Origin: Candidatus Binataceae bacterium
Lineage (GTDB): Bacteria; Desulfobacterota; Binatia; Binatales; Binataceae
Assembly (NCBI GenBank): GCA_963722605.1
Contig: CAVRNO010000003.1
Location: forward strand, 632,700-696,699
DNA: 64,000 bases
Direction of reading: 5' to 3'
Position 1 is the stretch's first letter. The number at the start of each line of letters is the position of its first letter. A program made the translations under genes and the position numbers. The notes under the pieces are model-generated. The model searched no databases and had not been told where the DNA came from. It saw only the letters and a program-made list of their open reading frames with translations. Positions 1-64,000 of the stretch are shown here, one piece after another.

Positions 1-124
1 TGTGATCGACCAGCCAGATCGAATGGTAGCCCAGCTTCTCGCAGCGATGCGCCCGTTCTTCGAGCTGATGCCACGATTGCCCGGCTTGGGGCGAGAACAG
101 GGCGAATTGCGCTTTCTTGCTCAT
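1..124 (-). CDS. LLM-class flavin-dependent oxidoreductase, N-terminus (runs off window)
   Basis: Manual translation from ATG at 124: MSKKAQFALFSPQAGQSWHQLEERAHRCEKLGYHSIWLVDH, the typical luciferase-like 'E.LG.dsiW..DH' start. Confidence 0.75.
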   Translation of the reverse strand, partial: MSKKAQFALFSPQAGQSWHQLEERAHRCEKLGYHSIWLVDH

Positions 125-265
125 TGAAATTTACTCCCGTACGTGATTGGCGCCAGCAGGTCCCGACTCTGTTTCGCACGGCGGACCGCAAAGGGTCAAC
201 CGGCGATAAGCCGGCGCGGGCGCGGGCTTGTGCGAAGGGGCGAAATCGTGGAGAGGATTAGGGCC

Positions 266-1474
266 ATGAAGATTCGACGGCGGATTGCACTTAGCGTGTC
301 GGCGGTTCTGCTTTTTCTCGTCGCGCTGGGCGCGGCCGCGTCAGCCGGCGAAACCGGCTTCAGCGCCGCCGGCGCGGCCCGCGAGCTCAAAGGCGCGCCG
401 GGAATTTACGAATGGACGTTCGCATCGGTGGTGGGCAAATCGCCGTTCGACAAAATCGCGCTGCATCGCGTGGCCAAGGGGCCGAATCCGCCCGCGCATC
501 CCGATGCGGTCGTGCTCTATTTGCCCGGCACCAACATGAACGGCGAAGTGGCGCTCGAGGATCCACGCTACTCGCTTCAGGTTTACCTGGCCGAGCACGC
601 CGTCGAGGTGTGGTCGATGGACTATCGCACGCATTTCATTTCGTCGCAGACGCCCCAGAGCGATCTTTCCGAGCTGGCGAATTGGACCAACGATCTTTTC
701 GAATCGGACATCGATGCCGCCGGGAAATTCGTCAGCGAAAAAACCGGCCGCGACAAACTGTTCGTTGCCGGCTTCAGCCGCGGCGTCGAGTTCGCGTACC
801 TTTACGCCGCGATGCATCCCGGGCGCGTTGCGGGAATCATCGCGCTCGACGGATTCATCCCGCGCCATCCGATGCGCACGGCGCCGCTGGCGGCCGGCCA
901 CTATGCCGACGACATCGGCGGCGAACATCTGACCTACGACAAACGGTACAAGCTGATGCAGATGGTGATCGAAAATCCCGATCAACCTGCGCCGATTCCC
1001 AAGTACAAGACCGCGCGCGAAAACCTGGAACACGTGGTGTACGGCGCGGGCGGATTTTTCGGCGGAAACGGCGGACTCGCGAATCCGCAGGGCGGCTTTT
1101 CCGACGCCGTGGTGCTGGCGAAACTGCTAATCGGCTACGATCGCTATTGGCCGGCGGTTCAGGACGGCGAGAATCCATTTTCCCCGCAACTGCTTGCGGC
1201 GCTCAAGGCGTCGAAGATTCCCGTGATCGCGTTCGCCAGCACCAACTTCGGCTCGCAATGGCCCGGCCAAGTCGAGGAGTCGGCGAAATCGACCGGCGCG
1301 CCCGACCCCTCGTTTACCAAGCTTGACAAGTGGGGCCACCTGGACGTGTTGGCGGGAACGAAGTCGGAGAGCGAAGTCTTCGCGCCGACCGCGGCGTGGA
1401 TCAAGCAGCATGAGGTGCATGCGGATATTGTGGCCCGTCGGGGCGCGATGGAGCGGGGCGGCTCCGCGGAATGA
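266..1474 (+). CDS. Secreted alpha/beta-fold hydrolase
   Basis: Signal peptide after ATG 266 (GAGAGG upstream); nucleophile motif GFSRG; C-terminal GHLD catalytic His. Confidence 0.8.
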   Translation: MKIRRRIALSVSAVLLFLVALGAAASAGETGFSAAGAARELKGAPGIYEWTFASVVGKSPFDKIALHRVAKGPNPPAHPDAVVLYLPGTNMNGEVALEDPRYSLQVYLAEHAVEVWSMDYRTHFISSQTPQSDLSELANWTNDLFESDIDAAGKFVSEKTGRDKLFVAGFSRGVEFAYLYAAMHPGRVAGIIALDGFIPRHPMRTAPLAAGHYADDIGGEHLTYDKRYKLMQMVIENPDQPAPIPKYKTARENLEHVVYGAGGFFGGNGGLANPQGGFSDAVVLAKLLIGYDRYWPAVQDGENPFSPQLLAALKASKIPVIAFASTNFGSQWPGQVEESAKSTGAPDPSFTKLDKWGHLDVLAGTKSESEVFAPTAAWIKQHEVHADIVARRGAMERGGSAE

Positions 1475-1688
1475 TCAAAACCGCGGCGAGCGCCCACGCG
1501 CCCAGCACGAGTCCGGCGACGGTCCATCGAATGACCGAGCGGCCGCGGCGCGATGCGATAATCGCGATTAAGGGAGCGAGCGCGAGATCGATGACGATTG
1601 AGGTTGCAATCAGATTGGCGGGCGGCTCGTGGTACCCCATCAGGGCGAATCCCGACGCGATGCTTAGCAGGCTGGCGATAATGGTCAT
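1401..1688 (-). CDS. Small membrane protein, hypothetical
   Basis: Three hydrophobic segments; 'ASRRGRS..W...G..LG' pattern of small membrane proteins; 3' overlap with the hydrolase gene. Confidence 0.55.
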   Translation of the reverse strand: MTIIASLLSIASGFALMGYHEPPANLIATSIVIDLALAPLIAIIASRRGRSVIRWTVAGLVLGAWALAAVLIIPRSRPAPSRPDGPQYPHAPHAA

Positions 1689-1728
1689 CGGTTTGCGCGA
1701 CTCGGCACCTTATATATAGTTGAAAATC

Positions 1729-2076
1729 ATGGCGCACCGCGACAACGACAACCTGATGAGCAAGCTGCGGCAGATGAGCGAAGAAGGCATCACCGGCCTG
1801 TTCAACGAGATTCTGTCAAACGAGAGGATGCGCTCGAGTTTAGGGCGGGCGGGTGAACGCTTCATGGAGAACAAGCAGTCATTCGACCGCAACGTCGAGC
1901 AGGTGCTCGACTTCGTCAATATCCCGTCCAAGCGGGACATTCGCGAGCTGAAAGCGCGGCTCGATCATCTGAGCTCGCAACTGCTGAACCTCAGCATCAA
2001 GCTCGACCGCGTTCTCGATCACGGCGAACCCACGAAAGCGAAAACGGCGGCCCGGCGCGCAAAGAAGCTCGGCTGA
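1729..2076 (+). CDS. Phasin / PHA-granule-associated-like coiled-coil protein
   Basis: 'NIPSKRDIRELKARLDHL' motif and Lys/Ala-rich tail typical of PhaF/PhaI-like proteins. Confidence 0.6.
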   Translation: MAHRDNDNLMSKLRQMSEEGITGLFNEILSNERMRSSLGRAGERFMENKQSFDRNVEQVLDFVNIPSKRDIRELKARLDHLSSQLLNLSIKLDRVLDHGEPTKAKTAARRAKKLG

Positions 2077-3240
2077 TCAGCCTGGGCGCAAGCTCTGGCC
2101 GATCTCGGCGAGGTCGGCGATGGTGCGCGGCTCGCGGCCAAGCTCAGGCGCAACCATCAGCACCGCACCGGCGGGAAGCGAATCGCGGAGCACGCTGAGC
2201 GAAACCTGCTCGCGCGTCCTGAGCGCGGCGTAGTCGGCGAGATTGCGCTTCAATTTTTTCCTGAGCGATGGCGCGATCCGGGCGGACGATAGTTCGGCGG
2301 CGTCGGGCAGCTCCGCGAGCACGCGATTCACGACCATCGCGGCGACGCGCAGGCCGGCACGCTCGAGCGCGTCGATAAATTCGCGCGCCTGGGCGATTCG
2401 GCTCGACTCCGCGGTGGTGACGACCACGATCGCCGTGTCCGGCGCGCGCAGCTTGTCCTGGGCGCGCGCGGCGCGAGCGGAAAAACCTTCGTACATGCCG
2501 TCGAAACTGCGGACGAACGACTGGATGTCGCCGAGCAGATTGAGCCCGGTCACGCGATCGAACGCCGCGAGCACGGCGCGCGCGGCAATATCCACCAGCC
2601 GCAGTTGGCTCCTGAACAATCCGCCGGGCGCGCCGAGCAGGACCGCGGCGCGCGAGTTGAGCAGTTCGAGCAGGCGCCGTGGCGCGTCGAGAAAGTCGAG
2701 CGCCTCGGCGGCGGGAGGAGTGTCGAGCACCAGCAGGTCGGTCAAGGGATTGGCGGCGAGTTCGAGCAGCTTTTCCATCGCCATGTAGTCCGCCACTCCT
2801 GCAAGCGCCCCCGAGAGATTGCGATAGATTCGATTTTCAAGAATCGTGTCGCGCGCCGCGTCCGACCGCGCGTAACGCGCGACGATCGAATCGAAGGTGC
2901 GTTTTGGATCCAGGCGGAGCGCGCGCAGCCGCGCGCGGCCGGCCCCGCGGCCACGGCGCGCATGGCGAATGCCCTCGAGCGGGACCTCGACCGGCTCGGA
3001 CGAATCCGCCGCAAGGCCGAGCGCGTCGAGCAGGCGCGGCGCGGGATCGACGGTCATCACATCCACGGCGCGTCCGATCACGGCGGCGCGCACGGCGAGC
3101 GCGGCGCTGATGGTGGTCTTGCCGACGCCGCCAGGCCCGAGGCAGATCACGAGGCTCGGCGAGCGCAAGTCGAACGACTCGGGACGGGCGGGCTGCTTGA
3201 GATGGGCAGACGGCTTGAGCGGTACGGCCTTGGGCTTCAT
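2077..3240 (-). CDS. ArsA/GET3-family ATPase (BagB-like subunit)
   Basis: GPGGVGKTT Walker A, TVDPA, LVLDTPP Walker B. Confidence 0.85.
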   Translation of the reverse strand: MKPKAVPLKPSAHLKQPARPESFDLRSPSLVICLGPGGVGKTTISAALAVRAAVIGRAVDVMTVDPAPRLLDALGLAADSSEPVEVPLEGIRHARRGRGAGRARLRALRLDPKRTFDSIVARYARSDAARDTILENRIYRNLSGALAGVADYMAMEKLLELAANPLTDLLVLDTPPAAEALDFLDAPRRLLELLNSRAAVLLGAPGGLFRSQLRLVDIAARAVLAAFDRVTGLNLLGDIQSFVRSFDGMYEGFSARAARAQDKLRAPDTAIVVVTTAESSRIAQAREFIDALERAGLRVAAMVVNRVLAELPDAAELSSARIAPSLRKKLKRNLADYAALRTREQVSLSVLRDSLPAGAVLMVAPELGREPRTIADLAEIGQSLRPG

Positions 3241-4122
3241 CGGTCGAACAGCTCCGCATCCAGCACGCGGCCGAGTATCTCGACTTCACCGGCTCCCATC
3301 GCCGGCGTGAACATCATCGGGAGGCTCAACGCCGGGATGCCGGCGGCGGCGAACCGCGCGGCGGCAATGGCCGCCTGTTGGTGCGCGGCGTTTCGGCGCA
3401 CGGCCAGGCGGGCGTGGCCGCCCAGCGCAATCAGCGCGGCGAGTTCGGAAGTATCGAAGAGCGGATCGGGAACGCAGTTGATTATCGCCGCGACCGTGAC
3501 GATGCCGAGCCGCTCGCGCATCGCGGCAGTGGTTTCCAGCGCCTCGCGAACCGCAAGATCCTCCGGCGTCATCGTGACCACCGCGCCGAAGCGTGTCGCG
3601 TCGGCGAGGAATGTTGCGACCGAATGGGCAAGCCGGTTAAGCGTGCCGGCGGGCGCGATTCCCTTGACCCCCGACGAGACCGAGAGCAGTTCGACGGCGC
3701 TGCCCGAGGCGGGCGCGTCAATCACGAGATAACGATCCAGCGAGCGCCGCGTCTCCCGCCATGATCCGGAGACGTTCCAGCAGCAGGAAAGCCTCGAGAC
3801 CCGGCAGCGCGGCGGTTACGTAACCGAAGGTTCGGCTGCGCAGCATCCTGCGCGAGATGGCGCGAATCGGGACGATACGCTCGATGAAAGCTTCGAGCTC
3901 GGCGCGCGGCGTGAGCGCGATGACCTCGAGCGAGTCGGTGACTTTGACGGTGATCGAATCCTCGGGTATCGCGCCGAGCGCCGCGGCCGCGGACAGGCGG
4001 CGATCGAGATCGGCGAGCGTGGTCGGACGCCGGCGCGACAGCGCAATCGCCAGCGCGGCGGCGACCGTGCTCTTGCCGGTGCCGCCTTTGCCGGTTACGA
4101 ACAATACCCGCGGTAGCCGCAT
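3237..4122 (-). CDS. ArsA/GET3-family ATPase (BagA-like subunit), frameshifted near 3742
   Basis: ORF 3718-4122 has TGKGGTGKST; it continues in ORF 3237-3725 (LDRYLVIDAPASG); ATGA overlap with the partner gene. Confidence 0.8.
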
Positions 4123-4183
4123 CGGCTAGAATGTAAGGGTCGCGCAGCGAACAGTAAACCTTGCGCGGGAAGAGAGTTGGCTT

Positions 4184-4414
4184 TTGAGCGAAAATAAACC
4201 GCCGGCGATCGATTCGATGCTGATCGCGATACCGCCTGAGCAGATCGTGCTGTTCAAGTCGATCGTCGAATCCTACGACAATATTGCGACGCTGCGGACC
4301 GAGGATCCCACCCGCCATCATCTGCGGATTTACTTCTCGGCGGATGCGCGCGACGAAGTCGAGGCGATGATGGCGTCGCTCGCCGCGCAATTCACGATCG
4401 AGCGGCTCGCGTAA
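4184..4414 (+). CDS. DUF4911-like small protein
   Basis: 'LFKSIVESYDNIATLRTEDP' resembles the DUF4911 signature. Confidence 0.65.
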   Translation: MSENKPPAIDSMLIAIPPEQIVLFKSIVESYDNIATLRTEDPTRHHLRIYFSADARDEVEAMMASLAAQFTIERLA

Positions 4415-4511
4415 CAGGCGGGAGGATGGGGAGAAGGGTCGTTCATGCAGAGAGGTTTTCAATAAGGCAAAGTCCCGTGCTAGGTAATGCTCTGCAGGGA
4501 GGAATTGCCTC

Positions 4512-5138
4512 ATGATAGTTGTCCATCACCTCAACGATTCCCGCTCACAACGTATCCTGTGGCTGCTGGAAGAACTTGGCCTGCCGTACGAGATCAAGCC
4601 CTACCAGCGCGATGCGCAAACCCGGCTTGCGCCACCGGAATTGAAGCAGGTTCATCCGCTGGGCAAGTCACCGGTCGTCACTGACGGCAATCGGACCATC
4701 ATCGAATCAGGCGCAATCATCGACTACCTGATACGCCGTCACGGCGGCGGGCGCCTGCAGCCTGCGCCTGAGACTCCGGCGTACGACGAGTACGTGCAGT
4801 GGATGCACTATGCCGAAGGTTCGGCGATGCTTCCGCTGATGCTCAACCTTTATGTCGCGCGCCTGGGTGAAGCGGCAGCGCCGCTTATGCCGCGCATCGA
4901 GAGCGAGATTGCCAATCACCTCGCTTACATCGATAGCGCATTGAAGGGCCGGCAATTCCTGGTCGGAGACAGCCTGACAGGTGCTGACATCCAGATGAGC
5001 TTTGTAGGCGAGGTGGCCGGCGCGTTCGGCAAGCGCGCGCAGTATCCGAACCTCGATGCGTGGATCAAGCGGTTGCACGAGCGGCCTGCCTACAAGAAGG
5101 CTCTGGAACGCGGTGGCGCGTACAACCTCGCGAACTGA
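4512..5138 (+). CDS. Glutathione S-transferase
   Basis: HHLNDSRSQRILWLLEEL, HPLGKSPV, IESGAI. Confidence 0.92.
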   Translation: MIVVHHLNDSRSQRILWLLEELGLPYEIKPYQRDAQTRLAPPELKQVHPLGKSPVVTDGNRTIIESGAIIDYLIRRHGGGRLQPAPETPAYDEYVQWMHYAEGSAMLPLMLNLYVARLGEAAAPLMPRIESEIANHLAYIDSALKGRQFLVGDSLTGADIQMSFVGEVAGAFGKRAQYPNLDAWIKRLHERPAYKKALERGGAYNLAN

Positions 5139-5159
5139 CCGGCGGGGTTGAGCACCTTA

Positions 5160-5963
5160 TTAACGCCGCGCGAGCCCGAGGGTACAGAAAAGACCGCTGT
5201 GGTCGGAATAGGGGACGTCGGCGCGGTGATTGGCGATGAGCTCGAGTTTGTCCAAAACCGTCCACGAGTTTGAGTTGGCGGCGACGATGTAGTCGATCCA
5301 TTCGGAGGGTTCGCCGTGGGAGCCCACATTCGTTCCGCAGTTGCATCGCTCGCGCGCTTCAGCAGTCAGGTCGGCGCCGAGGGCCGCGACCAGCGAATAG
5401 AGGGACTCGCGCGCGTCGGTGTTGAAATCTCCGGCGACGATTGCGGGTTGCGACGCATTGGAATGCGACACGATCTCGCGAAGTTGGATGAGCTGTGCCT
5501 GGCGAACATCGTCATAGCCGATCCCCGGATATTTTGACTGAAGATGGGTATTGACCGCGCGGATGCGCTGTTCGCCGCGCTCGAGCTCGACAGTCAGAGC
5601 GCCCTTGCCGCCGAGTCCGTCGCCCTCCCAGACTTTCCATGCCGGCGCGCTGGCGGCGAAGGCGTGAAACTCCGGCGCTCGGCTCACGCGCCATCCCGAG
5701 GACGCGCTGACGAATGCGAGCAGTCCGCCCCGGGGACCGCGGCTTCGGCGCTTAGTCCAGATTGGAACCCAATCGGGTTGCAGCGCCCGGGCGAGACGAT
5801 TGACCTGCGAGTCGAACCATACTTCCTGCAATAGTGCGACGTCCGGCGACAGTTCGCGGATTTTCGCGCATACCCGATCCATCCTGCCGCCGGGATCCTT
5901 GGACAACGGCCACGGCATTGCGTGCACGTTCCACGACAGAAGCTTAAGCGAGAGGTCGCGCAT
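5160..5963 (-). CDS. Endonuclease/exonuclease/phosphatase-family protein (sphingomyelinase-like)
   Basis: SWNV, LQEVW, NTHLQ, GDFN, IDYI and SDH motifs; start taken at ATG 5963. Confidence 0.85.
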   Translation of the reverse strand: MRDLSLKLLSWNVHAMPWPLSKDPGGRMDRVCAKIRELSPDVALLQEVWFDSQVNRLARALQPDWVPIWTKRRSRGPRGGLLAFVSASSGWRVSRAPEFHAFAASAPAWKVWEGDGLGGKGALTVELERGEQRIRAVNTHLQSKYPGIGYDDVRQAQLIQLREIVSHSNASQPAIVAGDFNTDARESLYSLVAALGADLTAEARERCNCGTNVGSHGEPSEWIDYIVAANSNSWTVLDKLELIANHRADVPYSDHSGLFCTLGLARR

Positions 5964-5976
5964 GGCGATTTGGACG

Positions 5977-8376
5977 CTAGGTCGCGATGGCGACGGCGTA
6001 GTCGCGGCCTTCCCAATTGCGCGTTGCGCGCCAGTTGAAGGTAAAGCGAACCGGGGCGCGGTCATTTGCGCCGATATCGATGTCAACGTAGTCGAAGCCG
6101 ATCGGGGTTGAAATCGAGCCGGTATCATTGGCGCGGCGCCATTCGTCGTTGGTCCAATGAAGCGTGAACGGCTCGGTCGCCTGAATGCGCAGGCGGTCGC
6201 CGGGTGAAACCGACTTGACGCGGCGGTTGGATTTCCAGACGCGAAGGCGGCTCGGCCTTCGTCCGGGCTCCAGGTAGCGGTCTTTGACCTCGTCGATCAT
6301 GTCGAAGACGCTTGAGTCCGAGGCCGAGCGCAGCAGCTTGATGTACTCGGCATGCGCCCACATCAGGGGGGTCGCGCTGCCGGTCTGGTGGCCGTGTTTG
6401 AGCAACTGGTTTGGGATGTCGGGTTGATCCCAGATCTGCTCGGGCAGCAACTGGGTCGAATTGGAAAACCGTTCCATCGCCCGCAGATAGGGAAGCGGGT
6501 CGCGGCCGGCGGCGAGTTCGTAATGCCCGCGCTCACCGGTGAGCAGCGGCCACGGGCGTCCGCGGCCCCATCCGACAAACGGGCCGCCGTCGTCATGCTG
6601 TCCATAGCCGTCGTGGGTGTAGCGCCTCCAGCACGGACCGGCGGGGAAGCCGGTCTTGAGGACGGCGTCGATGACGCGGACCGAATCCTCCATCAGCGGA
6701 TCGCCGGCTCTGCGGATGCCGTAGCGGACCAGCTCAAGGAAGCCGGCGTCAACGATTTCTGCGACGGGGAATTCACTCTGCGCGCCGGGTGGGCGATTGT
6801 GAATGAAGACGAGCTTGCCGTCGAGGCTTTCGTCGGCGTCGGGATCGGCGAGGTTGATGGGATTGATCCTGACGTAGTGGCGCTTGACGCCGGGGACGAG
6901 GAAGCCGTGGCTGGTGACGGTCCAGGTTTCGATGTGCGCCTCGAGGAAGTCGGCGTAATCCTCGAGGAATTGGGCGGTTACGAGGTCGCCGCGATCGCGG
7001 GCGAAACAGGCCGCGCAAATCAGCGCCGCGATGTTTGCGGCGAGAGTCGAGGGCGAGTAGCCGGCATTTTCTTCCCATCGCTCCTGCGGCGTGGCGCATC
7101 CGTTGTCGATAAGAAAGTGGGCCGCCCGCAGCGCCATCGGATACGGATCGAAATCCTTGAGCGTGCCCTGTTTGTGCATCCGCCACGCCAGCATGATTGG
7201 AAAGGAAACCTCGTCGAGCTGGATCCCGTTCCAGTAGGGCTTGCCGTCGATCCAGAAGTTCTGCGGAAAGCCGCCGTCGGGGCGCTGCGCGCAGGCGAGA
7301 TAGATCAGGGCGCGCAGCGCGGTGGCGACCTCGCCCGAGGCGGCCAATCCGATCACGCTGTTGACCATGTCGCGGGTCCAGACCAGATGGTAGCCGCCGA
7401 GGTCCTCGTCGCCCTTGGACTCGCCCCAGGGGATGCTGAGCGAAGCGATGATCGCGCCGGGATAGGTTTTGTCTTCATGGGCGAGCAGCAGCTCGCAACT
7501 GCGGCGATAGAGGGCGCCGCCGTCGCCGGAGAATTTCGCGAGCGGGAGGAAATGGCGCGACGCGCGATGCCATTGTTCGAGGAAGCGGGCGCGGTGCTGG
7601 GGGAAAGGCTCGGCGAGCGACTGATAGAGAGTGGTCACGGCGCGATTGAGCTTGCGGCCGAAGCCCAGCCCGAGGGTGAAGGAGTAGCCCTTGCGCAAAT
7701 CGATCTCGGCGGTGAGCGCGATATTGCCGTCGAGCGCGGCGGCGAACTGATAATCCATTTTGAAGTTTTCGCCGATGTCCCGCCATCCGTCGGTATTTCC
7801 GACGTATCCGCACGAAGCCCTGAGGAATGGTACGGTGGCTCCCAAAGCCAACCAGACGTCATCCTTATTCGCAGTCAGGAACTTGTGCCCGACGATTTCG
7901 GCAACATAACCGTTGTTGCCCAATCCGCCGACACACAGATGCGGCGCGAGCAAGACGTAGAGGTGGAGTTTTTTCAGCAGCTCCGGGTCGCCCTCGAGCC
8001 GGGTGTTGATCAGCAGGGTCGGGAGATGGGGGTCGGTGACGATTTGCTTCGAGAGGCGATAGCGGCCGTCGGGCGAATGGCCGACGATTCGCACGCCGAG
8101 GCCGGTGGCATCGAGGTACTCGGTGCTGCAATCGAGATTGCGGCGCTCTTCGTGGAAGAAGGTCTCGCCGTCGGTGATGAGGAACTGGAGGTCGCGGATC
8201 TGCGGCTGATCGATGGTGGGGAAATAAATCTCGTTGACGACGCCGGCGGAGGTGGTGAACCAAAGGTGGCTGACGGAGGAGTAGGCGGTGCAGACTGCAT
8301 CCTTGGCGCTGCGGGTCCATTTCGGCTGGATTCCGGGTGCGCCGGTGGCGGCCGGAGATTTGAGAATTATTGCCAT
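5977..8376 (-). CDS. Glucoamylase / glucan 1,4-alpha-glucosidase (GH15)
   Basis: ASLSIPWGE, GGYHLVWTRD, QERWEE, PEQIWD and PLMWAHAEY motifs. Confidence 0.92.
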   Translation of the reverse strand: MAIILKSPAATGAPGIQPKWTRSAKDAVCTAYSSVSHLWFTTSAGVVNEIYFPTIDQPQIRDLQFLITDGETFFHEERRNLDCSTEYLDATGLGVRIVGHSPDGRYRLSKQIVTDPHLPTLLINTRLEGDPELLKKLHLYVLLAPHLCVGGLGNNGYVAEIVGHKFLTANKDDVWLALGATVPFLRASCGYVGNTDGWRDIGENFKMDYQFAAALDGNIALTAEIDLRKGYSFTLGLGFGRKLNRAVTTLYQSLAEPFPQHRARFLEQWHRASRHFLPLAKFSGDGGALYRRSCELLLAHEDKTYPGAIIASLSIPWGESKGDEDLGGYHLVWTRDMVNSVIGLAASGEVATALRALIYLACAQRPDGGFPQNFWIDGKPYWNGIQLDEVSFPIMLAWRMHKQGTLKDFDPYPMALRAAHFLIDNGCATPQERWEENAGYSPSTLAANIAALICAACFARDRGDLVTAQFLEDYADFLEAHIETWTVTSHGFLVPGVKRHYVRINPINLADPDADESLDGKLVFIHNRPPGAQSEFPVAEIVDAGFLELVRYGIRRAGDPLMEDSVRVIDAVLKTGFPAGPCWRRYTHDGYGQHDDGGPFVGWGRGRPWPLLTGERGHYELAAGRDPLPYLRAMERFSNSTQLLPEQIWDQPDIPNQLLKHGHQTGSATPLMWAHAEYIKLLRSASDSSVFDMIDEVKDRYLEPGRRPSRLRVWKSNRRVKSVSPGDRLRIQATEPFTLHWTNDEWRRANDTGSISTPIGFDYVDIDIGANDRAPVRFTFNWRATRNWEGRDYAVAIAT

Positions 8377-8404
8377 GGGACCTCTGAACGATTCGCTTGA
8401 AGGG

Positions 8405-9223
8405 TCAGACGGTTTCGGGTTGTTCGGGCTTGGTGGCCGCCGCGGCCGGGTTTTCCCCGGGCTTGAGACGAAACATCCAGGCGACGCCGACGCTGATCGC
8501 GTACAGCAGCACCAGCGGAACCGCGAGCAGGAACATCGAGACCATGTCGGGCGGAGTCAGAGCCGCGGAGACCACGAAGATGGCGACGATCGCATAGCGC
8601 CAGTAACCGAGCATCATCTGGTAGTCGATCATCCCGAGCTTGGTGAAGAAGAAGGCGAAAATCGGCATCTCGAAGGTGAGCGCGAAGGCGAGCAACAGCT
8701 TGGACGAGAACGCCAGGTACTCGCTGATGCGGATGGTCGGGGTGACTCCGATGTTGGCGTATTGGGCCAGGAAAAAGGCGTAGCCGACTCGGAAGACGAC
8801 GGCCCAGCAGAAATATCCGCCGAGCACGAAAAACATCGTGGCAAAGAAGACGAACGGCCTGGCCATCTTGCGCTCGGTTTCGTACAAGCCCGGCGCGATA
8901 AATTTCCAGATTTCGTAAAAGACCGCGGGACTGGCGATGAACAGGCCGGCGATGAGTGCGACCTTGATCTCGGTGTAGAACGCCTCGCCGACGCCGGTGC
9001 CGATCAGCAGCACCTTGCCGCCCGAGGCCTCGCGAATCGGCCAGGTCAGCATGCGGAACAGCGGATTTCTGATCGCGTAGGCGAGGATGAAGCCGACGCC
9101 GATGGCGATGAAGGCGCGAATCAGGCGGGAGCGGAGTTCCTGCAAATGCTCGAGGAGCGGCATCCGGGCCTGTTCGGGCGGTTCCTCGATGGGCGCGGGC
9201 GGTGTGATATCCTTGTCAGGCAC
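8405..9223 (-). CDS. tatC: Twin-arginine translocase subunit TatC
   Basis: MPLLEHLQELRSRL, FIAPGLYETE, FEMP, LTPPD; six TM segments. Confidence 0.95.
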   Translation of the reverse strand: MPDKDITPPAPIEEPPEQARMPLLEHLQELRSRLIRAFIAIGVGFILAYAIRNPLFRMLTWPIREASGGKVLLIGTGVGEAFYTEIKVALIAGLFIASPAVFYEIWKFIAPGLYETERKMARPFVFFATMFFVLGGYFCWAVVFRVGYAFFLAQYANIGVTPTIRISEYLAFSSKLLLAFALTFEMPIFAFFFTKLGMIDYQMMLGYWRYAIVAIFVVSAALTPPDMVSMFLLAVPLVLLYAISVGVAWMFRLKPGENPAAAATKPEQPETV

Positions 9224-9239
9224 GATGCGGGATGACCAG

Positions 9240-9479
9240 CTATTTATTCTCGGGCGGCGCCGCCGGCGGCGGCGCGGACTCGGGCGCGATGGGCGCGGGC
9301 GGCAGCGGCTTGGGGGGCGCCTCGTCGATCGCGTCGGTCAGTTCGTGGAGGACGGTATTGCTCGCCAGGCGCAGCTCGCGCAAGAGTTTTCCCACGGTGC
9401 GCAAAACCTCGGGCAGGCGTTCGGGGCCGATGACAATCAGCGCGATCGCGAGGATCAGAACTATTTCAAAAAGGTCCAA
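9240..9479 (-). CDS. tatB: Twin-arginine translocase TatB/TatA subunit
   Basis: E..LI..IALIVIGPERLP followed by an amphipathic helix; directly upstream of tatC. Confidence 0.85.
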   Translation of the reverse strand: MDLFEIVLILAIALIVIGPERLPEVLRTVGKLLRELRLASNTVLHELTDAIDEAPPKPLPPAPIAPESAPPPAAPPENK

Positions 9480-9603
9480 ACTTCGATGACCATCCGGCGC
9501 GCCGGCCGGCGCAATTCGACGGCATTGCGCGGTGCGGAAAAATTCCGCGCAACCGCGCCGGCTCCATGCCAGTTAATCATCATACCCGACCGGGGTGTCA
9601 ACG

Positions 9604-10638
9604 ATGCTTAAAACCGGAGTCGTCGCGGATCGCCGCTACCTGAAGCATTTCGCCGGCCGGGTGCATCCCGAGCGCCCGCAGCGCGCCGAGGTGATGATCG
9701 AGATGGCGGAGTCGCTGACGCGGCCGAATCTGAGGATGATGGCGCCGCGCGAAGCGACGCACGCGGAAATCGCGAGCTGTCACGCCTCCGAGTATATCGC
9801 GGCGATCGCGCGGACGGCGTCGGTGGATCGGTTCGATCTGGATCCGGATACGCACAGCTCGCGCGATTCGTACCAGACCGCGATCCTGGCGGCGGGCGGC
9901 GTGCTTACGGCGGTCGAGGCGGTGATGGACGGAGCAATAGATAATGGATTTGCTATTGTTCGGCCGCCGGGGCATCACGCACTGCCTAATCGCGCGATGG
10001 GATTCTGCTTCTTCAACAACGTTGCAATCGCGGCGAAGTGGCTAATCGAAAAACGGGGACTCAAGCGGGTGATGATCGTCGATTGGGACGTGCATCATGG
10101 CAACGGCTTGCAGGACATATTTTACGAATCGCCCGAAGTGCTTTACGTATCCACGCATCAGTTCCCGGATTACCCCGGCACCGGCTCGCTCCACGAGATC
10201 GGGTACGGCGCCGGACTGGGATTCACCGTGAATGCGCCGATGCCGGCGGGATTCGGCGACGCCGAGTATCTCCGCGTGTTCGATCGCCTGATAATGCCGA
10301 TCGGACGCCATTTCAAACCCGAGTTTATCCTCGTCGCGTGCGGCTTCGACGGGCATTTCCGCGATCCGCTCGCGCAGATGCGCGTGACGGAGGCGGGATT
10401 TGCGGCGATGGCGCGGCGGGTAAAGCGGATTGCCGCGGAATGCTGCGGCGGGAAGTTGGTCGCGGCGCTGGAAGGCGGCTACGACCTGGAAGCGATCGCG
10501 GAGTCGGGACGCGCGGTGATCGACGAATTCGGACGCGACGCCGACGAGCCGATTCGTCCGGATGACGGAGGCGACCGGGCGATGCCGATGATCGAGCGGG
10601 CGGCGCATAATATCGGCCGCTTCTGGAATCTGGGCTAG
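9604..10638 (+). CDS. Histone deacetylase-family (class II-like) amidohydrolase
   Basis: HPERP, RPPGHHA, GFCFFNN, DWDVHHGNG, LEGGY. Confidence 0.93.
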   Translation: MLKTGVVADRRYLKHFAGRVHPERPQRAEVMIEMAESLTRPNLRMMAPREATHAEIASCHASEYIAAIARTASVDRFDLDPDTHSSRDSYQTAILAAGGVLTAVEAVMDGAIDNGFAIVRPPGHHALPNRAMGFCFFNNVAIAAKWLIEKRGLKRVMIVDWDVHHGNGLQDIFYESPEVLYVSTHQFPDYPGTGSLHEIGYGAGLGFTVNAPMPAGFGDAEYLRVFDRLIMPIGRHFKPEFILVACGFDGHFRDPLAQMRVTEAGFAAMARRVKRIAAECCGGKLVAALEGGYDLEAIAESGRAVIDEFGRDADEPIRPDDGGDRAMPMIERAAHNIGRFWNLG

Positions 10639-10646
10639 GGGGATAG

Positions 10647-12146
10647 ATGCCGCCTTCGCCGCGCTATCCGGACAACGGCCCGGGTGAGAACGGGGACGCG
10701 CGCCGCCGGCTGGTCTCAATAGGCAGTTCCGATTCGCGCGATTACCCACTAGACAAACAGACAATAGCCATTGGCAGCCATCCGTCGAACGACGTAGTAA
10801 TCGAGGGGACGGCGGTGTCGCGCCGTCACGCCACGATCACGCGCAAGCCGGGCGGCTTCGAGCTGGCGGACCTCGGCTCGACCAACGGCACGTTCGTCAA
10901 CGGCGGGCGGGTGCGCAAAGCGATCGCGCTGAAGCGCGGCGACGAGATCAAATTCGGCTCTGCGCGTTTTGCGTTCATCGCCGCGGGAGATCCGATACCG
11001 GCGCCGGCTCGCGTCCGAAGCGGGCTCGGGCTGGTGCTTGCGACCATAGCCGTGATGTTCATCGCGGGATTTGCGGGAGTTCGTTACCGAAGCGAGATCG
11101 GCCCCGCCGCGTCGGGAATCGCCGCATGGATTTCGTCACGGCGGGCAAGCTCCGCGCCTTCGACGGCGAGTACTCAGCCGGCATCGGTCGATTCGCAAGC
11201 AAAGGCATCTTCAACGCCGGCGCTGGCGGCGAGTCCCGCGGCAGTCGAGCCCGAATGGCTAAGGCGGGTGAACTACTACCGCGCGATGGCGAGGCTGGCG
11301 CCGATAGTCGAAGATCCGGTGCTGAGCAAGGGCGATCTGGCGCACGCGACTTATGTCGTCAGGAACTACCGTGAAGCGATCGAGCATCGGGGCCTCGGCG
11401 CCGAGATGCATACGGAAGATCCGGGGAGCCCAAACTTTACGCCCGAAGGGCTCGAAGCGGCCAAGGCCAGCGACATGGATGTGTGGTTCATGCCGGAGCA
11501 CCCGGCGGGCGCGATCGAGGCGCCCGGTGGGTCCGACCCGGACGAATGGCTGGCGCAACGAGCAGTGGGCTCGCCGGCATGGTCGATCGACGGATGGATG
11601 TCGATACCGTTCCATCGCATGCCGATACTCAATCCGCGGCTCGGCAGCGCGGGCTTCGGAATCTACTGCGAGTCGGGAGCATGCGCGGCGGGACTCAACT
11701 TATTGAACGGCGCGCAGCGGAAATTGCCGGCGGGCGGCGCGGAGAGCGGGCCGATCGAGTTTCCTCCCGACGGCGCGAGCGTCGCGATAACGTCGTTCGG
11801 CAACGAATGGCCCAATCCGCGCACCAACTGTCCGGGCTACGAGCCGCCCAGCGGACTGGCTATTACACTTCAGCTTGGCGCCGGGATGGATACGCATCTC
11901 GGCGAATACTCAGTTGCGCGGGAAGACGCCGACGGCAGCCGCGCCGCAGTCGAAGCATGCGGATTCGATTCGACTAGCTACTCGAATCCGGATGGATACT
12001 CACAAGAACTGGGGCGAAACGTTCTGAGGTCCTACGGCACGGTGGTGGTGATTCCGCGCGCGCCGCTTGACAAAGGCGCGAAGTACGCGGTGTCGATGAG
12101 CGCGAACGGAAAGCAGTACGACTGGACTTTCTCCACGCGTCCATGA
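10647..12146 (+). CDS. FHA domain + TM helix + CAP/SCP-like extracytoplasmic domain protein
   Basis: FHA: IGS...VSRRHA...DLGSTNGTFVNG; TM at about aa 126-145; CAP-like: VNYYRAMA, HATY, H.E, WMSIPFHRMPILNP. Confidence 0.8.
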   Translation: MPPSPRYPDNGPGENGDARRRLVSIGSSDSRDYPLDKQTIAIGSHPSNDVVIEGTAVSRRHATITRKPGGFELADLGSTNGTFVNGGRVRKAIALKRGDEIKFGSARFAFIAAGDPIPAPARVRSGLGLVLATIAVMFIAGFAGVRYRSEIGPAASGIAAWISSRRASSAPSTASTQPASVDSQAKASSTPALAASPAAVEPEWLRRVNYYRAMARLAPIVEDPVLSKGDLAHATYVVRNYREAIEHRGLGAEMHTEDPGSPNFTPEGLEAAKASDMDVWFMPEHPAGAIEAPGGSDPDEWLAQRAVGSPAWSIDGWMSIPFHRMPILNPRLGSAGFGIYCESGACAAGLNLLNGAQRKLPAGGAESGPIEFPPDGASVAITSFGNEWPNPRTNCPGYEPPSGLAITLQLGAGMDTHLGEYSVAREDADGSRAAVEACGFDSTSYSNPDGYSQELGRNVLRSYGTVVVIPRAPLDKGAKYAVSMSANGKQYDWTFSTRP

Positions 12147-12156
12147 TGCGGAGTGG

Positions 12157-13401
12157 CTAACGCTGGAAATCGATCGCGATGATTGTCGCGAGCGAATCGA
12201 GCGCGCTGTCGGGCGTCGCGATCACGAGCTCGCCGATCGGATCAGCGTTGAACAGCGCATCGACGGCGGCGATTCGCTTGCGCAGCTTGAGCGAGATCGT
12301 GCTTGCCAGCGGACGTACGTCGCCGACGTGGCGCACCTTGACGCCGCGCACCGAGACGGACTCGTACGGCTTCATCAACAGGTGCAGATAGACGCGGTTG
12401 CCGCGGCGCGTTGACGGTCCGTAGAACTGCCACGGCTCGAGCCCGGGGTCGGCGCCGATGATCGCCTCATTGTTGCGGTCCATCCAGTCGCCAATCGCCC
12501 GGAGGCGCTCGAGCTGTTCGGGCGGGAGGGCGCCGTCGCCCATCGGGCTCACGTTGAGCAGCAGATTTCCACCCTTGCCGGCGACTTCGCACAGCGTATG
12601 GATCAGCGAGCGGACCGATTTGAAGTCCTTGTCCGACGGATTGTAACCCCAACTGTTGTTGATCGTCAGGCAGGTTTCCCACGGGCCTTGCGGGGGCGTG
12701 GGCGGAACGGCCTGCTCGGGGGTCTGATAATCGCCGTAGCCGGGGATGCGATCGTTGATGACGACGCCGGGCTGGAGCGAACGGATCATCTCGACGAACT
12801 CGCGCGACTTCCATTCCTCGGGCGTGCGTTCCCATCCGCCGTCGAACCAGAGCAGATCGATCTTGCCGTAGTTGGTCAGCAGCTCGCGCATCTGGGCGAA
12901 CATGAAGGTTATGAAGCGATCCCACTGTTCAGGCGTCGAGCGGCGCCAGTTGCCCCATTGGTAGGGCCGGTCGGAATCGAGAAACGCCGGGTAGTCGGGA
13001 TGATGCCAGTCGATAAGTGAGTAATAGAGTCCGAGCTTGAGGCCCTCGGCGCGGAACGCATCTATATATTCACGGACTATATCGCGCTTGAACGGCGAAT
13101 ACTCAATTGAATAGTCAGAATGCTTCGTATGGAACATCGAGAAACCGTCGTGATGCTTGCTGGTGAGGACTGCATATTGCATCCCGGCGCGTTTTGCGGT
13201 CCGCGCCAGCGCGCGCGCATCCCACTTGGTCGGATTAAACGTCGTGGCGGTCGAGTGATATTCGTCAACTCCGACGCTTTGGCCGTAGGGCAGCGCGCCG
13301 ACACCGCCGACCAGCGGCCACGACAACTCGATCCCGCGCTGGCTGCAATGCCCCCAGTGGATGAACATTCCGAATCTCGCCTTGTCAAACCACGATTCCA
13401 T
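12157..13401 (-). CDS. Alpha-L-fucosidase (GH29)
   Basis: WFDKARFGMFIHWG, KHHDGF, LWFDGGW, GGNLLLNV. Confidence 0.92.
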   Translation of the reverse strand: MESWFDKARFGMFIHWGHCSQRGIELSWPLVGGVGALPYGQSVGVDEYHSTATTFNPTKWDARALARTAKRAGMQYAVLTSKHHDGFSMFHTKHSDYSIEYSPFKRDIVREYIDAFRAEGLKLGLYYSLIDWHHPDYPAFLDSDRPYQWGNWRRSTPEQWDRFITFMFAQMRELLTNYGKIDLLWFDGGWERTPEEWKSREFVEMIRSLQPGVVINDRIPGYGDYQTPEQAVPPTPPQGPWETCLTINNSWGYNPSDKDFKSVRSLIHTLCEVAGKGGNLLLNVSPMGDGALPPEQLERLRAIGDWMDRNNEAIIGADPGLEPWQFYGPSTRRGNRVYLHLLMKPYESVSVRGVKVRHVGDVRPLASTISLKLRKRIAAVDALFNADPIGELVIATPDSALDSLATIIAIDFQR

Positions 13402-13564
13402 AGCGGGGCATTGTCGCCCGCATCAAACACGTTTGTCCATCCCGAGCCGGGCATCCCGGTGCGGCTCTTGCAGATTGGCGACGCCTCGAATACTTCCATG
13501 GAGGACTGTGGGCATAACCTTATGCACGGGCGCTTGATTGTTCGTGCGAATGCGAGTGGATAAA

Positions 13565-14125
13565 ATGAAACGCAACTCCTTTAGATTATCGTGTCTTGCG
13601 GTCGTGGCGGTGCTGACGTTTGCCTCGGCGTGCAAAGGCGCAACGGATGGACTTCCAGTGAGAAACACAGGTCATTACGCAATCATCGAGACCGAGCGCG
13701 GCACCATAATCGTCGAGCTGTACCCGGCGGTCGCACCCAAGACGGTCGCGAATTTCGAGACGCTGGTGAACAAGGGCTTTTACAACGGCCTGACCTGGCA
13801 TCGCGTCGTCCCGGACTTCGTCATACAGGGCGGAGATCCTGACGGGACGGGAGCCGGCGGACCGGGCTACACGGTGCCGGGCGAGATCGACACCAACGAG
13901 CATCACCTGCGCGGCAGCCTGGCCACCGCGCGCACGGGCGACCAAGTTAATCCGCAACGCGAGTCCAGCGGCAGCCAGTTCTACATCTGCCTGGAGCCGC
14001 AGCCGGGACTCGACGGCCAATACACCATCTTCGGCGGCGTGATTAAGGGGATGGACGCGGTCGATCAGATTCGCAAGGGCGACCACATGAAGAAAATCAC
14101 GCTCGCGAAGGAGCCGCCCAAGTAA
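13565..14125 (+). CDS. Cyclophilin-type peptidyl-prolyl isomerase, lipoprotein
   Basis: FYNGLTWHRVVPDFVIQGGDP, SGSQFYI; lipobox-like ASAC. Confidence 0.92.
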   Translation: MKRNSFRLSCLAVVAVLTFASACKGATDGLPVRNTGHYAIIETERGTIIVELYPAVAPKTVANFETLVNKGFYNGLTWHRVVPDFVIQGGDPDGTGAGGPGYTVPGEIDTNEHHLRGSLATARTGDQVNPQRESSGSQFYICLEPQPGLDGQYTIFGGVIKGMDAVDQIRKGDHMKKITLAKEPPK

Positions 14126-14141
14126 GCGCGGCGCGTCGCAA

Positions 14142-14882
14142 ATGGCGGATTCACGAAGCGGGCACCCCCATCGGGCGGGGCCCTACTTCACCGTTGACCT
14201 GCATCTGCACACCAACCGCGGCAGTTCGGACTCGAACCTGGCGCCCAAAGACCTGGTCGATCGCGCGCGCGCGATCGGAATCGGCGCGGTCTGCATCACC
14301 GAGCACGACAACATGTGGGATTCCCGCGAGGTCGCGGCGCTAGCGGCCGGCTCGGGCGTGATTTTTATCCGCGGGATGGAAGTCACGACCGACATGGGGC
14401 ATGTCGGCGCGTTCGGGCTCGAGCGGTACGTCGGAGGGATCTACAAGCTGGCCGAACTGCGGCGCGTGGTGAACCTCGAAGGCGGGATACTGATCGCGAA
14501 TCATCCGTTCCGCTACAAACTCGACCCGCGCTTTTCGTTCATCAACCCGGGCTCAGAGCCGATCGATCCAACTTATCCGGAGCGCGCGGCCAAGCTCGAA
14601 ATCTTCGAGATGGTCGATGCGATCGAAGTGCTCAACGGCGCGTGCGGTGAGGACGAGAATGTGTTCGCGCTCAAGGTCGCGCGCCAGCTTGGGATGGCGG
14701 AAGTGGCGGGCTCGGACTCGCATTCGGCGGGCTCGGTGGGATGCGTGACGACGCTGCTCGACGGGCCGATCAAGGACGAGCGCGAGCTTATCGATGCGAT
14801 CCAATCCCGGCGATGCCGCGCGGGTCGCGGCCTCTTGAGGGGTGAGCTTGCGCCCTTCGAGCTGCCGGCGGACGGCGGCTAA
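14142..14882 (+). CDS. PHP-domain metal-dependent phosphoesterase
   Basis: DLHLHT, ITEHD, NHPFR, GSDSH. Confidence 0.88.
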   Translation: MADSRSGHPHRAGPYFTVDLHLHTNRGSSDSNLAPKDLVDRARAIGIGAVCITEHDNMWDSREVAALAAGSGVIFIRGMEVTTDMGHVGAFGLERYVGGIYKLAELRRVVNLEGGILIANHPFRYKLDPRFSFINPGSEPIDPTYPERAAKLEIFEMVDAIEVLNGACGEDENVFALKVARQLGMAEVAGSDSHSAGSVGCVTTLLDGPIKDERELIDAIQSRRCRAGRGLLRGELAPFELPADGG

Positions 14883-15049
14883 CGCTCGGCAGGATGCGCC
14901 TGAGATACGGCGTTTTCCTTTCGCTCGCGGCTTTGCCAGATTTGAAAGGAAATCCAGCAAGGAGCACGCGGACTGGATTGCGCGCGCGGCACTGTTCGGC
15001 GCGCGATCGATCCGATAAGATTTGCGCGCTGCCGCTAGAGACTTTACCG

Positions 15050-17425
15050 ATGAATGCCAACAAGGATCGCCTCGCTCTGATCGAGCATCTCTCCGCGATC
15101 GGCAGCGAACATTCCGAGGATCTCCGCGAGACCCTGGACCGGGTCGCGCTGGCGATCGCCACCGGCATGGAGGCGGAGGTGTGCTCGCTCTACCTCTTCG
15201 ATCCGCAGCGCGAGCGACTGGTGTTGCGCGCCACGGTGGGACTCGATCGCGAATCGGTCGGCAAGGTTTCGATGCGGCTGAACGAGGGGCTGGTCGGGCT
15301 GGTGCTGGAGAAAGATGAACCGGTTTGCGTGCCCGACGCGATGAGCCATCCGCGCTACAAGTACTTTCCCGAGACCGGCGAGGAGCGCTTCCATACTTTC
15401 CTGGGGGTGCCGGTCCGCGACGGCCGCAAGAAGCCGCTCGGAGTGCTGGTGGCGCAGACGCTCGAGCGGCGCAAATTCAACAAGAGCGAAATCCGCCTGC
15501 TCAATACCGCCGGCAACCAGGTCGCGCAAATTCTTTCTCATTTCAGGCTGCGCGAATCGCTGGCCACCAAGGAAAAAGAGCGGCTCGAATATCGCCGCCG
15601 GATGATCGAGGCCAACCGCCAGCTCAAGGATTACGAAAAAGTCGGCGGCAAGACGCGCCACGCGCCGCCGGCGAAGATTCGCCGTCCGCGGCTGGCAGGG
15701 CTTTCCGCGTCGCCCGGATTTGCGCAGGGAAACGCGCACGTGGTCGGCGCACTTCTAAGCAGCGTCGATCGCCACCAGAAGTCCCAAGACCCCAAGGCCG
15801 AGGTCAGGCGCTTCGAGGAGGCGCTCGCGCGTTCGCTGGCCGAGCTGGCGACGCTGCGGACGCGGATGGAGCCGCTGATGCCCGAGTCGGACCTGAAGAT
15901 CTTCGACGGCCATCGCATGATTCTCGAAGACGAGGAGTTCGTCGGCCGCATCCGCGACGCAATCGCCGACGGCTACACCGCCGAGAGCGCGCTGTTCCGG
16001 GTAATCGAGGAGCTGAGCGCCTCGATGCTGGCGGTCGCGGACAATTATTTGCGCGAGCGCGCGACCGACTTTCGCGACGTCGGCCATCGCCTGTTGCGTC
16101 ATCTGCGCCACGAGGAAAAGCGGGCGCCCTTCGCCAGGCCGACGATTATAATCGCCGAGGAGCTTACGCTCTCGCAGTTGATGCTGGCCAGCCACGACAA
16201 GCTGGCGGGTATCGCGCTGCAATCGGGCGGCGTCACCTCGCACGCGGCGATCCTGGCGCGGGCGTTTGAAATCCCGACCGTAGTCGGCGTCGAGCATCTG
16301 ATGGAATCCGTGATCGAGGGCGATCAACTCGTGCTCGACGGCAACTCGGGCGTGGTGTACGTCAATCCCCCCGCCGAGATCGAGCGCGACTACGTGAGCC
16401 TGTCCAAGCGCTACGAGGCTTTCAAGCGCGAGCTAATCGAGGAGGGCAACGCGCCGACCGCGACCCGCGACGGCCATCGCGTCATGCTGCTGGCGAATAT
16501 CGCGCTGCTGCCGGATATCCACCTGGCGTTGCGCTACGGCGCCGAGGGCGTCGGGCTGCTGCGTTCGGAATTTTCGTTCCTGACCTACGAGGATTTTCCC
16601 GACGAGACTCAGCAGCTCGCGCTGTACGCCAAGATGCTCGAGGCGCTGGGCAAGCGCCCGATCACGATTCGCACGCTCGATATCGGCGCCGACAAGTATC
16701 CGGGGTACATGCGGGTGCCGCGCGAGGAAAATCCGTTCCTCGGCTGGCGTTCGATACGGATCTCGCTCGAGATGCCGGGGCTGTTCAAAGTTCAGCTCCG
16801 CGCCATTCTGCGCGCCGCCGCCAAGCACAACGTCCGCATCATGTTCCCGATGATCTCGAGCCTGGAGGAATTGCGCCGCGCCAAGGAATTGCTGGCCGAG
16901 TCGCAGGCCGAGCTGTTCAAGGAAGGACTCGAGCACAATCCCAATATCGAAGTCGGGATCATGGTCGAAGTGCCGTCGGCGGTGTGGCTGGCGCCGCGGC
17001 TTGCGCGCGAGGTCGATTTTTTCTCGATCGGAACCAACGATCTGATCCAGTACCTGCTCGCCGCCGATCGCAACAATCGCAAGGTCGCGCACCTGTACGA
17101 GGCGCTGCATCCGGCGGTCATTTCCGCCATCGCCGAGGTCGTCAACGTCGCGCGCGCGGCCGACAAGGAAGTTTGCCTGTGCGGCGAGATGGCCAGCGAT
17201 CCGCTGGCATCGCTGCTGCTGGTCGGGATGGGGCTTGACGAACTAAGCCTGAGCCCGCTGTTCATTCCGGTGGTGCGCAAAGTCATTCGGGAGGTCGATT
17301 ATCAGACCGCCCGCCTGATCGCGCGTGAGACTTTACAAATGGCGAGCGTGCAGGAAATCAAGGGTTACCTGATCGAACGCTATCGCGACCTGGGCCTGAT
17401 CAATCTGGTCGAAATGTACCGCTAG
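15050..17425 (+). CDS. ptsP: Phosphoenolpyruvate-protein phosphotransferase with N-terminal GAF domain (EI-Ntr)
   Basis: GAF domain; phospho-His motif GGVTSHAAILAR; RTLDIGADK, ENPFLGWR, SIGTNDL, CGEMA. Confidence 0.95.
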   Translation: MNANKDRLALIEHLSAIGSEHSEDLRETLDRVALAIATGMEAEVCSLYLFDPQRERLVLRATVGLDRESVGKVSMRLNEGLVGLVLEKDEPVCVPDAMSHPRYKYFPETGEERFHTFLGVPVRDGRKKPLGVLVAQTLERRKFNKSEIRLLNTAGNQVAQILSHFRLRESLATKEKERLEYRRRMIEANRQLKDYEKVGGKTRHAPPAKIRRPRLAGLSASPGFAQGNAHVVGALLSSVDRHQKSQDPKAEVRRFEEALARSLAELATLRTRMEPLMPESDLKIFDGHRMILEDEEFVGRIRDAIADGYTAESALFRVIEELSASMLAVADNYLRERATDFRDVGHRLLRHLRHEEKRAPFARPTIIIAEELTLSQLMLASHDKLAGIALQSGGVTSHAAILARAFEIPTVVGVEHLMESVIEGDQLVLDGNSGVVYVNPPAEIERDYVSLSKRYEAFKRELIEEGNAPTATRDGHRVMLLANIALLPDIHLALRYGAEGVGLLRSEFSFLTYEDFPDETQQLALYAKMLEALGKRPITIRTLDIGADKYPGYMRVPREENPFLGWRSIRISLEMPGLFKVQLRAILRAAAKHNVRIMFPMISSLEELRRAKELLAESQAELFKEGLEHNPNIEVGIMVEVPSAVWLAPRLAREVDFFSIGTNDLIQYLLAADRNNRKVAHLYEALHPAVISAIAEVVNVARAADKEVCLCGEMASDPLASLLLVGMGLDELSLSPLFIPVVRKVIREVDYQTARLIARETLQMASVQEIKGYLIERYRDLGLINLVEMYR

Positions 17426-17493
17426 TAACGCTGGGCCGAATCGTCGCGATTGATTCCTCGACTTTGGCGCTGCTAAGGTGTTTGAATCGATTG

Positions 17494-17522
17494 TTGACAT
17501 AATCAGTCGGGAATTGTTTACT
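17494..17522 (+). promoter_or_regulatory. Putative sigma70 promoter of the radical SAM gene
   Basis: TTGACA (17494-17499), 17 bp spacer, TTTACT. Confidence 0.5.
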
Positions 17523-17526
17523 GTCT

Positions 17527-17542
17527 CTGACCGACCGGTTAG
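17527..17542. promoter_or_regulatory. Palindromic operator-like site 1 (CTGACCGACCGGTTAG)
   Basis: Near-perfect palindrome just downstream of the -10; 13/16 identical to the site at 25599. Confidence 0.65.
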
Positions 17543-17628
17543 ATACCGTCAGCCCCTGCGTTCGGGTATGATACGCAGGATGGGCAGGCTGGGGTAGGAA
17601 ACAAAGCAGAAGATCTGAGGATCTATCG

Positions 17629-19500
17629 ATGGTATTTCTTATATTTTTCGGCGCATTTCTGGTTTTCGCGGCGAGTATCCTCTACTGGCTGTTAGGGACG
17701 AATCGTTACGGCGGTGATCGTCCCGCCGCCAAGCTTCAGTTGACCGCACGCCAGGGTGCGATCGCCGAGGCGGCGATAAAGCCCGAGCCTTGCCGCACGA
17801 TTCGCGTCTATTTCATCAAACCCTCGCGGTACGACGAGGAGGGATTCGTCCAATACTTCCGCTACGGCGTTCAGCCCAACAACACTTTGACGGTGCTGAC
17901 GGCGCTCAACGAGGCGTTCAACAAGCGTTACGCGGTCGAGCGAAACGTCCGGCTCGAGACGGTAATTTGGGACGAAATCTGCGACGGGGTAGTCAGCCCC
18001 GAGACGATCAAGGCGATAAAGGAAAAGGCGCGCGAAGATGGCGTCGAGTTGCTGATCGGGCTGGCCGGGGTGCAATCGAATCAGTATCCGCGCGGGCGTG
18101 ACCTCGCGCTTCAGTTCGTCGCCGAAGGCCTGCCCACGATGATGGGCGGCTTCCATGTCAGCGGCTTTCCGGATTCGCGCAAGTTCCTGAACGAGTGCGG
18201 CGTCACGACCGTGATCGGCGAGGCGGAAAACATCTGGGGCTATATCGTCGAGGACTTCCTGCGCGGCGAGCTGCGCAAGAGTTATTCGGTGACGGAGGGA
18301 ATTCGCGCGAAGACCGGCCAGGACGACATCACGGTTCCGCTGATCACAGAGACACTGCTGCCGACGCTGGACGATCGTTACCTGACGCGATTTTTCAACG
18401 ATACGATGACCACGCTCGACACTTCGCGCGGATGCCCGTTCACCTGCTCGTATTGCAGCGTGAAAAACGTGATGGGCCGCACGATGCGCTCGCGCGAGCC
18501 CGACGCGGTGGTAAGCTGGGTGCGCGACGCATGCCGCAACCACGGGATCGAGTCGCTGTTCCTGGTGGACGACGATTTTTTCCGCTCGCCGCGATGGGAA
18601 GAAATTCTCACCGGCTTGATCGAGGTGAAGAAGGACTATCCCAAGCTTTCCTTCATGATGCAGGTGGACGTCGATGCGTCGTGCTACGCGAACGTCGCCG
18701 ACGGCGAGACCGAGACCGCCAAGCATCGGCGCAGCAAACGTTTCACCGAGCTGGCCGCAGCCGCGGGATGCTACCAGGCGTTCGTCGGAATCGAGTCGCT
18801 CAACCCCGACAACCTGAACTTTGCGACCAAGTACCAGAACACCGACAACCGCCAGAACAAGTGGTCGCTGGAAAAGGCGCGCGCGCACGTGATCGACAAG
18901 TATCGCCGCGTGGTCGAGAACTGGCACAAAGTCGGTGTGTCGGTGCATGCCGGCTACATGCTGGGATTCCCGTTCGACGGTCCCGATTGCGGGCGGGTGG
19001 CGGTGGCGACGCTGAAGAAGATCGGATTTGACCTGGTGTCGTTCTTTATCATGACTCCGCTGCCGGGCACTGAAGATCAGGCGCGCTTCACCCGGGAAGG
19101 CAAGATCACCGACTGGGACTTCAACCAGCTCGACTCGCAGCACGTCACGCTCAAGCACGACAGGATGGACAAGGAAAGCTGGCTCGGCGCGTACCGCGAC
19201 GCTTACAAGGGCTTCTATTCGATCCCGCGCCTGCTCTACAGCATTTTCACCATCTCCGCCGGGCGCGGACTCAGCGCGGAGGCGCGCTGCTCGACGCTGC
19301 GCCAGTTCACCTATTATTTCTTCAGCCATCGCCAGGGACGCCATCCGATGGTCGGCGGGGTATGGCCGATTCGCCGGCGCGACGTCCGCCGGATGGCAGT
19401 CAGCGACGACGAGGCGCGCCGCTGCTACCTGGGCGGGAAGCGCTTCGACGCGATTTTGCGCGGCGACGCCGGCGATGGATTCGCCGGGGCTCCGGCCTAA
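17629..19500 (+). CDS. Membrane-anchored B12-binding-like radical SAM protein of unknown function
   Basis: N-terminal TM helix; RGCPFTCSYC; VDDDFF, FVGIES, TPLPGT class-B-like motifs; N-terminus unlike HpnP, HpnR or HpnJ. Confidence 0.85.
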   Translation: MVFLIFFGAFLVFAASILYWLLGTNRYGGDRPAAKLQLTARQGAIAEAAIKPEPCRTIRVYFIKPSRYDEEGFVQYFRYGVQPNNTLTVLTALNEAFNKRYAVERNVRLETVIWDEICDGVVSPETIKAIKEKAREDGVELLIGLAGVQSNQYPRGRDLALQFVAEGLPTMMGGFHVSGFPDSRKFLNECGVTTVIGEAENIWGYIVEDFLRGELRKSYSVTEGIRAKTGQDDITVPLITETLLPTLDDRYLTRFFNDTMTTLDTSRGCPFTCSYCSVKNVMGRTMRSREPDAVVSWVRDACRNHGIESLFLVDDDFFRSPRWEEILTGLIEVKKDYPKLSFMMQVDVDASCYANVADGETETAKHRRSKRFTELAAAAGCYQAFVGIESLNPDNLNFATKYQNTDNRQNKWSLEKARAHVIDKYRRVVENWHKVGVSVHAGYMLGFPFDGPDCGRVAVATLKKIGFDLVSFFIMTPLPGTEDQARFTREGKITDWDFNQLDSQHVTLKHDRMDKESWLGAYRDAYKGFYSIPRLLYSIFTISAGRGLSAEARCSTLRQFTYYFFSHRQGRHPMVGGVWPIRRRDVRRMAVSDDEARRCYLGGKRFDAILRGDAGDGFAGAPA

Positions 19501-19684
19501 GCACCGCCAACTTTCATCACCTGACCGAACACCGGCGCGATTCACTCGCAATCGCGCCGGTGCGCACGGCGGTTCTCACCCGCGATATCGCGCCGAGGCT
19601 ATCCGCGCGCGGCTTGCACCCACGGCCGATAAAGGGCTAGGGATTCCCCGAGGATCCCATCATGGTCAGCCTGATCAACCTGCC
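19450..19684 (+). repeat. Direct repeat copy 1 (~235 bp)
   Basis: Matches 21110-21346 with scattered substitutions and indels; contains the rSAM 3' end, the intergenic region and the first codons (MVSLINLP) of the DUF1499 gene. Confidence 0.92.
19531..19561 (+). terminator. Stem-loop after the rSAM stop (ACCGGCGCGATT-N7-AATCGCGCCGGT)
   Basis: Perfect 12-bp stem; no U-tract, so terminator function is uncertain. Confidence 0.35.
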
Positions 19685-19699
19685 GACGGCCTCGGCGTG

Positions 19700-20284
19700 A
19701 CCGGCGCTGTACTATACTACCAACCAGATAAGGACTTGGACGAACAGCAGCTCTCCGGACGTAGCCCTCGATAACGCTTTGAAATCTGATCCCGTTCTCG
19801 GCATCGCCTACAAGTGGAACGGAGCGGGCCAGCTTAAGAGCACGGCAAGGCCAATCTGTTCGATTATGCAAGCGACAACGCCATCACGGGCAGCGACCTC
19901 AGCGGGATGGACGACTGTCCCGGCGGCGGCTACTCCGAGAACCAGGGTACTCTCTCCTACGCTCTGGGAGCCATCCTGCAGGTCATCTTCGATTTCTTGT
20001 TCGGCCAATCGACCGCGGCCGCCCCGGTATCGCAGGCCAATTATGCTGAGCAAGAACAGCTCGGGCACCAGCTAGGCGGCAGCTCCCAAATGATCGGCTT
20101 ACATGACGGTACGAACGTATACTCGCATGGCGGGGGCGCCGACCGGCTTGCAAACATCCTGTTTCGTGAAACCAGCGTGCTGTCAGGCGAGGAGGTTGAC
20201 ACGGCACGCATTGCCGTGGTCATGCCCTCATCAAGGGCAGCCGAACTCCCAATCCTCCAAAGCATGTCTCCGACGCGCGGCTGA
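19700..20284 (+). pseudogene. Degenerate RHS-repeat core tip plus variable C-terminal fragment
   Basis: LYY...SDPVLG in one frame, then from 19844 GKANLFDYASDNAITGSDLSGM, resembling the RHS 'NLY.Y..NNP...DP.G' signature, followed by an unrelated tail. Confidence 0.5.
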
Positions 20285-20523
20285 CCGGCTTGACGCCGAG
20301 GGGCAGCGCCTATGGAATGAGTGTTACTGATGCGCGCAAGCCGCGAATAACCAAGATGCGGCCGACATCGCCCCACCCACGGCGCGACACACCTCAATAT
20401 GAGAACCACCGGCAGCAAGTTTTTGTGGACAGGAGAACATGGCGGTCCGAACGAGAAGCCCACCATGACTTTTGGACCATTTAATAGCGCTGTCAACAGG
20501 AATCATTTGATAGACATATATCC

Positions 20524-21036
20524 ATGAGAACTCAGCGTATTTCGATCACGGCGATTCTCTCCTGCGTTCTGCTTGCGGGTGCAAACGGCGCACTAGCTCA
20601 GATATTCCCAGCTAAAGACCTGACGGACGCTTTCAATGGTTACCTGCAAAAGGTGGCCAACAACGGCGGAATGGCGTTTGTGAGTGCCTGCACGTCCCCG
20701 ACAGGCGGTCGCGCCGGCGGAGATACGGAAATCCTGATGATTCCGCTTGGCAGTAAGTCCGGTGATCTCACGACGCTCACAGGTCATGAAGTCTACAACG
20801 GCACCGGTATACGATTTGAATCAGGCAGGCCGACCTTAGTCGACCCGGGCGGCGGTATATGGTCCCAACACCGGCTGCAATCCATGGCTGACGACCTGGT
20901 CAAGGCCGGCTTCCAACTGATGTCCGGCGACGCGCTGCGCAAACTCATCACACTTAATCCAACCCGCCGTTGCCCGCCGCCGCCCGACAACTGGATCCCA
21001 CCTGAATTTCTGGCGCACCCGCCGCGCAAAGAGTAG
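20524..21036 (+). CDS. Secreted hypothetical protein (possible immunity protein)
   Basis: Signal peptide (ALA|Q), AT-rich upstream region, two mature Cys; lies after the RHS relic. Confidence 0.65.
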   Translation: MRTQRISITAILSCVLLAGANGALAQIFPAKDLTDAFNGYLQKVANNGGMAFVSACTSPTGGRAGGDTEILMIPLGSKSGDLTTLTGHEVYNGTGIRFESGRPTLVDPGGGIWSQHRLQSMADDLVKAGFQLMSGDALRKLITLNPTRRCPPPPDNWIPPEFLAHPPRKE

Positions 21037-21109
21037 CGGGAAGGATCGACGCCGCCTCCGATACCTCAATACTGCCGACCGCGTCCCGCACGAGCGATGT
21101 GGCCGCGGT

Positions 21110-21346
21110 GCGATTTTGCGCGGCGACGCCGGCGATGGATTCGCCGGGGCTCCGGCCTAAGCGCCGCTAACTTTACACCATCTGACCGAAGACCGGCGCG
21201 ATTCACTCGCAATCGCGCCGGTGCGCATCGCGGCTCTCACCCGCGGCATCGCGCCGGAGGGCATCCGCGCGCGGCTTGCACCCACGGCCGATAAAGGGCT
21301 AGGGATTCCCCGAGGATTCCATCATGGTCAGCCTGATCAACCTGCC
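21110..21346 (+). repeat. Direct repeat copy 2 (~237 bp)
   Basis: Matches 19450-19684; this copy supplies the start of the DUF1499 gene. Confidence 0.92.
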
Positions 21347-22116
21347 CGTCATCATCGTCGCCGTGGCCCTCATGGCAGTACTGATCTTCTTCCCTGCGGT
21401 CTTCCGGCTGCTGGTCCGTCTCGCGACCTTTCTCATACCTGTGGCGGTCGCCGCGGCGGGTATCGCGATGATCATGAACGACGAGACGATTTTCGAAAGA
21501 CCCGGTCCGGGGCAACGCGTGGTCCGGTTCGTCACGATGAACTCCGCGGCCGCCAGCCCGTCGGGCGCCGGCTCGATGACTTGCCAGATGGAGAATCAGC
21601 CGCAGGCGGCGCCGGCGCCGAGCGAGGCGCTGGAACGCAGGCGCGCCGCAAGGAAGGCGTTTACCAAAGAACCCGGGCCGGCGCACAGGCTGGAACCGTT
21701 CGCGACGCCGGCGTCGCTCGACGACGTCTATCCTGAATTGATTCGCCGCGAATATCCGGGAATCCCGCGCGAGAAACTGTTTCAACTCTCGCAAGAAACG
21801 ATCAACTCGCTCGGTGGATGGACAATCGTCAAGGCCGATCCCAACACCTTCACGATCAATTGCATCTACACCACGCGAATCTTCAAATTCGAGGACGACG
21901 TGAGGATCACGGTGCAGCCGTCAGGCGAGCTTGACGTGTGCTCGCGCTCCGGCATGGCGCGCCCCGATGCGAGCCTCGATGCTGCGCTACTTCCCCGGCG
22001 ATCTCGGCGCCAATATCGGGCATATCAAGCAGTTTTACGAAGCGCTCGAGCCGAAGATGGATGAGGTCTATAAGGAAGAGCAAGAGAAGCAGAACGCCAA
22101 GAAGCCGCCGCACTGA
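21324..22116 (+). CDS. DUF1499-like membrane protein, frameshifted near 21975
   Basis: Two N-terminal TMs; TTRIFKFEDDVRI...DVCSRS then, in the +1 frame, GDLGANIGHI. Confidence 0.75.
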
Positions 22117-22332
22117 GCAGGGGTGCGCGGCATCACTGGTTCCCCTTCCTTCGAGGGAAGGGGAGCAATCGCGTGGGTGGAATCGCGCGTATGAAAGCGC
22201 GGCGGGCAAATCCGATCCTCTTTCCAGGCGGGGGAAACAATTGAGTTGAGGGGCTGGATACGCCCTGCTCGGGTACAGGGACCGGCGGCGGCTTTTGACA
22301 AGACGCACTCGATCCGGTCAAGCTGTGATTCT

Positions 22333-22608
22333 ATGGCGATGCGGGAAGCTCAAATCGACGCGCTGGCGACTCATCTGGTGCAAGGCCTTATCGATCGCGG
22401 CTTGATCAAACCCAAGGGCGAGGTGAAGGACCTGGTCGCGTGCGTGGTCGAGCTGATGTCGGCGAATTTCGAGACCGAAGCGCAGATCGACGAAGAGGCC
22501 GACAAGATGGCGGAGGCGGAGGCGCGCCGCGATACGCGGCTGGACGTGACGCGGCTGCGCAGTTTGATTCGCCAGCGCCTGGCCGAGAAAAAAAACTTCA
22601 CGCTCTAG
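22333..22608 (+). CDS. DUF507-family protein (copy A)
   Basis: Short helical protein ending 'IRQRLAEKKNFTL', characteristic of DUF507. Confidence 0.7.
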   Translation: MAMREAQIDALATHLVQGLIDRGLIKPKGEVKDLVACVVELMSANFETEAQIDEEADKMAEAEARRDTRLDVTRLRSLIRQRLAEKKNFTL

Positions 22609-22761
22609 CCGGCTGTTGAAAAAGTAATTTTCAACGCCTGCTCCCTCTCTCTTGTCTCCCCCAAAGGGGGAGATGTTATAGGTAAGAAGACAGCTTTTAC
22701 GCAGGGTGTTGAAGAGCTTGAAATCGAAATTGACGATTGATCCCAGTTTTTCAACACCCTG
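22609..22761. mobile_element. MITE-like element A with IS5/IS1182-like ends
   Basis: TIRs CCGGCTGTTGAAAAA / CAGGGTGTTGAAAAA (13/15), flanked by CTAG at 22605 and 22762. Confidence 0.7.
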
Positions 22762-22765
22762 CTAG

Positions 22766-23187
22766 TGTCGTGTCGCGTAAATAGATTGAAGAACAAAGCC
22801 CTAACCCCCTGGCCCCTTCCCCAGAAAGAATGGGGAAGGGGAGCAGAAAAATCCTCCGGGAATGCTGCCGTCCTATCCCCCTGGCCCCCTTTCCGGGCCG
22901 GAAAGGGGGGACCGGATCAAAGCCGGAAAGTCGGGGAGATACTTGCCGAGCACCCTTTCCCGGGCCGGAAAGGGGGGACCGGATCAAAGCCGGAAAGTCG
23001 GGGAAGTACTTGCCGAGGACCCTTTTCCGGGCCGGAAAGGGGGGAACCGGACCAAAGCCGGAAAGTCGGGGAGATACTTGCCGAGCACCCTTTCCGGGCC
23101 GGAAAGGGGGGACAGGACCAGAGAGTCCCTTGGCTGGTCGTACCAGAATCAACCAGAACTTTTTGAAGATATTTGCAGGACACTACA
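22766..23187. mobile_element. MITE-like element B containing a hairpin tandem array
   Basis: TIRs TGTCGTGTCGCGTAAATA / TGTAGTGTCCTGCAAATA, flanked by CTAG at 22762 and 23188. Confidence 0.65.
22886..23113. repeat. ~67-bp tandem repeat x3.4 with CCCTTTCC-GGGCC-GGAAAGGG hairpin (REP/BIME-like)
   Basis: Units start near 22886, 22953, 23020 and 23088; the linkers are near-identical. Confidence 0.9.
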
Positions 23188-23217
23188 CTAGAAGGCGCGC
23201 TCGCGGAGTAAATCTTC

Positions 23218-23499
23218 ATGAAGCTGACCGAAGCACGAGTATTGTTCCTGGCGCGCGAGTCGATCGCAAAATTGCGCGACGAGGGCCTGGCCGAGATCGC
23301 AAACTTTCCGCTCGCGCTGCGCCAGGCGCGCGAAATCGTGGCGCAGTTCAACGAGCAGGGTGACGAGATCGACGCGATCGTGAGGCGCAAGATCAATTCG
23401 ATCAAACGCGGCGTCGTCGAGGGTTCCAACGAATGGACGATCCTCTACAAGCGCTACCGCGACGAAGAGCTGCGCAAGAAAGGCCCCCGGCAGGGCTGA
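23218..23499 (+). CDS. DUF507-family protein (copy B)
   Basis: MKLTEARVLFLA...EIDAIVRRKINSIKRGVVEGSNEWTILYKRYRDEE. Confidence 0.8.
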   Translation: MKLTEARVLFLARESIAKLRDEGLAEIANFPLALRQAREIVAQFNEQGDEIDAIVRRKINSIKRGVVEGSNEWTILYKRYRDEELRKKGPRQG

Positions 23500-23554
23500 G
23501 CAGGGGCTGACCCCTGCACCCACCGTTAAGGCCGCGCTCCGTTGTCGCGCGCGG
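23500..23554 (+). repeat. Dispersed ~55-bp hairpin repeat, copy 1
   Basis: GCAGGGGCTGACCCCTGCACCCA..TTAAGGCCGC..CCGTTG; inverted copy at 48424-48478. Confidence 0.65.
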
Positions 23555-23611
23555 GCGGGGGTGAGGCGGAGGCGGTGGCTGCATCGAGTGGGCGGTTGAT
23601 ACAATCGGGGC

Positions 23612-23932
23612 ATGGACGATAACGAATTTCGCGAGCGGTCCGATGTCGCCTTGAGCAAAGTCGCGAAATGGCTCGAGGACCTCGACCCCGACGAAGTGGA
23701 TTTCACGACGGCCGACGGCGTGGTGACGATCGAGTTCGCGGGCGGCGCGAAGTTTATCCTGTCGCGGCAATCGCAGATGAAGCAGATGTGGCTCGCCGCC
23801 GGCGCGCATGGATTCCATTACAGTTGGGACGGCGCGCGCGGCAATTGGCTCGACGACAAGGACGGCCACGAACTGTTTCCGCGTCTGGCGGAGGCGATAT
23901 CCGAGCAGCTCGGGCATCAGGTGGAGTTCTGA
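23612..23932 (+). CDS. cyaY: Iron donor protein CyaY (frataxin family)
   Basis: DGVVTIEF..G.KFILSRQ..MKQMWLA...GFHY. Confidence 0.9.
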   Translation: MDDNEFRERSDVALSKVAKWLEDLDPDEVDFTTADGVVTIEFAGGAKFILSRQSQMKQMWLAAGAHGFHYSWDGARGNWLDDKDGHELFPRLAEAISEQLGHQVEF

Positions 23933-23957
23933 ATCTCAAGCGGCGGGGCGCGCCGGC

Positions 23958-24198
23958 TCAGACTTCGTCGCGGAGGATTCGGGTCGCGATCACCAGCGCG
24001 GTGGCGCCGGCCGTGGACATCAGGATGGCGCCGACAAAGTTATGCGCCTGCACGCCGAGCACCGCGAAAATCATCCCTCCGATCACTCCGCCGACCAGGC
24101 CGAGCGCTATGTCAGCCATCATGCCGTAGCCGTCGCCGTTTAGAATCTTCCCGGCCAGCCATCCCGAAACGAGTCCGATTAGAATCCATGCGAACATG
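23958..24198 (-). CDS. GlsB/YeaQ/YmgE-family stress-response membrane protein
   Basis: WILIGLVSGWLAGKI...DIALGLVGGVIGG; GGAGG RBS upstream of ATG. Confidence 0.88.
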
Positions 24199-24267
24199 AT
24201 TCGCCTGTCCTCCATTTGGTTGGCTGCGGCGCGAGAAAGTTCGGCGTCGAGCCTTCATCTAAGGAAG

Positions 24268-24283
24268 AGCAAGAGCGTTGCCA
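24268..24283 (-). promoter_or_regulatory. Putative sigma54 (-24/-12) promoter
   Basis: Minus strand TGGCAACGCTCTTGCT = GG-N10-GC, about 70 bp upstream of the GlsB/YeaQ gene. Confidence 0.6.
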
Positions 24284-24448
24284 TCGCGGAGGCGCGTGAA
24301 TTGGTGCGTGAATCGGGCGGTATTGGGGCCGATATGATGCCGAATTTCGACTGCACGGCAGGATTGGGACTGCGGGGCAGAAGCCACGGTCCCTTTTGAG
24401 CGTCGCGGGTTGCGGGGGAAAGAGGATTAGCTAAAACTGATCGCCGCG

Positions 24449-25486
24449 GTGGCGAATCGAGCAAAAATCAGGGGTGCGATCTCGGGATTCGGCGAGGTTG
24501 CCGCGCGCGCGCATCTCCCGGGTTGGCGCACGCGCGAAAATATCGTGATCGGCGCGATCCACGATCCAATTGCGGAGCGCCGCCACGAGGCGATTGGGCT
24601 AATCAAGAATGTCCGGGTGTACGACGACCTGGAGCTGATGCTCGACGGTGAGGCACCCGACTTTGTCGATGTCGCGAGCCCGCCGGGGATGCATCATGCG
24701 GCCGCGCGCGCGGCGCTTAGAGCGGGGGCGCACGTGCTGGTCGAAAAGCCGCTGGCGCTGACGCTTGCCGACTTCGACGAACTCGCCGCGATCGCCGCGG
24801 AAAAACGGCGCGTGCTGATGTGCGTGCACAACTGGAAATACGCGCCTGCGTATGCGGCCGCGCGCCGGGCGGTCGAAGCAGGGCGGCTCGGCGAGGTTCG
24901 CTTCATGTCGATCGACCGGCTGCGCACGGAGCCTGCGGGCGCGGGCGGAAGCGGCGGCAAGTGGCGCGCGTCGGCGGCGTCGGGCGGAGGGATTCTGATC
25001 GATCACGGCTGGCACGTGTTCTACCTGATGGGTTGGATGCTCGGCGGGGAGCCGCCGGTGTCGATTTCGGCGCGGCTTGAATCGCCGGCGGGGGTGGAGG
25101 TTGACGACGTGGCCGACGTGCGAGTCGGTTTTGGGGCGGGGCGTGTGGCGCGCGCGCATCTGTCGTGGCGCGCGCCGGTGCGCAGAACCTCGGCGCTGAT
25201 CTATGGAGAGCGCGCGAGTATCGAGATCGAGGGGGATCGGGTGCGCCTGACTGATCGGTCGGGCAAGGCTGAAGACCTCTCAGTGGCCGACATCCCTGAC
25301 GATTCGTACCATTCGGCGTGGTTCGGCGGAGTCGCGCAAGAGTTCGAGCGAGCTGTTTCCGAAGGAAGCAACTCGGCGGTAGCTGCTGCAAGAGGAAATT
25401 TGGCCGAGGCGCGCGTCGCGCTTGCCCTAATCGATGGAGCGCGACGATCGGCTATCAACAACGGCGTCGAGATAAATATCTCATAA
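24449..25486 (+). CDS. Gfo/Idh/MocA-family oxidoreductase
   Basis: GFGEVA Rossmann variant, HVLVEKPLA, GGGILIDHGWH. Confidence 0.9.
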   Translation: MANRAKIRGAISGFGEVAARAHLPGWRTRENIVIGAIHDPIAERRHEAIGLIKNVRVYDDLELMLDGEAPDFVDVASPPGMHHAAARAALRAGAHVLVEKPLALTLADFDELAAIAAEKRRVLMCVHNWKYAPAYAAARRAVEAGRLGEVRFMSIDRLRTEPAGAGGSGGKWRASAASGGGILIDHGWHVFYLMGWMLGGEPPVSISARLESPAGVEVDDVADVRVGFGAGRVARAHLSWRAPVRRTSALIYGERASIEIEGDRVRLTDRSGKAEDLSVADIPDDSYHSAWFGGVAQEFERAVSEGSNSAVAAARGNLAEARVALALIDGARRSAINNGVEINIS

Positions 25487-25565
25487 AATCAAATAGTTAG
25501 GGCGAAATATCTCACTGGGAACATTTTGGCCCGAACTGATCGCCTGACCGATCGGACTGTCTCTC

Positions 25566-25593
25566 TTGACATTCGGAAGTGTGACGGTAAAGT
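25566..25593 (+). promoter_or_regulatory. Putative sigma70 promoter of the TetR-hpn operon
   Basis: TTGACA, 16 bp spacer, TAAAGT. Confidence 0.55.
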
Positions 25594-25598
25594 TACCA

Positions 25599-25614
25599 TT
25601 GACCGAAAGGTTAG
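25599..25614. promoter_or_regulatory. Palindromic operator-like site 2 (TTGACCGAAAGGTTAG); weaker copy CTGACCGATCGGACTG at 25544-25559
   Basis: Immediately downstream of the -10 and upstream of the TetR gene; shares the motif at 17527 and 52720. Confidence 0.65.
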
Positions 25615-25639
25615 CCGGATTATCGAGACGAGAAGCACT

Positions 25640-26305
25640 ATGGGCGAAGCGCAGGCCAAACAATCAGGCTCATCCGAGCCGCGCGTACAATCGCAGGATT
25701 CGCGGGACGAGATTCTGAAGGCGGCGATGGAGCTATTTGCCAATCGCGGCTTCCACGAGACGTCGATGTCGGAAGTGGCGCGCGAGGCGCGGGTCAGCAA
25801 GGCGCTGATTTTCTGGCATTTCAAGACCAAGGAAGAGCTGTTCGTGGCGGTGCTGAACCGGCTGCTGGAGCCGTACTTTATCGATTTTGCCGAAGAGGCG
25901 TCGATGGACGAGCGGGTGCAGATCGAGAAGCTGGTGGAGGCTTACCTGCGGTTCGTGCGTGACAACGCGAGCTCGGTGCGTTTTTTCCTGGCGCAGATGC
26001 TCCACGACCAGGGGCTGTCCGAGAGTCTCAACGACCAGGTGCTCAAGCTGTATAGCGGATATCGCGCGATGCTGGTGGAACTGATCGCGCGCGCGCAGCA
26101 AAAGGGCATCTGCACGCGGCGGACGGCGCCCGAATCGGCGGCGGCGTTTCTGCTGTCGGCGCTGAACGGATTGCTGATCGAATACCTGTTCATGGGGCCG
26201 AACGCGGTCGATCCGGAAGGAGCAGTGGCGATGGTCGGCGAGTGGCTGTTCGGGGAACCATCGGGGTCATCTTCGTCGGAGGCTGGCGGCGCGCCGGCCG
26301 CCTGA
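25640..26305 (+). CDS. TetR/AcrR-family transcriptional regulator heading the hopanoid operon
   Basis: ILKAAMELFANRGFHETSMSEVAREARVSKALIFWHFKTKEEL HTH. Confidence 0.93.
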   Translation: MGEAQAKQSGSSEPRVQSQDSRDEILKAAMELFANRGFHETSMSEVAREARVSKALIFWHFKTKEELFVAVLNRLLEPYFIDFAEEASMDERVQIEKLVEAYLRFVRDNASSVRFFLAQMLHDQGLSESLNDQVLKLYSGYRAMLVELIARAQQKGICTRRTAPESAAAFLLSALNGLLIEYLFMGPNAVDPEGAVAMVGEWLFGEPSGSSSSEAGGAPAA

Positions 26306-26352
26306 ATTTCTAACTCTTCACTTTCTTCAACATCCGAGGAGAACGCACAGAA

Positions 26353-27357
26353 ATGCGCCTTCCACCGAGACAAATGATCGATCTGGCCCGCTACATCCGC
26401 GCGAAGAAGCGCTCGGGCGAGAAGTATTTTCCGCTGGTGCTGATGCTCGAGCCGCTGCATGCGTGCAACCTTGCGTGCATCGGATGCGGGCGAATCGTCG
26501 AGTACAAGGACACGATCCGCGACATGATGCCGCTGGACGAGGCGCTGCATTCGGCCGAGGAAGCGGGCGCGCCGCTGGTGTCGATCTGCGGCGGCGAGCC
26601 GCTGATGTACAAGTATATCGTGGCGCTGACGCGGGGGTTGATCGAGGATCAGAGGCGTCACGTCATGATCTGCACCAACGCGGTGCTGCTGGAGCGATTC
26701 GTCAAGCAGGTGGCGCCGAGCCCGTACCTGAGCTTCAACCTGCATCTGGACGGGATGCGCGAGACCAACGATCGCGTGACCGACCGGCAGGGGCATTTCG
26801 ACACCGTGGTGAAGATGATCAAGATGCTGAAGGAGAAGGGCTACCGGGTACAGACCAACACGACGGTGTTCCGCGAGACCACCAGCGACGAACTCGAACG
26901 GATGATCAAGTACCTGACGACCCTCGAGGTCGACGGGATGCTGCTGAGCCCCGGCTATCACTACCAGGTGATGGGCAACGACGACGAGTATCTGAAGAAA
27001 GAGGAGATGCCGGCCAAGTTTTTCAAAGTCCGCGACATGGCCGACGACTACAAGATCGTCAATACGCCGATATACCTGGACTACCTGGTGGGCAAACGCG
27101 AGCTGCAGTGCAGTCCGTGGACGACGGTGACGCGCAATCCGCGAGGATGGAAGGGGCCCTGCTACCTGATAACCAACGGCCACTACAAGACGTTCGAGGA
27201 AATGCACGCGGCGACGGACTGGGAGTACTACCGGACCAAGCAGGATTTCCGCTGCCGCGACTGCAAGCTGCATTCGGGATTCGAGGGCACGGTGGCGCTC
27301 GATTTCGGCAAGAATCTCAAAGACTCGTGGCGGATGGTGCGCCATTACGTGGCGTGA
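26353..27357 (+). CDS. hpnH: Adenosyl-hopene transferase HpnH (radical SAM)
   Basis: FPLVLMLEPLHACNLACIGCG, GGEPL, C-terminal CRDCKLHSGFE. Confidence 0.92.
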   Translation: MRLPPRQMIDLARYIRAKKRSGEKYFPLVLMLEPLHACNLACIGCGRIVEYKDTIRDMMPLDEALHSAEEAGAPLVSICGGEPLMYKYIVALTRGLIEDQRRHVMICTNAVLLERFVKQVAPSPYLSFNLHLDGMRETNDRVTDRQGHFDTVVKMIKMLKEKGYRVQTNTTVFRETTSDELERMIKYLTTLEVDGMLLSPGYHYQVMGNDDEYLKKEEMPAKFFKVRDMADDYKIVNTPIYLDYLVGKRELQCSPWTTVTRNPRGWKGPCYLITNGHYKTFEEMHAATDWEYYRTKQDFRCRDCKLHSGFEGTVALDFGKNLKDSWRMVRHYVA

Positions 27358-27532
27358 GGGAGCGTCTGCGCTTTCGACGCGGAGAGCGCTCGCGCGCGAC
27401 TGACCAATCAACCTAGCCAAGCGGAAGAGGAACGATCGCGTGAGGAAAAATCCCGATCAGTTTTTCAGCTCTTCAGCGCCGCGGCCGAGCCCAAGGTCAG
27501 CGCCGCCGGCGGCGGGACAAGAGCAACGAGAG

Positions 27533-28423
27533 ATGTTCGACTTGCACAGCTATTTGAAGGAGCGGGCGCAGATTATCGAGCGGGCGCTCGCTCAATGCGT
27601 CGAGCAGCCGGCGGGCGCGGCGGCGCGCCTGCATGAGGCGATGCGCTACTCGCTGCTGGCAGGCGGCAAGCGGCTGCGGCCGGTGCTGGTGCTGGCGTCG
27701 TGCGAGGCGGTCGGCGGGAAAGCCGGGGCGGCGATGGGACTGGCGTGCGCGGTCGAGATGATTCACACCTACTCGCTGATTCACGACGACCTGCCGTGCA
27801 TGGACGACGACGATCTGCGCCGCGGGCGCCCCACCAATCACAAGGTCTATGGCGAAGCGATCGCGACGCTGGCGGGCGACGCGCTGCTGACGGACGCATT
27901 CAAGGTGCTCGCGCGCTCGGCGGACAACAGCGCGCCGGCGGCGCTGGTGCTGGAAACGATCGCGGAGCTTGCCGACGCGGCGGGATCGGGCGGGATGGTT
28001 GCGGGGCAGGTGATCGATCTGCTCGGCGAGGGCAAGTCGAAGACGATCGAGGAGCTCGAAGAACTGCACGGCAAGAAAACCGGGGCGCTGTTCATAGCGT
28101 CGGTTCGCGGCGGCGCGCGCCTGGGCGGCGCGAGCGGGGCGCAAATCGAATCGCTCGACGCATACGCGCGCGCGCTCGGGCTGGCGTTCCAGGTCGTCGA
28201 TGACCTGCTGGACGTTCAAGGCACGGCCGAGCAGATGGGCAAACGCACGCAAAAGGACGTGGAGCGCGGCAAGGCGACCTATCCCGCGATATTGGGAATC
28301 GAGCGCTCGCTCGACCTGGCGCGCGAGCTCGAATCGCGAGCGCATCGCGCAATCGCCGGTTTCGGGCATCGCGCCGACGCGCTGCGGCACATCGCAACCT
28401 TCGTCGTGGAGCGCAAGCTGTGA
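27533..28423 (+). CDS. ispA: Farnesyl/geranylgeranyl diphosphate synthase
   Basis: GGKRLRP, HDDLPCMDDDDLRRGRPT, FQVVDDLLD; alternative GTG start at 27440. Confidence 0.92.
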   Translation: MFDLHSYLKERAQIIERALAQCVEQPAGAAARLHEAMRYSLLAGGKRLRPVLVLASCEAVGGKAGAAMGLACAVEMIHTYSLIHDDLPCMDDDDLRRGRPTNHKVYGEAIATLAGDALLTDAFKVLARSADNSAPAALVLETIAELADAAGSGGMVAGQVIDLLGEGKSKTIEELEELHGKKTGALFIASVRGGARLGGASGAQIESLDAYARALGLAFQVVDDLLDVQGTAEQMGKRTQKDVERGKATYPAILGIERSLDLARELESRAHRAIAGFGHRADALRHIATFVVERKL

Positions 28424-29487
28424 ACGCGGCCGAAGCGTCGGTAGAAATCGCGGGGACGCATTCGCGCCAGGCCGTGCTGGTGGAGCCCGGGCGGCTCGAA
28501 TTGCGCGACTACGTCGTGCCGCATCCGGGGCCGGGCGAATTGCTGATTCAAATCCGCTGCGCGCTGAGTTGCGGCACCGATCTGAAAATGTTTCTGCGCG
28601 GGCATCCGCTATGGACGCTGCCGATTGCCTTCGGGCACGAGTTTTCCGGGGTGGTGGTGGAAGCAGGCGAGGGCGTGACCGCCTTCAAGCCCGGCGACGA
28701 AATAATGGCGGCGCCGACCGCGCCGTGTGGAATCTGTTTTTACTGCCAGCATGGGCAGGAGAATCTTTGCGACGATGCGGTCGGGCGGATGGTGCTCGGC
28801 GCGTACGCGGACATGCTGCTGCTGCCGGCGCACGTCGTCGCGCGCAATACGTTTATCAAACCGGCGTACCTGCCGTTCGAAGAAGCCGCGCTGCTCGAGC
28901 CGCTTTCGTGCGTGGTTCATGCCCAGGAAATGGCGCGTCCCGAAAAGACCGAGACGGTGGCGATCATCGGCGGCGGCGCGTTCACCCTGCTGCACATGAT
29001 GGTGCTGAAGGCTGCGGGCGTGCGCGAGGTGGTGGTCGTGGGGCGAGACGCCCGGCGGCTTAAGTGGGCGCAGGAGAGGGGCGCGGACCGGGTGATCGAC
29101 GCGCGCAGCCCCGACGCGAGCGCTGAAATCGCACGGCTCAACGGCGGCTTCGGCCCCGACCTGGTGATCGAGTGCACGGGGCAGGTCGAGGGATGGCAGG
29201 ATGCGGTGGCGCGGGTGCGGCGCGGAGGGCGGGTAGTATTTTTCGGCGGATGTCCGGCGGGCACGGCGCTCAGGGTCGATACGCGACTGATGCATTACGA
29301 CAATCTGACGTTGATGTCTCCGTTTCATTTTCGGCCGCGCGATGTGCGGCGCGCTTACGAATTGCTGGCGGGGCGCACGCTGAACGCGGGCTCGATCGTC
29401 AACGCGCGAATGCGGCTTGGCGATTTGAGGGAAGTGTTCGCGATGCTCGAGCGAGGCGTGGTTCTGAAATGCGCCGTGATTCCATAG
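28420..29487 (+). CDS. Zinc-dependent (MDR) alcohol dehydrogenase
   Basis: CGTD, GHEFSG, CGICFYC..GQENLC; GTGA overlap with ispA. Confidence 0.9.
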   Translation: MNAAEASVEIAGTHSRQAVLVEPGRLELRDYVVPHPGPGELLIQIRCALSCGTDLKMFLRGHPLWTLPIAFGHEFSGVVVEAGEGVTAFKPGDEIMAAPTAPCGICFYCQHGQENLCDDAVGRMVLGAYADMLLLPAHVVARNTFIKPAYLPFEEAALLEPLSCVVHAQEMARPEKTETVAIIGGGAFTLLHMMVLKAAGVREVVVVGRDARRLKWAQERGADRVIDARSPDASAEIARLNGGFGPDLVIECTGQVEGWQDAVARVRRGGRVVFFGGCPAGTALRVDTRLMHYDNLTLMSPFHFRPRDVRRAYELLAGRTLNAGSIVNARMRLGDLREVFAMLERGVVLKCAVIP

Positions 29488-29553
29488 TGGAATGCGGCGA
29501 GGTTGCGGCGGGTTCCCGCGGGATGCGGACTTCGGTTCAAGCAAGGGTGAATT

Positions 29554-31512
29554 ATGAGTCAGGCCATTGAAATTGGAAGCACGGCGATCGCCATGTCGCC
29601 GCATGACGAGTTCGTCGCGAAGATTGATTACACGGTAGCTCGCGCGCAGCGCGCGCTTATCGCGCTGCAGAAGCCCGAGGGCTACTGGCACGCGCCGCTG
29701 GAGGCGAACGCCGAGATGAACGCGGAGTTCATCATCTTCAGCCATTTTATGGACACGGTCGATCTCGAGGTCGAAGCGCCGCTCAAGAAGCATCTGCTGG
29801 AGACTCAGAGTCCGGACGGGAGCTGGGCGCTTTACCAGGGCGCCGAAGGGCATCTGTCGACGACGATCGAAAGTTATTTCGCGCTGAAGCTCACCGGCAT
29901 GCGCGCGGGTGACGAGCCGATGGCGGCGGCGCGGCGCTGGATCCTGTCCAAGGGCGGGATCGTGAACTGCGGGACGCTGGCGCGCTTCTATCTGGCGGCG
30001 ATGGGGCAGATAACCTGGGAGGCGACGGCTGCGCTGCCGGTGGAACTCTCGCTCTTCCCGAACTGGTTCCCGTTCAACATTTACGAGCTCGGTTCATGGG
30101 CGCGCGGAACGCTGATGGGACTGATGATGCTGCAGGCGGCGCGTCCCGAGAAAAAGATCGATTACCAGCGCGGAGTGCTGGAGCTGTTCATCCAGCCGCC
30201 GCATTTCACCAAGTTCAAACAGCCGCGCGGAAAAAAGTTCCTGTCTCTGCGCAACGCGCTGAACCTCGCCGACCAGGCGCTGCGCTTCTACGATCGGCAC
30301 AAAATCAAATCGCTCCGCGCGCGCGCGCTGCGCGTCACGGAAAACTGGCTGGTCGAGCATCAGGATGCCAACGGCTCGTGGGGCGGAATCGAGCCGTGCT
30401 ACCTGCTGAGCGCGATGGCTCTGAAAGCCAACGGCTACCGCAACGACCATCCGGTGCTGAAGAAAGCGATCGAGGCGTCGCAGGAACTGATTTGGCACTT
30501 CAAAGACTACGACATGTACATGCCGTGCGTGTCGGTCAACTGGGACACGGCGCTCGCGGCTCGGGCGCTGCTGGATTCGGGATTGCCGGGCGACCATCCG
30601 GCGCTGAAGCAGACCTCGCAATGGTTTATCGATCATCAGATTTTCAAGAAGGGCGATTGGTCGGTAAAGCGGCCCGAGCTCGAGCCGGGCGGATGGGCGT
30701 TTCAGTTCTACAACGACTGGTATCCCGACGTGGACGATTCGGCGGTAATTCTGTCGGTGATGGCGGATTCGGCGGCTGATGACGCCGCGGGCAGGGAGCG
30801 CGCGATCCGCGTTGGCGCCAACTGGGTGATGGGAATGCAGTCGAAAGACGGCGGCTTCGCGGCGTTCGACGTTGACAACGATTCAACCTGGCTCAATCAT
30901 TTGCCGCTCGCGGACGTGGAAGCGGTGACGGATCCGTCGTGTCCCGATCTCACCGGAAGGGTGCTCGAGATGATGGGGTCGGTCGGCTATCGCACCGAGC
31001 ATCCGGTGGCGAAGCGCGCGATCGAATGGCTCAAGCGAAATCAGTCGCCGGCGGGCGGATGGTGGGGACGCTGGGGCATCAACTATATCTACGGCACTTT
31101 CTCGGCGCTGTCGGGCTTGCGCGCGATCGGCGTCGATATCAACGAGCCGTGGATCAAGCGGGCGGTCGAGTGGCTCAAGTCCAAGCAGAATCCCGACGGC
31201 GGCTGGGGCGAGAGCCCGCTGTCGGACAAGGATCCCGCGTGGCACGGGCGCGGAACCAGCACGGCGTCGCAGACAGCGTGGGCGCTGATCGGATTGATCG
31301 CGGGCGAGGCGGGAATCAGCGAGCACGCGGTGCGCGGCGCGCAGTGGCTCTCAGAGCGGCAGAACGATGAGGGCGCGTGGGACGAGAGCGAATCGACCGG
31401 CAACGGATTCCCGAATCATTTTTATCTTCGCTACCACATGTACGCGCATTACTTTCCGCTGATGGCGCTTGGGCGGCTGCGCCGGCGGCTGGTGGAGACG
31501 GCGCCGCATTGA
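29554..31512 (+). CDS. shc: Squalene-hopene cyclase
   Basis: YPDVDDSA catalytic motif; QW repeats (QSPDGSW, QDANGSW, QNPDGGW, QNDEGAW). Confidence 0.97.
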   Translation: MSQAIEIGSTAIAMSPHDEFVAKIDYTVARAQRALIALQKPEGYWHAPLEANAEMNAEFIIFSHFMDTVDLEVEAPLKKHLLETQSPDGSWALYQGAEGHLSTTIESYFALKLTGMRAGDEPMAAARRWILSKGGIVNCGTLARFYLAAMGQITWEATAALPVELSLFPNWFPFNIYELGSWARGTLMGLMMLQAARPEKKIDYQRGVLELFIQPPHFTKFKQPRGKKFLSLRNALNLADQALRFYDRHKIKSLRARALRVTENWLVEHQDANGSWGGIEPCYLLSAMALKANGYRNDHPVLKKAIEASQELIWHFKDYDMYMPCVSVNWDTALAARALLDSGLPGDHPALKQTSQWFIDHQIFKKGDWSVKRPELEPGGWAFQFYNDWYPDVDDSAVILSVMADSAADDAAGRERAIRVGANWVMGMQSKDGGFAAFDVDNDSTWLNHLPLADVEAVTDPSCPDLTGRVLEMMGSVGYRTEHPVAKRAIEWLKRNQSPAGGWWGRWGINYIYGTFSALSGLRAIGVDINEPWIKRAVEWLKSKQNPDGGWGESPLSDKDPAWHGRGTSTASQTAWALIGLIAGEAGISEHAVRGAQWLSERQNDEGAWDESESTGNGFPNHFYLRYHMYAHYFPLMALGRLRRRLVETAPH

Positions 31513-31522
31513 GCGCGTCGCG

Positions 31523-32694
31523 ATGAAGGCGATTTCAATTCTGGGCTCGACCGGCTCGGTCGGCGTCACCACGCTGGACGTGGCCGGGCGATTCAGCGAC
31601 CGATTCCGCGTGGTCGCGATGGCGGCGGGACGCAACCTGGATCTGCTGACGGAGCAGGTGAAGCGCTTTCATCCCGAACTGGTCTCGGTGGCGACGCCCG
31701 AACTCGCGCGCGAACTGGCGGCGCGCGTCGGTGCGCAGCGCGTGACGATCGTGCACGGACTCGAAGGCGCGATCGCCGTCGCAACCCATCCCGCGGCGAA
31801 GCTGGTGATGTCGGCGCTGGTCGGCGCGATGGGCTTGCAGCCGACGCTGGCGGCGATCAAGGCCGGCAAGGACATCGCGTTTGCCAACAAGGAAGTGCTG
31901 GTCGTTGCCGGCGCGTTGATCACCGCGGCGGCGCAGCGAGAATCGGCGTGCGGCTGCTGCCGGTGGACAGCGAGCACAACGCGGTTTTTCAATGCCTGGA
32001 AGGACGCGGGCGCGAGTCGTTGAAGCGGATCATTTTGACCGCGTCGGGCGGGCCGTTTCGCGAGCGGGCGGCCGACAGTTTCGAATCGATCACAGTCGAA
32101 CAGGCGCTGAAGCATCCGACCTGGCGCATGGGCAGCAAGGTTACGATCGATTCGGCGACGCTGATGAACAAGGGGCTCGAGGTGATCGAGGCGCGGTGGC
32201 TGTTCGATCTCAAGCCCGCCCAGGTCTCGGTGGTGATTCATCCGCAGAGCGTGATTCATTCGATGGTCGAAATGATCGATGGCTCGGTGATCGCGGAGAT
32301 GGCGATTCCCGACATGGCAATTCCGGTGGCGTACGCGCTCGGCTATCCGGAGCGGCTGCCGATGACGCATCTGAAGCCGCTGTCACTGGCGGAAAATTCG
32401 CGCTTGACGTTTGAAGAACCCGACCTCGGGCGCTTCCCCTGTCTGCGGCTGGCGTACGAGGCGCTGGCTGCCGGGCACACGATGCCGGCGTGCCTCAACG
32501 CCGCCAACGAGGAACTGGTGGCGGGCTTTCTGGCGGGGCGCGTGCGTTTCATCGACATCCCGCGCCATATCGAAACCGTGATGCAACGGCATCACAACTC
32601 GGCGGCGCAAACGATCGAAGATCTGCTGGAGACGGATGGATGGGCGCGAGCCGCGGTGCGCGAACTTATCGGAGCGCGGCCGGTAGCGGCCTGA
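31523..32694 (+). CDS. dxr: 1-deoxy-D-xylulose-5-phosphate reductoisomerase, frameshifted near 31940
   Basis: ILGSTGSVG and ANKE in the first frame; LPVDSEH, TASGGPFR, HPTWRMG.KVTIDSATLMNKGLE, NAANE in the second. Confidence 0.95.
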
Positions 32695-32698
32695 GACG

Positions 32699-33625
32699 AT
32701 GGCACTCGTGGGGGCCAACGTGCAGAGCGAAGGAACCTCGTACGTAGCGAGCGCGGCGCGGGACGCGTCGCCGCCGCCAGGAGCGTTCGACGTGGCGGGC
32801 GCGTACCAGTTCTGCGCTCGGCTGGCAAAATCGCACTACGAAAATTTCACGGTCGCATCGTGGCTGATGCCGCGCGAGATGCGGCCGCATATGTACGCAA
32901 TTTACGCGTACGCGCGGATGGCGGACGACTTTGCCGACGAGCATCACGACCTGGCAATGCTCGACGAATGGGAGCGCGAGCTCGACCTGGCGTACGCCGG
33001 CGCTCCGCGCCATCCGGTATTCGTCGCGCTCGCCGACACGGTGCGCCGCTTCGATATTCCGCGCGAGCCGTTCAAAGATCTTTTGACTGCGTTTCGATCC
33101 GACGTGGACTTCAAGGGCTTCGACACGCTCGACGATCTGCTCGGCTATTCGCGCTACTCGGCGAATCCGGTGGGACGGCTGGTGCTTTACCTGTTCGGCT
33201 ACCGCGACGCCGAACGGCAGCGGCTGTCGGACCTGGTCTGCAGTGGATTGCAGCTCGCCAACTTCTGGCAGGACGTTGCAGTCGATCTCGGCAAGGGACG
33301 GATCTATCTTCCGCGCCGCGACATGGAACGATTCGGGGTCACGCCGGCGGACCTGGCCGCGCACACCTCGTCGCGCGAGTTCGTGGAGTTGATGCGTCAT
33401 GAGGCGGGGGTCGCGCGAGCGATGCTGGTTGAGGGGGGAGAATTGCACAAGCTCGTGGACAAGCGGCTGCGGCGCGACATCGTGATGTTCGCGGGCGGCG
33501 GGCTGGCGATTATCCGCGCGATCGATCGCGTCAACTACGACGTATTCCGGATGCGTCCGGAACTGACGAAGCTCGACTACCTGAAACTCGGATGGAGCGC
33601 GCTGCGTGGACGGCTTGAAGCCTGA
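32699..33625 (+). CDS. hpnC: Hydroxysqualene synthase HpnC
   Basis: SHYENFTVAS, ADDFADE, SANPVGRLVL, LQLANFWQD. Confidence 0.92.
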   Translation: MALVGANVQSEGTSYVASAARDASPPPGAFDVAGAYQFCARLAKSHYENFTVASWLMPREMRPHMYAIYAYARMADDFADEHHDLAMLDEWERELDLAYAGAPRHPVFVALADTVRRFDIPREPFKDLLTAFRSDVDFKGFDTLDDLLGYSRYSANPVGRLVLYLFGYRDAERQRLSDLVCSGLQLANFWQDVAVDLGKGRIYLPRRDMERFGVTPADLAAHTSSREFVELMRHEAGVARAMLVEGGELHKLVDKRLRRDIVMFAGGGLAIIRAIDRVNYDVFRMRPELTKLDYLKLGWSALRGRLEA

Positions 33626-34529
33626 CAGCATCGCCGCCGGGATCGAAGAAGCCGCCGGCCGCGACGGCGCGTCGCTGGACGCCGACTACGCCCGCTGCGC
33701 GCAAATCACGCGCCGCTCGCGGTCGAGCTTTTACTACGCGTTTATCCTGCTGCCGCCCGAGCGGCGCCGGGCGCTGTACGCCGTGTATGCATTCTGCCGA
33801 TTCGTCGACGATATCGCCGACGACGAGGCGATTCGCGAGCCGGCGATGCTGCTGCGCCGGTGGCGCGAGGAACTTGACCGCGCGTACGCGGGCGTGCCGA
33901 CGCGCGCGCTCTTCCGCGCGCTCGCCGACAGCGCGCGGCGATATGCAATCCCGCGGGAGCTGTTCGAGGAGATCATCGCCGGCGTGGAGATGGATCTTTC
34001 GCGCAAGCGCTATCAAACGTTTGAAGAGTTGCGGCCGTACTGCTATCGCGTCGCGTCCGCGCTGGGCCTCATCTGCATCGAGATTTTCGGCTACCGCAAT
34101 CCGTCGGCGAAGTTGTACGCGGAGAATCTCGGGCTGGCGCTCCAGTTGACCAACATTATCCGCGACGTGGGCGAAGACGCCGCGCGCGGGCGCATCTATC
34201 TTCCGCTGGAAGACCTCGCGCGATTCAAGGTGAGCGAGGATGAAATTCTGGCGGGCGTGTACTCGCCCAACTTCGTCAGCCTGATGAACTTCGAGGCAAA
34301 ACGCGCGCAGGAATTTTACGCGAAGGCGCAGAGCGCGCTCGCGCCCGAGGATCGCGCGACGCTGCTGACGGCCGAGGCGATGCGGCTTATCTATGCCGCG
34401 TTGCTCGAGCGGATCATCAGGTCGAACTATCGCGTGCTCGACCGCCGCCACAGCCTGTCCGCGCCGCACAAGCTCTACCTGGTCGGCCGCGCGTGGGCGG
34501 CGGGCCGCTTCGGCGCACTGCACGGATGA
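33606..34529 (+). CDS. hpnD: Presqualene diphosphate synthase HpnD
   Basis: SSFYYAF, VDDIAD, YCYRVAS, LQLTNIIRDVGED. Confidence 0.92.
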   Translation: MDGLKPDSIAAGIEEAAGRDGASLDADYARCAQITRRSRSSFYYAFILLPPERRRALYAVYAFCRFVDDIADDEAIREPAMLLRRWREELDRAYAGVPTRALFRALADSARRYAIPRELFEEIIAGVEMDLSRKRYQTFEELRPYCYRVASALGLICIEIFGYRNPSAKLYAENLGLALQLTNIIRDVGEDAARGRIYLPLEDLARFKVSEDEILAGVYSPNFVSLMNFEAKRAQEFYAKAQSALAPEDRATLLTAEAMRLIYAALLERIIRSNYRVLDRRHSLSAPHKLYLVGRAWAAGRFGALHG

Positions 34530-34563
34530 GGGGGATGCGCGCGGCGAATTAGATGGCATCGGC

Positions 34564-35918
34564 GATGAAACACGCGGTCGTGATCGGCGCGGGCTTCGCG
34601 GGACTCAGCGCAGCGGTCGCGCTCGCCGAGCGCGGCGTGCGGGTCACGGTGCTGGAAGGAAAACCCGCGCTCGGCGGGCGCGCGTATTCGTTCACCGAAC
34701 CGGACACCGGAGATTTCGTCGACAACGGACAGCACGTGCTGATGGGTTGTTACGGCGAGACGCTCGATTTTCTCAAGCGGATCGGCGCTTACGACCAGTT
34801 GGTGTTTCACGAAGATTTGGAAATCGAAATGCTCGCGGGTCCCGGCCGCAGTGCGATCCTGAAAACGGCGCGGCTGCCCGGACCTCTGCACATGACGGCG
34901 GCGTTGCTCGGCTACCGGCATCTGAGCATCGCGGAGCGGATCGCGGTCATGCGCGGCGGACTGCGCATGCTCGCGATGAGGCGGTTCGGCGGCGGCGAGT
35001 TGCGCCGCCTCACCGTCGCGCAGCTGATGGATCGTATCGGGCAATCAGAGCACGCGCGCCGGTGCTTCTGGTATCCGATGTCGATCGCGACGCTGAACGA
35101 CGAGCCGCAATCGTCGTCGGCGCAGTTGTTGGCCGAGGTCCTCAAGCGGGCGTTCTTTTCGCGCCGCCGCGACTCGGCGTTCGTTTATTCGCGCGTCGGG
35201 CTGAGCGACCTGTACTGCACGGGCGCGCAGCGAGTGATCGAGCGGGGCGGCGGGCAGGGTGGTCTCCCGTTCGATCGTGGAGATGCTGGAATTCGGCGCT
35301 CGAGGCCATGTCGCAAGCGTGCGGCTGCGCGACGGACAGCGAATCGAGGCGTCGGACTTCATCAGCGCGGTGCCGGCGCCCCAGTTGCTGCGGTTCCTGC
35401 CCGAAAACGCGGTTGCCGATCCATTTTTCTCGCGCTTCACGGGTCTTTCGAGCTCGCCGATCATCTGCGTGCACGTATGGCTCGATCGCGAAGTGACTAA
35501 TTCACCGTTCATCGGGTTTATCGGCACTACTACTCAATGGCTATTCAACAAGCGTCGAATTTTCGCGCAGCGCGGCGAGGCGCATCCGGGCTACCTGAGC
35601 TTCGTGATCAGCGGCGCGCGAAAGCTGGTCGATCGCAGCAACCAGGAAATCCTGGATATCGTGATTAACGATCTCCACGCGATGATTCCCGCGTCGCGCG
35701 GAGCCGGAGTCGTGAAGTCGCTGGTGCTCAAGGAGAAAAACGCCACGATGGCGCCGAACCTGCGGTCGCATGAGCTGCGTCCGACGGCGAAAACGCCAAT
35801 CGCGAACTTCTTCCTGGCCGGTGACTGGATACAAACCGGGCTGCCCGCGACGATTGAGAGCGCGGTGATTTCAGGGCGGGCTGCAGCCGCCGCAGTCTGC
35901 GGGCGAAATGCTGAATAG
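34564..35918 (+). CDS. hpnE: Hydroxysqualene dehydroxylase HpnE, frameshifted near 35255
   Basis: GAGFAGL, GGRAYSF, DNGQHVLMGCY; second frame ends LAGDWIQTGLPATIESAVISG. Confidence 0.92.
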
Positions 35919-35925
35919 CTATTGA

Positions 35926-36939
35926 GTGAATCCGATGACTACTAAGTTAGCGCTGGTGACGGGCGGCAACGGATTCGTGGGATGCCACGTCGTCCGCGCG
36001 CTCCTTGCCCGCGGCGATCGCGTGCGGGTGATGGCGCGCGAGAACGCGGATTTGAGCGCGCTGGTCGGCCTGCCGGTCGAGATCGTGCGCGGCGATCTGC
36101 GGCGCTTCGATTCCGTCGAGCGCGCGGTCAATGGGTGCGACGAGGTTTATCACGTAGCCGCCGATTACCGGCTGTGGCTGACCGATCCGGCGCCGATGTA
36201 TGCGACCAACGTCGGGGGTACGCAGCATGTTATCCGGGCCGCGGCGAACGCCGGTGTTTCGCGAATCGTTCACACTAGCACGGTGGGGGCGCTGGGAATT
36301 CCGCACGGCGGGGTGGGGCGCGAAGAGACGCCGTCGTCGCTCGCCGAAATGACGGGACATTATAAGAGATCCAAGTACATGGCGGAGCAGGCGGCGCTGG
36401 AAGCGGCCCGCGCGGGCGTGCCGGTGGTGATCGTGAATCCATCGACGCCGATCGGCGCGCTCGACTTGAAGCCGACTCCGACCGGCCGAATCATCGTGGA
36501 CTTCCTGAATCGGCGGATGCCGGCGTACATGGAGACCGGCCTCAACATCGTCGATGTCGAAAATGTCGCACGCGGCCATCTGCTGGCGGCGGAGCGCGGC
36601 CGAATCGGCGAGAAGTACATTCTCGGCGGTGAAAATCTCACGCTGAAGGAATTTCTCGGGCGGCTCGCCATGATTTCCGGGCTGCCCGCGCCCAAGGTGA
36701 GGATTCCGTACGCGGTCGCGCTGGGGTATGCGCTCGGCGCCGAAGCGTTTGCGCGCACCGTCACACGCCGGGCGCCGCGGGCCAGCCTGACCGAGGTGCG
36801 GATGGCGCGAAAGCGGATGTTCTTCGACTCGTCGAAGGCGCGCGCAGAGTTGGGCTATTCGCCGGGGCCGATCGATGCGGCGCTGGCGTCAGCGATAGAA
36901 TTCTTCAGATCCAAAGGGACGGCCAAGAGCGCCGCGTAA
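35926..36939 (+). CDS. hpnA: Hopanoid-associated sugar epimerase HpnA
   Basis: TGGNGFVG, HVAADYRLW, YKRSK, VNPSTPIG..D.KPTPTG. Confidence 0.9.
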   Translation: MNPMTTKLALVTGGNGFVGCHVVRALLARGDRVRVMARENADLSALVGLPVEIVRGDLRRFDSVERAVNGCDEVYHVAADYRLWLTDPAPMYATNVGGTQHVIRAAANAGVSRIVHTSTVGALGIPHGGVGREETPSSLAEMTGHYKRSKYMAEQAALEAARAGVPVVIVNPSTPIGALDLKPTPTGRIIVDFLNRRMPAYMETGLNIVDVENVARGHLLAAERGRIGEKYILGGENLTLKEFLGRLAMISGLPAPKVRIPYAVALGYALGAEAFARTVTRRAPRASLTEVRMARKRMFFDSSKARAELGYSPGPIDAALASAIEFFRSKGTAKSAA

Positions 36940-36947
36940 GCCACGCC

Positions 36948-37874
36948 ATGCATTTACTACTGTCCACGATCGCGCTGCGCCCGTACGTGTTCATCTTTCT
37001 GGTGAGTTTTTTGTGTATTGCGATCGTGAACTTCGGCCTGCGCACGACGGCCTTGTTTACGCTCCTGACCTACGCCGCCTCGCTGGCGTGCGAGTGGTCT
37101 TCAATCCACAACGGATTCCCGTTCGGGCTGTATCACTATATCGACGCGACCCGCGGGCGCGAGCTTTGGGTGTTCGGCGTACCGTTCATGGATTCGCTGT
37201 CGTTCACGTTCCTGGCTTTCGCCAGCTATACGGTCGCGCTGTTGCTCAGTTCGCCGTTGTATCGGCGGGGCGCGGATATCCGGATTCTCGACACGTGGCA
37301 AATTCGCCTTGCGCCGCGGGTATGGCTGATGGCGGCGCTGTTCATGGTGATGGTGGACCTGGTGGTCGATCCGCTGAGCGTGCTCGGCGACCGATGGTTC
37401 CTCGGCAAAATTTTCTGGTACGATCGGCCGGGTCCGCACTTCGGCGTGCCGATCAGCAACTACCTGGGATGGTATTTCGTCGCCGCGATCACGATTGCGA
37501 TTTTCCAGTGGCTCGACGCGGCGTTTAATCGCGGCCCGGAGAAGCCGGCGCGTTCGCTTCCCGCGATGCGTTCGCGCGCGTTGCTGGGTCCGGCGCTCTA
37601 TGCGGGGATCGTGATCTTCGGAATCACGATGCTGTTCCGAATCAAGGAGCCGGAAATCGGATGGGCTGCCGTGTTCATCTACCTGCCCTTCACGGTCCTG
37701 GCGATTCATATTCTGACCCGCCGCGAATCCTGGGGCGACCAGGCGGCGATCGAGCGCCATCTTGCAGACTTTCCCTACGAGCGCGATCTTCCCGTCTGGA
37801 AGCCGGCGAGCGCGCGCACCCGCGAGCCGCACCTGCGCATCGCGCGCACAGACCACCGCCGGCGAGGCGCTTGA
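36948..37874 (+). CDS. CruF/DUF422-like (carotenoid hydratase family) membrane protein
   Basis: E..SIHNGFPFGLYHY, FGVP, DLVVDP, GVPISNYLGW; multiple TMs. Confidence 0.8.
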   Translation: MHLLLSTIALRPYVFIFLVSFLCIAIVNFGLRTTALFTLLTYAASLACEWSSIHNGFPFGLYHYIDATRGRELWVFGVPFMDSLSFTFLAFASYTVALLLSSPLYRRGADIRILDTWQIRLAPRVWLMAALFMVMVDLVVDPLSVLGDRWFLGKIFWYDRPGPHFGVPISNYLGWYFVAAITIAIFQWLDAAFNRGPEKPARSLPAMRSRALLGPALYAGIVIFGITMLFRIKEPEIGWAAVFIYLPFTVLAIHILTRRESWGDQAAIERHLADFPYERDLPVWKPASARTREPHLRIARTDHRRRGA

Positions 37875-37956
37875 TCGCGACGCGCTTCCAAATCTTCGGC
37901 GAGTGTGGCAAGCGTCGGGCTTCCAGCTGCGACGCGGTAACCAGAGGTGACTTGGC

Positions 37957-38784
37957 ATGCTGCTCAAGAACAAGGTTGCGTTGATCACGGGCGCGGGTTC
38001 GGGAATCGGCCGCACCAGCGCGATTCGGTTTGCGCAAGAAGGGGCGAAGGTGATGGTCGCCGACATACGCGCGGAGTCGGCCAGCAATACCGTGGCTGAG
38101 ATCAAGAAGGCCGGCGGCGTCGCGACGTCAGTGCCGGTGGACGTGCGCGTCGGCGCCGAAGTCGAGCGGATGATCAATGAAACGGTAAGCGTCTTCGGAC
38201 GGCTGGACATCCTGTTCAACAATGCCGGCGTCTTCGTTCCCAAAAACGTGGTGGATACGAGCGAGGAAGAATGGGATTGGGTCGTGGACGTGTGCTTGAA
38301 GGGCGTATTCTTCGGCTGCAAGTATGCGATCCCGCAAATGATCAAGCAGGGCGGCGGCGTGATCCTCAACACCGCCAGCGGCGCGGGAATCAAGGGCATG
38401 CAAAACTTTGGCGCCTACCAGGCGGCGAAGGGCGGCGTCGTAATCATGTCGAAAGGAATCGCGCTCGACTTCGCGCGCGACAAGATTCGATGCGTGTCGA
38501 TTTGCCCGGGTTTGATCGAGACGCCGATCGCCGAGAATTGCAACATCGCTCCCGCCGGCGGGTCGCAGTTGGGTTGGGAACGCGCCGCAAACATGAATCC
38601 GCTCGGACGCAACGGAAAGCCGGAAGATGTCGCTGCGCTGGCGGCGTTCCTGGCGTCGGATGAGGCGGGGTTCATCACGGGCGTCGCGGTGCCGATTGAC
38701 GGCGGGGTCAGCGCGGGCGCTTTCGCTCCACCGGTGCGCGAGCACGCCGGGCAGCCGCCGGGACCTCGCCCTCGTGCGCGATAG
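37957..38784 (+). CDS. Short-chain dehydrogenase/reductase
   Basis: TGAGSGIG, NNAG, YQAAK. Confidence 0.92.
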   Translation: MLLKNKVALITGAGSGIGRTSAIRFAQEGAKVMVADIRAESASNTVAEIKKAGGVATSVPVDVRVGAEVERMINETVSVFGRLDILFNNAGVFVPKNVVDTSEEEWDWVVDVCLKGVFFGCKYAIPQMIKQGGGVILNTASGAGIKGMQNFGAYQAAKGGVVIMSKGIALDFARDKIRCVSICPGLIETPIAENCNIAPAGGSQLGWERAANMNPLGRNGKPEDVAALAAFLASDEAGFITGVAVPIDGGVSAGAFAPPVREHAGQPPGPRPRAR

Positions 38785-39511
38785 CCGTCAGTGCGTCGGC
38801 GATTGCGGTGGTTGCGCGCGACAGGTTGCGAATCATCCGCGGCAGCTTGAGCATCGTTGCCGGATTGCGCAGCAGGTAGGACGTCGCGGCGAGCGGCCGG
38901 ACGTTGCCGTCCTGGTCGGCCATCCCCGCGCCCACTACTTCCTCGTCAACTTCGTCGAGCACTGCCCGGATCGCGACGAACGGGATCCCGCGCGCCGCGG
39001 CCTCTGCGGCGAGCGCGGCGGTTTCCATGTCCACCGCGATCGCGCCGGTGCTTTCCTTCGCGCGCCGCTTCTCGGCGCCGGTGGCGAGCACGCGATGCGA
39101 TGTGAAAATCGCGCCGGTCGAGTACGCGATCCCCGCGATCGCAAGCGAGCGGCTAATCGCGCGGAGGTGCGCGTCGCTGACGGCCGCCGCTTGTTCGGCA
39201 ACCTGGCCGCCGGCGTGAATCGTCAGACTGCGGTCGCACAGCACGAGATCGCCCGGCTTAAGCCCGCTCGAGAGCGCGCCGGCGACACCGGTCCCGATTA
39301 CCAGCTCGGCGCCGGGCATCAGATCGAACGCGCGGCGCGCGGTATCGCTCGCGCGGCCGGGTCCGATTCCGTGGCCGACGACGGTGAAGTCTTTGCCGCC
39401 GAGCTCCGCGCGGAAGCCATGCAAGCCGCCGAGTGCGAGCGGTGCGTGGCGGCTGAGCCGGCGCTTGAAAGGCGCGATCTCGCGCGCGAAGGCGTAAAAG
39501 AGAAGAATCAA
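38708..39511 (-). CDS. hpnG: Hopanoid-associated nucleosidase/phosphorylase HpnG
   Basis: GVAGAL, GAIAVDMET, AIRAVLD; PNP/MTAN fold in an hpn context. Confidence 0.82.
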   Translation of the reverse strand: MILLFYAFAREIAPFKRRLSRHAPLALGGLHGFRAELGGKDFTVVGHGIGPGRASDTARRAFDLMPGAELVIGTGVAGALSSGLKPGDLVLCDRSLTIHAGGQVAEQAAAVSDAHLRAISRSLAIAGIAYSTGAIFTSHRVLATGAEKRRAKESTGAIAVDMETAALAAEAAARGIPFVAIRAVLDEVDEEVVGAGMADQDGNVRPLAATSYLLRNPATMLKLPRMIRNLSRATTAIADALTAIAHEGEVPAAARRARAPVERKRPR

Positions 39512-39654
39512 TCGCGTGGTCTCATTTTGGACATTACGTGCGCGCGCTTGAGCGAACCATCCGATGCTAGCAAAATTGTGCCGGTGTTTTTCACTCTTTC
39601 AATGGCCCGGCAGAGCCGTTATCCGTCATCCGTGGCGACTCGCGGTGGAGCAGT

Positions 39655-40515
39655 TTGAAGCGCCTGATCGTTAACGCCGACGACTTCGGCTTGTCGCCCG
39701 AGGTCAACGCCGCCGTCGTGCGCGCGAGCCGCGACGGAATTCTGCGCAGCGCGAGCCTGATGGTCGCGGAGCCCGCCGCGCCGGCCGCGGCCCAAATCGC
39801 GCGCGAAAATCCCGCGCTCGACGTCGGCCTGCATGTCGTCGTCTGCCGCGGGCGCAGCATGCTCGATGCGTCGCGGCTCGGCGCCGCGGTGCGCGCGTCG
39901 GGAGAGTTCATCGATAATCCCGTGGCTGCGGGGATGCGGTATTTCTTCGACCGGTCGATGCGCGCCGCGATGACCGGCGAACTGCGCGCGCAAGTCGAGC
40001 GCCATCTCGAGCTCGTCGGCTGCCTCAACCATATCGACGGCCACTTGAATTTCCACGTCCATCCGTTGTTCGCCGATATTTTGATCGACCTCGCCGTCGA
40101 ATATAAGGTGCCATGCATCAGGCTTCCGCGCGAGCGCGTGATGACCACGATTCGGCTGCGCCGGGACCATGCGCCGCGCAAGCTGGCCGAATCGATCATC
40201 TTCCGCACCCTGTCGCGTCGGACCCGCCGAATGATGGCGGAGCGCGGCCTCGTCTCGACTGACGCGCTGTTCGGACTTCATCAGAGCGGCCATCTGAGCG
40301 AGGATTACGTCGTCGGCGTGATCGATCGCATCCGCGACGGCGCCACCGAGTTTTATTTCCATCCGGCCGCCGATATCGGCGGAGTGCCGCCCGCGGTCGA
40401 GGCGCAACTCGAGGTCGAGATTCTCACCAGCCGGCGCGTGCGCGAAGCGATCGATCGAAATGGAATCGAGCTGATCACCTTCGCCGATCTTGCAAAGCGC
40501 AATCCCGCCGCTTGA
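39655..40515 (+). CDS. hpnK: Hopanoid biosynthesis deacetylase HpnK (YdjC/ChbG family)
   Basis: LIVNADDFG, GLH, HIDGHLNFHVHP, FGLHQSG, EFYFHP. Confidence 0.88.
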   Translation: MKRLIVNADDFGLSPEVNAAVVRASRDGILRSASLMVAEPAAPAAAQIARENPALDVGLHVVVCRGRSMLDASRLGAAVRASGEFIDNPVAAGMRYFFDRSMRAAMTGELRAQVERHLELVGCLNHIDGHLNFHVHPLFADILIDLAVEYKVPCIRLPRERVMTTIRLRRDHAPRKLAESIIFRTLSRRTRRMMAERGLVSTDALFGLHQSGHLSEDYVVGVIDRIRDGATEFYFHPAADIGGVPPAVEAQLEVEILTSRRVREAIDRNGIELITFADLAKRNPAA

Positions 40516-40585
40516 TTCAACTTTGCATCCGGCGTTCGCTGTAACTCGTGCCAAAGCATAACTTCCCCGGCGGGAGACCAGCGCC

Positions 40586-41104
40586 ATGGAGCAGCTGAAG
40601 ATTCGGCCTGCGGTGCGCGATGACCTGCCGCGCCTGACGGAAATTTACAACTACTACGTCGTCAACACCCCTATCACCTTCGACTTGGAACCATTGACGG
40701 TGCAGCAGCGCGCGCGATGGTTCGACGAGCATGCCGGCACGAAACGCCGCCGCATGTTCGTCGCGGAAGACGCCGGCCGGGTCGTCGGCTATGCGTGTAC
40801 GGGACCGTTTCGCGACAAGGCAGCGTACGACACCAGCGTCGAGACGTCGATCTACTGCGCTCATGACGCGACCGGGCGCGGAATCGGCGCCATGATGTAT
40901 CGCGTCCTGTTCGACGCGCTGCAGAACGAGGACATCAATCGCCTGTTGGCCGGGATCACGATTCCCAACGACGCGTCGATCAAGCTGCATCGAAGCTTCG
41001 GCTTCACCGAGGTTGGCGTCTTCACCGAATGCGGCCGCAAGCTCGACCGTTACTGGGACGTCCTGTGGATGCAGCGCCCGCTCCGCCTCAGCGCTGTGCC
41101 ATAA
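40586..41104 (+). CDS. GNAT N-acetyltransferase (phosphinothricin acetyltransferase-like)
   Basis: IYNYYV..T.ITFD, ETSIY, GRGIG, NDASIKLH. Confidence 0.9.
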   Translation: MEQLKIRPAVRDDLPRLTEIYNYYVVNTPITFDLEPLTVQQRARWFDEHAGTKRRRMFVAEDAGRVVGYACTGPFRDKAAYDTSVETSIYCAHDATGRGIGAMMYRVLFDALQNEDINRLLAGITIPNDASIKLHRSFGFTEVGVFTECGRKLDRYWDVLWMQRPLRLSAVP

Positions 41105-41141
41105 GAACGATCGCGGTCAAGCTCGGCCCGAGCGGGTCGTT

Positions 41142-42302
41142 TCAGTTCACGACCGAAGCCAGCACCATATCCGAGAGCCGCTGATGACGCTCGAAACTGC
41201 GCGATTCCTCCAGCAGTCCGGAGGTCAGGCACACGAACGTCAAATCCCGTTCCGGATCAACCCAGAACATCGTCGAACCCGCGCCCAGACCGCCGAACGT
41301 CGAAGGCGACGCCGTCGAGCCGAACGGATGCGGGAAGATGCCGGTGCCGCGGATGAAGAAGGTCAACCCGAGGAATGCGGGGTATTCGTCCCACCCGCGC
41401 GCCTCGAACGCATAGCTGAACAGATTATTCGGCATCGTGCCCGTATGGTTCGTCGCGGCCAGCCGGATCGATGCCGGCGACAGCACTCGAACTCCGTCGA
41501 GTTCGCCGCCGCGCCTGAGCATCTCGGCCCATCGCAAGATGTCGCCTGCGGTGGAAACCACGCCGCCCGCCGGAATTTCAGCCTCTGCGGTCAGCAACAA
41601 GTTCATCGCTTCGAGCAATTCGGGCTGGAAGAGTCCAGGAGTTCGATCCCGCACGACTACCGGAACGAACCGCGGCGCGAGATCCTTGCGCCGGCCGAGC
41701 GCGGTTTCCTTCATCGCCAACGGCTCGAAGAATTCCTGCGCCAGAATGTCGCGGAACGATCGGCGCCCGCCGTCGAGCCGGCGCACCACTTCGGCCAGCA
41801 CCGCGTGCGCGGTAATCGCGCTGTAGCTGACGGCGCTGCCGGGAACGGTATCGGGGACCTGCTGGCACGCCGCCGCGACAAAGGCCTCCAGGTTGCCGAA
41901 AAACTCCGGCGGGAGCGCGGGCGTTGCCGACATCCCGGCCGTGTGCGTCAGCATATGCGCAATCGAGATGCGCTGCTTGCCCTTGACTGCGAACTCCGGG
42001 ATCACGTCCGCGACCTTGGTCGTGAGCATCAGTTCGCCCCGTTCCACCCGCGCCAGGACCGCCGCGGCGGTCATCGTCTTGGTGATCGACATGATCGCGA
42101 AAATGTCGTCGGTGCGCGCGGCGCGGCCGCTGGCTCGGTCGGCGAAGCCGACTGCCTCATGCGCAGCAATCACTCCGCCCCGGGCGACGGCGTACACCGC
42201 TCCGTCGTAGCGGTTGCTCGCGACATCATTGCGTATCGCGGCGGCGACCCGTTCCAAGCGTGATGCGTTGATTCCGATATCTGCGGGCTTGCCGATCTTC
42301 AT
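41142..42302 (-). CDS. Serine hydrolase, beta-lactamase/esterase family VIII
   Basis: SITK (SxxK), LTHTAGM, YS, WVDPERDL. Confidence 0.88.
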   Translation of the reverse strand: MKIGKPADIGINASRLERVAAAIRNDVASNRYDGAVYAVARGGVIAAHEAVGFADRASGRAARTDDIFAIMSITKTMTAAAVLARVERGELMLTTKVADVIPEFAVKGKQRISIAHMLTHTAGMSATPALPPEFFGNLEAFVAAACQQVPDTVPGSAVSYSAITAHAVLAEVVRRLDGGRRSFRDILAQEFFEPLAMKETALGRRKDLAPRFVPVVVRDRTPGLFQPELLEAMNLLLTAEAEIPAGGVVSTAGDILRWAEMLRRGGELDGVRVLSPASIRLAATNHTGTMPNNLFSYAFEARGWDEYPAFLGLTFFIRGTGIFPHPFGSTASPSTFGGLGAGSTMFWVDPERDLTFVCLTSGLLEESRSFERHQRLSDMVLASVVN

Positions 42303-42407
42303 TGAATACCTCCTGCTAAGGTCACAACCGAAATTTCAACATATCGCCTAAAGGAGACCTTTGCATAACCGGATGCTGGTGCTGAAGCGACACGCGCTGG
42401 CGCGCGA

Positions 42408-42481
42408 GATCCTTCGCTGCGCTCAGGATGACGGAAAGAAAGCAAGCGGCGCTGGTGTCATTCTGAGCGCAGCGAAGAATC
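42408..42481. repeat. REP-like inverted pair
   Basis: GATCCTTCGCTGCGCTCAGGATGAC ... GTCATTCTGAGCGCAGCGAAGAATC. Confidence 0.8.
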
Positions 42482-42621
42482 CCGAATCTTTCTCGGCGCA
42501 AAACACTTCGACGTCACTGAGGGCGTGCGCAGCCGAGCCGCTCCGAATTCAATATGCAGTTATGCAAAGGCGATTATGCACCCCTTGACTAGCGAGGGAT
42601 GTTTTGCCTATTCTCTGCTTC

Positions 42622-43299
42622 ATGGCAGACGAAAAACCCAAAGACCCTTCAATCAAGACTTTCAGGCAGGCGCTTGCGGAAAACGACGAAAATGTCCGCA
42701 GATTGCTGGGGAAGGTCCCCGATTTCAGCAAGCTGGCGGGCTTCCGCAAGCTCGTGGACGGCTACGCGCAGAGCATCAAATGGGCGCAGGACCTTGCGAA
42801 AGAGCACGACTCAATGAAGACCTGGGCGCAAGAGTTCACGAAACAGAGCGATTCCATGAAGGCGGCGCTGTCTGCGCTCGGTCTTGGGAAGCAAGTGACC
42901 GAGTTGGCGGAATGGGCGGCGTCGCTAAAAGAAGTGATTCGGTTAACCGAGGAAGGAAAACTTGGGGAGTATTCCGACGAGACGCCGCTTCCCGAATTGA
43001 TGGAGCGGATGGGGCGTCTAAAGGAAGCCCAGAAAACCGCCATCGAAACCGGACAAGTGGATTTGATGGTTGCGAACGAGTGGCTAATAAGCCACTGGCC
43101 AGCACATCGACCGTGCCCGCTCTGCGATCACGAGGAATGGCGAATCGGACCATCCGTCGTTCAGGTCCCGACAAGCGCCCTTGGCTCGCAAACACCGCCA
43201 CGAATCAACCCCTGCGTCGCCGTCGTTTGCGGTCACTGCGGCAACACGGTTCTTCTAAACGCGATAATCATCGGCTTGCTTCCAGAGCGGGAGAGCTAA
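42622..43299 (+). CDS. IS passenger 1: helical N-terminus + C-terminal zinc ribbon, hypothetical
   Basis: CPLC...CGHCG pair; amphipathic helical N-terminal region. Confidence 0.75.
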   Translation: MADEKPKDPSIKTFRQALAENDENVRRLLGKVPDFSKLAGFRKLVDGYAQSIKWAQDLAKEHDSMKTWAQEFTKQSDSMKAALSALGLGKQVTELAEWAASLKEVIRLTEEGKLGEYSDETPLPELMERMGRLKEAQKTAIETGQVDLMVANEWLISHWPAHRPCPLCDHEEWRIGPSVVQVPTSALGSQTPPRINPCVAVVCGHCGNTVLLNAIIIGLLPERES

Positions 43300-43303
43300 G
43301 GCA

Positions 43304-43798
43304 ATGCCTGACACCGGCTTCCCTCAACTGGACGAAAAGAACTTTACTCGCGATCTTCTGCAAGGAACTATCGCGCCCCGAACTATGCGTTGGTTTTTAG
43401 TCAACGACGACGAGCTGGAGCAGTTCAAAAAGATGGATGCTGGCAGCAGTCAGAATCTAGCTTTTGGAATGCTCGCCATCGGTATCGCTGCTTCATTCTT
43501 CATCTCTCGATTCACGGTGAGCGGAGACCTGACCGTGGCGCAGTTCTCGCTTTTTTATCTAGCTCCCGCGTTCTTAGGACCTGTCGGAATCTGGATGACC
43601 CGGCGTGGAACTTCAGAATTGAGCGGTGTGTCGGCTGACAGGGCGAAACATATTGAACGGATTCGTTCTCAATCGGGTGTAGTTACCCGTACCGAAGTGT
43701 CCCCGGTCCGCCCATCTGAAGAACTCGTCGTGGTCGTCAAGGAGACAGCGCAACTCCAAGCAGATCGAGAAGACCCAAAATGTATAAGCAGAAAATAA
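43304..43798 (+). CDS. IS passenger 2: two-TM hypothetical protein
   Basis: ATG 4 bp after the passenger 1 stop, with GGGAG RBS; two hydrophobic helices. Confidence 0.7.
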   Translation: MPDTGFPQLDEKNFTRDLLQGTIAPRTMRWFLVNDDELEQFKKMDAGSSQNLAFGMLAIGIAASFFISRFTVSGDLTVAQFSLFYLAPAFLGPVGIWMTRRGTSELSGVSADRAKHIERIRSQSGVVTRTEVSPVRPSEELVVVVKETAQLQADREDPKCISRK

Positions 43799-43999
43799 TT
43801 CATTTCTTCTGCCGTCCGTGCGGCGAGTACCACCTAAAAACGCATCCGCATTACGGGGCGCAGAAACGCAGAGCCGCGAAGCGCCGCGCCGCAAAAGCGG
43901 CTGCTGTCAATCAGGTGTAGCGCCGTGCTCTCGGAAACAAATCCAATTGCGTCGGCTTTCTGGCTGGCGACCGCTGAAGCGCCCGCCAGTCAGGTCGCT

Positions 44000-44929
44000 T
44001 CAGCATCCTGCTATCGCCTTCCCGAAAATATCTTCGGTGCGGCGATTGTTGAATCGGAACGCGAACTCGTTCAGGTAGAGCGGCAGATACTTCTTGCTCA
44101 CTTTGTGATAGGTGCCCACCACGCCGCGCTTGAGCAGGCTCCAGAAATTGTCGATATGCGAAGTGTGGACGTTGCCGCGTACATACTCGCCCGCACTGTG
44201 CCGAACGAATTGATGCGGGAATGTCGGAGCCAAATCTCGATAGCCGTAGGCTTCATCAGTCGCGATCAGATCAACTTTCTCGCTGACCACTTTGCGCACG
44301 AAGCGATCCAGTGTCGGCTTGTCGGCGTTCTCGATCATCTGGCAAACCACGTTCCCCTTGCGGCTGATCGCACCGATGACCGGAACCTTATCGACTGTAC
44401 CTTTAGCGTTCGGGCGCTTTTGGCTCCGATGCTTGTTCTTGAATTTGCCGCCCATGTAGGTTTCGTCCACTTCGACGATGCCCATAAGCTGGCGGAACTC
44501 CGGATCGGCGAGCCCGGCGCGGAGCCGATGGCACATAAACCACGCTGTCCGGTAAGAGCCGGTTCCGATCATCCGGTGGATTTGAAGCGCGCTAATCCCT
44601 TTCTTGCTGGTCAGCATCAGATAGAGAACCTTGAACCAGACCAACAGCTTGTAATTAGTGTTCTCGAAAATCGTATTGACCGTAACCGAGAATCGGTACG
44701 GGGCGCGCGGGGTCTTCCCGCACTTGGTGCACTGCCAATGGAAGGGCCGCGCCTTGCTCGCGTAAACGTGCTCGTTTCCGCAACGCGGGCAGCGGATGCC
44801 TTTGGGCCAACGCTGGTCGCGGAGATACGCCTTGCAGGAATCTTCATCGGGGAACATTCGGTCAAATCCCGAAAGGGTCAACTGCTTAACGAGCTTCGGT
44901 TCATGTTCGGCGTCATTGTTCTTACGCAT
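44000..44929 (-). CDS. IS1595-family (ISXO2-like) DDE transposase
   Basis: Zinc ribbon CPRC...CTKC, VEVDETY, ATDE, HTSHIDNFWSLLKR, YLNEFAFRFN. Confidence 0.95.
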   Translation of the reverse strand: MRKNNDAEHEPKLVKQLTLSGFDRMFPDEDSCKAYLRDQRWPKGIRCPRCGNEHVYASKARPFHWQCTKCGKTPRAPYRFSVTVNTIFENTNYKLLVWFKVLYLMLTSKKGISALQIHRMIGTGSYRTAWFMCHRLRAGLADPEFRQLMGIVEVDETYMGGKFKNKHRSQKRPNAKGTVDKVPVIGAISRKGNVVCQMIENADKPTLDRFVRKVVSEKVDLIATDEAYGYRDLAPTFPHQFVRHSAGEYVRGNVHTSHIDNFWSLLKRGVVGTYHKVSKKYLPLYLNEFAFRFNNRRTEDIFGKAIAGC

Positions 44930-45166
44930 GAACCAAATATAGCGCACCCCTCGATGATAGTCAAGGGGTGCATAATCGCCTATGCAAAGCTCTCCTGAAG
45001 GCAAACTTAAGCCAGCGCCCGCGACCCGCCGCCGCATCGATTGCTCGCGCCCCGGCGCGGTTTGAATTAGGCTACGGGTCTGCGGGGCGCGCCCCCCGCG
45101 CGATTTTTTCCACGCTCGATTACATACAGTGAAAAAGTGAAAAAGTGAAAAAGGAAGAGGGACCAG

Positions 45167-47737
45167 ATGCGCGATCACGATGGTGCTCCACTCGCTGATG
45201 CTTCGGATGATTATCGCCTGCCGAAAAACGTCACGCCCAGGCGCTACGAAATTCACCTGACGCCCGATCTCAAGGCGTTCACCTTTCAGGGCGATGTAAG
45301 CATCGCGGTCGTCGTCAACGATCCGACCGACGACGTCGTGCTGAACGCGCTCGAGCTGGAAATCGACCGGGTGAGCGCCGAGCGCGGCGGAGAATCTCTC
45401 GCCGCAAAGGCTGAGCTGGAGCCGGCCAAGGAACGCGCGCATCTCCGATTCGCCCGCAAACTTTCGCCCGGCGAATGGACGCTGAAGATCGCGTTCCGCG
45501 GAACCCTGAACGACAAGCTGCACGGCTTTTATCGCAGCCAGTACCAGGACGCCTCGGGCAACTTCCCACGTCGCCGCGACCACGCAGTTCGAATCCACCG
45601 ACGCGCGCCGCGCTTTCCCGTGCTGGGACGAGCCGGAGCTCAAGGCGAGCTACAAAGTCACCCTGGTCATCGACGAGCACCTGACTGCCATTTCCAACGG
45701 CGGGCAGGTGAGCGAGCGCAAGCTCGGGGGCGCAAAGAAGGAGGTCGTCTTCAAGGAGACGATTTCGATGTCCACCTACCTGGTCGCGTTCATCGTCGGC
45801 GAGTTCGACGCGACCCCGCCGGTGGATGCGGGCACGCCGCTCAGGATCGTTCACGTCCCCGGCAAGCAGCCCCTGACCACATGGGCGCAGCAGATCGGCG
45901 CGTTCTCGCTCAAATATTTCGCCGAGTACTATGGGCTCAAGTATCCCGGCGACAAGCTCGACCTGATCGCGATCCCCGATTTTGCCTCGGGTGCGATGGA
46001 AAATCTGGGCGCGATTACCTTTCGCGAGACCGCGCTGCTCGCCGACGAGAAATCCGCGTCGCGCGCCGAGCTCGAGCGCGTCGCCGACGTGGTCTCGCAC
46101 GAAAACGCGCACATGTGGTTCGGCGATCTGGTCACCATGCGATGGTGGAACGGCATCTGGCTCAACGAGGCGTTCGCCACCTTCATGGAGATGCTGGCGG
46201 TCAACGCGTGGAAGCCGGATTGGAAGCGATGGGAGAGTTTCAGCGTCTCGCGCGCGGCCGCGATGGCGACCGACGGGCTGCGCAGCACGCGCTCGATTGA
46301 ATACACCGTGCGCAGTCCCGAGGACTGCCGCGCGATGTTCGACATCCTGACCTATGAGAAGGGCGCCTCGGTGCTGCGGATGCTCGAGCAGTATCTGGGC
46401 GCCGACGGTGTTTCGCGACGGAATTCGCCTCTACCTGAGCAAGCATCAGTTCAGCAACACCGAGACCGGCGACCTGTGGGACGCGCTCGAGGCGGCGTCG
46501 CGCCTGCCCGTGCGCAAAATGATGGACTCGTGGATCTTCCAGCCCGGCTTTCCGATCATCGAGGCCGAGCCCGCCGCCAACGGCCGCGGACTCAAGCTCT
46601 CGCAGCGCCGCTTCTTCTATCTCGCCGAGGACAACCATCAGCTCTGGCATGTGCCCGTGATGGTTCGCGCGAAGACCGACAAAGGCGTCTCGACCCACAA
46701 GCTGCTCCTCACCACCGCCGACGCGACTCTCGATATTCCGGGCAAGCTCGAATGGGCGTTGTTGAACGAGGGCGGCCACGGCTTCTATCGCGTCCACTAC
46801 GCGCCGGCGCTGCTCGCCGCGATTACGAGCAATCTCGGCGCGCTGGCAGCCGATCGAACGCTTCGGGCTGGTCAGCGATACCTGGGCGGCGACCGTCGCC
46901 GGACTTGGCCCGCTCAGCGAGTTCCTCAAGATGGCGCGGCTGTTCACCGCCGAGACCGACATCAACGTGTGGCGCGCGTTGATCGGTGCGTTCTCTTACC
47001 TCGACATGATCGCGTCCGACGCCGACCGGCCCGCGCTGGCCGCCACGGTGCGCGAGATCGTCGGTCCCGCCGCCGCGCGGCTGGGATGGGAGCCAAAGTC
47101 CGGCGAGAGCGAGCTCGTGCGCCAGTTACGCGGCACGCTCACCGGCGCGCTCGGCACGCTCGGCGACGATCCCGGGGTTCAGCAGCGCGCGCGCGAGCTG
47201 TACGCGCGCTTCGAGGATAATCCCGAGTCCGCCGATCGCGACCTGATGCCCGCGCTGGTGAGCATCCTCGCGCACTGCGGCGACGCCGCGCGTTACGAGG
47301 AGTTCAAGCGAAAGTTCAAAGCGCCGCGCACGCCGCAGGAGGAGCAGCGCTTCCTGTTTGCGCTGGCGAATTTCCGCGATCGCGACCTGCTGAAAAAAAC
47401 CATGGAGATGACGCTGGACGGGCAGGTTCGAACCCAGAATTCGCCGTACCTGATGCATTCGCTGCTGCTCAACCCCGCCTGCCGCTACGAGGCGTGGGAC
47501 TTTGCCCGCGCGCATTGGGACGAGATGATTCAGAAGTATCCCGACAACGCGCTGCCGCGGATGTGCGAGGCCGTGGTCGCGCTCCTGGATCGCGAAGACG
47601 AGGTCAAGAAGTTCTTCGCCGAGCATCGCATGCGGCTCGGCGGCAAGATTATCGATCAGCACCTCGAACGGCTAAGCGTCGCGGTCGGATTCCGCCGCCG
47701 CGAAGGCGCAAACTTGCCCGCGACCCTCAAGGGTTGA
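45167..47737 (+). CDS. M1-family aminopeptidase (PepN/puromycin-sensitive type, ERAP1-like C-terminus), three frameshifts (~45568, ~46410, ~46850)
   Basis: YRLP, TQFE.TDARRAFPCWDEP, GAMEN, HENAHMWFGDLVTMRWWNGIWLNE, YEKGASVLRM spread over four ORFs. Confidence 0.92.
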
Positions 47738-47764
47738 GCGGCACGCTCCGCCGCGCGCGATCGC

Positions 47765-48178
47765 TCACGCCAGCAGGCCCCGGCCCGGGACGTGGTTGAC
47801 CTCCAGGCGGATGCCGTCGGGATCCTCGAACAGCACCGAGTAGTATCCGGGCGCCCACGGCGCCTCCTCCGGCGGATGTACGATCTTCGCATCGATCGTC
47901 TTGAGGAAGCCGTAAATCTCGTCAACATCGCCGCGCTCGCGCGCGCGCAGACACAGGTGATGCAGCCCGACGCGGCGCTGCACGAATTTTTCCGACCGAT
48001 GCTCGTCGTCGCCTCGGACGATTCCAAGCGCCGTCCTTCCGCCGACGCAATACAGCATCTGCTCGTTGCGAATCACGGGCTTGAGTCCGAGATACGTGAG
48101 CAGCTTTTCGTAGAATGGGAAGCATGCCTCGAAATTGCTGACCGTGAGCATCACGTGCGCGACGCCGTTGATTTCCAT
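47765..48178 (-). CDS. VOC/glyoxalase-family protein
   Basis: HVMLTV, GLHHLCL, YYSVLFEDPDGIRLEV. Confidence 0.88.
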   Translation of the reverse strand: MEINGVAHVMLTVSNFEACFPFYEKLLTYLGLKPVIRNEQMLYCVGGRTALGIVRGDDEHRSEKFVQRRVGLHHLCLRARERGDVDEIYGFLKTIDAKIVHPPEEAPWAPGYYSVLFEDPDGIRLEVNHVPGRGLLA

Positions 48179-48294
48179 TTCACTTTTCCTCTTTTTTCGT
48201 TTCGGCGCCCGCAGTCGCCGCGCTGCTGTAACTTCAAGTAACGCTTTAAGGTTTGGTTTTGGCCTCTTCGCGTTCTGTTCTCCTGAACTCGGGA

Positions 48295-48310
48295 CGTTTC
48301 ACGTGAAACG
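48295..48310. other. parS centromere-like site
   Basis: CGTTTCACGTGAAACG, a perfect palindrome with the 14-bp parS core GTTTCACGTGAAAC. Confidence 0.85.
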
Positions 48311-48423
48311 TTTTCTTAAAAACTCCAGCATCAGAGCGGCATTTCCGGCCACTTCTGAAAAAATTGACTGCCATTGCACCTGGCCGTTGGCACCACTGGC
48401 CAGTATTAAGCCGTTGGCAGGGA

Positions 48424-48478
48424 CCGCGCCCGCCAACGGCGAGCGGCCTTAATACTGGGTGCAGGGGTCACCCCCTGC
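48424..48478 (-). repeat. Dispersed ~55-bp hairpin repeat, copy 2
   Basis: Reverse complement matches 23500-23554. Confidence 0.65.
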
Positions 48479-48492
48479 TTTCATGTGAAACG
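48477..48492. other. Degenerate second parS site
   Basis: GCTTTCATGTGAAACG, about 180 bp from the perfect site. Confidence 0.55.
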
Positions 48493-48501
48493 ATCCCGCG
48501 C

Positions 48502-49515
48502 TCAGTGCCCGTGGATCATCCGCGCCGGCCGCGGCTGTTCGTGGCCGAGAATCGGATGCGGCCGGTACGGCTTCTCGAGCGCGGCGACCTCGTCAGCGGT
48601 GAGCTTTACATCGGCTGCCGCGATTGCCTCCTTGAGATGAGCGAGCTTGGTCGCGCCGATGATCGGTGCGGTGACGCCGGGCGCCTGCAAAATCCACGCG
48701 CATGCGATTTGCGACGGCGTTACGCCGCGCTCCCTGGCGATCCGTTCGACCTCGCTCAGCACTTCGAAGTCGTACTCGCGGAAGTACATATTCTTGGCGA
48801 AGTCGTCGGTCTTGGCGCGCGCGGTCGGACCGGCGCCGCCCTTGTCGCGATTGCCCGCCAGAAATCCGCGCGCCAGCGGGCTCCATGGAATCAAGCCGAC
48901 GCCGTTGTCGATACAAAGCGGATTCATCTCGCGCTCCTCCTCGCGATAGACGAGGTTGTAATGGTTTTGCATCGCGACGAACCGGTGCCATCCGTTTTCC
49001 TTCTGCAGCGCAAGCGCCTTGGCGAATTGCCACGCCGCCATCGAGCTCGCGCCCAGGTAGCGCACTTTTCCGGCGCGCACCAACGAGTCCAGCGCGTCGA
49101 GCGTTTCCTCAATCGGCGTCGTATAGTCCCAGCGATGGATTTGATAGAGGTCGATGAAATCCATCTTGAGCCGGCGCAGCGACGCGTCGCACGCTTCGAG
49201 AATATTCTTGCGGCTTAAGCCCGCGCGATTCAGTCCCGGCGCCATCGGGCCATGCACTTTGGTCGCGACGACGATCTCGTCACGCTTGGCCATCTCGCCG
49301 AGCCATCGCCCCGTGATCTCCTCGCTCACCCCGACTGAATAGACGTTGGCCGTGTCGAAGAAGTTGATCCCCGACTCGATGGCGGCGGCGAAATGCTCGC
49401 GCGCGTCGTCCATCGTCAGCACCCAATCGCGCCATTTCTTGTCGCCGTAGCTCATGCATCCGAGGCAGATGCGTGAGACGGTGATTCCGGTCTTGCCCAA
49501 TTTTGAGTACTGCAT
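48502..49515 (-). CDS. Aldo/keto reductase (YajO-like)
   Basis: ICLGCMSYG, FDTANVYS.G.SEE, IDLYQIHR, MQNHYNL, PWSPLARG. Confidence 0.93.
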   Translation of the reverse strand: MQYSKLGKTGITVSRICLGCMSYGDKKWRDWVLTMDDAREHFAAAIESGINFFDTANVYSVGVSEEITGRWLGEMAKRDEIVVATKVHGPMAPGLNRAGLSRKNILEACDASLRRLKMDFIDLYQIHRWDYTTPIEETLDALDSLVRAGKVRYLGASSMAAWQFAKALALQKENGWHRFVAMQNHYNLVYREEEREMNPLCIDNGVGLIPWSPLARGFLAGNRDKGGAGPTARAKTDDFAKNMYFREYDFEVLSEVERIARERGVTPSQIACAWILQAPGVTAPIIGATKLAHLKEAIAAADVKLTADEVAALEKPYRPHPILGHEQPRPARMIHGH

Positions 49516-49716
49516 GATTTCTCCGAAATGGTTTTTTGTTTTTTGCCTTTCGCTGGCTTCCGGGTTCCACGCTCGCACGGCCAAAACTCCGGCGCTTGCG
49601 CGCGGATGTCAAGCGCGGATTGAGCCGCAGCCGTGGTCATGAACAAAATTTGCGCGCACGTGCGTGAACAGAACGGCGTCGATCAACACCGCAACCGAAC
49701 AGTCGCCGCTGCTTTC

Positions 49717-52485
49717 TCAGCCGCCGCCGATCGTGGCCGTGCCGCCCAGCGGAATCCTGTGCACGGTTCCGGCACTCTCACTAATATTGAGTGTCCCGGC
49801 GAAGCTGCCTGCGACCGTTGGAGTAAAGGTAACGTTGACGGCGCACGTGGCGTAAGCCGCAAGCGTCGTACCGCAGGTCTTGGTTTTGGTAAACGTGGAC
49901 CCGTTACCGCTGATCCCGGTAAACCCGATGGTCCCGCTAATGGTGATCGCTCTAATCCCGGCCGGCACGCCGTTGGTGTTGGTAACATTAACGGTCTGGC
50001 TCGGGTTGTCCCCCACGGCGTAGCCATTAAAGGCCAGCGATGCGGGTGAAACAGTCAGCCAGCCCGTCGCGGTCGAGACGCCGGTCCCGGTGAGCGCAAC
50101 CGCCACCACGCCCGACGAAAGCGTGAAGGTCAGCGCGCCAGTGCGAGTACCCGCCGCCGTGGGCGTGAAGTAAACGTTCTCGATGCAGCTCTTGCCCGCG
50201 CCGAGCGACGTCCCACAAGTGCCGGTCTTGGTGAAATCGCCACTGATGGCAACGCTGGCTATGGACACAGCCGTTGTCTCGGAGTTCTTCAAGGTGACTG
50301 ATTGCGCCGCACTCCTTATTTTGAGGAGTTGCGCGGGAAAGACCAGGCTTTCAGGTGCAGCGGTAACTGTGGGGGCCGCGCTTGCCCCGGTCCCGGTCAG
50401 GCTGACGGTCTGCGGAGCTGCGTTGCTGGTAACGGTGAGGCTCCCCGTTCGCGTACCGGCAGCAGTGGGCGTGAACGTGACCGTGATCGCGCAGCTTGTC
50501 GCCGGGGCCAATGCGGCTCCGCAATCGTTGGTCTGAGCGAAGTCGCCGCTCACAGCGATTCCCGATCCCGAGAAAGTCAACGGGCCGGTACCGGTGTTGC
50601 TCAAGTACACCAGCTCGCCGCCGCTGGTGGTGCTGATCAACTGGGACTGGAAAGTCAGCGACGCGGGAGAAATGCCTGCCACCGGCGCGGTTCCCGTTCC
50701 AGTCAATGCGATCGTCTGCGTGCCGGTGAAAGCGTTATCGGTAATTGTCACCTTGCCGGTTTGTTTCCCGGTCACCAGCGGCGCATAGGTGACGGCAATC
50801 GTGCAGTTTGATCCTCCCGGCAGACTCGTGCCGCAAGTATCGCTCTCCGAGAAGCCCCCCGTGGCCCCGATGCTCGCAATGTCGAGCGGCGCCTCTCCAA
50901 AGTTCGTAAGCACAACGCTCTGGGGCGCGCTTGCCGTTCCAGTATTCTGGTTAGCGAATGTCAGGCTCGATGGAACCAGCGTAACCGCCGGCACCGGTGT
51001 GGGCACCGGTACCGCGTAAATCCCTCCCGTCTGGGAGACGAAATTCGAGGTATCGAAACCCGCGCCGGTGCCGACGTCATCAAGCATAGCCAAGCCGGCG
51101 CCGCCCGACGACATTGTTCCAGCAATGAAGGTCGTGCCGTCGGTGGCGACCGAAAGCCCCTCGACGGTGGTGCCGGTGTTGGTTGAGACCCAATTCGCGC
51201 CGGTCATGTCGTCGACGCGAATCACACTGTTGCCGTCGCCCACCTCAATTCTTCCGGTGGGATCGAGCGCGACGTGCGCGGGCGATGCGAAAGAATAAAT
51301 ATAGATGCCGATGACCGGCGATTGCGTCAGCGTAGTCCAGTTGGTTCCCGTCATGTCGTCGATGCGGACAATGCGCCTGTTGCCAGTGTCGGCGATGTAG
51401 ATCTTGTCGGCGGCATCGACCGCAACTCCCTGCGCTCCGCTCAATTGATTCGTTCCACTGCCCGCGGTTCCGAAGCTGGTCCAATTTGTCCCCGACATGT
51501 CATCGAAGCGCACAATGCGGCCGTTGCCGGGATCTGCCACGTAGATTTTTCCGCTTGAGTCGACTGCAATGTCGGCCAGGCCGCCGGTGCTGAACTGCTT
51601 GGCGCCGGTGCCGCACGTCCCGAAACTGATCCAGTTCGCGCCGGTGATGTCGTCCATGCGGTCGATTCGGCAGTTGTAGGTGTCCGCCACATAGATACGC
51701 CCGGAGGAGTCAACGGTGAGCCCATGCGGGCCATAGAATTGCTTGGCACCGGCACCGGTGCTGCCCAGGGTTTGCTGATTCGTGCCCCAGAGGTCGTCTG
51801 TCCTGACCAGCCGGGAAAAGGAGTAGTCGGTAATGTAGAGCGGGGTGTAAGCCGAATTGATGCCGGCAGCGACGCAACACGCAGTCGCCGATCCCGAACC
51901 GATCTGCGCCGTGAGTGGACCAATCTCGGCGCTCGCCTCCCCGTTAATCGCCGCTGAGACGCCGTTTAAGATCTGGGTTCCGGTAAAATTGCCGGAGAAG
52001 CTGTAGTAGTAATGAATGTTGCCGCCGCGTCCTCCTCCCGAGGCGGTGAGCGTCAAAACCGCGGTGCCAAAGGGTGCCGCGACCGATGTCGTACCGTCGG
52101 TGGAGTGAAAGGAAAAACTGCCGCCGCTGCAACTGTACTTAATAGCATAGGTGCCTGTAGCGACGGAGGTGATCGGGCAATCGATCGACAAAGTTCCCGC
52201 CGGACTGGCTACGGCGGATCCGTTCAGCAGGAAATCCGTGCCCAGCGACGCCGTTCCGCCCGTGCTGTTAAGGATCAGTTGGCTCGCGAAGGCGCCTGGA
52301 GCCGCAGAAATCACAAGAAACGCCGCGGCAAGTGCGAGCGCGATTCGGCGCCACGGCAATCTCAGAGCGATGAGAGATCGTGCAAGGGCATCCCGGACCG
52401 CCTCAACGACACTTCGATTCCTCACCTTCACCCCCGCGGAACCGTCGGGAATAGTGGGTCCAGTAATGACAGAACTCGCCGCCAT
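49717..52485 (-). CDS. Large secreted NHL-repeat beta-propeller + tandem choice-of-anchor-D (Ig-like) domain protein
   Basis: Signal peptide; repeated 'AVD..G.IYVAD..N.RI.R.DDM.G.NW'; four 'P.SL.F...V.L.N.G...C..L..G..C...V.F.P' domains; start uncertain. Confidence 0.8.
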   Translation of the reverse strand: MAASSVITGPTIPDGSAGVKVRNRSVVEAVRDALARSLIALRLPWRRIALALAAAFLVISAAPGAFASQLILNSTGGTASLGTDFLLNGSAVASPAGTLSIDCPITSVATGTYAIKYSCSGGSFSFHSTDGTTSVAAPFGTAVLTLTASGGGRGGNIHYYYSFSGNFTGTQILNGVSAAINGEASAEIGPLTAQIGSGSATACCVAAGINSAYTPLYITDYSFSRLVRTDDLWGTNQQTLGSTGAGAKQFYGPHGLTVDSSGRIYVADTYNCRIDRMDDITGANWISFGTCGTGAKQFSTGGLADIAVDSSGKIYVADPGNGRIVRFDDMSGTNWTSFGTAGSGTNQLSGAQGVAVDAADKIYIADTGNRRIVRIDDMTGTNWTTLTQSPVIGIYIYSFASPAHVALDPTGRIEVGDGNSVIRVDDMTGANWVSTNTGTTVEGLSVATDGTTFIAGTMSSGGAGLAMLDDVGTGAGFDTSNFVSQTGGIYAVPVPTPVPAVTLVPSSLTFANQNTGTASAPQSVVLTNFGEAPLDIASIGATGGFSESDTCGTSLPGGSNCTIAVTYAPLVTGKQTGKVTITDNAFTGTQTIALTGTGTAPVAGISPASLTFQSQLISTTSGGELVYLSNTGTGPLTFSGSGIAVSGDFAQTNDCGAALAPATSCAITVTFTPTAAGTRTGSLTVTSNAAPQTVSLTGTGASAAPTVTAAPESLVFPAQLLKIRSAAQSVTLKNSETTAVSIASVAISGDFTKTGTCGTSLGAGKSCIENVYFTPTAAGTRTGALTFTLSSGVVAVALTGTGVSTATGWLTVSPASLAFNGYAVGDNPSQTVNVTNTNGVPAGIRAITISGTIGFTGISGNGSTFTKTKTCGTTLAAYATCAVNVTFTPTVAGSFAGTLNISESAGTVHRIPLGGTATIGGG

Positions 52486-52719
52486 AAGTCAATTTTTGCC
52501 CCAGCGGCTGCAAAACTAATCCGAGGTATCCATTCTGACTCTCAGGTTTCGACCCGCTTTGGTGTTTCCGGCGACGCCTCGGAGTGTGGGAAAGCTGGCG
52601 TCGCGATCGCCTCGACATCGTCCCGCTGCCCGGTCGCTAACGCCCAGCCGCCGGCGCTTGCTCGCGGGTGTCAAGGATTTCATTGCGGTGGCCGGCATAT
52701 TAGGATGCAGGCAGCGCCG

Positions 52720-52735
52720 CTGGCCGATTGGTCAG
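52720..52735. promoter_or_regulatory. Palindromic operator-like site 3 (CTGGCCGATTGGTCAG)
   Basis: About 80 bp upstream of the hpnR start; one mismatch to CTRACC-N4-GGTYAG. Confidence 0.6.
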
Positions 52736-52817
52736 GCGGAGATTTGTCGAAGATTAGCGAACCAGGCGGAAGGCGCCGCGGCCTCACAGCCAAAAGATGC
52801 GGCGCCGGAGGGAGTCT

Positions 52818-54311
52818 ATGCGGGTCCTGTTTGTACATCCGAGTCCGCTTATGTACAGCGAGATTTATTTGCGGCTCGAACCGCTCGGGATGGAGCGGGT
52901 GGCGGCGGCAGTGCGCGCGGCCGGCCACGACGTGAGGATTATCGACCTCCAGATTTTCAAGCATCGCGATCTGTTTGCCGAGCTCGAGAGCTTCCGCCCC
53001 AACGCGGTGGGGTTCTCGCTCAACTATCTCGCCAATGTGCCCGAGGTGATCGATCTCGCCAAAGAGGTGAAGCGCCTCCGGAAGGATTGTTTCGTCTTCA
53101 GCGGCGGGCACAGCGGCTCTTTCGTCGCGGACGAAATCCTGGAGCATGCGGACGGCGCGATCGACGCGGTCATCCGCGGCGAGGGCGAGACCGCGACGCC
53201 GATGCTGCTCGACGCGATCGGCACCGGCTCAATCGGGAAGGTCCCCGGAGTGATGACGAGGCAGGGGGTGGGGCCGGCGCCGGTGATGCTCGACGACCTC
53301 GACAAGTTTTTTCCGGCGCGCGACCTGGGACGCCGGCGCAACAAGTACTTTATCGGCGTGCTCGATCCGTGCGCGTCGATCGAGTTCACGCGCGGATGCC
53401 CGTGGGATTGTTCGTTCTGCAGCGCGTGGACGTTCTACGGCCGCAGTTACCGAAAATCCACACCGGAAGCCGCGGCGGAAGACATGGCGTCGATCAAGGA
53501 GTCCAACGTCTTCATCGTGGACGACGTCGCGTTCGTCCATCCCGAGCACGGATTTGCGATCGGCCACGAAATCGAAAAACGCAAGATCAAAAAGCAGTAC
53601 TACCTCGAGACCCGCGCCGACGTGCTGTGCCGCAATCCCGAGGTGTTCCGCTACTGGCGCAAGCTCGGCATGGAGTACATGTTCCTCGGCCTGGAAGCGA
53701 TCGACGAGGAGGGGCTGAAGCTGCATCGCAAGCGCTCCTCGATGGACGTCAACTTCAAGGCGCTCGAAGTCGCGCGCGAGATTGGGCTGACCGTCGCGGT
53801 CAACCTGATCGCGGACCCTTCATGGGACGAGAAGCGCTTCGAGGTGATCCGCGAGTGGGCGATCAGCGTCCCGGAGGTAGTTCATCTGACGGTCGCGACG
53901 CCGTATCCCGGCACGGAGTTGTGGTTCACGGAATCGCGCAAGCTGACGACGCTCGACTACCGGCTGTACGACATCCAGCATGCGGTGCTGCCGACCAAGC
54001 TGCCGCTGTTGAAGTTCTACCAGGAGCTGGTGAAGACGCAGGACGTGCTCAACCGCAAGCATCTGGGGTTCGCGGCGCTGAAATCGGTGGCGTTGATTGC
54101 GGGCAAGCTCGCGCTCCAGGGGCAGACCAACTTCATCAAGATGCTGTGGAAGTTCAACAGCGTGTACAATGCCGACCGGCAGCTGGCAGAGCATTCGCGG
54201 CCGATCAAGTACGCGATGCGCCCGCCGTCGATGCATAGCGAAGGGCGTCCGTCGGCCGACAAGCTTTACATCCACATGCCGAAGCCGCCGCGCCCGGAAG
54301 CCACGGCCTAA
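52818..54311 (+). CDS. hpnR: Hopanoid C-3 methylase HpnR (B12 radical SAM)
   Basis: MRVLFVHPSPLMYSEIYLRLEPLG, NYLANVPEV, RGCPWDCSFCSAWTFYGRSYR, DIQHAVLPT. Confidence 0.92.
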   Translation: MRVLFVHPSPLMYSEIYLRLEPLGMERVAAAVRAAGHDVRIIDLQIFKHRDLFAELESFRPNAVGFSLNYLANVPEVIDLAKEVKRLRKDCFVFSGGHSGSFVADEILEHADGAIDAVIRGEGETATPMLLDAIGTGSIGKVPGVMTRQGVGPAPVMLDDLDKFFPARDLGRRRNKYFIGVLDPCASIEFTRGCPWDCSFCSAWTFYGRSYRKSTPEAAAEDMASIKESNVFIVDDVAFVHPEHGFAIGHEIEKRKIKKQYYLETRADVLCRNPEVFRYWRKLGMEYMFLGLEAIDEEGLKLHRKRSSMDVNFKALEVAREIGLTVAVNLIADPSWDEKRFEVIREWAISVPEVVHLTVATPYPGTELWFTESRKLTTLDYRLYDIQHAVLPTKLPLLKFYQELVKTQDVLNRKHLGFAALKSVALIAGKLALQGQTNFIKMLWKFNSVYNADRQLAEHSRPIKYAMRPPSMHSEGRPSADKLYIHMPKPPRPEATA

Positions 54312-54368
54312 GCCGCCCCGACCGGCGGGTGAGGTAGCAGGCGAATAGTGCTACAGTCGAAGATCGCT

Positions 54369-54575
54369 ATGAAGCTGAAAGTGGAGTTCGATCGGGAAAC
54401 GGATGGTCGCTGGATCGCCGAAGTCCCCGAGCTGCCGGGCGTGCTCGCCTACGGCAAGACCCGTACAGAAGCGCTCGCGGCGGTCGAGGCGTTAGCGCTG
54501 CGCGTTATCGCCGATAGGATCGAGAATGGGGAGCTCGAACCGGTACCGTCGAGCTTGATGTTCGAAGCGGCGTGA
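54369..54575 (+). CDS. hicB: HicB-family antitoxin
   Basis: E.DGRWIAEVPELPGVLAYGKTRTEA. Confidence 0.88.
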   Translation: MKLKVEFDRETDGRWIAEVPELPGVLAYGKTRTEALAAVEALALRVIADRIENGELEPVPSSLMFEAA

Positions 54576-54784
54576 GCGACTGGGCCTCAGCCAAGGCTCG
54601 CCGAGTACTCGCGGCTCTGCTCCGCACAGGCTGGAGCATCAAGCGCACTCGCGGCTCCCATCGAGTTCTTCAACGTCGCGGATTCCCGGACCTCGTCTTC
54701 TCCTTTCACGATGACGACGAAATCGGTCCGCGCATGCTGGCAAGGATTGCCAAGCACACGGGTCTTCACCCTGAAGACCTCTGA
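54572..54784 (+). CDS. hicA: HicA-family toxin
   Basis: L.R.GW...RTRGSH...FSFHD.DEIGPRMLARI; GTGA overlap with hicB. Confidence 0.88.
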   Translation: MSDWASAKARRVLAALLRTGWSIKRTRGSHRVLQRRGFPDLVFSFHDDDEIGPRMLARIAKHTGLHPEDL

Positions 54785-54847
54785 AACGCCGCCGGCGATT
54801 TTTCGGGCGAATCGAGGGCGGGGCCATTGCGTCCTGTCAACCAAGCA

Positions 54848-54873
54848 TTGACAGAGTGACTGAACGCCAGTCA
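54848..54873 (+). promoter_or_regulatory. -35 box plus operator of the second TetR gene
   Basis: TTGACA-GAG-TGACTGAACGCCAGTCA; mirrored at 56176-56200. Confidence 0.7.
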
Positions 54874-54926
54874 GTATCGGGTTCGGGGTCATTTCCCGCG
54901 GGGTCGGGGAGGAATGAGAATCACGA

Positions 54927-55604
54927 ATGCGAGAAGCTGAGGGGCGAGCTCCAACTCGGCGAAAGGCGGGGAGTTTACCGCGCGGCGCCGCTGCCGCACG
55001 GACCAAGGCGTCCGAACTTCGCCGGCGCGAGCTCATGGATGCCGGCGAAAGGACCTTTGTCCGCAATGGTTTCGCGTCCACGACGATCGAAGAGATCACG
55101 CGACGGGCGGGAGTCGCCAAGGGAACGTTTTATCTCTATTTCGATTCCAAGGAAGCTATACTTGCCGCGCTTCGCGACCGCTTCATCGAGGGCTGCCGCG
55201 GGCGAATTGAAGCTCTCGCATCGCGGGTCCCGGCTACGGACTGGGCAGGCCGATTGGACGCGTGGGTGGAAGGCGGGATACGCCACTACCTGGACCACGT
55301 CGCGCTGCATGACGTTCTGTTCCATGCCGGCAATCAAAGGCACGGTTCAAAGGCGCAGAACGCGGCGGTTGGGGAGCTGGCGGAGCTAATCCGCGCGGGC
55401 GATTCGGCGCGAGCATGGCGCGTCGAAAGTCCCGAGCTGGTCGCGGTGTTTCTGTTCCATGCGCTCCATGGAATCGCGGACCACATCCAGAGCACCCCGC
55501 GGTCCGAGCACAAGGCCGCAATTCGTTTGACGAAGAGGGTTGTGCGCAATGTCGTCAGTATCCCGCCGAAAGCCGGCAGCCGCCGGGGCCTTAGCCGTTC
55601 TTGA
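54927..55604 (+). CDS. TetR/AcrR-family regulator
   Basis: F..NGFASTTIEEITRRAGVAKGTFYLYFDSKE HTH. Confidence 0.9.
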   Translation: MREAEGRAPTRRKAGSLPRGAAAARTKASELRRRELMDAGERTFVRNGFASTTIEEITRRAGVAKGTFYLYFDSKEAILAALRDRFIEGCRGRIEALASRVPATDWAGRLDAWVEGGIRHYLDHVALHDVLFHAGNQRHGSKAQNAAVGELAELIRAGDSARAWRVESPELVAVFLFHALHGIADHIQSTPRSEHKAAIRLTKRVVRNVVSIPPKAGSRRGLSRS

Positions 55605-56163
55605 GCCAGATCACCTCCACCCGGCCGGACCGATCCGAGTAGTGGACCTTGACCAGGCCGGCGCTCGCAGCGATGGACTCGAGCGCGGCCACCGACGGAA
55701 ATCCCATCACCCGAAACAAACTGATGATCCTGGCCATCCAGGGCGAAAACAAATGATCGCTGTAGATCAGATAGCCCCCGGTTCGTAGGACGCGCACCAT
55801 CTCGGCGAGCGCGCGCTCCCAGTCGGGGATGTGATGCGTTGCCATGGCGCTGGCGACGATATCGAACTGGCCGTCGGGAAAATCCAGCCGGGTCGCATCC
55901 ATCACCCTGAAGTGCAGATTCGGGCGCGCCGGTCCGGCGCTGGCAGCCTCGATTTGTTTCGGATCGAGATCGACTCCCGTGACGTCGAGATTGCTTGCGC
56001 CGGCAATCTCGCGGGCGGCGGCGCCGACGCCGCATCCAACGTCCAGGTATCGCCACCCGGCCTGGTGGTTGATACGGCCCAGCAGTTGCTGGGCGCGAGC
56101 GACGACCGCGCGCGTATGGGCGGGGCTGTTAACGAAGTATTTCTCGAATGCCGTCATCCTCAT
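55591..56163 (-). CDS. Class I SAM-dependent methyltransferase
   Basis: YLDVGCGVG, GVDL, DATRLDFPDGQFD, RVLRTGG. Confidence 0.9.
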   Translation of the reverse strand: MRMTAFEKYFVNSPAHTRAVVARAQQLLGRINHQAGWRYLDVGCGVGAAAREIAGASNLDVTGVDLDPKQIEAASAGPARPNLHFRVMDATRLDFPDGQFDIVASAMATHHIPDWERALAEMVRVLRTGGYLIYSDHLFSPWMARIISLFRVMGFPSVAALESIAASAGLVKVHYSDRSGRVEVIWLKNG

Positions 56164-56175
56164 GACTTGACCTTA

Positions 56176-56200
56176 TGACTGGTGGTCAGTCACTTGTCAA
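56176..56200 (-). promoter_or_regulatory. -35 box plus operator of the methyltransferase gene
   Basis: Minus strand TTGACA-AG-TGACTGACCACCAGTCA, then TAAGGT 6 nt before ATG (possibly leaderless). Confidence 0.7.
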
Positions 56201-56341
56201 GGGGAATTCGCTTCATCCGGCGGATGCCCTTGACCGTCAGCATCCGCAGCGCTTGACGTTTGCGCTTGCGGGCGTGGCGGGCGCAAAATCGCCGCAGTTC
56301 AGCAAACTTGACGCATCGCGCGTAGCACGAGGATCAATCCG

Positions 56342-57955
56342 ATGGCCGAGAATCGCAGGCGAAAATTCTGGGGATGGGGCTACGAAGACCAGGGGCTGAC
56401 TCCCGAGCAGCAGAAGCATTTTGCCGAGGGGATCGCCGCGCGATTCGGGCTCGGGCCGATCGAGATCACGCCCGCGCCCAAGGAAAGCGAGCTGAATCTG
56501 CGCGCGCCGCGGGTGAAACCGCCGACGGCGCTCGAAGCGATTTGCTCGACCAGCACCCACGACCGCGCCGGCCACACCTACGGCAAGGGCTCGCGCGATC
56601 TCAGGCGGGCGTTCCACCGTTACTATCCGAATCCGATCGACGTCGTCGCGTTTCCGCGCGATGAGAAAGAACTGATCGCGGTGCTCGAATGGTGCGACGG
56701 CGCGCGGATTGCGGCGGTGCCGTACGGCGGCGGCTCGAGCGTGGTCGGCGGAGTCGAGCCACCTGACGGCGACCGCTATCGCGGCGCGGTCTCGATCGAT
56801 CTGATGCATCTGAACAAAGTCGTGGAAGTGGACCGGGTCTCGCGCGCCGCGCGGATTCAGGCCGGGGTGTACGGACCGGCGCTCGACGCGCAGTTGAAGC
56901 CGCACGGGCTGACGATTCGGCATCTGCCGCAGTCGTTTGAATTCTCGACGCTCGGCGGATGGATCGCGACGCGCTCGGGCGGTCATTACGCGACGCTCTA
57001 CACGCATATCGACGACTTCGTCGAATCGCTACGCGTCGTGACTCCCACCGGAATCGTCGAATCGCGCCGATTACCCGGCTCGGGCGCTGGTCCCAGCCCG
57101 GACCGGATGTTCATCGGCTCCGAAGGAATTCTTGGCGTCATCACCGAGGCCTGGATGCGGCTTCAGGATCGGCCGACGTTTCGGGCGAGCACGTCGGTTC
57201 CGTTCCCAAGCATGATCGAGGCGGCGGAGGCGGTGCGCCAAATATCGCAGGCCGGGCTGTATCCCGCGAATTGCCGGCTGCTCGACGAAGGCGAGGCCTT
57301 CAATAACGGCGCGGGCAACGGCGCCGAGGCCGTGCTGATGCTCGCGTTCGAATCCGCGGACCATCTGCTGGAGCCGTGGATGAAGCGCGCGCTGGAGTGC
57401 TGCGCGGATCACGGCGGGAAAATCCCGGCGGAGCCCGTGAAGACTCGCACCGACACCGGCGCGTCGCGCGAAGGATCGGAGGGAGCGTGGCGCAGCGCGT
57501 TTCTGGGCATGCCCTACCTGATGGACACGCTGGCCGCGATGGGAATGGTGAGCGACACGTTCGAGACCGCGATCACGTGGGAGCGATTTCCGGAATTCCA
57601 TCGCCAGGTGATGGAGTGTGCGCGCGATGCGATCGCGCGGGTATGCGGCAAGGGCTCGGTCACGTGCCGATTTACGTACGTTTATCCCGACGGGCCGGCG
57701 CCGTACTACACGGTAGTGGCGGCGGGCAGGCGCGGCTCCGAGATCGAACAGTGGGACGAGATAAAGGCGGCGGTGTCGGACAAGCTGATCGCGCTCGGCG
57801 GCACGATCACGCATCATCATGCGGTCGGCCGCTGGCATCGGCCGTGGTACGACCGCCAGCGCCCGGAGGGATTCGCGCGCGCGCTGAAGGCGGCGAAACG
57901 CGCGCTCGATCCACGCGCGATTCTCAACCCGGGCGTGCTGATCGATCCGGATTGA
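56342..57955 (+). CDS. FAD-binding oxidoreductase, alkyl-DHAP-synthase-like
   Basis: FWGWG, PYGGGSSVVGG, HLPQSFEFSTLGGWIATRSGG, GSEGILG, THHHAVG. Confidence 0.88.
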   Translation: MAENRRRKFWGWGYEDQGLTPEQQKHFAEGIAARFGLGPIEITPAPKESELNLRAPRVKPPTALEAICSTSTHDRAGHTYGKGSRDLRRAFHRYYPNPIDVVAFPRDEKELIAVLEWCDGARIAAVPYGGGSSVVGGVEPPDGDRYRGAVSIDLMHLNKVVEVDRVSRAARIQAGVYGPALDAQLKPHGLTIRHLPQSFEFSTLGGWIATRSGGHYATLYTHIDDFVESLRVVTPTGIVESRRLPGSGAGPSPDRMFIGSEGILGVITEAWMRLQDRPTFRASTSVPFPSMIEAAEAVRQISQAGLYPANCRLLDEGEAFNNGAGNGAEAVLMLAFESADHLLEPWMKRALECCADHGGKIPAEPVKTRTDTGASREGSEGAWRSAFLGMPYLMDTLAAMGMVSDTFETAITWERFPEFHRQVMECARDAIARVCGKGSVTCRFTYVYPDGPAPYYTVVAAGRRGSEIEQWDEIKAAVSDKLIALGGTITHHHAVGRWHRPWYDRQRPEGFARALKAAKRALDPRAILNPGVLIDPD

Positions 57956-57987
57956 GCGGCGCGCGCGACGCGCGGATAAATAAGGAG

Positions 57988-58380
57988 ATGGGCGTCTTCC
58001 CAAAATTGAAGGACGTTGGTGAAATCATCGCGGAGAGAGCGCTGATTTTAGAACATCGCGGTAAGCGCCGAAAGAAAGTCACTATACGACTGGGCAAGCC
58101 GCAGGTCTTTCCGGACGGGCACCCGGATTACTTTTGTCCTTATCAAATTCTCGGCCTTGGAGAAGATGAAGTCAGGTTTGCTGGCGGTCTTGACGCCTTT
58201 CAGGCAATCCAGATGGTTCTGATCGGAATCGCGATCGATCTTAATCGCTACCGTAGAAAGTTCGGTCAAGGACTCTATTGGCTGGAGAAAGGAGACAACT
58301 TGGGATTCGCGAAGCCCGCGCGGGACGCGGGCATTAAAACCTACCAAGGGAAGCGGCCGTGGCATCCCAAAATGCCGTGA
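57988..58380 (+). CDS. DUF6968-like hypothetical protein
   Basis: IAER.L...VTIRLGKP...YFCPYQI.GLG...G.DAFQAI; AAGGAG upstream; start ATG 57988 or TTG 58006. Confidence 0.7.
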   Translation: MGVFPKLKDVGEIIAERALILEHRGKRRKKVTIRLGKPQVFPDGHPDYFCPYQILGLGEDEVRFAGGLDAFQAIQMVLIGIAIDLNRYRRKFGQGLYWLEKGDNLGFAKPARDAGIKTYQGKRPWHPKMP

Positions 58381-58413
58381 ACGCAGCGTTACCGCTATTT
58401 AAGTGACGCGACG

Positions 58414-58731
58414 CTAGTCGTCGAGGTCGAGTTGTTTTTTCGCCGCGTCGCTCATCATGTGCGGCGTCCATGGCGGATCCCACACGATCTCGACGCACGC
58501 GTCGTCGCAGCCGGGGATGCCGAGCAGCTTGTCCTGGATTTCCTGCGTGATCATCATGCCCATCTGGCATCCGGGCGCGGTCAGCGTCATCGTAACGTTG
58601 ACCACGCGGTTGTCGATCGCGACGGCGTAGATCAGTCCGAGGTCCACGAGGTTGACGGGAATCTCCGGGTCGTAACACTCGCGCAGCACTTCGTAAACGT
58701 CTGCTTCGGTCGGTGCGGGCGAATTCTCCAT
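58414..58731 (-). CDS. DUF59/SufT-like Fe-S cluster assembly protein
   Basis: YDPEIPVNLVDLGLIY, MTLTAPGC, VWDPPWTP..MS. Confidence 0.9.
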   Translation of the reverse strand: MENSPAPTEADVYEVLRECYDPEIPVNLVDLGLIYAVAIDNRVVNVTMTLTAPGCQMGMMITQEIQDKLLGIPGCDDACVEIVWDPPWTPHMMSDAAKKQLDLDD

Positions 58732-58821
58732 AGCGCAGTGTCTAGTATATAAGAGGATGGGCGTGCGCGAAATCCGCGGCCGAGCAACGTGCGGCGCGCG
58801 CGCATCCAGCGGAGGTCCGAG

Positions 58822-59160
58822 ATGCCCGACAAGGAAGAACTCTACGACAATGCGATCGACGCATACGCCGACGACAAGTTCGACGAAGCGATCGAGTTGT
58901 ACAAGCGAGCGCTTGAAATCGATCCGAAATACGGCGATGCGATCCACGGAATGACGATGTGCTATCAGGCCAAGGGAGACCTCGACGCAGCGATCGAGCT
59001 GACGAAAAAATATATCGAGGCCGAGCCGGAAGACATCCTGGCATACACCAACCTCAGCATGTTCTACCAGAAGAAGGGGATGGTTCCGGAAGCGGAGGCG
59101 GCAGGCGCGCAGGCGCGGCGGCTGGACTGGAAGCGGCAACTCAAGGAGGGCAAGAAGTAG
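58822..59160 (+). CDS. Small TPR protein
   Basis: Two to three TPR units; GGAGG RBS. Confidence 0.85.
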   Translation: MPDKEELYDNAIDAYADDKFDEAIELYKRALEIDPKYGDAIHGMTMCYQAKGDLDAAIELTKKYIEAEPEDILAYTNLSMFYQKKGMVPEAEAAGAQARRLDWKRQLKEGKK

Positions 59161-59167
59161 GGGTGCG

Positions 59168-59926
59168 ATGAAACTCAAGGACAAGGTTGTACTGATTACC
59201 GGCGCGGGCTCGGGCCTCGGGCGCGAGATGGGACTGACGTTTGCGCGCGAGGGCGCGAAGGTGGGAGTCAACGACATCAGGCCCGAATCGGCGCAAAACG
59301 TCGTGACCGAAATCGAGCGCGCGGGCGGGGTGGCGCGGCCGTTCGTCGCCGACGTGTCGAGCAGCGCGGCGGTCGGCAGGATGTTCGCCGGGTTCGTCGC
59401 CGCGTTCGGGACGATCGACATCCTGATCAACAACGCGGGGATCGCACGCGCTCGCGAGACGAGCGAGATGACCATGACTTACCAGAAGACCGACGAGGAC
59501 TGGCACAAGATGCTCGCGACGCATCTCGACTCGACGTTCTACTGCACCCGCGAGGCGCTCAAGCTGATGATCCCGAAACAGTCGGGACGCATCATCAATA
59601 TGGGCTCGGTCGCCGGCACCACCGGGCTGGCCTTCGCCTCGGACTACTGCGCGGCCAAGGGCGGGATCATCGCGTTCACCAAGTCGGTGGCGCGCGAAGT
59701 GGTCGCGATGGGGATTCTGGTCAATTGCATCGCGCCGGGATTCATCGACACGCCGATGACCGCGATCATCGAGGGCGAGTTCCGCAAGCAGCTGGTGGCG
59801 ATGACGCCGATCGGGCGCTTCGGCGAGCCGGGCGACATCGCGGCCGCGGCGCTCTTTCTGGCCTGCGACGATTCGAAGTTCATGGTCGGCCAGGTGCTCA
59901 GCCCCAACGGCGGCTTCGTGATTTGA
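59168..59926 (+). CDS. SDR (FabG-like) oxidoreductase
   Basis: TGAGSGLG, NNAG, YCAAK, PGFIDTPM. Confidence 0.92.
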   Translation: MKLKDKVVLITGAGSGLGREMGLTFAREGAKVGVNDIRPESAQNVVTEIERAGGVARPFVADVSSSAAVGRMFAGFVAAFGTIDILINNAGIARARETSEMTMTYQKTDEDWHKMLATHLDSTFYCTREALKLMIPKQSGRIINMGSVAGTTGLAFASDYCAAKGGIIAFTKSVAREVVAMGILVNCIAPGFIDTPMTAIIEGEFRKQLVAMTPIGRFGEPGDIAAAALFLACDDSKFMVGQVLSPNGGFVI

Positions 59927-59965
59927 ACTCCGAGGATCGAGCGGGACCGGCTGGATGATCCCACG

Positions 59966-61513
59966 ATGCTGACGCGGTGCGCGGGAATTCTGATTCCACT
60001 GTTCTCGATCCGCACGCGCAACAGTCTCGGACGCGGGGAAATACTGGATCTCGCGCCGATGATGGATTTCGCGCTGTCGATGGGTCATCGCGCAATCCAA
60101 CTGCTGCCGCTCGACGAGACCGGCCCCGACGATCTCAGCCCGTACAGCGCGATGAGCGTGATGGCGATCGATCCGATGTACATCTCGATTAGCGGGCTCG
60201 GCGGCGTCGGGCGGGTGGTGCTGGGGCGCGCGCGCGCGGCGGTAGGGAAGGCGCGCTTTGTGCCGCGCCGCGTCATACGGCGGGAAAAATTTGCACTGCT
60301 CGAGCGCGCATACCGGGCGAGTCGAGCGCGTGGCGGACGTGGCGAAGGCGCGCAACTCGAGGCGTTCATCGAGGCAAACTCGTACTGGCTCGGCGACTAC
60401 GCGATGTTTCGCGCGCTCAAGGAGCGCTTCAACTGGAGCAGTTGGGAAACGTGGCCGGCGCAGATTGCCGGGCGCGATCCGGCTGCGCTCGAATCCGTGC
60501 GCCGCGAACTGGCCGGGCCGATCGAGATGTACCGCTATTGGCAGTTCATCGCGCACCGGCAATGGTCGCAGATGCGCGCCTACGCATCCGCGCACGGCGC
60601 ACTGATCGGCGGAGACCTCGCGTTCTCGCCGCAGCGCGACAGCGCCGAGGTGTGGGCGAACCAGGACGAGTTCGATCTGTCGCGCACCGTCGGCGCGCCG
60701 CCCGATGCTTTCAACCCCAAGGGACAGCGATGGGGCCTGCCGACCCCCAACTGGAATCAGATGCGCGCGCACGGATTCAAGCTGTTGCGCGCGCGTGCGC
60801 GCCGGGCCGGTTCGCTTTACGATTTGATTCGAATCGATCACGTCGTCGGGCTTTATCGAACTTTCAATTTCGGTCCGGAGCCGGACGCGGAAGGAACTTT
60901 CACGCCGGCGGACGAAATGGAGCAGATGCTTCAGGGCGAAGAGGCGATCGGCGCAATCAAACAGGAAGTCGGCGCGGCGGAACTGATCGCTGAAGACCTG
61001 GGCACCGTGCTGCCGTGGGTGCGCGAATCGCTCACCCGCCTGGGCGTACCCGGATACAAGGTGATGCAGTGGGAACGGATCAACTGGGGCCAGGCCGACG
61101 AATCATTTCTCAGCCCCGCCGCCTATCCCGAACTGTCGCTCGCGACTACGGGTACGCATGACACCGAACCGCTCACCGTGTGGTGGCGCGCGCAGCCGGT
61201 TGCCGAGCGTGAGAAATTCTTGCGCGCGCTCGGTCTCGAGAACCGGGTGAATCCGCGCCCGCCGCTTGGGGAAGCGGCGCGCGATGCGATTCTGGCCGCG
61301 CTGTACGCGGCGCCGTCGCAGCTCGTGATAATTCCGATTCAGGATTTGTTTGGATGGAGTGCGCGAATCAACCGGCCCGGAACGATCAGCGAATCGAACT
61401 GGACCTATCGAATGCCGCTGACGCTGGAACGAATGCGCCACAGCCGCGCGATACAGTCGCGCGTCGCCAGGCTGCGCGAAATCGCCATCCGCAGCGGACG
61501 CTTCAGCGGCTAG
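59966..61513 (+). CDS. malQ: 4-alpha-glucanotransferase (amylomaltase, GH77)
   Basis: QLLPL, SPYS, GAPPDAF...GQRWGLP, RIDHVVG, IAEDLG, GTHD, RINRPG...NW. Confidence 0.92.
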   Translation: MLTRCAGILIPLFSIRTRNSLGRGEILDLAPMMDFALSMGHRAIQLLPLDETGPDDLSPYSAMSVMAIDPMYISISGLGGVGRVVLGRARAAVGKARFVPRRVIRREKFALLERAYRASRARGGRGEGAQLEAFIEANSYWLGDYAMFRALKERFNWSSWETWPAQIAGRDPAALESVRRELAGPIEMYRYWQFIAHRQWSQMRAYASAHGALIGGDLAFSPQRDSAEVWANQDEFDLSRTVGAPPDAFNPKGQRWGLPTPNWNQMRAHGFKLLRARARRAGSLYDLIRIDHVVGLYRTFNFGPEPDAEGTFTPADEMEQMLQGEEAIGAIKQEVGAAELIAEDLGTVLPWVRESLTRLGVPGYKVMQWERINWGQADESFLSPAAYPELSLATTGTHDTEPLTVWWRAQPVAEREKFLRALGLENRVNPRPPLGEAARDAILAALYAAPSQLVIIPIQDLFGWSARINRPGTISESNWTYRMPLTLERMRHSRAIQSRVARLREIAIRSGRFSG

Positions 61514-61641
61514 ATTGCCCGACACTCCGCCGTCCGCATCGATCGCAGCCGGCGCTCAAGTTGTGGCGCGCCCGCCGCTTGAACTATAAGCAACACTTGG
61601 CCGCGAAATCTGATCGGCAATACTCGGGGAGCAATCGTCAA

Positions 61642-62694
61642 TTGAGCCAGCCCTCGATCAACCGCGCGCTGAAATTCGCGATTCTTGCCGCCGCAATCGC
61701 GATCGTGAATGGATGCGCCGCGCGACAACCCTCGCCCGCGAAGCCGGCGCCCACAGTCGCCGCCGCCGTTCCGAGCGCGAAACCAACGCCCATCGGCGCG
61801 CCACTGGGCACGCATGCGCCCTACGCGATCACGGCGGGCCTCGACGGCAATCTGTGGTTCACCGAGTACCAGGGCGACGGCGTTTGGCGGATGACCCCGT
61901 ACGGCGCCAGCAAACGCTTTCAGATCGATCCCGACGGATTCGCTGAACGGATCACCGCCGGCCCCGACGGCGCAGTCTGGTTCACCGATACCGCCGGCAA
62001 CCGGATCGGCCGCGTCGCGTCCGATGCAAAAATCGCGTACGTCAAATTGCCCCACTCGGGCAGCGGACCGGCGGGAATTACCTCGGGCCCCGACGGAAAT
62101 CTCTGGTTCACCGAGCACTCGGGCGATCGCATCGGGCGGCTCAGCACGACCGGCACTCTGACCGAGATCGAGCTGCCCAAGGGCACCGGTCCCGCCGAAA
62201 TAGTCGCCGGCAGCGACGGCAACCTGTGGTTCGCCGAGGATAAGGTGAATCGTATCGCGCGCGTCACCGTCTCGGGCGCGGTCAAGGAGTTCCAAATCCT
62301 GGCTCCCGACAGCCGACCCGCGATGATGACGCTCGGCGCCGACGGCAACGTCTGGTTTACCGAGCCGCGGGCCAACAAAATCGGCAAAATCACGCCTGGC
62401 GGCTACATCCTGGAGTTCGCATTGCCCAATCCCGGTGTGCCGCTCGGAATCGCGGCGGGCGCCGACAAGAACCTCTGGGTCACGGTGGTTCGTGCGCGGC
62501 TGATCTATCGCGTGACGCCGAAGGGAGAGTTCACGCCGTTCCCCACGCCGGAAAAATCGATGGCGACCTTCATCACGGCCGGTCCCGACGGCAGGCTGTG
62601 GTTCACCGAGCCCAACGGCAAGATAGGCCGTCTCACGACCTCGGGAGAGGTCAGGGAATTCGTCTTCTCCGATCCCTACAGCGAGTCCAAGTGA
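61642..62694 (+). CDS. Vgb-like beta-propeller lipoprotein
   Basis: Lipobox IVNGC; seven 'IT.GPDGNLWFTE' repeats; TTG start with GGGGAG upstream (start inferred). Confidence 0.82.
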   Translation: MSQPSINRALKFAILAAAIAIVNGCAARQPSPAKPAPTVAAAVPSAKPTPIGAPLGTHAPYAITAGLDGNLWFTEYQGDGVWRMTPYGASKRFQIDPDGFAERITAGPDGAVWFTDTAGNRIGRVASDAKIAYVKLPHSGSGPAGITSGPDGNLWFTEHSGDRIGRLSTTGTLTEIELPKGTGPAEIVAGSDGNLWFAEDKVNRIARVTVSGAVKEFQILAPDSRPAMMTLGADGNVWFTEPRANKIGKITPGGYILEFALPNPGVPLGIAAGADKNLWVTVVRARLIYRVTPKGEFTPFPTPEKSMATFITAGPDGRLWFTEPNGKIGRLTTSGEVREFVFSDPYSESK

Positions 62695-62833
62695 GCGCGG
62701 ATGCGCCGGCCGTGGCGCAGGCGATGGCGCGTCTGTTCCGTTCGCCGGGTTTTGCGCTATAAGCGCCCTATATGAACCAAAACGCTGGGCGCGTTTGGAT
62801 TCCGGCATTATGCCGCAAGGGAGACATTGAGCA

Positions 62834-63727
62834 ATGGGCAAGCTCGACGGAAAGGTAGCCGCCATCACCGGCGGCGGTCGCGGCATCGGCCGCGGCGTCG
62901 CGAGGGCATTCGCCGCGCAGGGATGCGCAGTGGTAGTCAACGATCTTGGGGTCACGGTCGCGGGCCAGAAGGAAACTCAGTCGCCTGCCGACGGCGTGGT
63001 CAAGGAAATCAAGGCCGCGGGTGGCAACGCCGTTTCCAATCACATGGATATCGCCACCGTCGAAGGCGGCGAGGGCCTCATCAACCAGGCGATCAAGGAA
63101 TTCGGCAAGCTCGATATCCTGGTTAACGTCGCCGGGATCCTGCGCGACCGCATGATCTTCAACATGTCCGAACAGGAATGGGACGACGTGATCCGCGTGC
63201 ACCTCAAGGGGCACTACTGCACTATGCGTCCCGCGTCGGCGTACATGCGCGAGCGCAAGTACGGCAGGATTATCAACTTTTCTTCCAATTCCGCCCTGGG
63301 CAGTCCCGGCCAACCCAACTACGCCGCCGCCAAGGCGGGAGTCCTGGGCCTGACGTACTCCAGCGCGAACTCGCTGCACAAGTATGGAATCACGGTGAAT
63401 GCGATCATGCCGGGAGCGGCGACGCGCATGACCGACACGATTCCGGCGGGCAGGATGCCCGGCGCAACCGGAATCCCGCAGTCCGAGAATGTCGAGGGCA
63501 CGCCGCGCGATCCCGCCAACGTCGCGCCGATCGTGGTTTTTCTCGCCAGCGACGATGCCGCGAACGTCACCGGGCAATGCTTTGGCGCGTCGGGCTTTCG
63601 CATCATGCGCTATCGGCACATCGTTCCCGACAAGATTCTGTATAACAACGGCCCGTGGAACATTGACGAGCTGTTCGAGCGGCTCAAGTCCACGCTGATG
63701 GTCGATCTGAGCCAGCCGCGAATGTAG
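62834..63727 (+). CDS. SDR oxidoreductase (hydroxysteroid-dehydrogenase-like)
   Basis: TGGGRGIG, VVNDLG, AGILRDRM, YAAAK. Confidence 0.92.
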   Translation: MGKLDGKVAAITGGGRGIGRGVARAFAAQGCAVVVNDLGVTVAGQKETQSPADGVVKEIKAAGGNAVSNHMDIATVEGGEGLINQAIKEFGKLDILVNVAGILRDRMIFNMSEQEWDDVIRVHLKGHYCTMRPASAYMRERKYGRIINFSSNSALGSPGQPNYAAAKAGVLGLTYSSANSLHKYGITVNAIMPGAATRMTDTIPAGRMPGATGIPQSENVEGTPRDPANVAPIVVFLASDDAANVTGQCFGASGFRIMRYRHIVPDKILYNNGPWNIDELFERLKSTLMVDLSQPRM

Positions 63728-64000
63728 CCGGCGTCAGCGATTTAGCCCGCGCGTCAATGACCCTGCGGCTTGCGGCGGCGGGCCGTTCGATGTCAAAACT
63801 CGCGTCGAGGAATCTTATAACTCGCGCGGCGTACCCGTTGGGATCCTCGAAGATCGCGTCGCCGTGGCCGGCCGACGGCACCGTCCACATCTGCGAATTG
63901 AAGCCTGCCGAGGCGACTATCGCTTTGCCGTCGGCGACCGGCGTTACCTTGTCGTCGCGATTCTGGATGATGAGCAACGAGCACGTGCCCAGGTTGCCCG
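63684..64000 (-). CDS. Alpha/beta hydrolase, C-terminal part (runs off window)
   Basis: LIIQNRDDKVTP...WTVPSAGHG catalytic Asp/His pattern. Confidence 0.7.
   Translation of the reverse strand, partial: GNLGTCSLLIIQNRDDKVTPVADGKAIVASAGFNSQMWTVPSAGHGDAIFEDPNGYAARVIRFLDASFDIERPAAASRRVIDARAKSLTPATFAAGSDRPSAWT

Follow-up and report, generated by a model that had tools for sequence, protein, structure and literature searches.

The window, by which we mean the whole 64-kb stretch of DNA that was analysed, encodes a 623-residue radical SAM protein with an N-terminal membrane helix, and the gene carries in its promoter a palindromic operator that also stands before hopanoid genes. On the evidence of this conserved promoter palindrome, by which we define the Binataceae operator regulon, the candidate gene is a member of that regulon, and its co-regulation with hopanoid genes in Binataceae is, as far as sequence can tell, real. 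Since the operator is common to the candidate and to hopanoid genes, the protein is a candidate for a new hopanoid-modifying enzyme. We tentatively propose, giving the idea clearly less than an even chance, that a Binataceae hopanoid regulon under the TetR-family regulator of the hopanoid cluster has recruited a new membrane-anchored radical SAM enzyme of class B type, for a modification of hopanoids to which no enzyme has yet been assigned. Possibly one more carbon is methylated; alternatively, the aminosugar/cyclitol head group that HpnI/K/J produce may be methylated or deoxygenated.

The candidate gene has a GC3 of 0.81, typical for genes of the window. The features of the gene and its protein are the following.

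17629..19500, plus strand: candidate radical SAM coding sequence, ATG start, 623 residues, stop codon included
17629..17697, plus strand: N-terminal transmembrane helix, residues 1-23, by hydropathy, with a modelled helix at residues 2-23
17794..18378, plus strand: Rossmann-type, cobalamin-domain-like N-terminal domain, about residues 56-250, by secondary structure of the model, Foldseek and conserved columns
18433..18456, plus strand: CxxxCxxC cluster motif CPFTCSYC, residues 269-276, with C269, C273 and C276

The open reading frame, the PF04055 match and the hydropathy agree with the original prediction of a 623-residue CxxxCxxC radical SAM protein with an N-terminal anchor. The cluster motif, together with PF04055 as the sole Pfam match (42.3 bits, gathering cut-off 29.5), supports assignment to the radical SAM superfamily. 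Strongly hydrophobic 19-mers are limited to residues 1-25 and one at residue 457. The helix is followed by a basic linker (residues 24-55), with pLDDT below 50 at residues 23-49 of the structure model, and the positive-inside rule suggests a C-in topology. A cleavable signal peptide in place of the anchor was rejected on general grounds: no basic n-region is seen at the N-terminus, and the radical SAM domain has to lie in the cytoplasm. The hydrophobic N-terminus is also found in the orthologues of ten other genomes, and the transmembrane helix is kept in orthologues from two Binatia families. Conserved blocks (GVQSNQYPRG and GGFHVSG) lie within the Rossmann-type domain, and the peptide IKPSRYDEEGFVQYFRYGVQPNNTL, quoted by the original prediction, corresponds to residues 63-87. 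In an alignment of 67 family sequences the three motif cysteines are the only invariant ones, and an auxiliary Fe-S cluster was therefore rejected.

The enzyme class is best seen from the fold. The structure model (pLDDT 89.6, pTM 0.87) was compared with the PDB by Foldseek, and the top 15 matches to this predicted model all have the cobalamin-domain radical SAM architecture, with alignments to cobalamin-type radical SAM structures that span 485-637 columns. By fold only, the protein would thus have a class B architecture, in which a Rossmann-type N-terminal domain is fused to the radical SAM barrel, and the class-B-like character that had been predicted from motifs is borne out to that extent. 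AprD4 (PDB 6fd2) is the best structural match (E 6e-20, with a target-normalised TM-score of 0.70), and TsrM (1e-16), CysS, OxsB, MgmA and TokK are also among the best. AprD4, a radical SAM 1,2-diol dehydratase whose substrate is the aminoglycoside paromamine, has the same two-domain layout at 16-17% identity, but it is a soluble protein of 453 residues, unlike the anchored 623-residue candidate. The cobalamin-dependent radical SAM methylases TsrM, CysS, TokK and MgmA, and also OxsB, match the fold over about 500-630 columns at E 1e-16 to 1e-14, but differ in showing 12-16% identity, no family model in common and unrelated substrates. Searched by sequence, the PDB gave two core-motif matches only, TokK (2e-5) and chain 9ccb_A (8.9e-4), the latter deposited as 'Radical SAM core domain-containing protein'. 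The B12-binding profile PF02310 is not among the Pfam matches at E<=0.1. With PF02310 undetected, and with AprD4, the nearest structure, being a dehydratase that is not known to use cobalamin, methylation is not implied, and a use of cobalamin by the protein is putative.

The candidate is distinct from the radical SAM enzymes assigned to hopanoids. Among 25 NCBIfam families that match it at E<=0.1, none comes close to its own cut-off; the best is HpnJ (TIGR03471, 58.7 bits, cut-off 577.6), over the radical SAM core only, HpnR (TIGR04367) scores 37.1 bits (cut-off 650) in the core motif region only, and the HpnP model is absent from these matches. As these scores lie far under the cut-offs, the earlier statement that the protein does not match HpnR or HpnJ was correct, and the placement of the protein by tree agrees, the outgroup branch to the window's HpnR having a length of 4.6. 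In the part of the source available, the domain triple PF02310, PF04055 and PF13282 serves as the criterion for HpnP and is stated to overlook about a third of true HpnP (10.1101/2025.07.29.667474); of this triple, PF04055 alone is found in the candidate. HpnR and HpnP resemble the candidate in that a cobalamin-type domain stands N-terminal to the radical SAM core (by fold in the candidate), and the candidate sits in a hopanoid producer, but it is 120-130 residues longer, with a transmembrane helix and a distinct C-terminal region, and PF13282, like PF02310, is undetected in it.

The regulatory evidence lies directly upstream, where the following features are found.

17494..17499, plus strand: predicted -35-like hexamer TTGACA, by sequence, with GTTGAC kept in 10 aligned orthologous upstream regions
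17517..17522, plus strand: predicted -10-like hexamer TTTACT, 17 nt after the -35, in the conserved island ttnGTTTAC
17527..17542, unstranded: palindromic operator CTGACCGACCGGTTAG, putative TetR-type site, directly downstream of the -10

This arrangement suggests a promoter of the candidate's own. The original prediction starts at 17494, which is the first letter of the -35-like hexamer. The operator has one mismatch to the consensus CTGACCGAYCGGTCAG, and its half-sites agree at 6/7 positions by inspection, which bears out the claim that, among the copies in the window, that of the candidate is the most palindromic. With a position weight matrix (PWM) it reaches 22.8 bits, among five sites of at least 19 bits in the genome. 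It is present, nearly invariant, upstream of the orthologue in 9/10 Binataceae-type genomes, five of which have the gene unlinked to shc; it is among the most conserved islands of otherwise divergent intergenic DNA, at a fixed position after the -35 and -10 in the same proportion of genomes. One Binataceae orthologue (G340) has no upstream site of at least 12 bits, and the orthologues of two further families, f4 and f5 (58-60% identity), show the operator at 0/6 loci. An Rfam scan of the window gave no match at the gathering score, and in the leader only a viral pseudoknot model at chance level (E 0.66); it therefore contains no SAM or cobalamin riboswitch of known families.

Further copies of the operator connect the candidate with the hopanoid cluster and with hpnR, as listed here (cluster genes from the NCBIfam scan).

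25544..25559, unstranded: operator A upstream of the TetR gene, CTGACCGATCGGACTG, equivalent site in 5/5 relatives
25599..25614, unstranded: operator B, TTGACCGAAAGGTTAG, 11.1 bits (C3:658298), after TTGACA 25566-25571 and TAAAGT 25588-25593
25640..26305, plus strand: TetR-family regulator, proposed repressor, NCBIfam TetR-type matches, likely true start ATG 25640
26353..41104, plus strand, hpnG-like gene on minus: hopanoid cluster as a whole
26353 (start), plus strand: hpnH, 373 bits, over cut-off
27440 and 28420, plus strand: FPP synthase and Zn-ADH
29554 (start), plus strand: shc, 702 bits, over cut-off
31948 (start), plus strand: part of dxr
32699 and 33606, plus strand: hpnC (319 bits) and hpnD (320 bits), both over cut-offs
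34553 (start), plus strand: part of hpnE
35926 (start), plus strand: hpnA, 459 bits, over cut-off
36948 and 37957, plus strand: CruF-like gene and SDR
about 38801-39394, minus strand: hpnG-like gene, 108.5 bits, below the cut-off of 187.1
39655 (start), plus strand: hpnK, 254 bits, over cut-off
40586 (start), plus strand: acetyltransferase
52720..52735, unstranded: operator upstream of hpnR, CTGGCCGATTGGTCAG, 62 nt before ATG
52797..54311, plus strand: hpnR, hopanoid C-3 methylase, class B radical SAM, TIGR04367, 855.1 bits (cut-off 650)

The TetR gene is the first gene before hpnH, and its orthologue is found in 5/5 Binataceae genomes at 60-93% identity, each time some 4 kb ahead of shc. The window's second TetR has an orthologue in 0/5. 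A site equivalent to operator B is likewise present in 5/5 relatives (10.5-15.6 bits), and the cluster TetR looks autoregulated, to judge by the two sites before its gene. In the window, nine strand-matches with at most three mismatches were counted, where 1.61 are expected and 0/100 shuffles reach nine; the sites at 25544, 52720 and 25247 have two mismatches each to the consensus. Genome-wide, nine sites have at most two mismatches, four of them inside the window. The PWM was trained on CTGACCGnnCGGTyAG sites with the hpnJ site left out, and in the 3.73-Mb genome it reaches at least 19 bits upstream of the candidate, tetR, hpnR, metK and hpnJ-hpnI. The last of these sites belongs to the true HpnJ of the genome (717 bits), which is encoded elsewhere; it lies directly after TGTATAGT, about 22 nt before the ATG, with hpnI downstream of hpnJ. 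The hpnJ operator is present in 5/5 other Binataceae genomes (15.3-22.8 bits) and is a perfect palindrome in 4/4 genomes of family f5. The hpnR operator is kept at -98/-99 from the HpnR match in two same-genus genomes and is absent in G289 and G174. The operator that had been described as common to the hpn operon and hpnR is thus recovered, with hpnJ-hpnI as an addition and a footprint across genera. HpnJ, whose function as named for TIGR03471 is a proposed ring contraction to the BHT cyclitol ether, shares its operator with the candidate across three genera, and hpnR does so within this genus.

Weaker PWM matches (11-18 bits) number 35 and fall mostly within genes; those in intergenic DNA precede another TetR, a 548-residue protein without Pfam matches, ispH (11.6 bits), a class-V aminotransferase and a T2SS-type ATPase. 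They are not claimed as part of the regulon because chance matches are expected at these scores. One site of 18.9 bits lies inside an RND gene, and its reading as a hopanoid-transporter site was rejected because HpnN was not found in the genome.

We propose a mechanism that, taken as a whole and including the hopanoid substrate, falls just short of an even chance. The protein would be a cytoplasm-facing radical SAM enzyme of cobalamin-domain (class B) architecture, with its one N-terminal helix as a tether to the inner membrane. In Binataceae, the 16-bp palindrome would cover the transcription start region of the candidate promoter; it also stands at the promoters of the cluster tetR and hpnJ-hpnI and, within the genus, of hpnR and metK. 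The cluster TetR would bind these operators and repress the candidate together with the other palindrome-bearing genes, and the enzyme would use SAM for a radical reaction that modifies a hopanoid at the membrane. This may be a C-methylation or another C-H functionalisation, and its target could be the side chain in its extended form or the aminosugar/cyclitol head group that HpnI/K/J produce. The original prediction had derived a lipid substrate, and an unassigned hopanoid or lipid modification, from co-regulation and the anchor; enzyme class, anchor and co-regulation speak for this, but the f4 and f5 orthologues lacking the operator do not.

The phyletic pattern was examined in a class-level sample of 151 Binatia genomes, a phylum-level sample of 201 genomes having proved too broad (one same-family and four same-class genomes only). 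Co-occurrence with shc, to which the original prediction had looked for support, is found in 22/23 genomes with an orthologue of at least 58% identity, and hpnJ in 23/23, the genome without shc having hpnJ and hpnR. However, hpnJ is present almost throughout the families concerned (f1 17/17, f4 18/18, f5 15/17), so that co-occurrence with it does not discriminate, and the agreement with shc is likewise weakened by families that are nearly all positive. One Binataceae genome (G388, 96% complete) is without the candidate gene, yet has shc, hpnJ and hpnR. Linkage to hpn genes is not conserved: the candidate lies 8-11 kb from shc only in this genome and three same-genus genomes, the distance is 460 kb in G348, and the two are on separate contigs in G324, G174, G289 and G380. 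The conserved neighbour of the candidate is ptsP, not an hpn gene.

The main alternative, unlikely but the best placed of the rivals, is that the enzyme acts on a different lipid of the membrane or a different isoprenoid, for instance a carotenoid, a quinone or the acyl chain of a phospholipid, and is co-repressed with hopanoid genes through a joint remodelling of the envelope. The wider family bears directly on this. The protein had been called an orphan, which does not hold: it belongs to an unnamed family with 155 representatives at E<=1e-30, which show 30-40% identity to it over residues about 55-590 and share the blocks IKPSxYDDDGY, VGVQTNQFPRA, GGFHVSG, GEAE, SRGCPFxCSFC, TDDNFARN and HPMxxG. 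Related ESM Atlas clusters carry automatic 'B12-binding radical SAM' names only, with PF02310 in 31-90% of members. In contrast to the candidate, most members are without a transmembrane helix, and the family shows no operator and no conserved neighbours; a paralogue with the conserved blocks, in the same genome at G000:C4:482489-484342, lacks the operator as well. Shc is missing from 17/50 family-carrier genomes, isolates of Labrenzia, Mycoplana and Oceaniserpentilla included; these 17 hold members of the paralogous subfamilies only. Under this alternative the ancestral substrate was therefore not a hopanoid. The anchor, which points to a membrane substrate of whatever kind, the CruF-like carotenoid gene and SDRs inside the hpn cluster, and the orthologues that stand outside the regulon beyond Binataceae are all consistent with it, as are Tes, Mss, Gms, Grs and Gmm, described in the available part of PMC13459092 as radical SAM enzymes acting on non-hopanoid lipids. 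Against it, every high-scoring operator except that of metK precedes a hopanoid gene, and no strong site is found at genes of other lipid pathways, ispH reaching 11.6 bits only. Moreover, in the family tree (a quick LG+G4 search with SH-aLRT support only, rooted on the window's HpnR) the candidate and paralogous subfamilies form separate clades (SH-aLRT 95-100), with a long, fully supported branch between the candidate's subfamily and the shc-independent paralogues. The candidate belongs to a new, Binatia-specific subfamily of this class-B-type radical SAM family. The prediction had held that homologues common in shc-negative genomes would speak against a hopanoid role; this applies to the paralogues and to the TM-less relatives (47-48% identity) in G295, a genome without shc and hpnJ, but not to the orthologues.

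Less probable again is a non-lipid substrate (protein, RNA or a soluble metabolite), with the operator defining a regulon of SAM or radical SAM economy whose TetR senses SAM, SAH or a related signal. Because all targets of strong sites use SAM (the candidate, HpnH behind tetR, HpnJ, HpnR) or make it (metK), the regulon may concern SAM rather than hopanoids, and a precedent is McbR of Corynebacterium, a TetR-family regulator that responds to SAH. The candidate also stands alone, like many housekeeping modification enzymes, its synteny being with ptsP. When the 2945 flanking ORFs of 56 family loci were clustered, no neighbour was shared by more than six loci, and a Pfam scan at eight family loci found unrelated genes; synteny therefore gave no functional lead. 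The commonest shared neighbours were a generic ABC ATPase and an SDR. However, the metK and hpnR sites are limited to one genus, whereas those of the candidate and hpnJ span three; outside the regulon, no PWM match of at least 11 bits precedes a gene identified as a radical SAM, the C4 paralogue included; and the regulator heads the hopanoid cluster in 5/5 relatives. A conserved transmembrane anchor would, in addition, be unusual among RNA- or protein-modifying radical SAM enzymes. It is very improbable that the match to the operator amounts to regulatory noise or belongs to a neighbouring function, for instance a block on ptsP read-through, with a protein role unrelated to the regulon: two operators do follow directly on PTS-Ntr genes (that of the candidate on ptsP, that of metK on an HPr-like gene) and the f4 and f5 orthologues work without a site, but the conservation of the palindrome in divergent intergenic DNA, its fixed position after the promoter hexamers and the rarity of sites this strong (about five per 3.7 Mb) argue otherwise.

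If the preferred reading of a hopanoid-modifying enzyme is right, hopanoid biosynthesis would gain a fifth radical SAM enzyme, and its gene would be a marker for a soil lineage that is abundant but uncultured. Hopanoids, methylated ones included, serve as molecular fossils, and Binataceae are, to our knowledge, a lineage without cultured members. In the available part of PMC13459092, only HpnH, HpnJ, HpnP and HpnR are assigned to hopanoids, and the structural variation of hopanoids is said to call for further radical chemistry. Several of the structural variants lack an assigned enzyme. No description of an operator-defined, TetR-controlled hopanoid regulon was found in the literature searched, mostly at listing level. 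Further genes linked to hopanoids may be found through regulon membership, not synteny, and the candidate can be cloned, its promoter and operator being defined and a putative repressor at hand. Should the substrate not be a hopanoid, a large uncharacterised radical SAM family would still have been named. In metatranscriptomes, no contig falls on 17300-17453 of the window. The candidate sequence recurs at 90-99% identity in contigs from soil, peat and wetland; these contigs (four runs, three studies), which show no start, strand or level and may include DNA carry-over, cover 11 to 26 of 30 depth bins per run.

In Binataceae, the 623-aa radical SAM protein encoded at 17629..19500 (+ strand, ATG start), hereafter the candidate, has a conserved place in a TetR-type hopanoid regulon, and it is the regulatory evidence that discriminates between its possible roles. 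The third-position GC of the ORF (0.81) agrees with that of the window's other genes. Its promoter region consists of TTGACA (17494-17499), a 17-nt spacer and TTTACT, followed by the palindrome CTGACCGACCGGTTAG (17527-17542), and related sites are found at 25544 (before a TetR gene), 52720 (62 nt before hpnR) and 25247. The operator sharing proposed in the original prediction is borne out, with nine matches in the window against 1.61 expected by shuffling (0/100 shuffles reach nine) and the same site before the TetR gene and hpnR. No Rfam family matches the candidate leader or the whole window. The features concerned are the following.

Upstream of the candidate: cyclophilin, PHP-family hydrolase, ptsP (14894-17425)
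25544-25559: operator A, TetR promoter
25599-25614: operator B, TetR promoter
25640: start ATG of the cluster TetR
25.5 to 41 kb: hopanoid cluster, with TetR, hpnH, FPP synthase, ADH, shc, part of dxr, hpnC, hpnD, hpnE, hpnA, CruF-like, SDR, hpnG-like (minus strand), hpnK, acetyltransferase
52797-54311: hpnR

The genome (G000; 3.73 Mb, 4 contigs, 96% complete) carries nine sites with at most two mismatches, four of them inside the window, which is 1.7% of the genome; another lies 185 bp upstream of metK. A position weight matrix trained on four genome sites and two orthologous sites gives 29 matches of at least 12 bits genome-wide, 11 of at least 15 bits and 5 of at least 19 bits. The fifth of these strongest sites, absent from the training, is CTAACCAAGCGGACAG, located directly after TGTATAGT and ~22 nt before the ATG of hpnJ. 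This is a true hpnJ (717 bits) with hpnI (329.5 bits vs 310) behind it, on a contig other than the window's; HpnN was not found in the genome. Weak operator-like sites (11.5-15.8 bits; contig positions C4:802721, C2:1100050, C2:1659473 and C3:207054) precede ispH/LytB (21 bp), a class-V aminotransferase, a 548-aa Pfam-less protein (30 bp) and another TetR gene, and are possibly outer regulon members or chance matches.

The operator is conserved upstream of the candidate orthologue in 9/10 genomes, window included (loci L015 and L017 and genomes G348, G324, G289 with CTAACCGGTCGGTTAG, G380, G174 and G307); the orthologue of G340 has no upstream operator at ≥12 bits. When the ten upstream regions are aligned, the -35, a -10-like element, the operator and the ribosome-binding site form conserved islands amid divergent DNA. 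In five of the ten genomes the gene and the shc cluster are far apart or on different contigs. The hpnJ operator scores 15.3-22.8 bits and lies at -45 to -47 in each of the five other Binataceae genomes, which span three genera; the hpnR operator is present in two of the four hpnR-bearing genomes, only the same-genus pair. The cluster TetR, adjoining hpnH, is found in 5/5 genomes (60-93% identity), always ~4 kb before shc, and its promoters all carry two operator-like sites around a -35/-10 pair, as in the window. Since this gene and its two sites are conserved throughout, and the window's other TetR (54927) has a counterpart in 0/5 related genomes (E≤1e-30), we infer that the operator is bound by the cluster TetR as putative regulator. 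Outside Binataceae, a perfect TTGACCGnnCGGTCAA palindrome is located at hpnJ of four genomes of the Binatia family f5, while candidate orthologues of 58-60% identity (families f4 and f5) have the operator at ≥12 bits in 0/6 loci, and inspection by eye upstream of four of them revealed no such palindrome. It follows that the operator system is old and that the candidate entered it in the Binataceae lineage.

The protein had been described accurately in the original prediction, as attested by its single CxxxCxxC motif (CPFTCSYC, residues 269-276), its one strongly hydrophobic stretch at the extreme N-terminus, its sole Pfam match (PF04055, the radical SAM domain, 42.3 bits) and its NCBIfam scores; the peptide quoted there corresponds to residues 63-87. 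Matches to 25 NCBIfam families at E≤0.1 are nearly all to B12-type radical SAM enzymes, and no cut-off among them is approached (HpnJ 58.7 bits against 577.6, a ladderane-type lipid enzyme 53.1 against 360, HpnR 37.1 against 650). An AlphaFold2 model built from an alignment of 67 sequences is confident (mean pLDDT 89.6, pTM 0.87) apart from the linker (residues 23-49) and the 20 C-terminal residues, which are poorly defined. It comprises a helix (residues 2-23), a Rossmann-type beta/alpha domain (~residues 56-250), and a radical SAM barrel followed by a helical C-terminal part. The top Foldseek match in the PDB is AprD4 (6e-20), which we take to be a cobalamin-free dehydratase, followed by TsrM, CysS, OxsB, MgmA and TokK (1e-16 to 1e-14), with MiaB and RimO next. 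The description as class-B-like consequently holds for the predicted architecture. Cobalamin binding is at most possible, given that PF02310 was not detected in the Pfam scan and that the closest fold is AprD4. Because the SAM-cluster cysteines alone are invariant across the family, no auxiliary cluster would be expected, and the basic residues after the helix suggest a cytoplasmic side for the catalytic domain. Class-B-type radical SAM enzymes most commonly catalyse methylation, which may also be the candidate's reaction.

The view of the protein as an orphan had to be abandoned, as a family search covering 1.84 billion representatives returned 155 at E≤1e-30. Many members align over ~residues 55-590 at 30-58% identity, and 25 distant members all score below the NCBIfam cut-offs. 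The family is found in Rhodopseudomonas palustris, Labrenzia, Paraburkholderia, Mycoplana dimorpha and Reyranella, and also in Acidobacteriota, Chromatiaceae, Sumerlaeota and Nitrospirota; relatives at 76-90% identity, among the best 120 of 1826 matches, are Candidatus Binatus or Binataceae wherever named. Across 56 family loci no neighbour is common to more than six, and those annotated in eight loci are unrelated (TRAP transporter, SDR, LysR, PBP, FtsEX, RecQ and others). A TM helix is present in 4/30 aligned members, all four of Binatia type. In a tree of 62 rows with HpnR and HpnJ as the root (LG+G4, quick search in IQ-TREE, support values from SH-aLRT only), the candidate belongs to a fully supported subfamily of 17 rows on a long stem (0.7), of Binatia origin for every row whose origin is known; five rows (P0122, P0124, P0125, P0132, L015) have no stated kinship. 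The candidate defines a new subfamily of class-B-type radical SAM enzymes that is specific to Binatia and for the most part anchored in the membrane. A second family copy on contig 4 of the same genome (34% identity) belongs to a different clade (support 95), together with R. palustris, Labrenzia, Mycoplana, Oceaniserpentilla and Paraburkholderia proteins, and from these separate clades the candidate is a diverged paralogue and not the family's standard form. Another B12-type radical SAM gene (C3:10958-11932; L008:1252-2778, minus strand; 508 aa) scores 150.9 bits against HpnJ, under the cut-off, and more unassigned genes of this type are on C2.

A shc survey of family carriers took 50 of the 56 loci: 33 genomes have a match (E≤1e-30), 30 of them above the cut-off, and 17 have none, including isolates of Labrenzia (two strains), Mycoplana and Oceaniserpentilla. 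In all 17 the family members are only 29-37% identical to the candidate, and the 13 placed in the tree are all outside its subfamily. Searches for the candidate, hpnJ, shc and hpnR were compared over one class-level sample.

Hopanoid genes in the class-level sample (counts include the unpublished genome G332, and each Binataceae count is one lower without it)
Orthologues ≥70% identity, with TM helix (16 of 17 other Binataceae and G000): 17 genomes; hpnJ 17, shc 17, hpnR 14
Orthologues 58-60% identity (f4, f5): 6 genomes; hpnJ 6, shc 5, hpnR 2
G295, TM-less relatives 47-48% identity: 1 genome; hpnJ 0, shc 0, hpnR 0
G281, TM-less relatives 47-48% identity: 1 genome; hpnJ 0, shc 1, hpnR 0
Background, whole sample: 151 genomes; hpnJ 87, shc 101, hpnR 37

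The sole genome at ≥58% without shc, G317, has hpnJ as well as hpnR, at 92% completeness; G295 is 100% complete, with two copies of the TM-less relative. The occurrence of homologues in shc-negative genomes, by which the original prediction would be refuted, applies to paralogues and TM-less relatives and not to orthologues.

We tentatively regard a hopanoid as the single most likely substrate, because in Binataceae the candidate shares its conserved site with hpnJ-hpnI and with the core hopanoid cluster, and has a conserved membrane anchor and a class-B-type fold. A membrane-anchored class-B-type radical SAM protein in a hopanoid regulon is what stands of the original interpretation, without the orphan status. 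The co-occurrence is compatible with this role but does not discriminate, since families f1 (Binataceae), f4 and f5 are nearly all hpnJ-positive (17/17, 18/18 and 15/17). That the substrate is another membrane lipid is somewhat unlikely. A non-lipid substrate within a SAM-economy regulon would agree with the presence of a SAM user or metK behind every strong operator, and is an unlikely reading; the metK operator is found in 2/5 genomes, only the same-genus pair that has the hpnR site. It is highly improbable that the operator has no bearing on the protein's function. Within the hopanoid reading, the core regulon partner is the hpnJ-hpnI pair, and AprD4, the nearest fold, acts on an aminoglycoside, which makes it attractive but speculative to propose that the candidate could tailor an aminosugar/cyclitol head group or the side chain.

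In its accessible part, a review from 2026 on radical SAM enzymes that modify lipids names only HpnH, HpnJ, HpnP and HpnR for hopanoids (PMC13459092). The main text of the preprint 'Origin and transport of bacterial hopanoids' reports by synteny the new hopanoid-associated families hpnL, hpnM, hpnS and hpnT, none a radical SAM, and contains neither 'TetR' nor 'Binat' (10.1101/2025.07.29.667474). At the level of titles, the full-text literature yielded no paper dealing with the candidate's family or with hopanoid genes under a TetR operator. Metatranscriptome contigs of 90-99% identity, from four runs belonging to three studies, extend over much of the gene, which is compatible with, and no proof of, transcription in soils and peat.

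The candidate's conserved synteny partner across f1, f4 and f5 is ptsP, an adjacency of ptsP and radical SAM gene kept in three Binatia families. PTS-Ntr-type genes lie just upstream, on the same strand, of 2/5 strong operators: ptsP for the candidate and an HPr-like gene (C3:405503-405862, minus strand) for metK (operator at C3:405427-405442). The stretch directly upstream of hpnJ (C2:1687783-1689614; L131:4784-6612) holds two genes, one for a CpaM corrinoid-protein-associated methyltransferase (283 bits; cut-off 180), the other for an HgcAB-like fusion protein (445.7 bits; cut-off 285). Downstream of the candidate, ORFs 19475-19774 and 21221-21736 have a near-identical peptide stretch in common (…RARLAPTADKGLGIPRG.HHGQPDQP…), which points to a repeated DNA element flanking the 20.5-21.0 kb gene, and a 67-bp unit in tandem (22887-23117; 3.5 copies, 91% matches) gives rise to overlapping repetitive ORFs at 22751-23429. 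Within the hopanoid cluster, the dxr ORF (31948-32694, 248 aa; region 31669-32694) matches only Dxr positions 144-386, the N-terminal half being outside the called ORF. hpnE (34553-35918) is apparently split: its 315-aa ORF covers no more than positions 2-224 of the 430-position profile and shares part of its span with a second ORF (35259-35918) in a different frame, for which a frameshift or an assembly error may be responsible. At the cluster end, directly after hpnK, 40586-41104 encodes an ArsN1/phosphinothricin-type N-acetyltransferase (139.8 bits, under the cut-off of 210). An IS1595-family transposase (44000-45643, minus strand; 202.5 bits, cut-off 75), in the region of lowest GC of the window (0.57-0.59), separates the cluster from hpnR. 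After hpnR (54927-56163) come the second TetR gene (54927-55604) and, convergent with it on the minus strand, the gene of a SAM-dependent methyltransferase (55591-56163).

What the first reader, a model, noticed from the sequence alone, without database searches (positions are those of the whole stretch)
25544..26305. Candidate undescribed TetR regulon for hopanoid biosynthesis (three dispersed operators)
Seen: the same 16-bp palindrome (consensus CTRACC-N4-GGTYAG) occurs at 17527 (CTGACCGACCGGTTAG), 25599 (TTGACCGAAAGGTTAG, with a weaker copy at 25544) and 52720 (CTGGCCGATTGGTCAG). All three are intergenic and upstream of, respectively, an orphan B12 radical SAM gene, the TetR-led hpnH...shc...hpnCDEA operon, and hpnR. 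At 17527 and 25599 the site lies 4-5 bp downstream of a TTGACA-16/17-(-10) promoter, which is repressor geometry. Known: TetR proteins commonly autoregulate through such palindromes and sense lipophilic ligands. Inference: this TetR is a dedicated hopanoid-pathway repressor spanning 35 kb, possibly sensing a hopanoid or isoprenoid intermediate.
Basis: partly seen in the sequence, partly recalled or inferred. Interest (0 to 1): 0.82.

Follow-up and report, generated by a model that had tools for sequence, protein, structure and literature searches.

The report
TetR operator regulon for hopanoid synthesis
A conserved 16-base palindrome marks the promoters of hopanoid, isoprenoid and S-adenosylmethionine genes in an uncultured soil bacterial group, and the TetR-type regulator at the head of the hopanoid operon is its likely repressor, which would be a dedicated genetic switch for making these sterol-like lipids.

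Summary
All four palindromes are at the stated coordinates. They are real cis-elements, not chance. In relatives (Candidatus Binatus/Binataceae), a motif match lies within 300 nt upstream of the tetR orthologue in 25 of 25 genus loci and 77 of 80 family loci. The figures are 30 of 30 for the 623-aa radical SAM gene and 25 of 28 for hpnR. A reversed-matrix control gave 0 throughout. This holds even where the genes lie on other contigs or more than 1 Mb apart. Conserved sites also sit in the metK-ahcY promoter and upstream of hpnJ, both outside the window. In other families of the class the motif precedes hpnH, hpnI, shc, dxr, HMG-CoA reductase, mevalonate decarboxylase and IPP isomerase. A single-copy TetR orthologue with an invariant recognition helix (VSKALI[F/L]WHF) co-occurs with these sites. 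Site positions (promoter spacer, just after the -10, flanking the tetR promoter) fit repression. Binding by this TetR, the sign of regulation and the effector are inferred, not shown. My searches found no published description. Verdict: a new member of the TetR repressor kind, controlling isoprenoid and hopanoid synthesis plus SAM supply.

The parts
17494..17522 (+). Putative promoter of the 623-aa radical SAM gene: -35 TTGACA (17494-17499), 17-bp spacer, -10 TTTACT (17517-17522)
   Evidence: Read. The layout is conserved in 30 of 30 genus loci. The consensus scan does not call it, because the -10 lacks A at position 2.
17527..17542 (+). Operator B, CTGACCGACCGGTTAG, 4 bp after the -10 and 87 bp before the radical SAM start codon
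   Evidence: CTGACCGA[C/G][C/T]GGTTAG lies upstream of the orthologue in 30 of 30 loci, including genomes where that gene is far from tetR.
17629..19500 (+). 623-aa radical SAM protein whose N-terminus reads as hydrophobic (by eye, no prediction run); uncharacterised regulon member
   Evidence: PF04055 42 bits. The best NCBIfam hit is HpnJ at 58.7 bits, far under its 577.6 cut-off. The best PDB hit is TokK at E 2e-5. Homologues carry only generic names.
25544..25559 (-). Operator O2 (CAGTCCGATCGGTCAG on the minus strand), 6 bp upstream of the -35 of the tetR promoter
   Evidence: 22.5 bits. In one search, 'CTGACCG..CGGA' was found 54-64 bp before O1 in 25 of 25 genus loci. Across all 105 genus and family loci it lay at exactly -55 in 51 and at -28 in 4; other offsets were not tallied, and 2 of the 14 printed family loci showed none.
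25566..25593 (+). tetR-hpn promoter: TTGACA, 16-bp spacer, TAAAGT
   Evidence: 10 of 12 consensus positions. Conserved in relatives.
25599..25614 (+). Operator O1, TTGACCGAAAGGTTAG, 5 bp after the -10 and 25 bp before the TetR ATG
   Evidence: TTGACCG-N3-GGTTAG lies upstream of tetR in 25 of 25 genus and 80 of 80 family loci. The half-sites are invariant and the spacer varies.
25640..26305 (+). TetR-family regulator (221 aa), the proposed repressor
   Evidence: PF00440 73.9 bits and TetR_C_6 32.5 bits. One copy per genome. The recognition helix VSKALIFWHF is invariant in alignment A1 and in class-level orthologues.
26353..37874 (+). Co-directional hopanoid/isoprenoid gene row: hpnH, FPP synthase, Zn-dehydrogenase, shc, dxr (split), hpnC, hpnD, hpnE (split), hpnA, CruF-like membrane protein
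   Evidence: Gaps between genes are at most 83 bp by ORF coordinates. That it is one operon is inferred. A metatranscriptome contig of a relative bridges tetR and hpnH, which is only a weak hint.
52720..52735 (+). Operator C, CTGGCCGATTGGTCAG, 61 bp before the hpnR start codon
   Evidence: A motif match lies upstream of hpnR in 25 of 28 loci, and one further locus shows the site. The identical 16-mer is seen throughout.
52797..54311 (+). hpnR, hopanoid C-3 methylase (B12-binding radical SAM)
   Evidence: TIGR04367 855.1 bits, cut-off 650.

Best explanation
The 16-bp palindrome (consensus CTGACC-GA-NN-GGTCAG, each promoter keeping its own one- or two-base variant) is the operator of the TetR-family protein encoded at 25640-26305. 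In this genome the protein would bind as a dimer at six sites in five promoters.
- O1 and O2 flank the core promoter of its own tetR-hpnH-FPPS-shc-dxr-hpnCDE-hpnA row.
- One site lies just after the -10 of the 623-aa radical SAM gene.
- One lies upstream of hpnR.
- One lies about 22 bp upstream of hpnJ (G000 C2:1690259).
- One fills the 17-bp spacer between the -35 and -10 of metK-ahcY (G000 C3:405427).

Occupancy would block RNA polymerase, so the protein acts as a repressor. A small-molecule effector would release it, or strengthen it. The result is that isoprenoid and hopanoid synthesis, the four radical SAM tailoring enzymes and SAM regeneration are switched together. The same regulator-operator pair is older than the family: in other families of the class it sits at mevalonate, MEP and hopanoid genes.

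Shown: the motif, its conservation, its positions and its co-occurrence with the TetR orthologue. Inferred: that this TetR binds it, that the effect is repression, and what the effector is.
For: (1) Conservation anchored on the downstream gene (site of at least 18 bits within 300 nt upstream): tetR 25 of 25 genus loci and 77 of 80 family loci, the other three scoring 16.5-17.3 bits; radical SAM gene 30 of 30; hpnR 25 of 28; metK 25 of 28. The reversed-matrix control gave 0 in every set. The scoring matrix was built from these same site classes, so the scores are partly circular. The gene anchoring and the control are not.

(2) The half-sites stay fixed while the last spacer bases and the flanks vary.

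(3) The sites follow their genes when the genes are unlinked. In G007 the sites lie at 2.47 Mb (tetR), 4.11 Mb (radical SAM gene), 3.91 Mb (hpnR) and 1.75 Mb (metK).

(4) Genome scan of G000: seven sites of at least 20 bits against a control maximum of 18.2. Six of them lie in the five promoters named.

(5) TetR linkage: tetR with the site upstream and hpnH downstream in 105 of 105 loci.

(6) Class level. Of the 20 motif sites fetched, chosen by motif and not by gene content, 13 lie just upstream of HpnH, HpnI (2), SHC, YjbQ-Dxr (3), HMG-CoA reductase, mevalonate diphosphate decarboxylase (2), type 2 IPP isomerase or 3-oxoacid CoA-transferase (2). One more precedes a truncated CoA-transferase. 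From, four genomes of another family have the site between the -35 and -10 of the mevalonate operon, one has it 3 bp before hpnI, and four have it before hpnJ.

(7) Co-occurrence. Every family with such sites that I checked has one TetR orthologue (33-46% identical by BLAST alignment) with the helix VSKALI[F/L]WHF. In two families that have only generic TetR hits (E 1e-15 or weaker), 0 of 4 motif sites examined lie at isoprenoid genes. One complete genome (G031) with no orthologue has no strict motif.

(8) Geometry: operators lie within or abut core promoter elements.
Against: No binding, expression or ligand data exist, and the organism is uncultured.

Outside Binataceae the TetR orthologue is not next to hopanoid genes. 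It sits beside ClpB, ribonucleotide reductase and MraZ genes, and no site with up to 3 mismatches lies within 1.5 kb of it in 3 of 5 loci; the other 2 have only a 3-mismatch match. So autoregulation, the main link between protein and motif, holds only in one family.

Three families with TetR homologues rarely match the strict pattern: 1 of 18, 3 of 17 and 1 of 17 genomes. With the looser 15-mer, non-Binataceae genomes show no excess over the reversed control, by my hand tally.

The sites fall into two sub-types: ...GGTTAG at tetR and the radical SAM gene, and CCGATTGGTCAG at hpnR and metK. These could belong to two proteins.

The hpnJ site is inverted relative to its gene. No consensus promoter was found at hpnR, so repression geometry is not established there.

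Related genomes are not independent, so the counts overstate statistical weight.
Confidence: 0.7

Rival explanations
1. The motif is a real operator, but it belongs to a different, unlinked transcription factor conserved across the class. The TetR in front of hpnH is then merely one of its targets, or a local regulator with another, unrecognised site.
For: Outside Binataceae the TetR orthologue has no nearby site and sits in a housekeeping context. Co-occurrence of TetR and motif could simply reflect shared ancestry.
Against: Two operators flank the tetR promoter in 25 of 25 genus loci, which is the usual signature of autoregulation. A 16-bp palindrome with 6-bp arms suits a TetR dimer (established knowledge of the family). 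The recognition helix is invariant, as are the half-sites. No other regulator gene is a conserved neighbour of any site: the second TetR at 54927 lies beside hpnR only in this genome, 1 of 30 loci.
Confidence: 0.17
2. There are two regulators with related half-sites. The TetR binds the TGACCG-N3-GGTTAG type (its own promoter, the radical SAM gene, perhaps hpnJ). A separate regulator tied to SAM or methionine binds the CCGATTGGTCAG type (hpnR and metK-ahcY).
For: The hpnR and metK sites share 15 of 16 bases including the non-palindromic spacer GATT. The tetR and radical SAM sites share the GGTTAG arm. The 12-mer CCGATTGGTCAG occurs up to 5 times per genome (none in 1 of 31 genomes), against 2 control hits in all 31 genomes. 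A TetR-type repressor that responds to S-adenosylhomocysteine and controls methionine genes is known, McbR (PMC4239095, passage read).
Against: Intermediate forms exist. The hpnJ site is CTGTCCGATTGGTTAG, with the metK-type left arm and spacer and the tetR-type right arm. O2 read on the minus strand is CAGTCCGATCGGTCAG, which is metK-like, and it sits in the tetR promoter. All classes share G3, C5, C6, G7, G11, G12, T13, A15 and G16. G000 has only one TetR of this clade.
Confidence: 0.1
3. The palindromes act as RNA hairpins in the 5' leaders (attenuator or riboswitch-like elements) and not as protein-binding DNA.
For: At the tetR, radical SAM and hpnR sites the departures from a perfect palindrome would be G-U wobbles in RNA of the sense strand (read). 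O1 has a GAAA loop.
Against: The metK site and the mevalonate-operon sites lie between the -35 and -10, and O2 lies upstream of the -35, so they would not be transcribed. The metK and hpnJ variants have a U-U mismatch. The loop sequence varies freely. The window and the metK locus gave 0 Rfam matches at gathering score.
Confidence: 0.02
4. The resemblance among the three sites is chance.
For: By simple base-frequency reckoning a pattern this degenerate would occur a few times in 3.7 Mb, which is no fewer than the 3 seen.
Against: Each site is conserved upstream of its orthologue in 25-30 genomes with 0 control hits. In other families the motif recurs at isoprenoid genes.
Confidence: 0.01

Closest known systems
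KstR / KstR2 of Mycobacterium (TetR-family repressors of the cholesterol catabolic regulon; recalled, no paper read here)
   Same: A TetR-family protein governing many dispersed promoters of a polycyclic-triterpenoid pathway through a short palindromic operator, with autoregulation.
   Different: KstR controls catabolism of a host sterol and senses a CoA-thioester intermediate. This regulon is biosynthetic (isoprenoid precursors, squalene, hopanoid tailoring) and includes SAM-cycle genes. No KstR model appeared among the NCBIfam hits at E 1e-10 or better, and no PDB relative beyond generic TetR likeness was found (best E 6e-13).
McbR of Corynebacterium (TetR-type, S-adenosylhomocysteine-responsive repressor of methionine/cysteine genes; PMC4239095, passage read)
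   Same: A TetR-type repressor that controls methionine and SAM metabolism genes. It is a precedent for a TetR controlling such genes and sensing a SAM-cycle metabolite.
   Different: McbR's regulon is sulphur amino-acid biosynthesis, not lipids. Sequence relatedness beyond the family HTH was not tested here.
AibR of Myxococcus xanthus (TetR-like regulator of the isovaleryl-CoA branch off the mevalonate pathway) and CrtR of Corynebacterium glutamicum (MarR-type, senses isoprenoid diphosphates); both recalled, not read here
   Same: Bacterial repressors that tie isoprenoid-related genes to a pathway intermediate.
   Different: They cover single operons (aib/mvaS; crt). CrtR belongs to another family. 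Neither is reported to control hopanoid genes or SAM supply.
EcfG-dependent control of hpnP in Rhodopseudomonas palustris (recalled, not read here)
   Same: One of the few described transcriptional controls of a hopanoid-modifying gene.
   Different: It is a general-stress sigma factor acting on one methylase gene, not a dedicated repressor with operators across the whole pathway.

Membership tests
TetR family of transcriptional regulators (Pfam PF00440 plus a C-terminal ligand domain) | N-terminal helix-turn-helix domain of TetR_N type | tested here: met
   PF00440 73.9 bits against cut-off 24, residues 25-71.
TetR family of transcriptional regulators (Pfam PF00440 plus a C-terminal ligand domain) | All-helical C-terminal effector/dimerisation domain | tested here: met
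   TetR_C_6 32.5 bits (cut-off 27) and TetR_C_24 27.9 bits (cut-off 26.4). Structure prediction could not be run.
TetR family of transcriptional regulators (Pfam PF00440 plus a C-terminal ligand domain) | Binds a short palindromic operator as a dimer, commonly in its own promoter | not testable with these tools
   Indirect only: conserved palindromes O1 and O2 flank the tetR promoter in 25 of 25 genus loci, and O1 is present in 105 of 105 loci.
TetR family of transcriptional regulators (Pfam PF00440 plus a C-terminal ligand domain) | DNA binding modulated by a small-molecule ligand | not testable with these tools
   No ligand can be inferred. The closest named NCBIfam models (MtrR, ScbR, FasR, FadR, BetI) all score far under their cut-offs.
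Hopanoid biosynthesis gene set (hpn genes, NCBIfam equivalogs) | Target genes score above the curated equivalog cut-offs | tested here: met
   In the window: HpnH 373.2/225; SHC 702.5/431; HpnC 319.2/250; HpnD 320.4/279; HpnA 459.4/368; HpnK 254.3/233; HpnR 855.1/650. HpnE is split into two pieces of 218.9 and 176.2 against 283. HpnJ of relative G008 (locus L234) 722.5/577.6; the G000 copy at C2:1690297-1691742 is 96% identical to it by tblastn.
Hopanoid biosynthesis gene set (hpn genes, NCBIfam equivalogs) | The 623-aa radical SAM protein belongs to a named hopanoid radical SAM family (HpnH, HpnJ, HpnP or HpnR) | tested here: not met
   The best hit is HpnJ at 58.7 bits against cut-off 577.6. 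It is filed as an uncharacterised radical SAM protein.
McbR-type SAH-responsive TetR repressors | Orthology to McbR and response to S-adenosylhomocysteine | not tested
   No McbR sequence was compared. The only likeness is functional: a TetR-type protein with a SAM-cycle operon in its putative regulon.

The most novel reading that the evidence does not exclude
A single-copy TetR clade, marked by the recognition helix VSKALI[F/L]WHF, is the master switch of triterpenoid lipid synthesis across the whole uncultured class that contains Binatus. Through one operator it would co-ordinate precursor supply (mevalonate or MEP genes, acetoacetyl-CoA), squalene and hopene synthesis, side-chain and ring tailoring by radical SAM enzymes, and regeneration of the SAM they consume. 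It would do so by sensing a pathway metabolite. By guilt of association the 623-aa radical SAM protein would then be a new hopanoid- or isoprenoid-modifying enzyme. In my literature searches this would be the first dedicated transcription factor described for hopanoid biosynthesis, and its ligand would name the signal that sets hopanoid levels.
Probability: 0.5. Interest if true: 0.78.

Novelty: new member of a known kind. Interest (0 to 1): 0.66.

Why it matters
Hopanoids are the bacterial counterparts of sterols and a major molecular fossil, yet to my knowledge (recalled, no paper read on this point) little is known about what controls their production. This is a candidate dedicated regulator with a defined operator. 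Its regulon spans precursor pathways, cyclisation, C-3 methylation (the source of the 3-methylhopane biomarker) and SAM supply. That makes the question testable in vitro even though the organisms are uncultured: express the 221-aa protein, test the five promoters, and screen pathway metabolites as ligands. The regulon also points to a 623-aa radical SAM protein of unknown function as a likely lipid-tailoring enzyme. It further shows that cells may budget SAM together with SAM-consuming lipid chemistry.

Tried and rejected
- Second TetR at 54927-55604 as the hpnR regulator: rejected. It lies beside hpnR only in this genome, 1 of 30 loci.
- Seventh strong site (G000 C2:1328657, 20.0 bits): it lies inside a frameshifted RND transporter ORF that is not HpnN. 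No HpnN match above cut-off exists anywhere in G000. I left it as unexplained or chance.
- Weaker matrix hits of 13-17 bits, including one 142 bp upstream of another TetR gene at C3:206301-206912: these fall within the control range and were not pursued.
- Loose 15-mer across the class: no excess over the reversed control outside Binataceae (my tally). The pattern is too degenerate, so it was replaced by the stricter pattern plus context checks.
- Known RNA families: 0 matches.
- Metatranscriptomes: nine RNA runs hold only 5-9% of the sampled words. The contigs laid from four of them are mostly 85-95% alike, so mainly from relatives. They cover tetR and hpnH, and one bridges the junction (26206-26783). 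Contigs cannot show starts or single transcripts. The uncovered promoter stretch 25442-25654 proves nothing.
- Literature: four searches (titles and abstract openings only) and one paper's passages (irrelevant) gave no description of a TetR regulator of hopanoid genes. Subscription journals and supplements were not searchable, so prior description cannot be excluded.
Full report
**1. What is in the window**

The window is G000:C3:632700-696699 of a 3.73-Mb, 62% G+C genome in four contigs. Titles of closely related public records name Candidatus Binatus and Candidatus Binataceae, all metagenome-assembled.

- 17527 CTGACCGACCGGTTAG
- 25599 TTGACCGAAAGGTTAG
- 25544 CTGACCGATCGGACTG
- 52720 CTGGCCGATTGGTCAG

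Pfam and NCBIfam confirm the genes. A TetR (25640-26305) heads a co-directional row: hpnH, FPP synthase, a Zn-dehydrogenase, shc, dxr, hpnC, hpnD, hpnE, hpnA and a CruF-like membrane protein (26353-37874). hpnR is at 52797-54311. A 623-aa radical SAM protein at 17629-19500 reaches no named family's cut-off.

The scan tool finds TTGACA-16-TAAAGT at 25566-25593, 5 bp before the 25599 site. At 17494-17522 I read TTGACA-17-TTTACT, 4 bp before the 17527 site. No consensus promoter is found at hpnR.

**2. Chance or not**

Its genome-wide count of 3 is no more than simple base frequencies would give. What matters is where the sites are and whether they are kept in relatives.

TGNCCGANNGGTNAG has four matches in the genome against 0 for the reversed control. 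All four are intergenic and co-oriented with the gene downstream. The fourth lies outside the window, upstream of metK-ahcY at C3:405427.

Conservation anchored on the downstream gene settles the question. A motif match of at least 18 bits lies within 300 nt upstream of:
- the tetR orthologue in 25 of 25 genus loci and 77 of 80 family loci (the other three score 16.5-17.3 bits with one-base variants; TTGACCG-N3-GGTTAG is present in 80 of 80);
- the radical SAM orthologue in 30 of 30 loci (no orthologue was found in 1 of 31 genomes, G013, which is 86% complete);
- hpnR in 25 of 28 loci (one further locus shows the site);
- metK in 25 of 28 loci.

The reversed matrix gives 0 in every set. The matrix was built from these same site classes, so the scores are partly circular. 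The anchoring on genes and the control are not.

The half-sites are fixed while the last spacer bases and the flanks drift.

The sites travel with their genes. In several genomes the radical SAM gene, hpnR and metK are on other contigs or up to about 1.6 Mb from tetR.

These counts include two genomes flagged unpublished, G019 and G024. Without them the figures are 23 of 23 (tetR, genus), 28 of 28, 24 of 26 and 24 of 26. No conclusion rests on them.

**3. The regulon is larger than three sites**

A fifth promoter emerged from relatives. CTGTCCGATTGGTTAG lies about 23 bp upstream of hpnJ, in inverted orientation. I saw this in three genus genomes and in one genome of another genus. HpnJ of G008 (locus L234) scores 722.5 bits.

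In G000 the hpnJ site is CTGTCCGCTTGGTTAG at C2:1690259, about 22 bp before the 96%-identical hpnJ copy at C2:1690297.

A matrix scan of G000 gives seven sites of at least 20 bits against a control maximum of 18.2. They are metK, hpnR, hpnJ, the radical SAM gene, O2, O1, and one inside a frameshifted RND transporter ORF that I leave unexplained.

The 'weaker copy' at 25544 is a conserved second operator. Read on the minus strand it is CAGTCCGATCGGTCAG. It lies 54-64 bp upstream of O1 in 25 of 25 genus loci, just upstream of the -35. O1 and O2 therefore bracket the core promoter.

At metK the operator fills the 17-bp spacer of TTGATT-N17-TATACC.

**4. Beyond the family**

I searched 151 genomes of the class with CTGNCCGANNGGTYAG and fetched contexts chosen by motif recurrence, not by gene content.

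Of the 20 loci, 13 have the site just upstream of an isoprenoid, hopanoid or precursor gene:
- HpnH, 37 bp upstream
- HpnI, two loci
- squalene-hopene cyclase
- yjbQ-dxr, three loci
- HMG-CoA reductase, with two sites 59 bp apart
- mevalonate diphosphate decarboxylase, two loci
- type 2 IPP isomerase
- a fused 3-oxoacid CoA-transferase, two loci

One further locus precedes a truncated copy of that CoA-transferase. Six are elsewhere or undetermined.

From:
- Four genomes of another family carry CTGTCCGATAGGTTAG between a TTGACA -35 and the -10 of the mevalonate decarboxylase-kinase operon, with a second site about 30 bp downstream.
- One genome has the exact tetR-type 16-mer 3 bp before hpnI.
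- Four loci are the hpnJ sites.
- The remaining five are inside ORFs, of unknown context, or the TetR locus itself.

**5. Which protein**

The TetR is single-copy. Clear orthologues (58-92% identity) are confined to Binataceae, where hpnH follows directly in 105 of 105 loci.

In other families the best hit is 33-46% identical by BLAST alignment but keeps the recognition helix VSKALI[F/L]WHF. That helix differs from the usual TetR consensus; a paralogue shows VTKGALYYHF.

Every family in which I found isoprenoid-linked sites and then looked has this orthologue. That includes one genome where it was first missed because a frameshift splits it.

Two families with only generic TetR hits (E 1e-15 or weaker) had 0 of 4 examined motif sites at isoprenoid genes. 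A complete genome without the orthologue has no strict motif.

Against this:
- Outside Binataceae the orthologue sits in housekeeping contexts with no convincing site nearby.
- Three families that have the homologue rarely match the strict pattern.
- All these genomes are kin, so the counts are not independent.

**6. Mechanism, committed**

The TetR binds the operator as a dimer and represses by occupying core promoter space. An unknown metabolite modulates binding.

My confidence by step:
- The motif is a functional cis-element: about 0.95.
- This TetR binds it: about 0.7.
- The effect is repression: about 0.65.
- The effector is an isoprenoid, hopanoid or acyl-CoA intermediate: about 0.35. 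SAM or SAH: about 0.2.

In Binatus the inferred members are hpnH, hpnJ, hpnR and the unknown enzyme, all radical SAM proteins, together with metK-ahcY. That membership suggests SAM supply is budgeted together with its lipid-directed use.

**7. Known relatives and novelty**

The protein meets the TetR family's sequence criteria. Binding and ligand response are untestable here.

In concept the closest systems are KstR (TetR, sterol catabolic regulon; recalled), McbR (TetR-type, SAH-responsive; PMC4239095, passage read), AibR and CrtR (recalled).

Four full-text searches (titles and abstract openings) and one irrelevant paper's passages gave no report of a TetR regulator of hopanoid genes. Subscription journals and supplements were out of reach.

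I rate this a new member of a known kind: an ordinary mechanism with an undescribed and biologically interesting regulon.

**8. Limits**

RNA evidence is limited to metatranscriptome contigs, mostly from relatives. They cover tetR and hpnH and once bridge them, which shows neither a transcript start nor a single transcript.

Noticed in passing
window 31469-32694; 34553-35918; 45708-47737: Three genes are each split into two overlapping ORFs in different frames: dxr (31469-32023 / 31948-32694), hpnE (34553-35500 / 35259-35918) and an M1 aminopeptidase (45708-46982 / 46931-47737). The overlaps contain short homopolymer runs. These may be assembly indel errors or real pseudogenes.
   Followed up: partly
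G000 C3:402684-405442 (outside the window): The metK-ahcY pair carries the best-scoring operator of the genome (26.7 bits) inside its promoter spacer. A leader of about 185 nt follows, with no Rfam match.
   Followed up: yes
window 17629-19500 and G000 C4:482579-484045: The 623-aa radical SAM protein has a 34%-identical paralogue elsewhere in the genome and in most genus genomes. Neither belongs to a named family. Only the window copy carries the operator.
   Followed up: partly
window 54927-56163: A second TetR gene (54927-55604) overlaps, tail to tail, a class I SAM methyltransferase gene (55591-56163, minus strand). Among 30 hpnR loci this TetR is next to hpnR only in this genome.
   Followed up: partly
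window 36948-37874: The last gene of the hpn row is a CruF/carotenoid-synthesis-like membrane protein (PF04240, 84.5 bits). It may be a hydratase acting on hopanoids or carotenoids.
   Followed up: no
window 44000-45643 (minus strand): An IS1595-family transposase (DDE_Tnp_IS1595 plus zinc ribbon; 547 aa) lies between the hopanoid cluster and hpnR.
   Followed up: no
G000 C2:1328301-1331549: An AcrB-like RND transporter gene is broken into pieces. It contains a 20-bit motif match, CCGACCGATTGGTCAG, inside coding sequence. It is not HpnN, and no HpnN match above cut-off was found in the genome.
   Followed up: partly
G000 C3:206301-207069: Another TetR gene has CTGACCGCTTGTTCAG 142 bp upstream (16.4 bits, within the control range). 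This may be a paralogue's operator or chance.
   Followed up: no
window 25520-25560 and relatives (L006-L023): In many relatives O2 is preceded by a direct repeat of its left arm (CTGACCGA-CTGACCGCTCGGAC). This hints at overlapping or tandem binding sites.
   Followed up: no
window 14894-17425; 22246-23499; 49717-52485: Three further genes: a PtsP-like GAF plus PEP-utilising enzyme I; a DUF507 pair split over two ORFs; and a 922-aa NHL/ASH/Ig-repeat protein divergent from hpnR.
   Followed up: no
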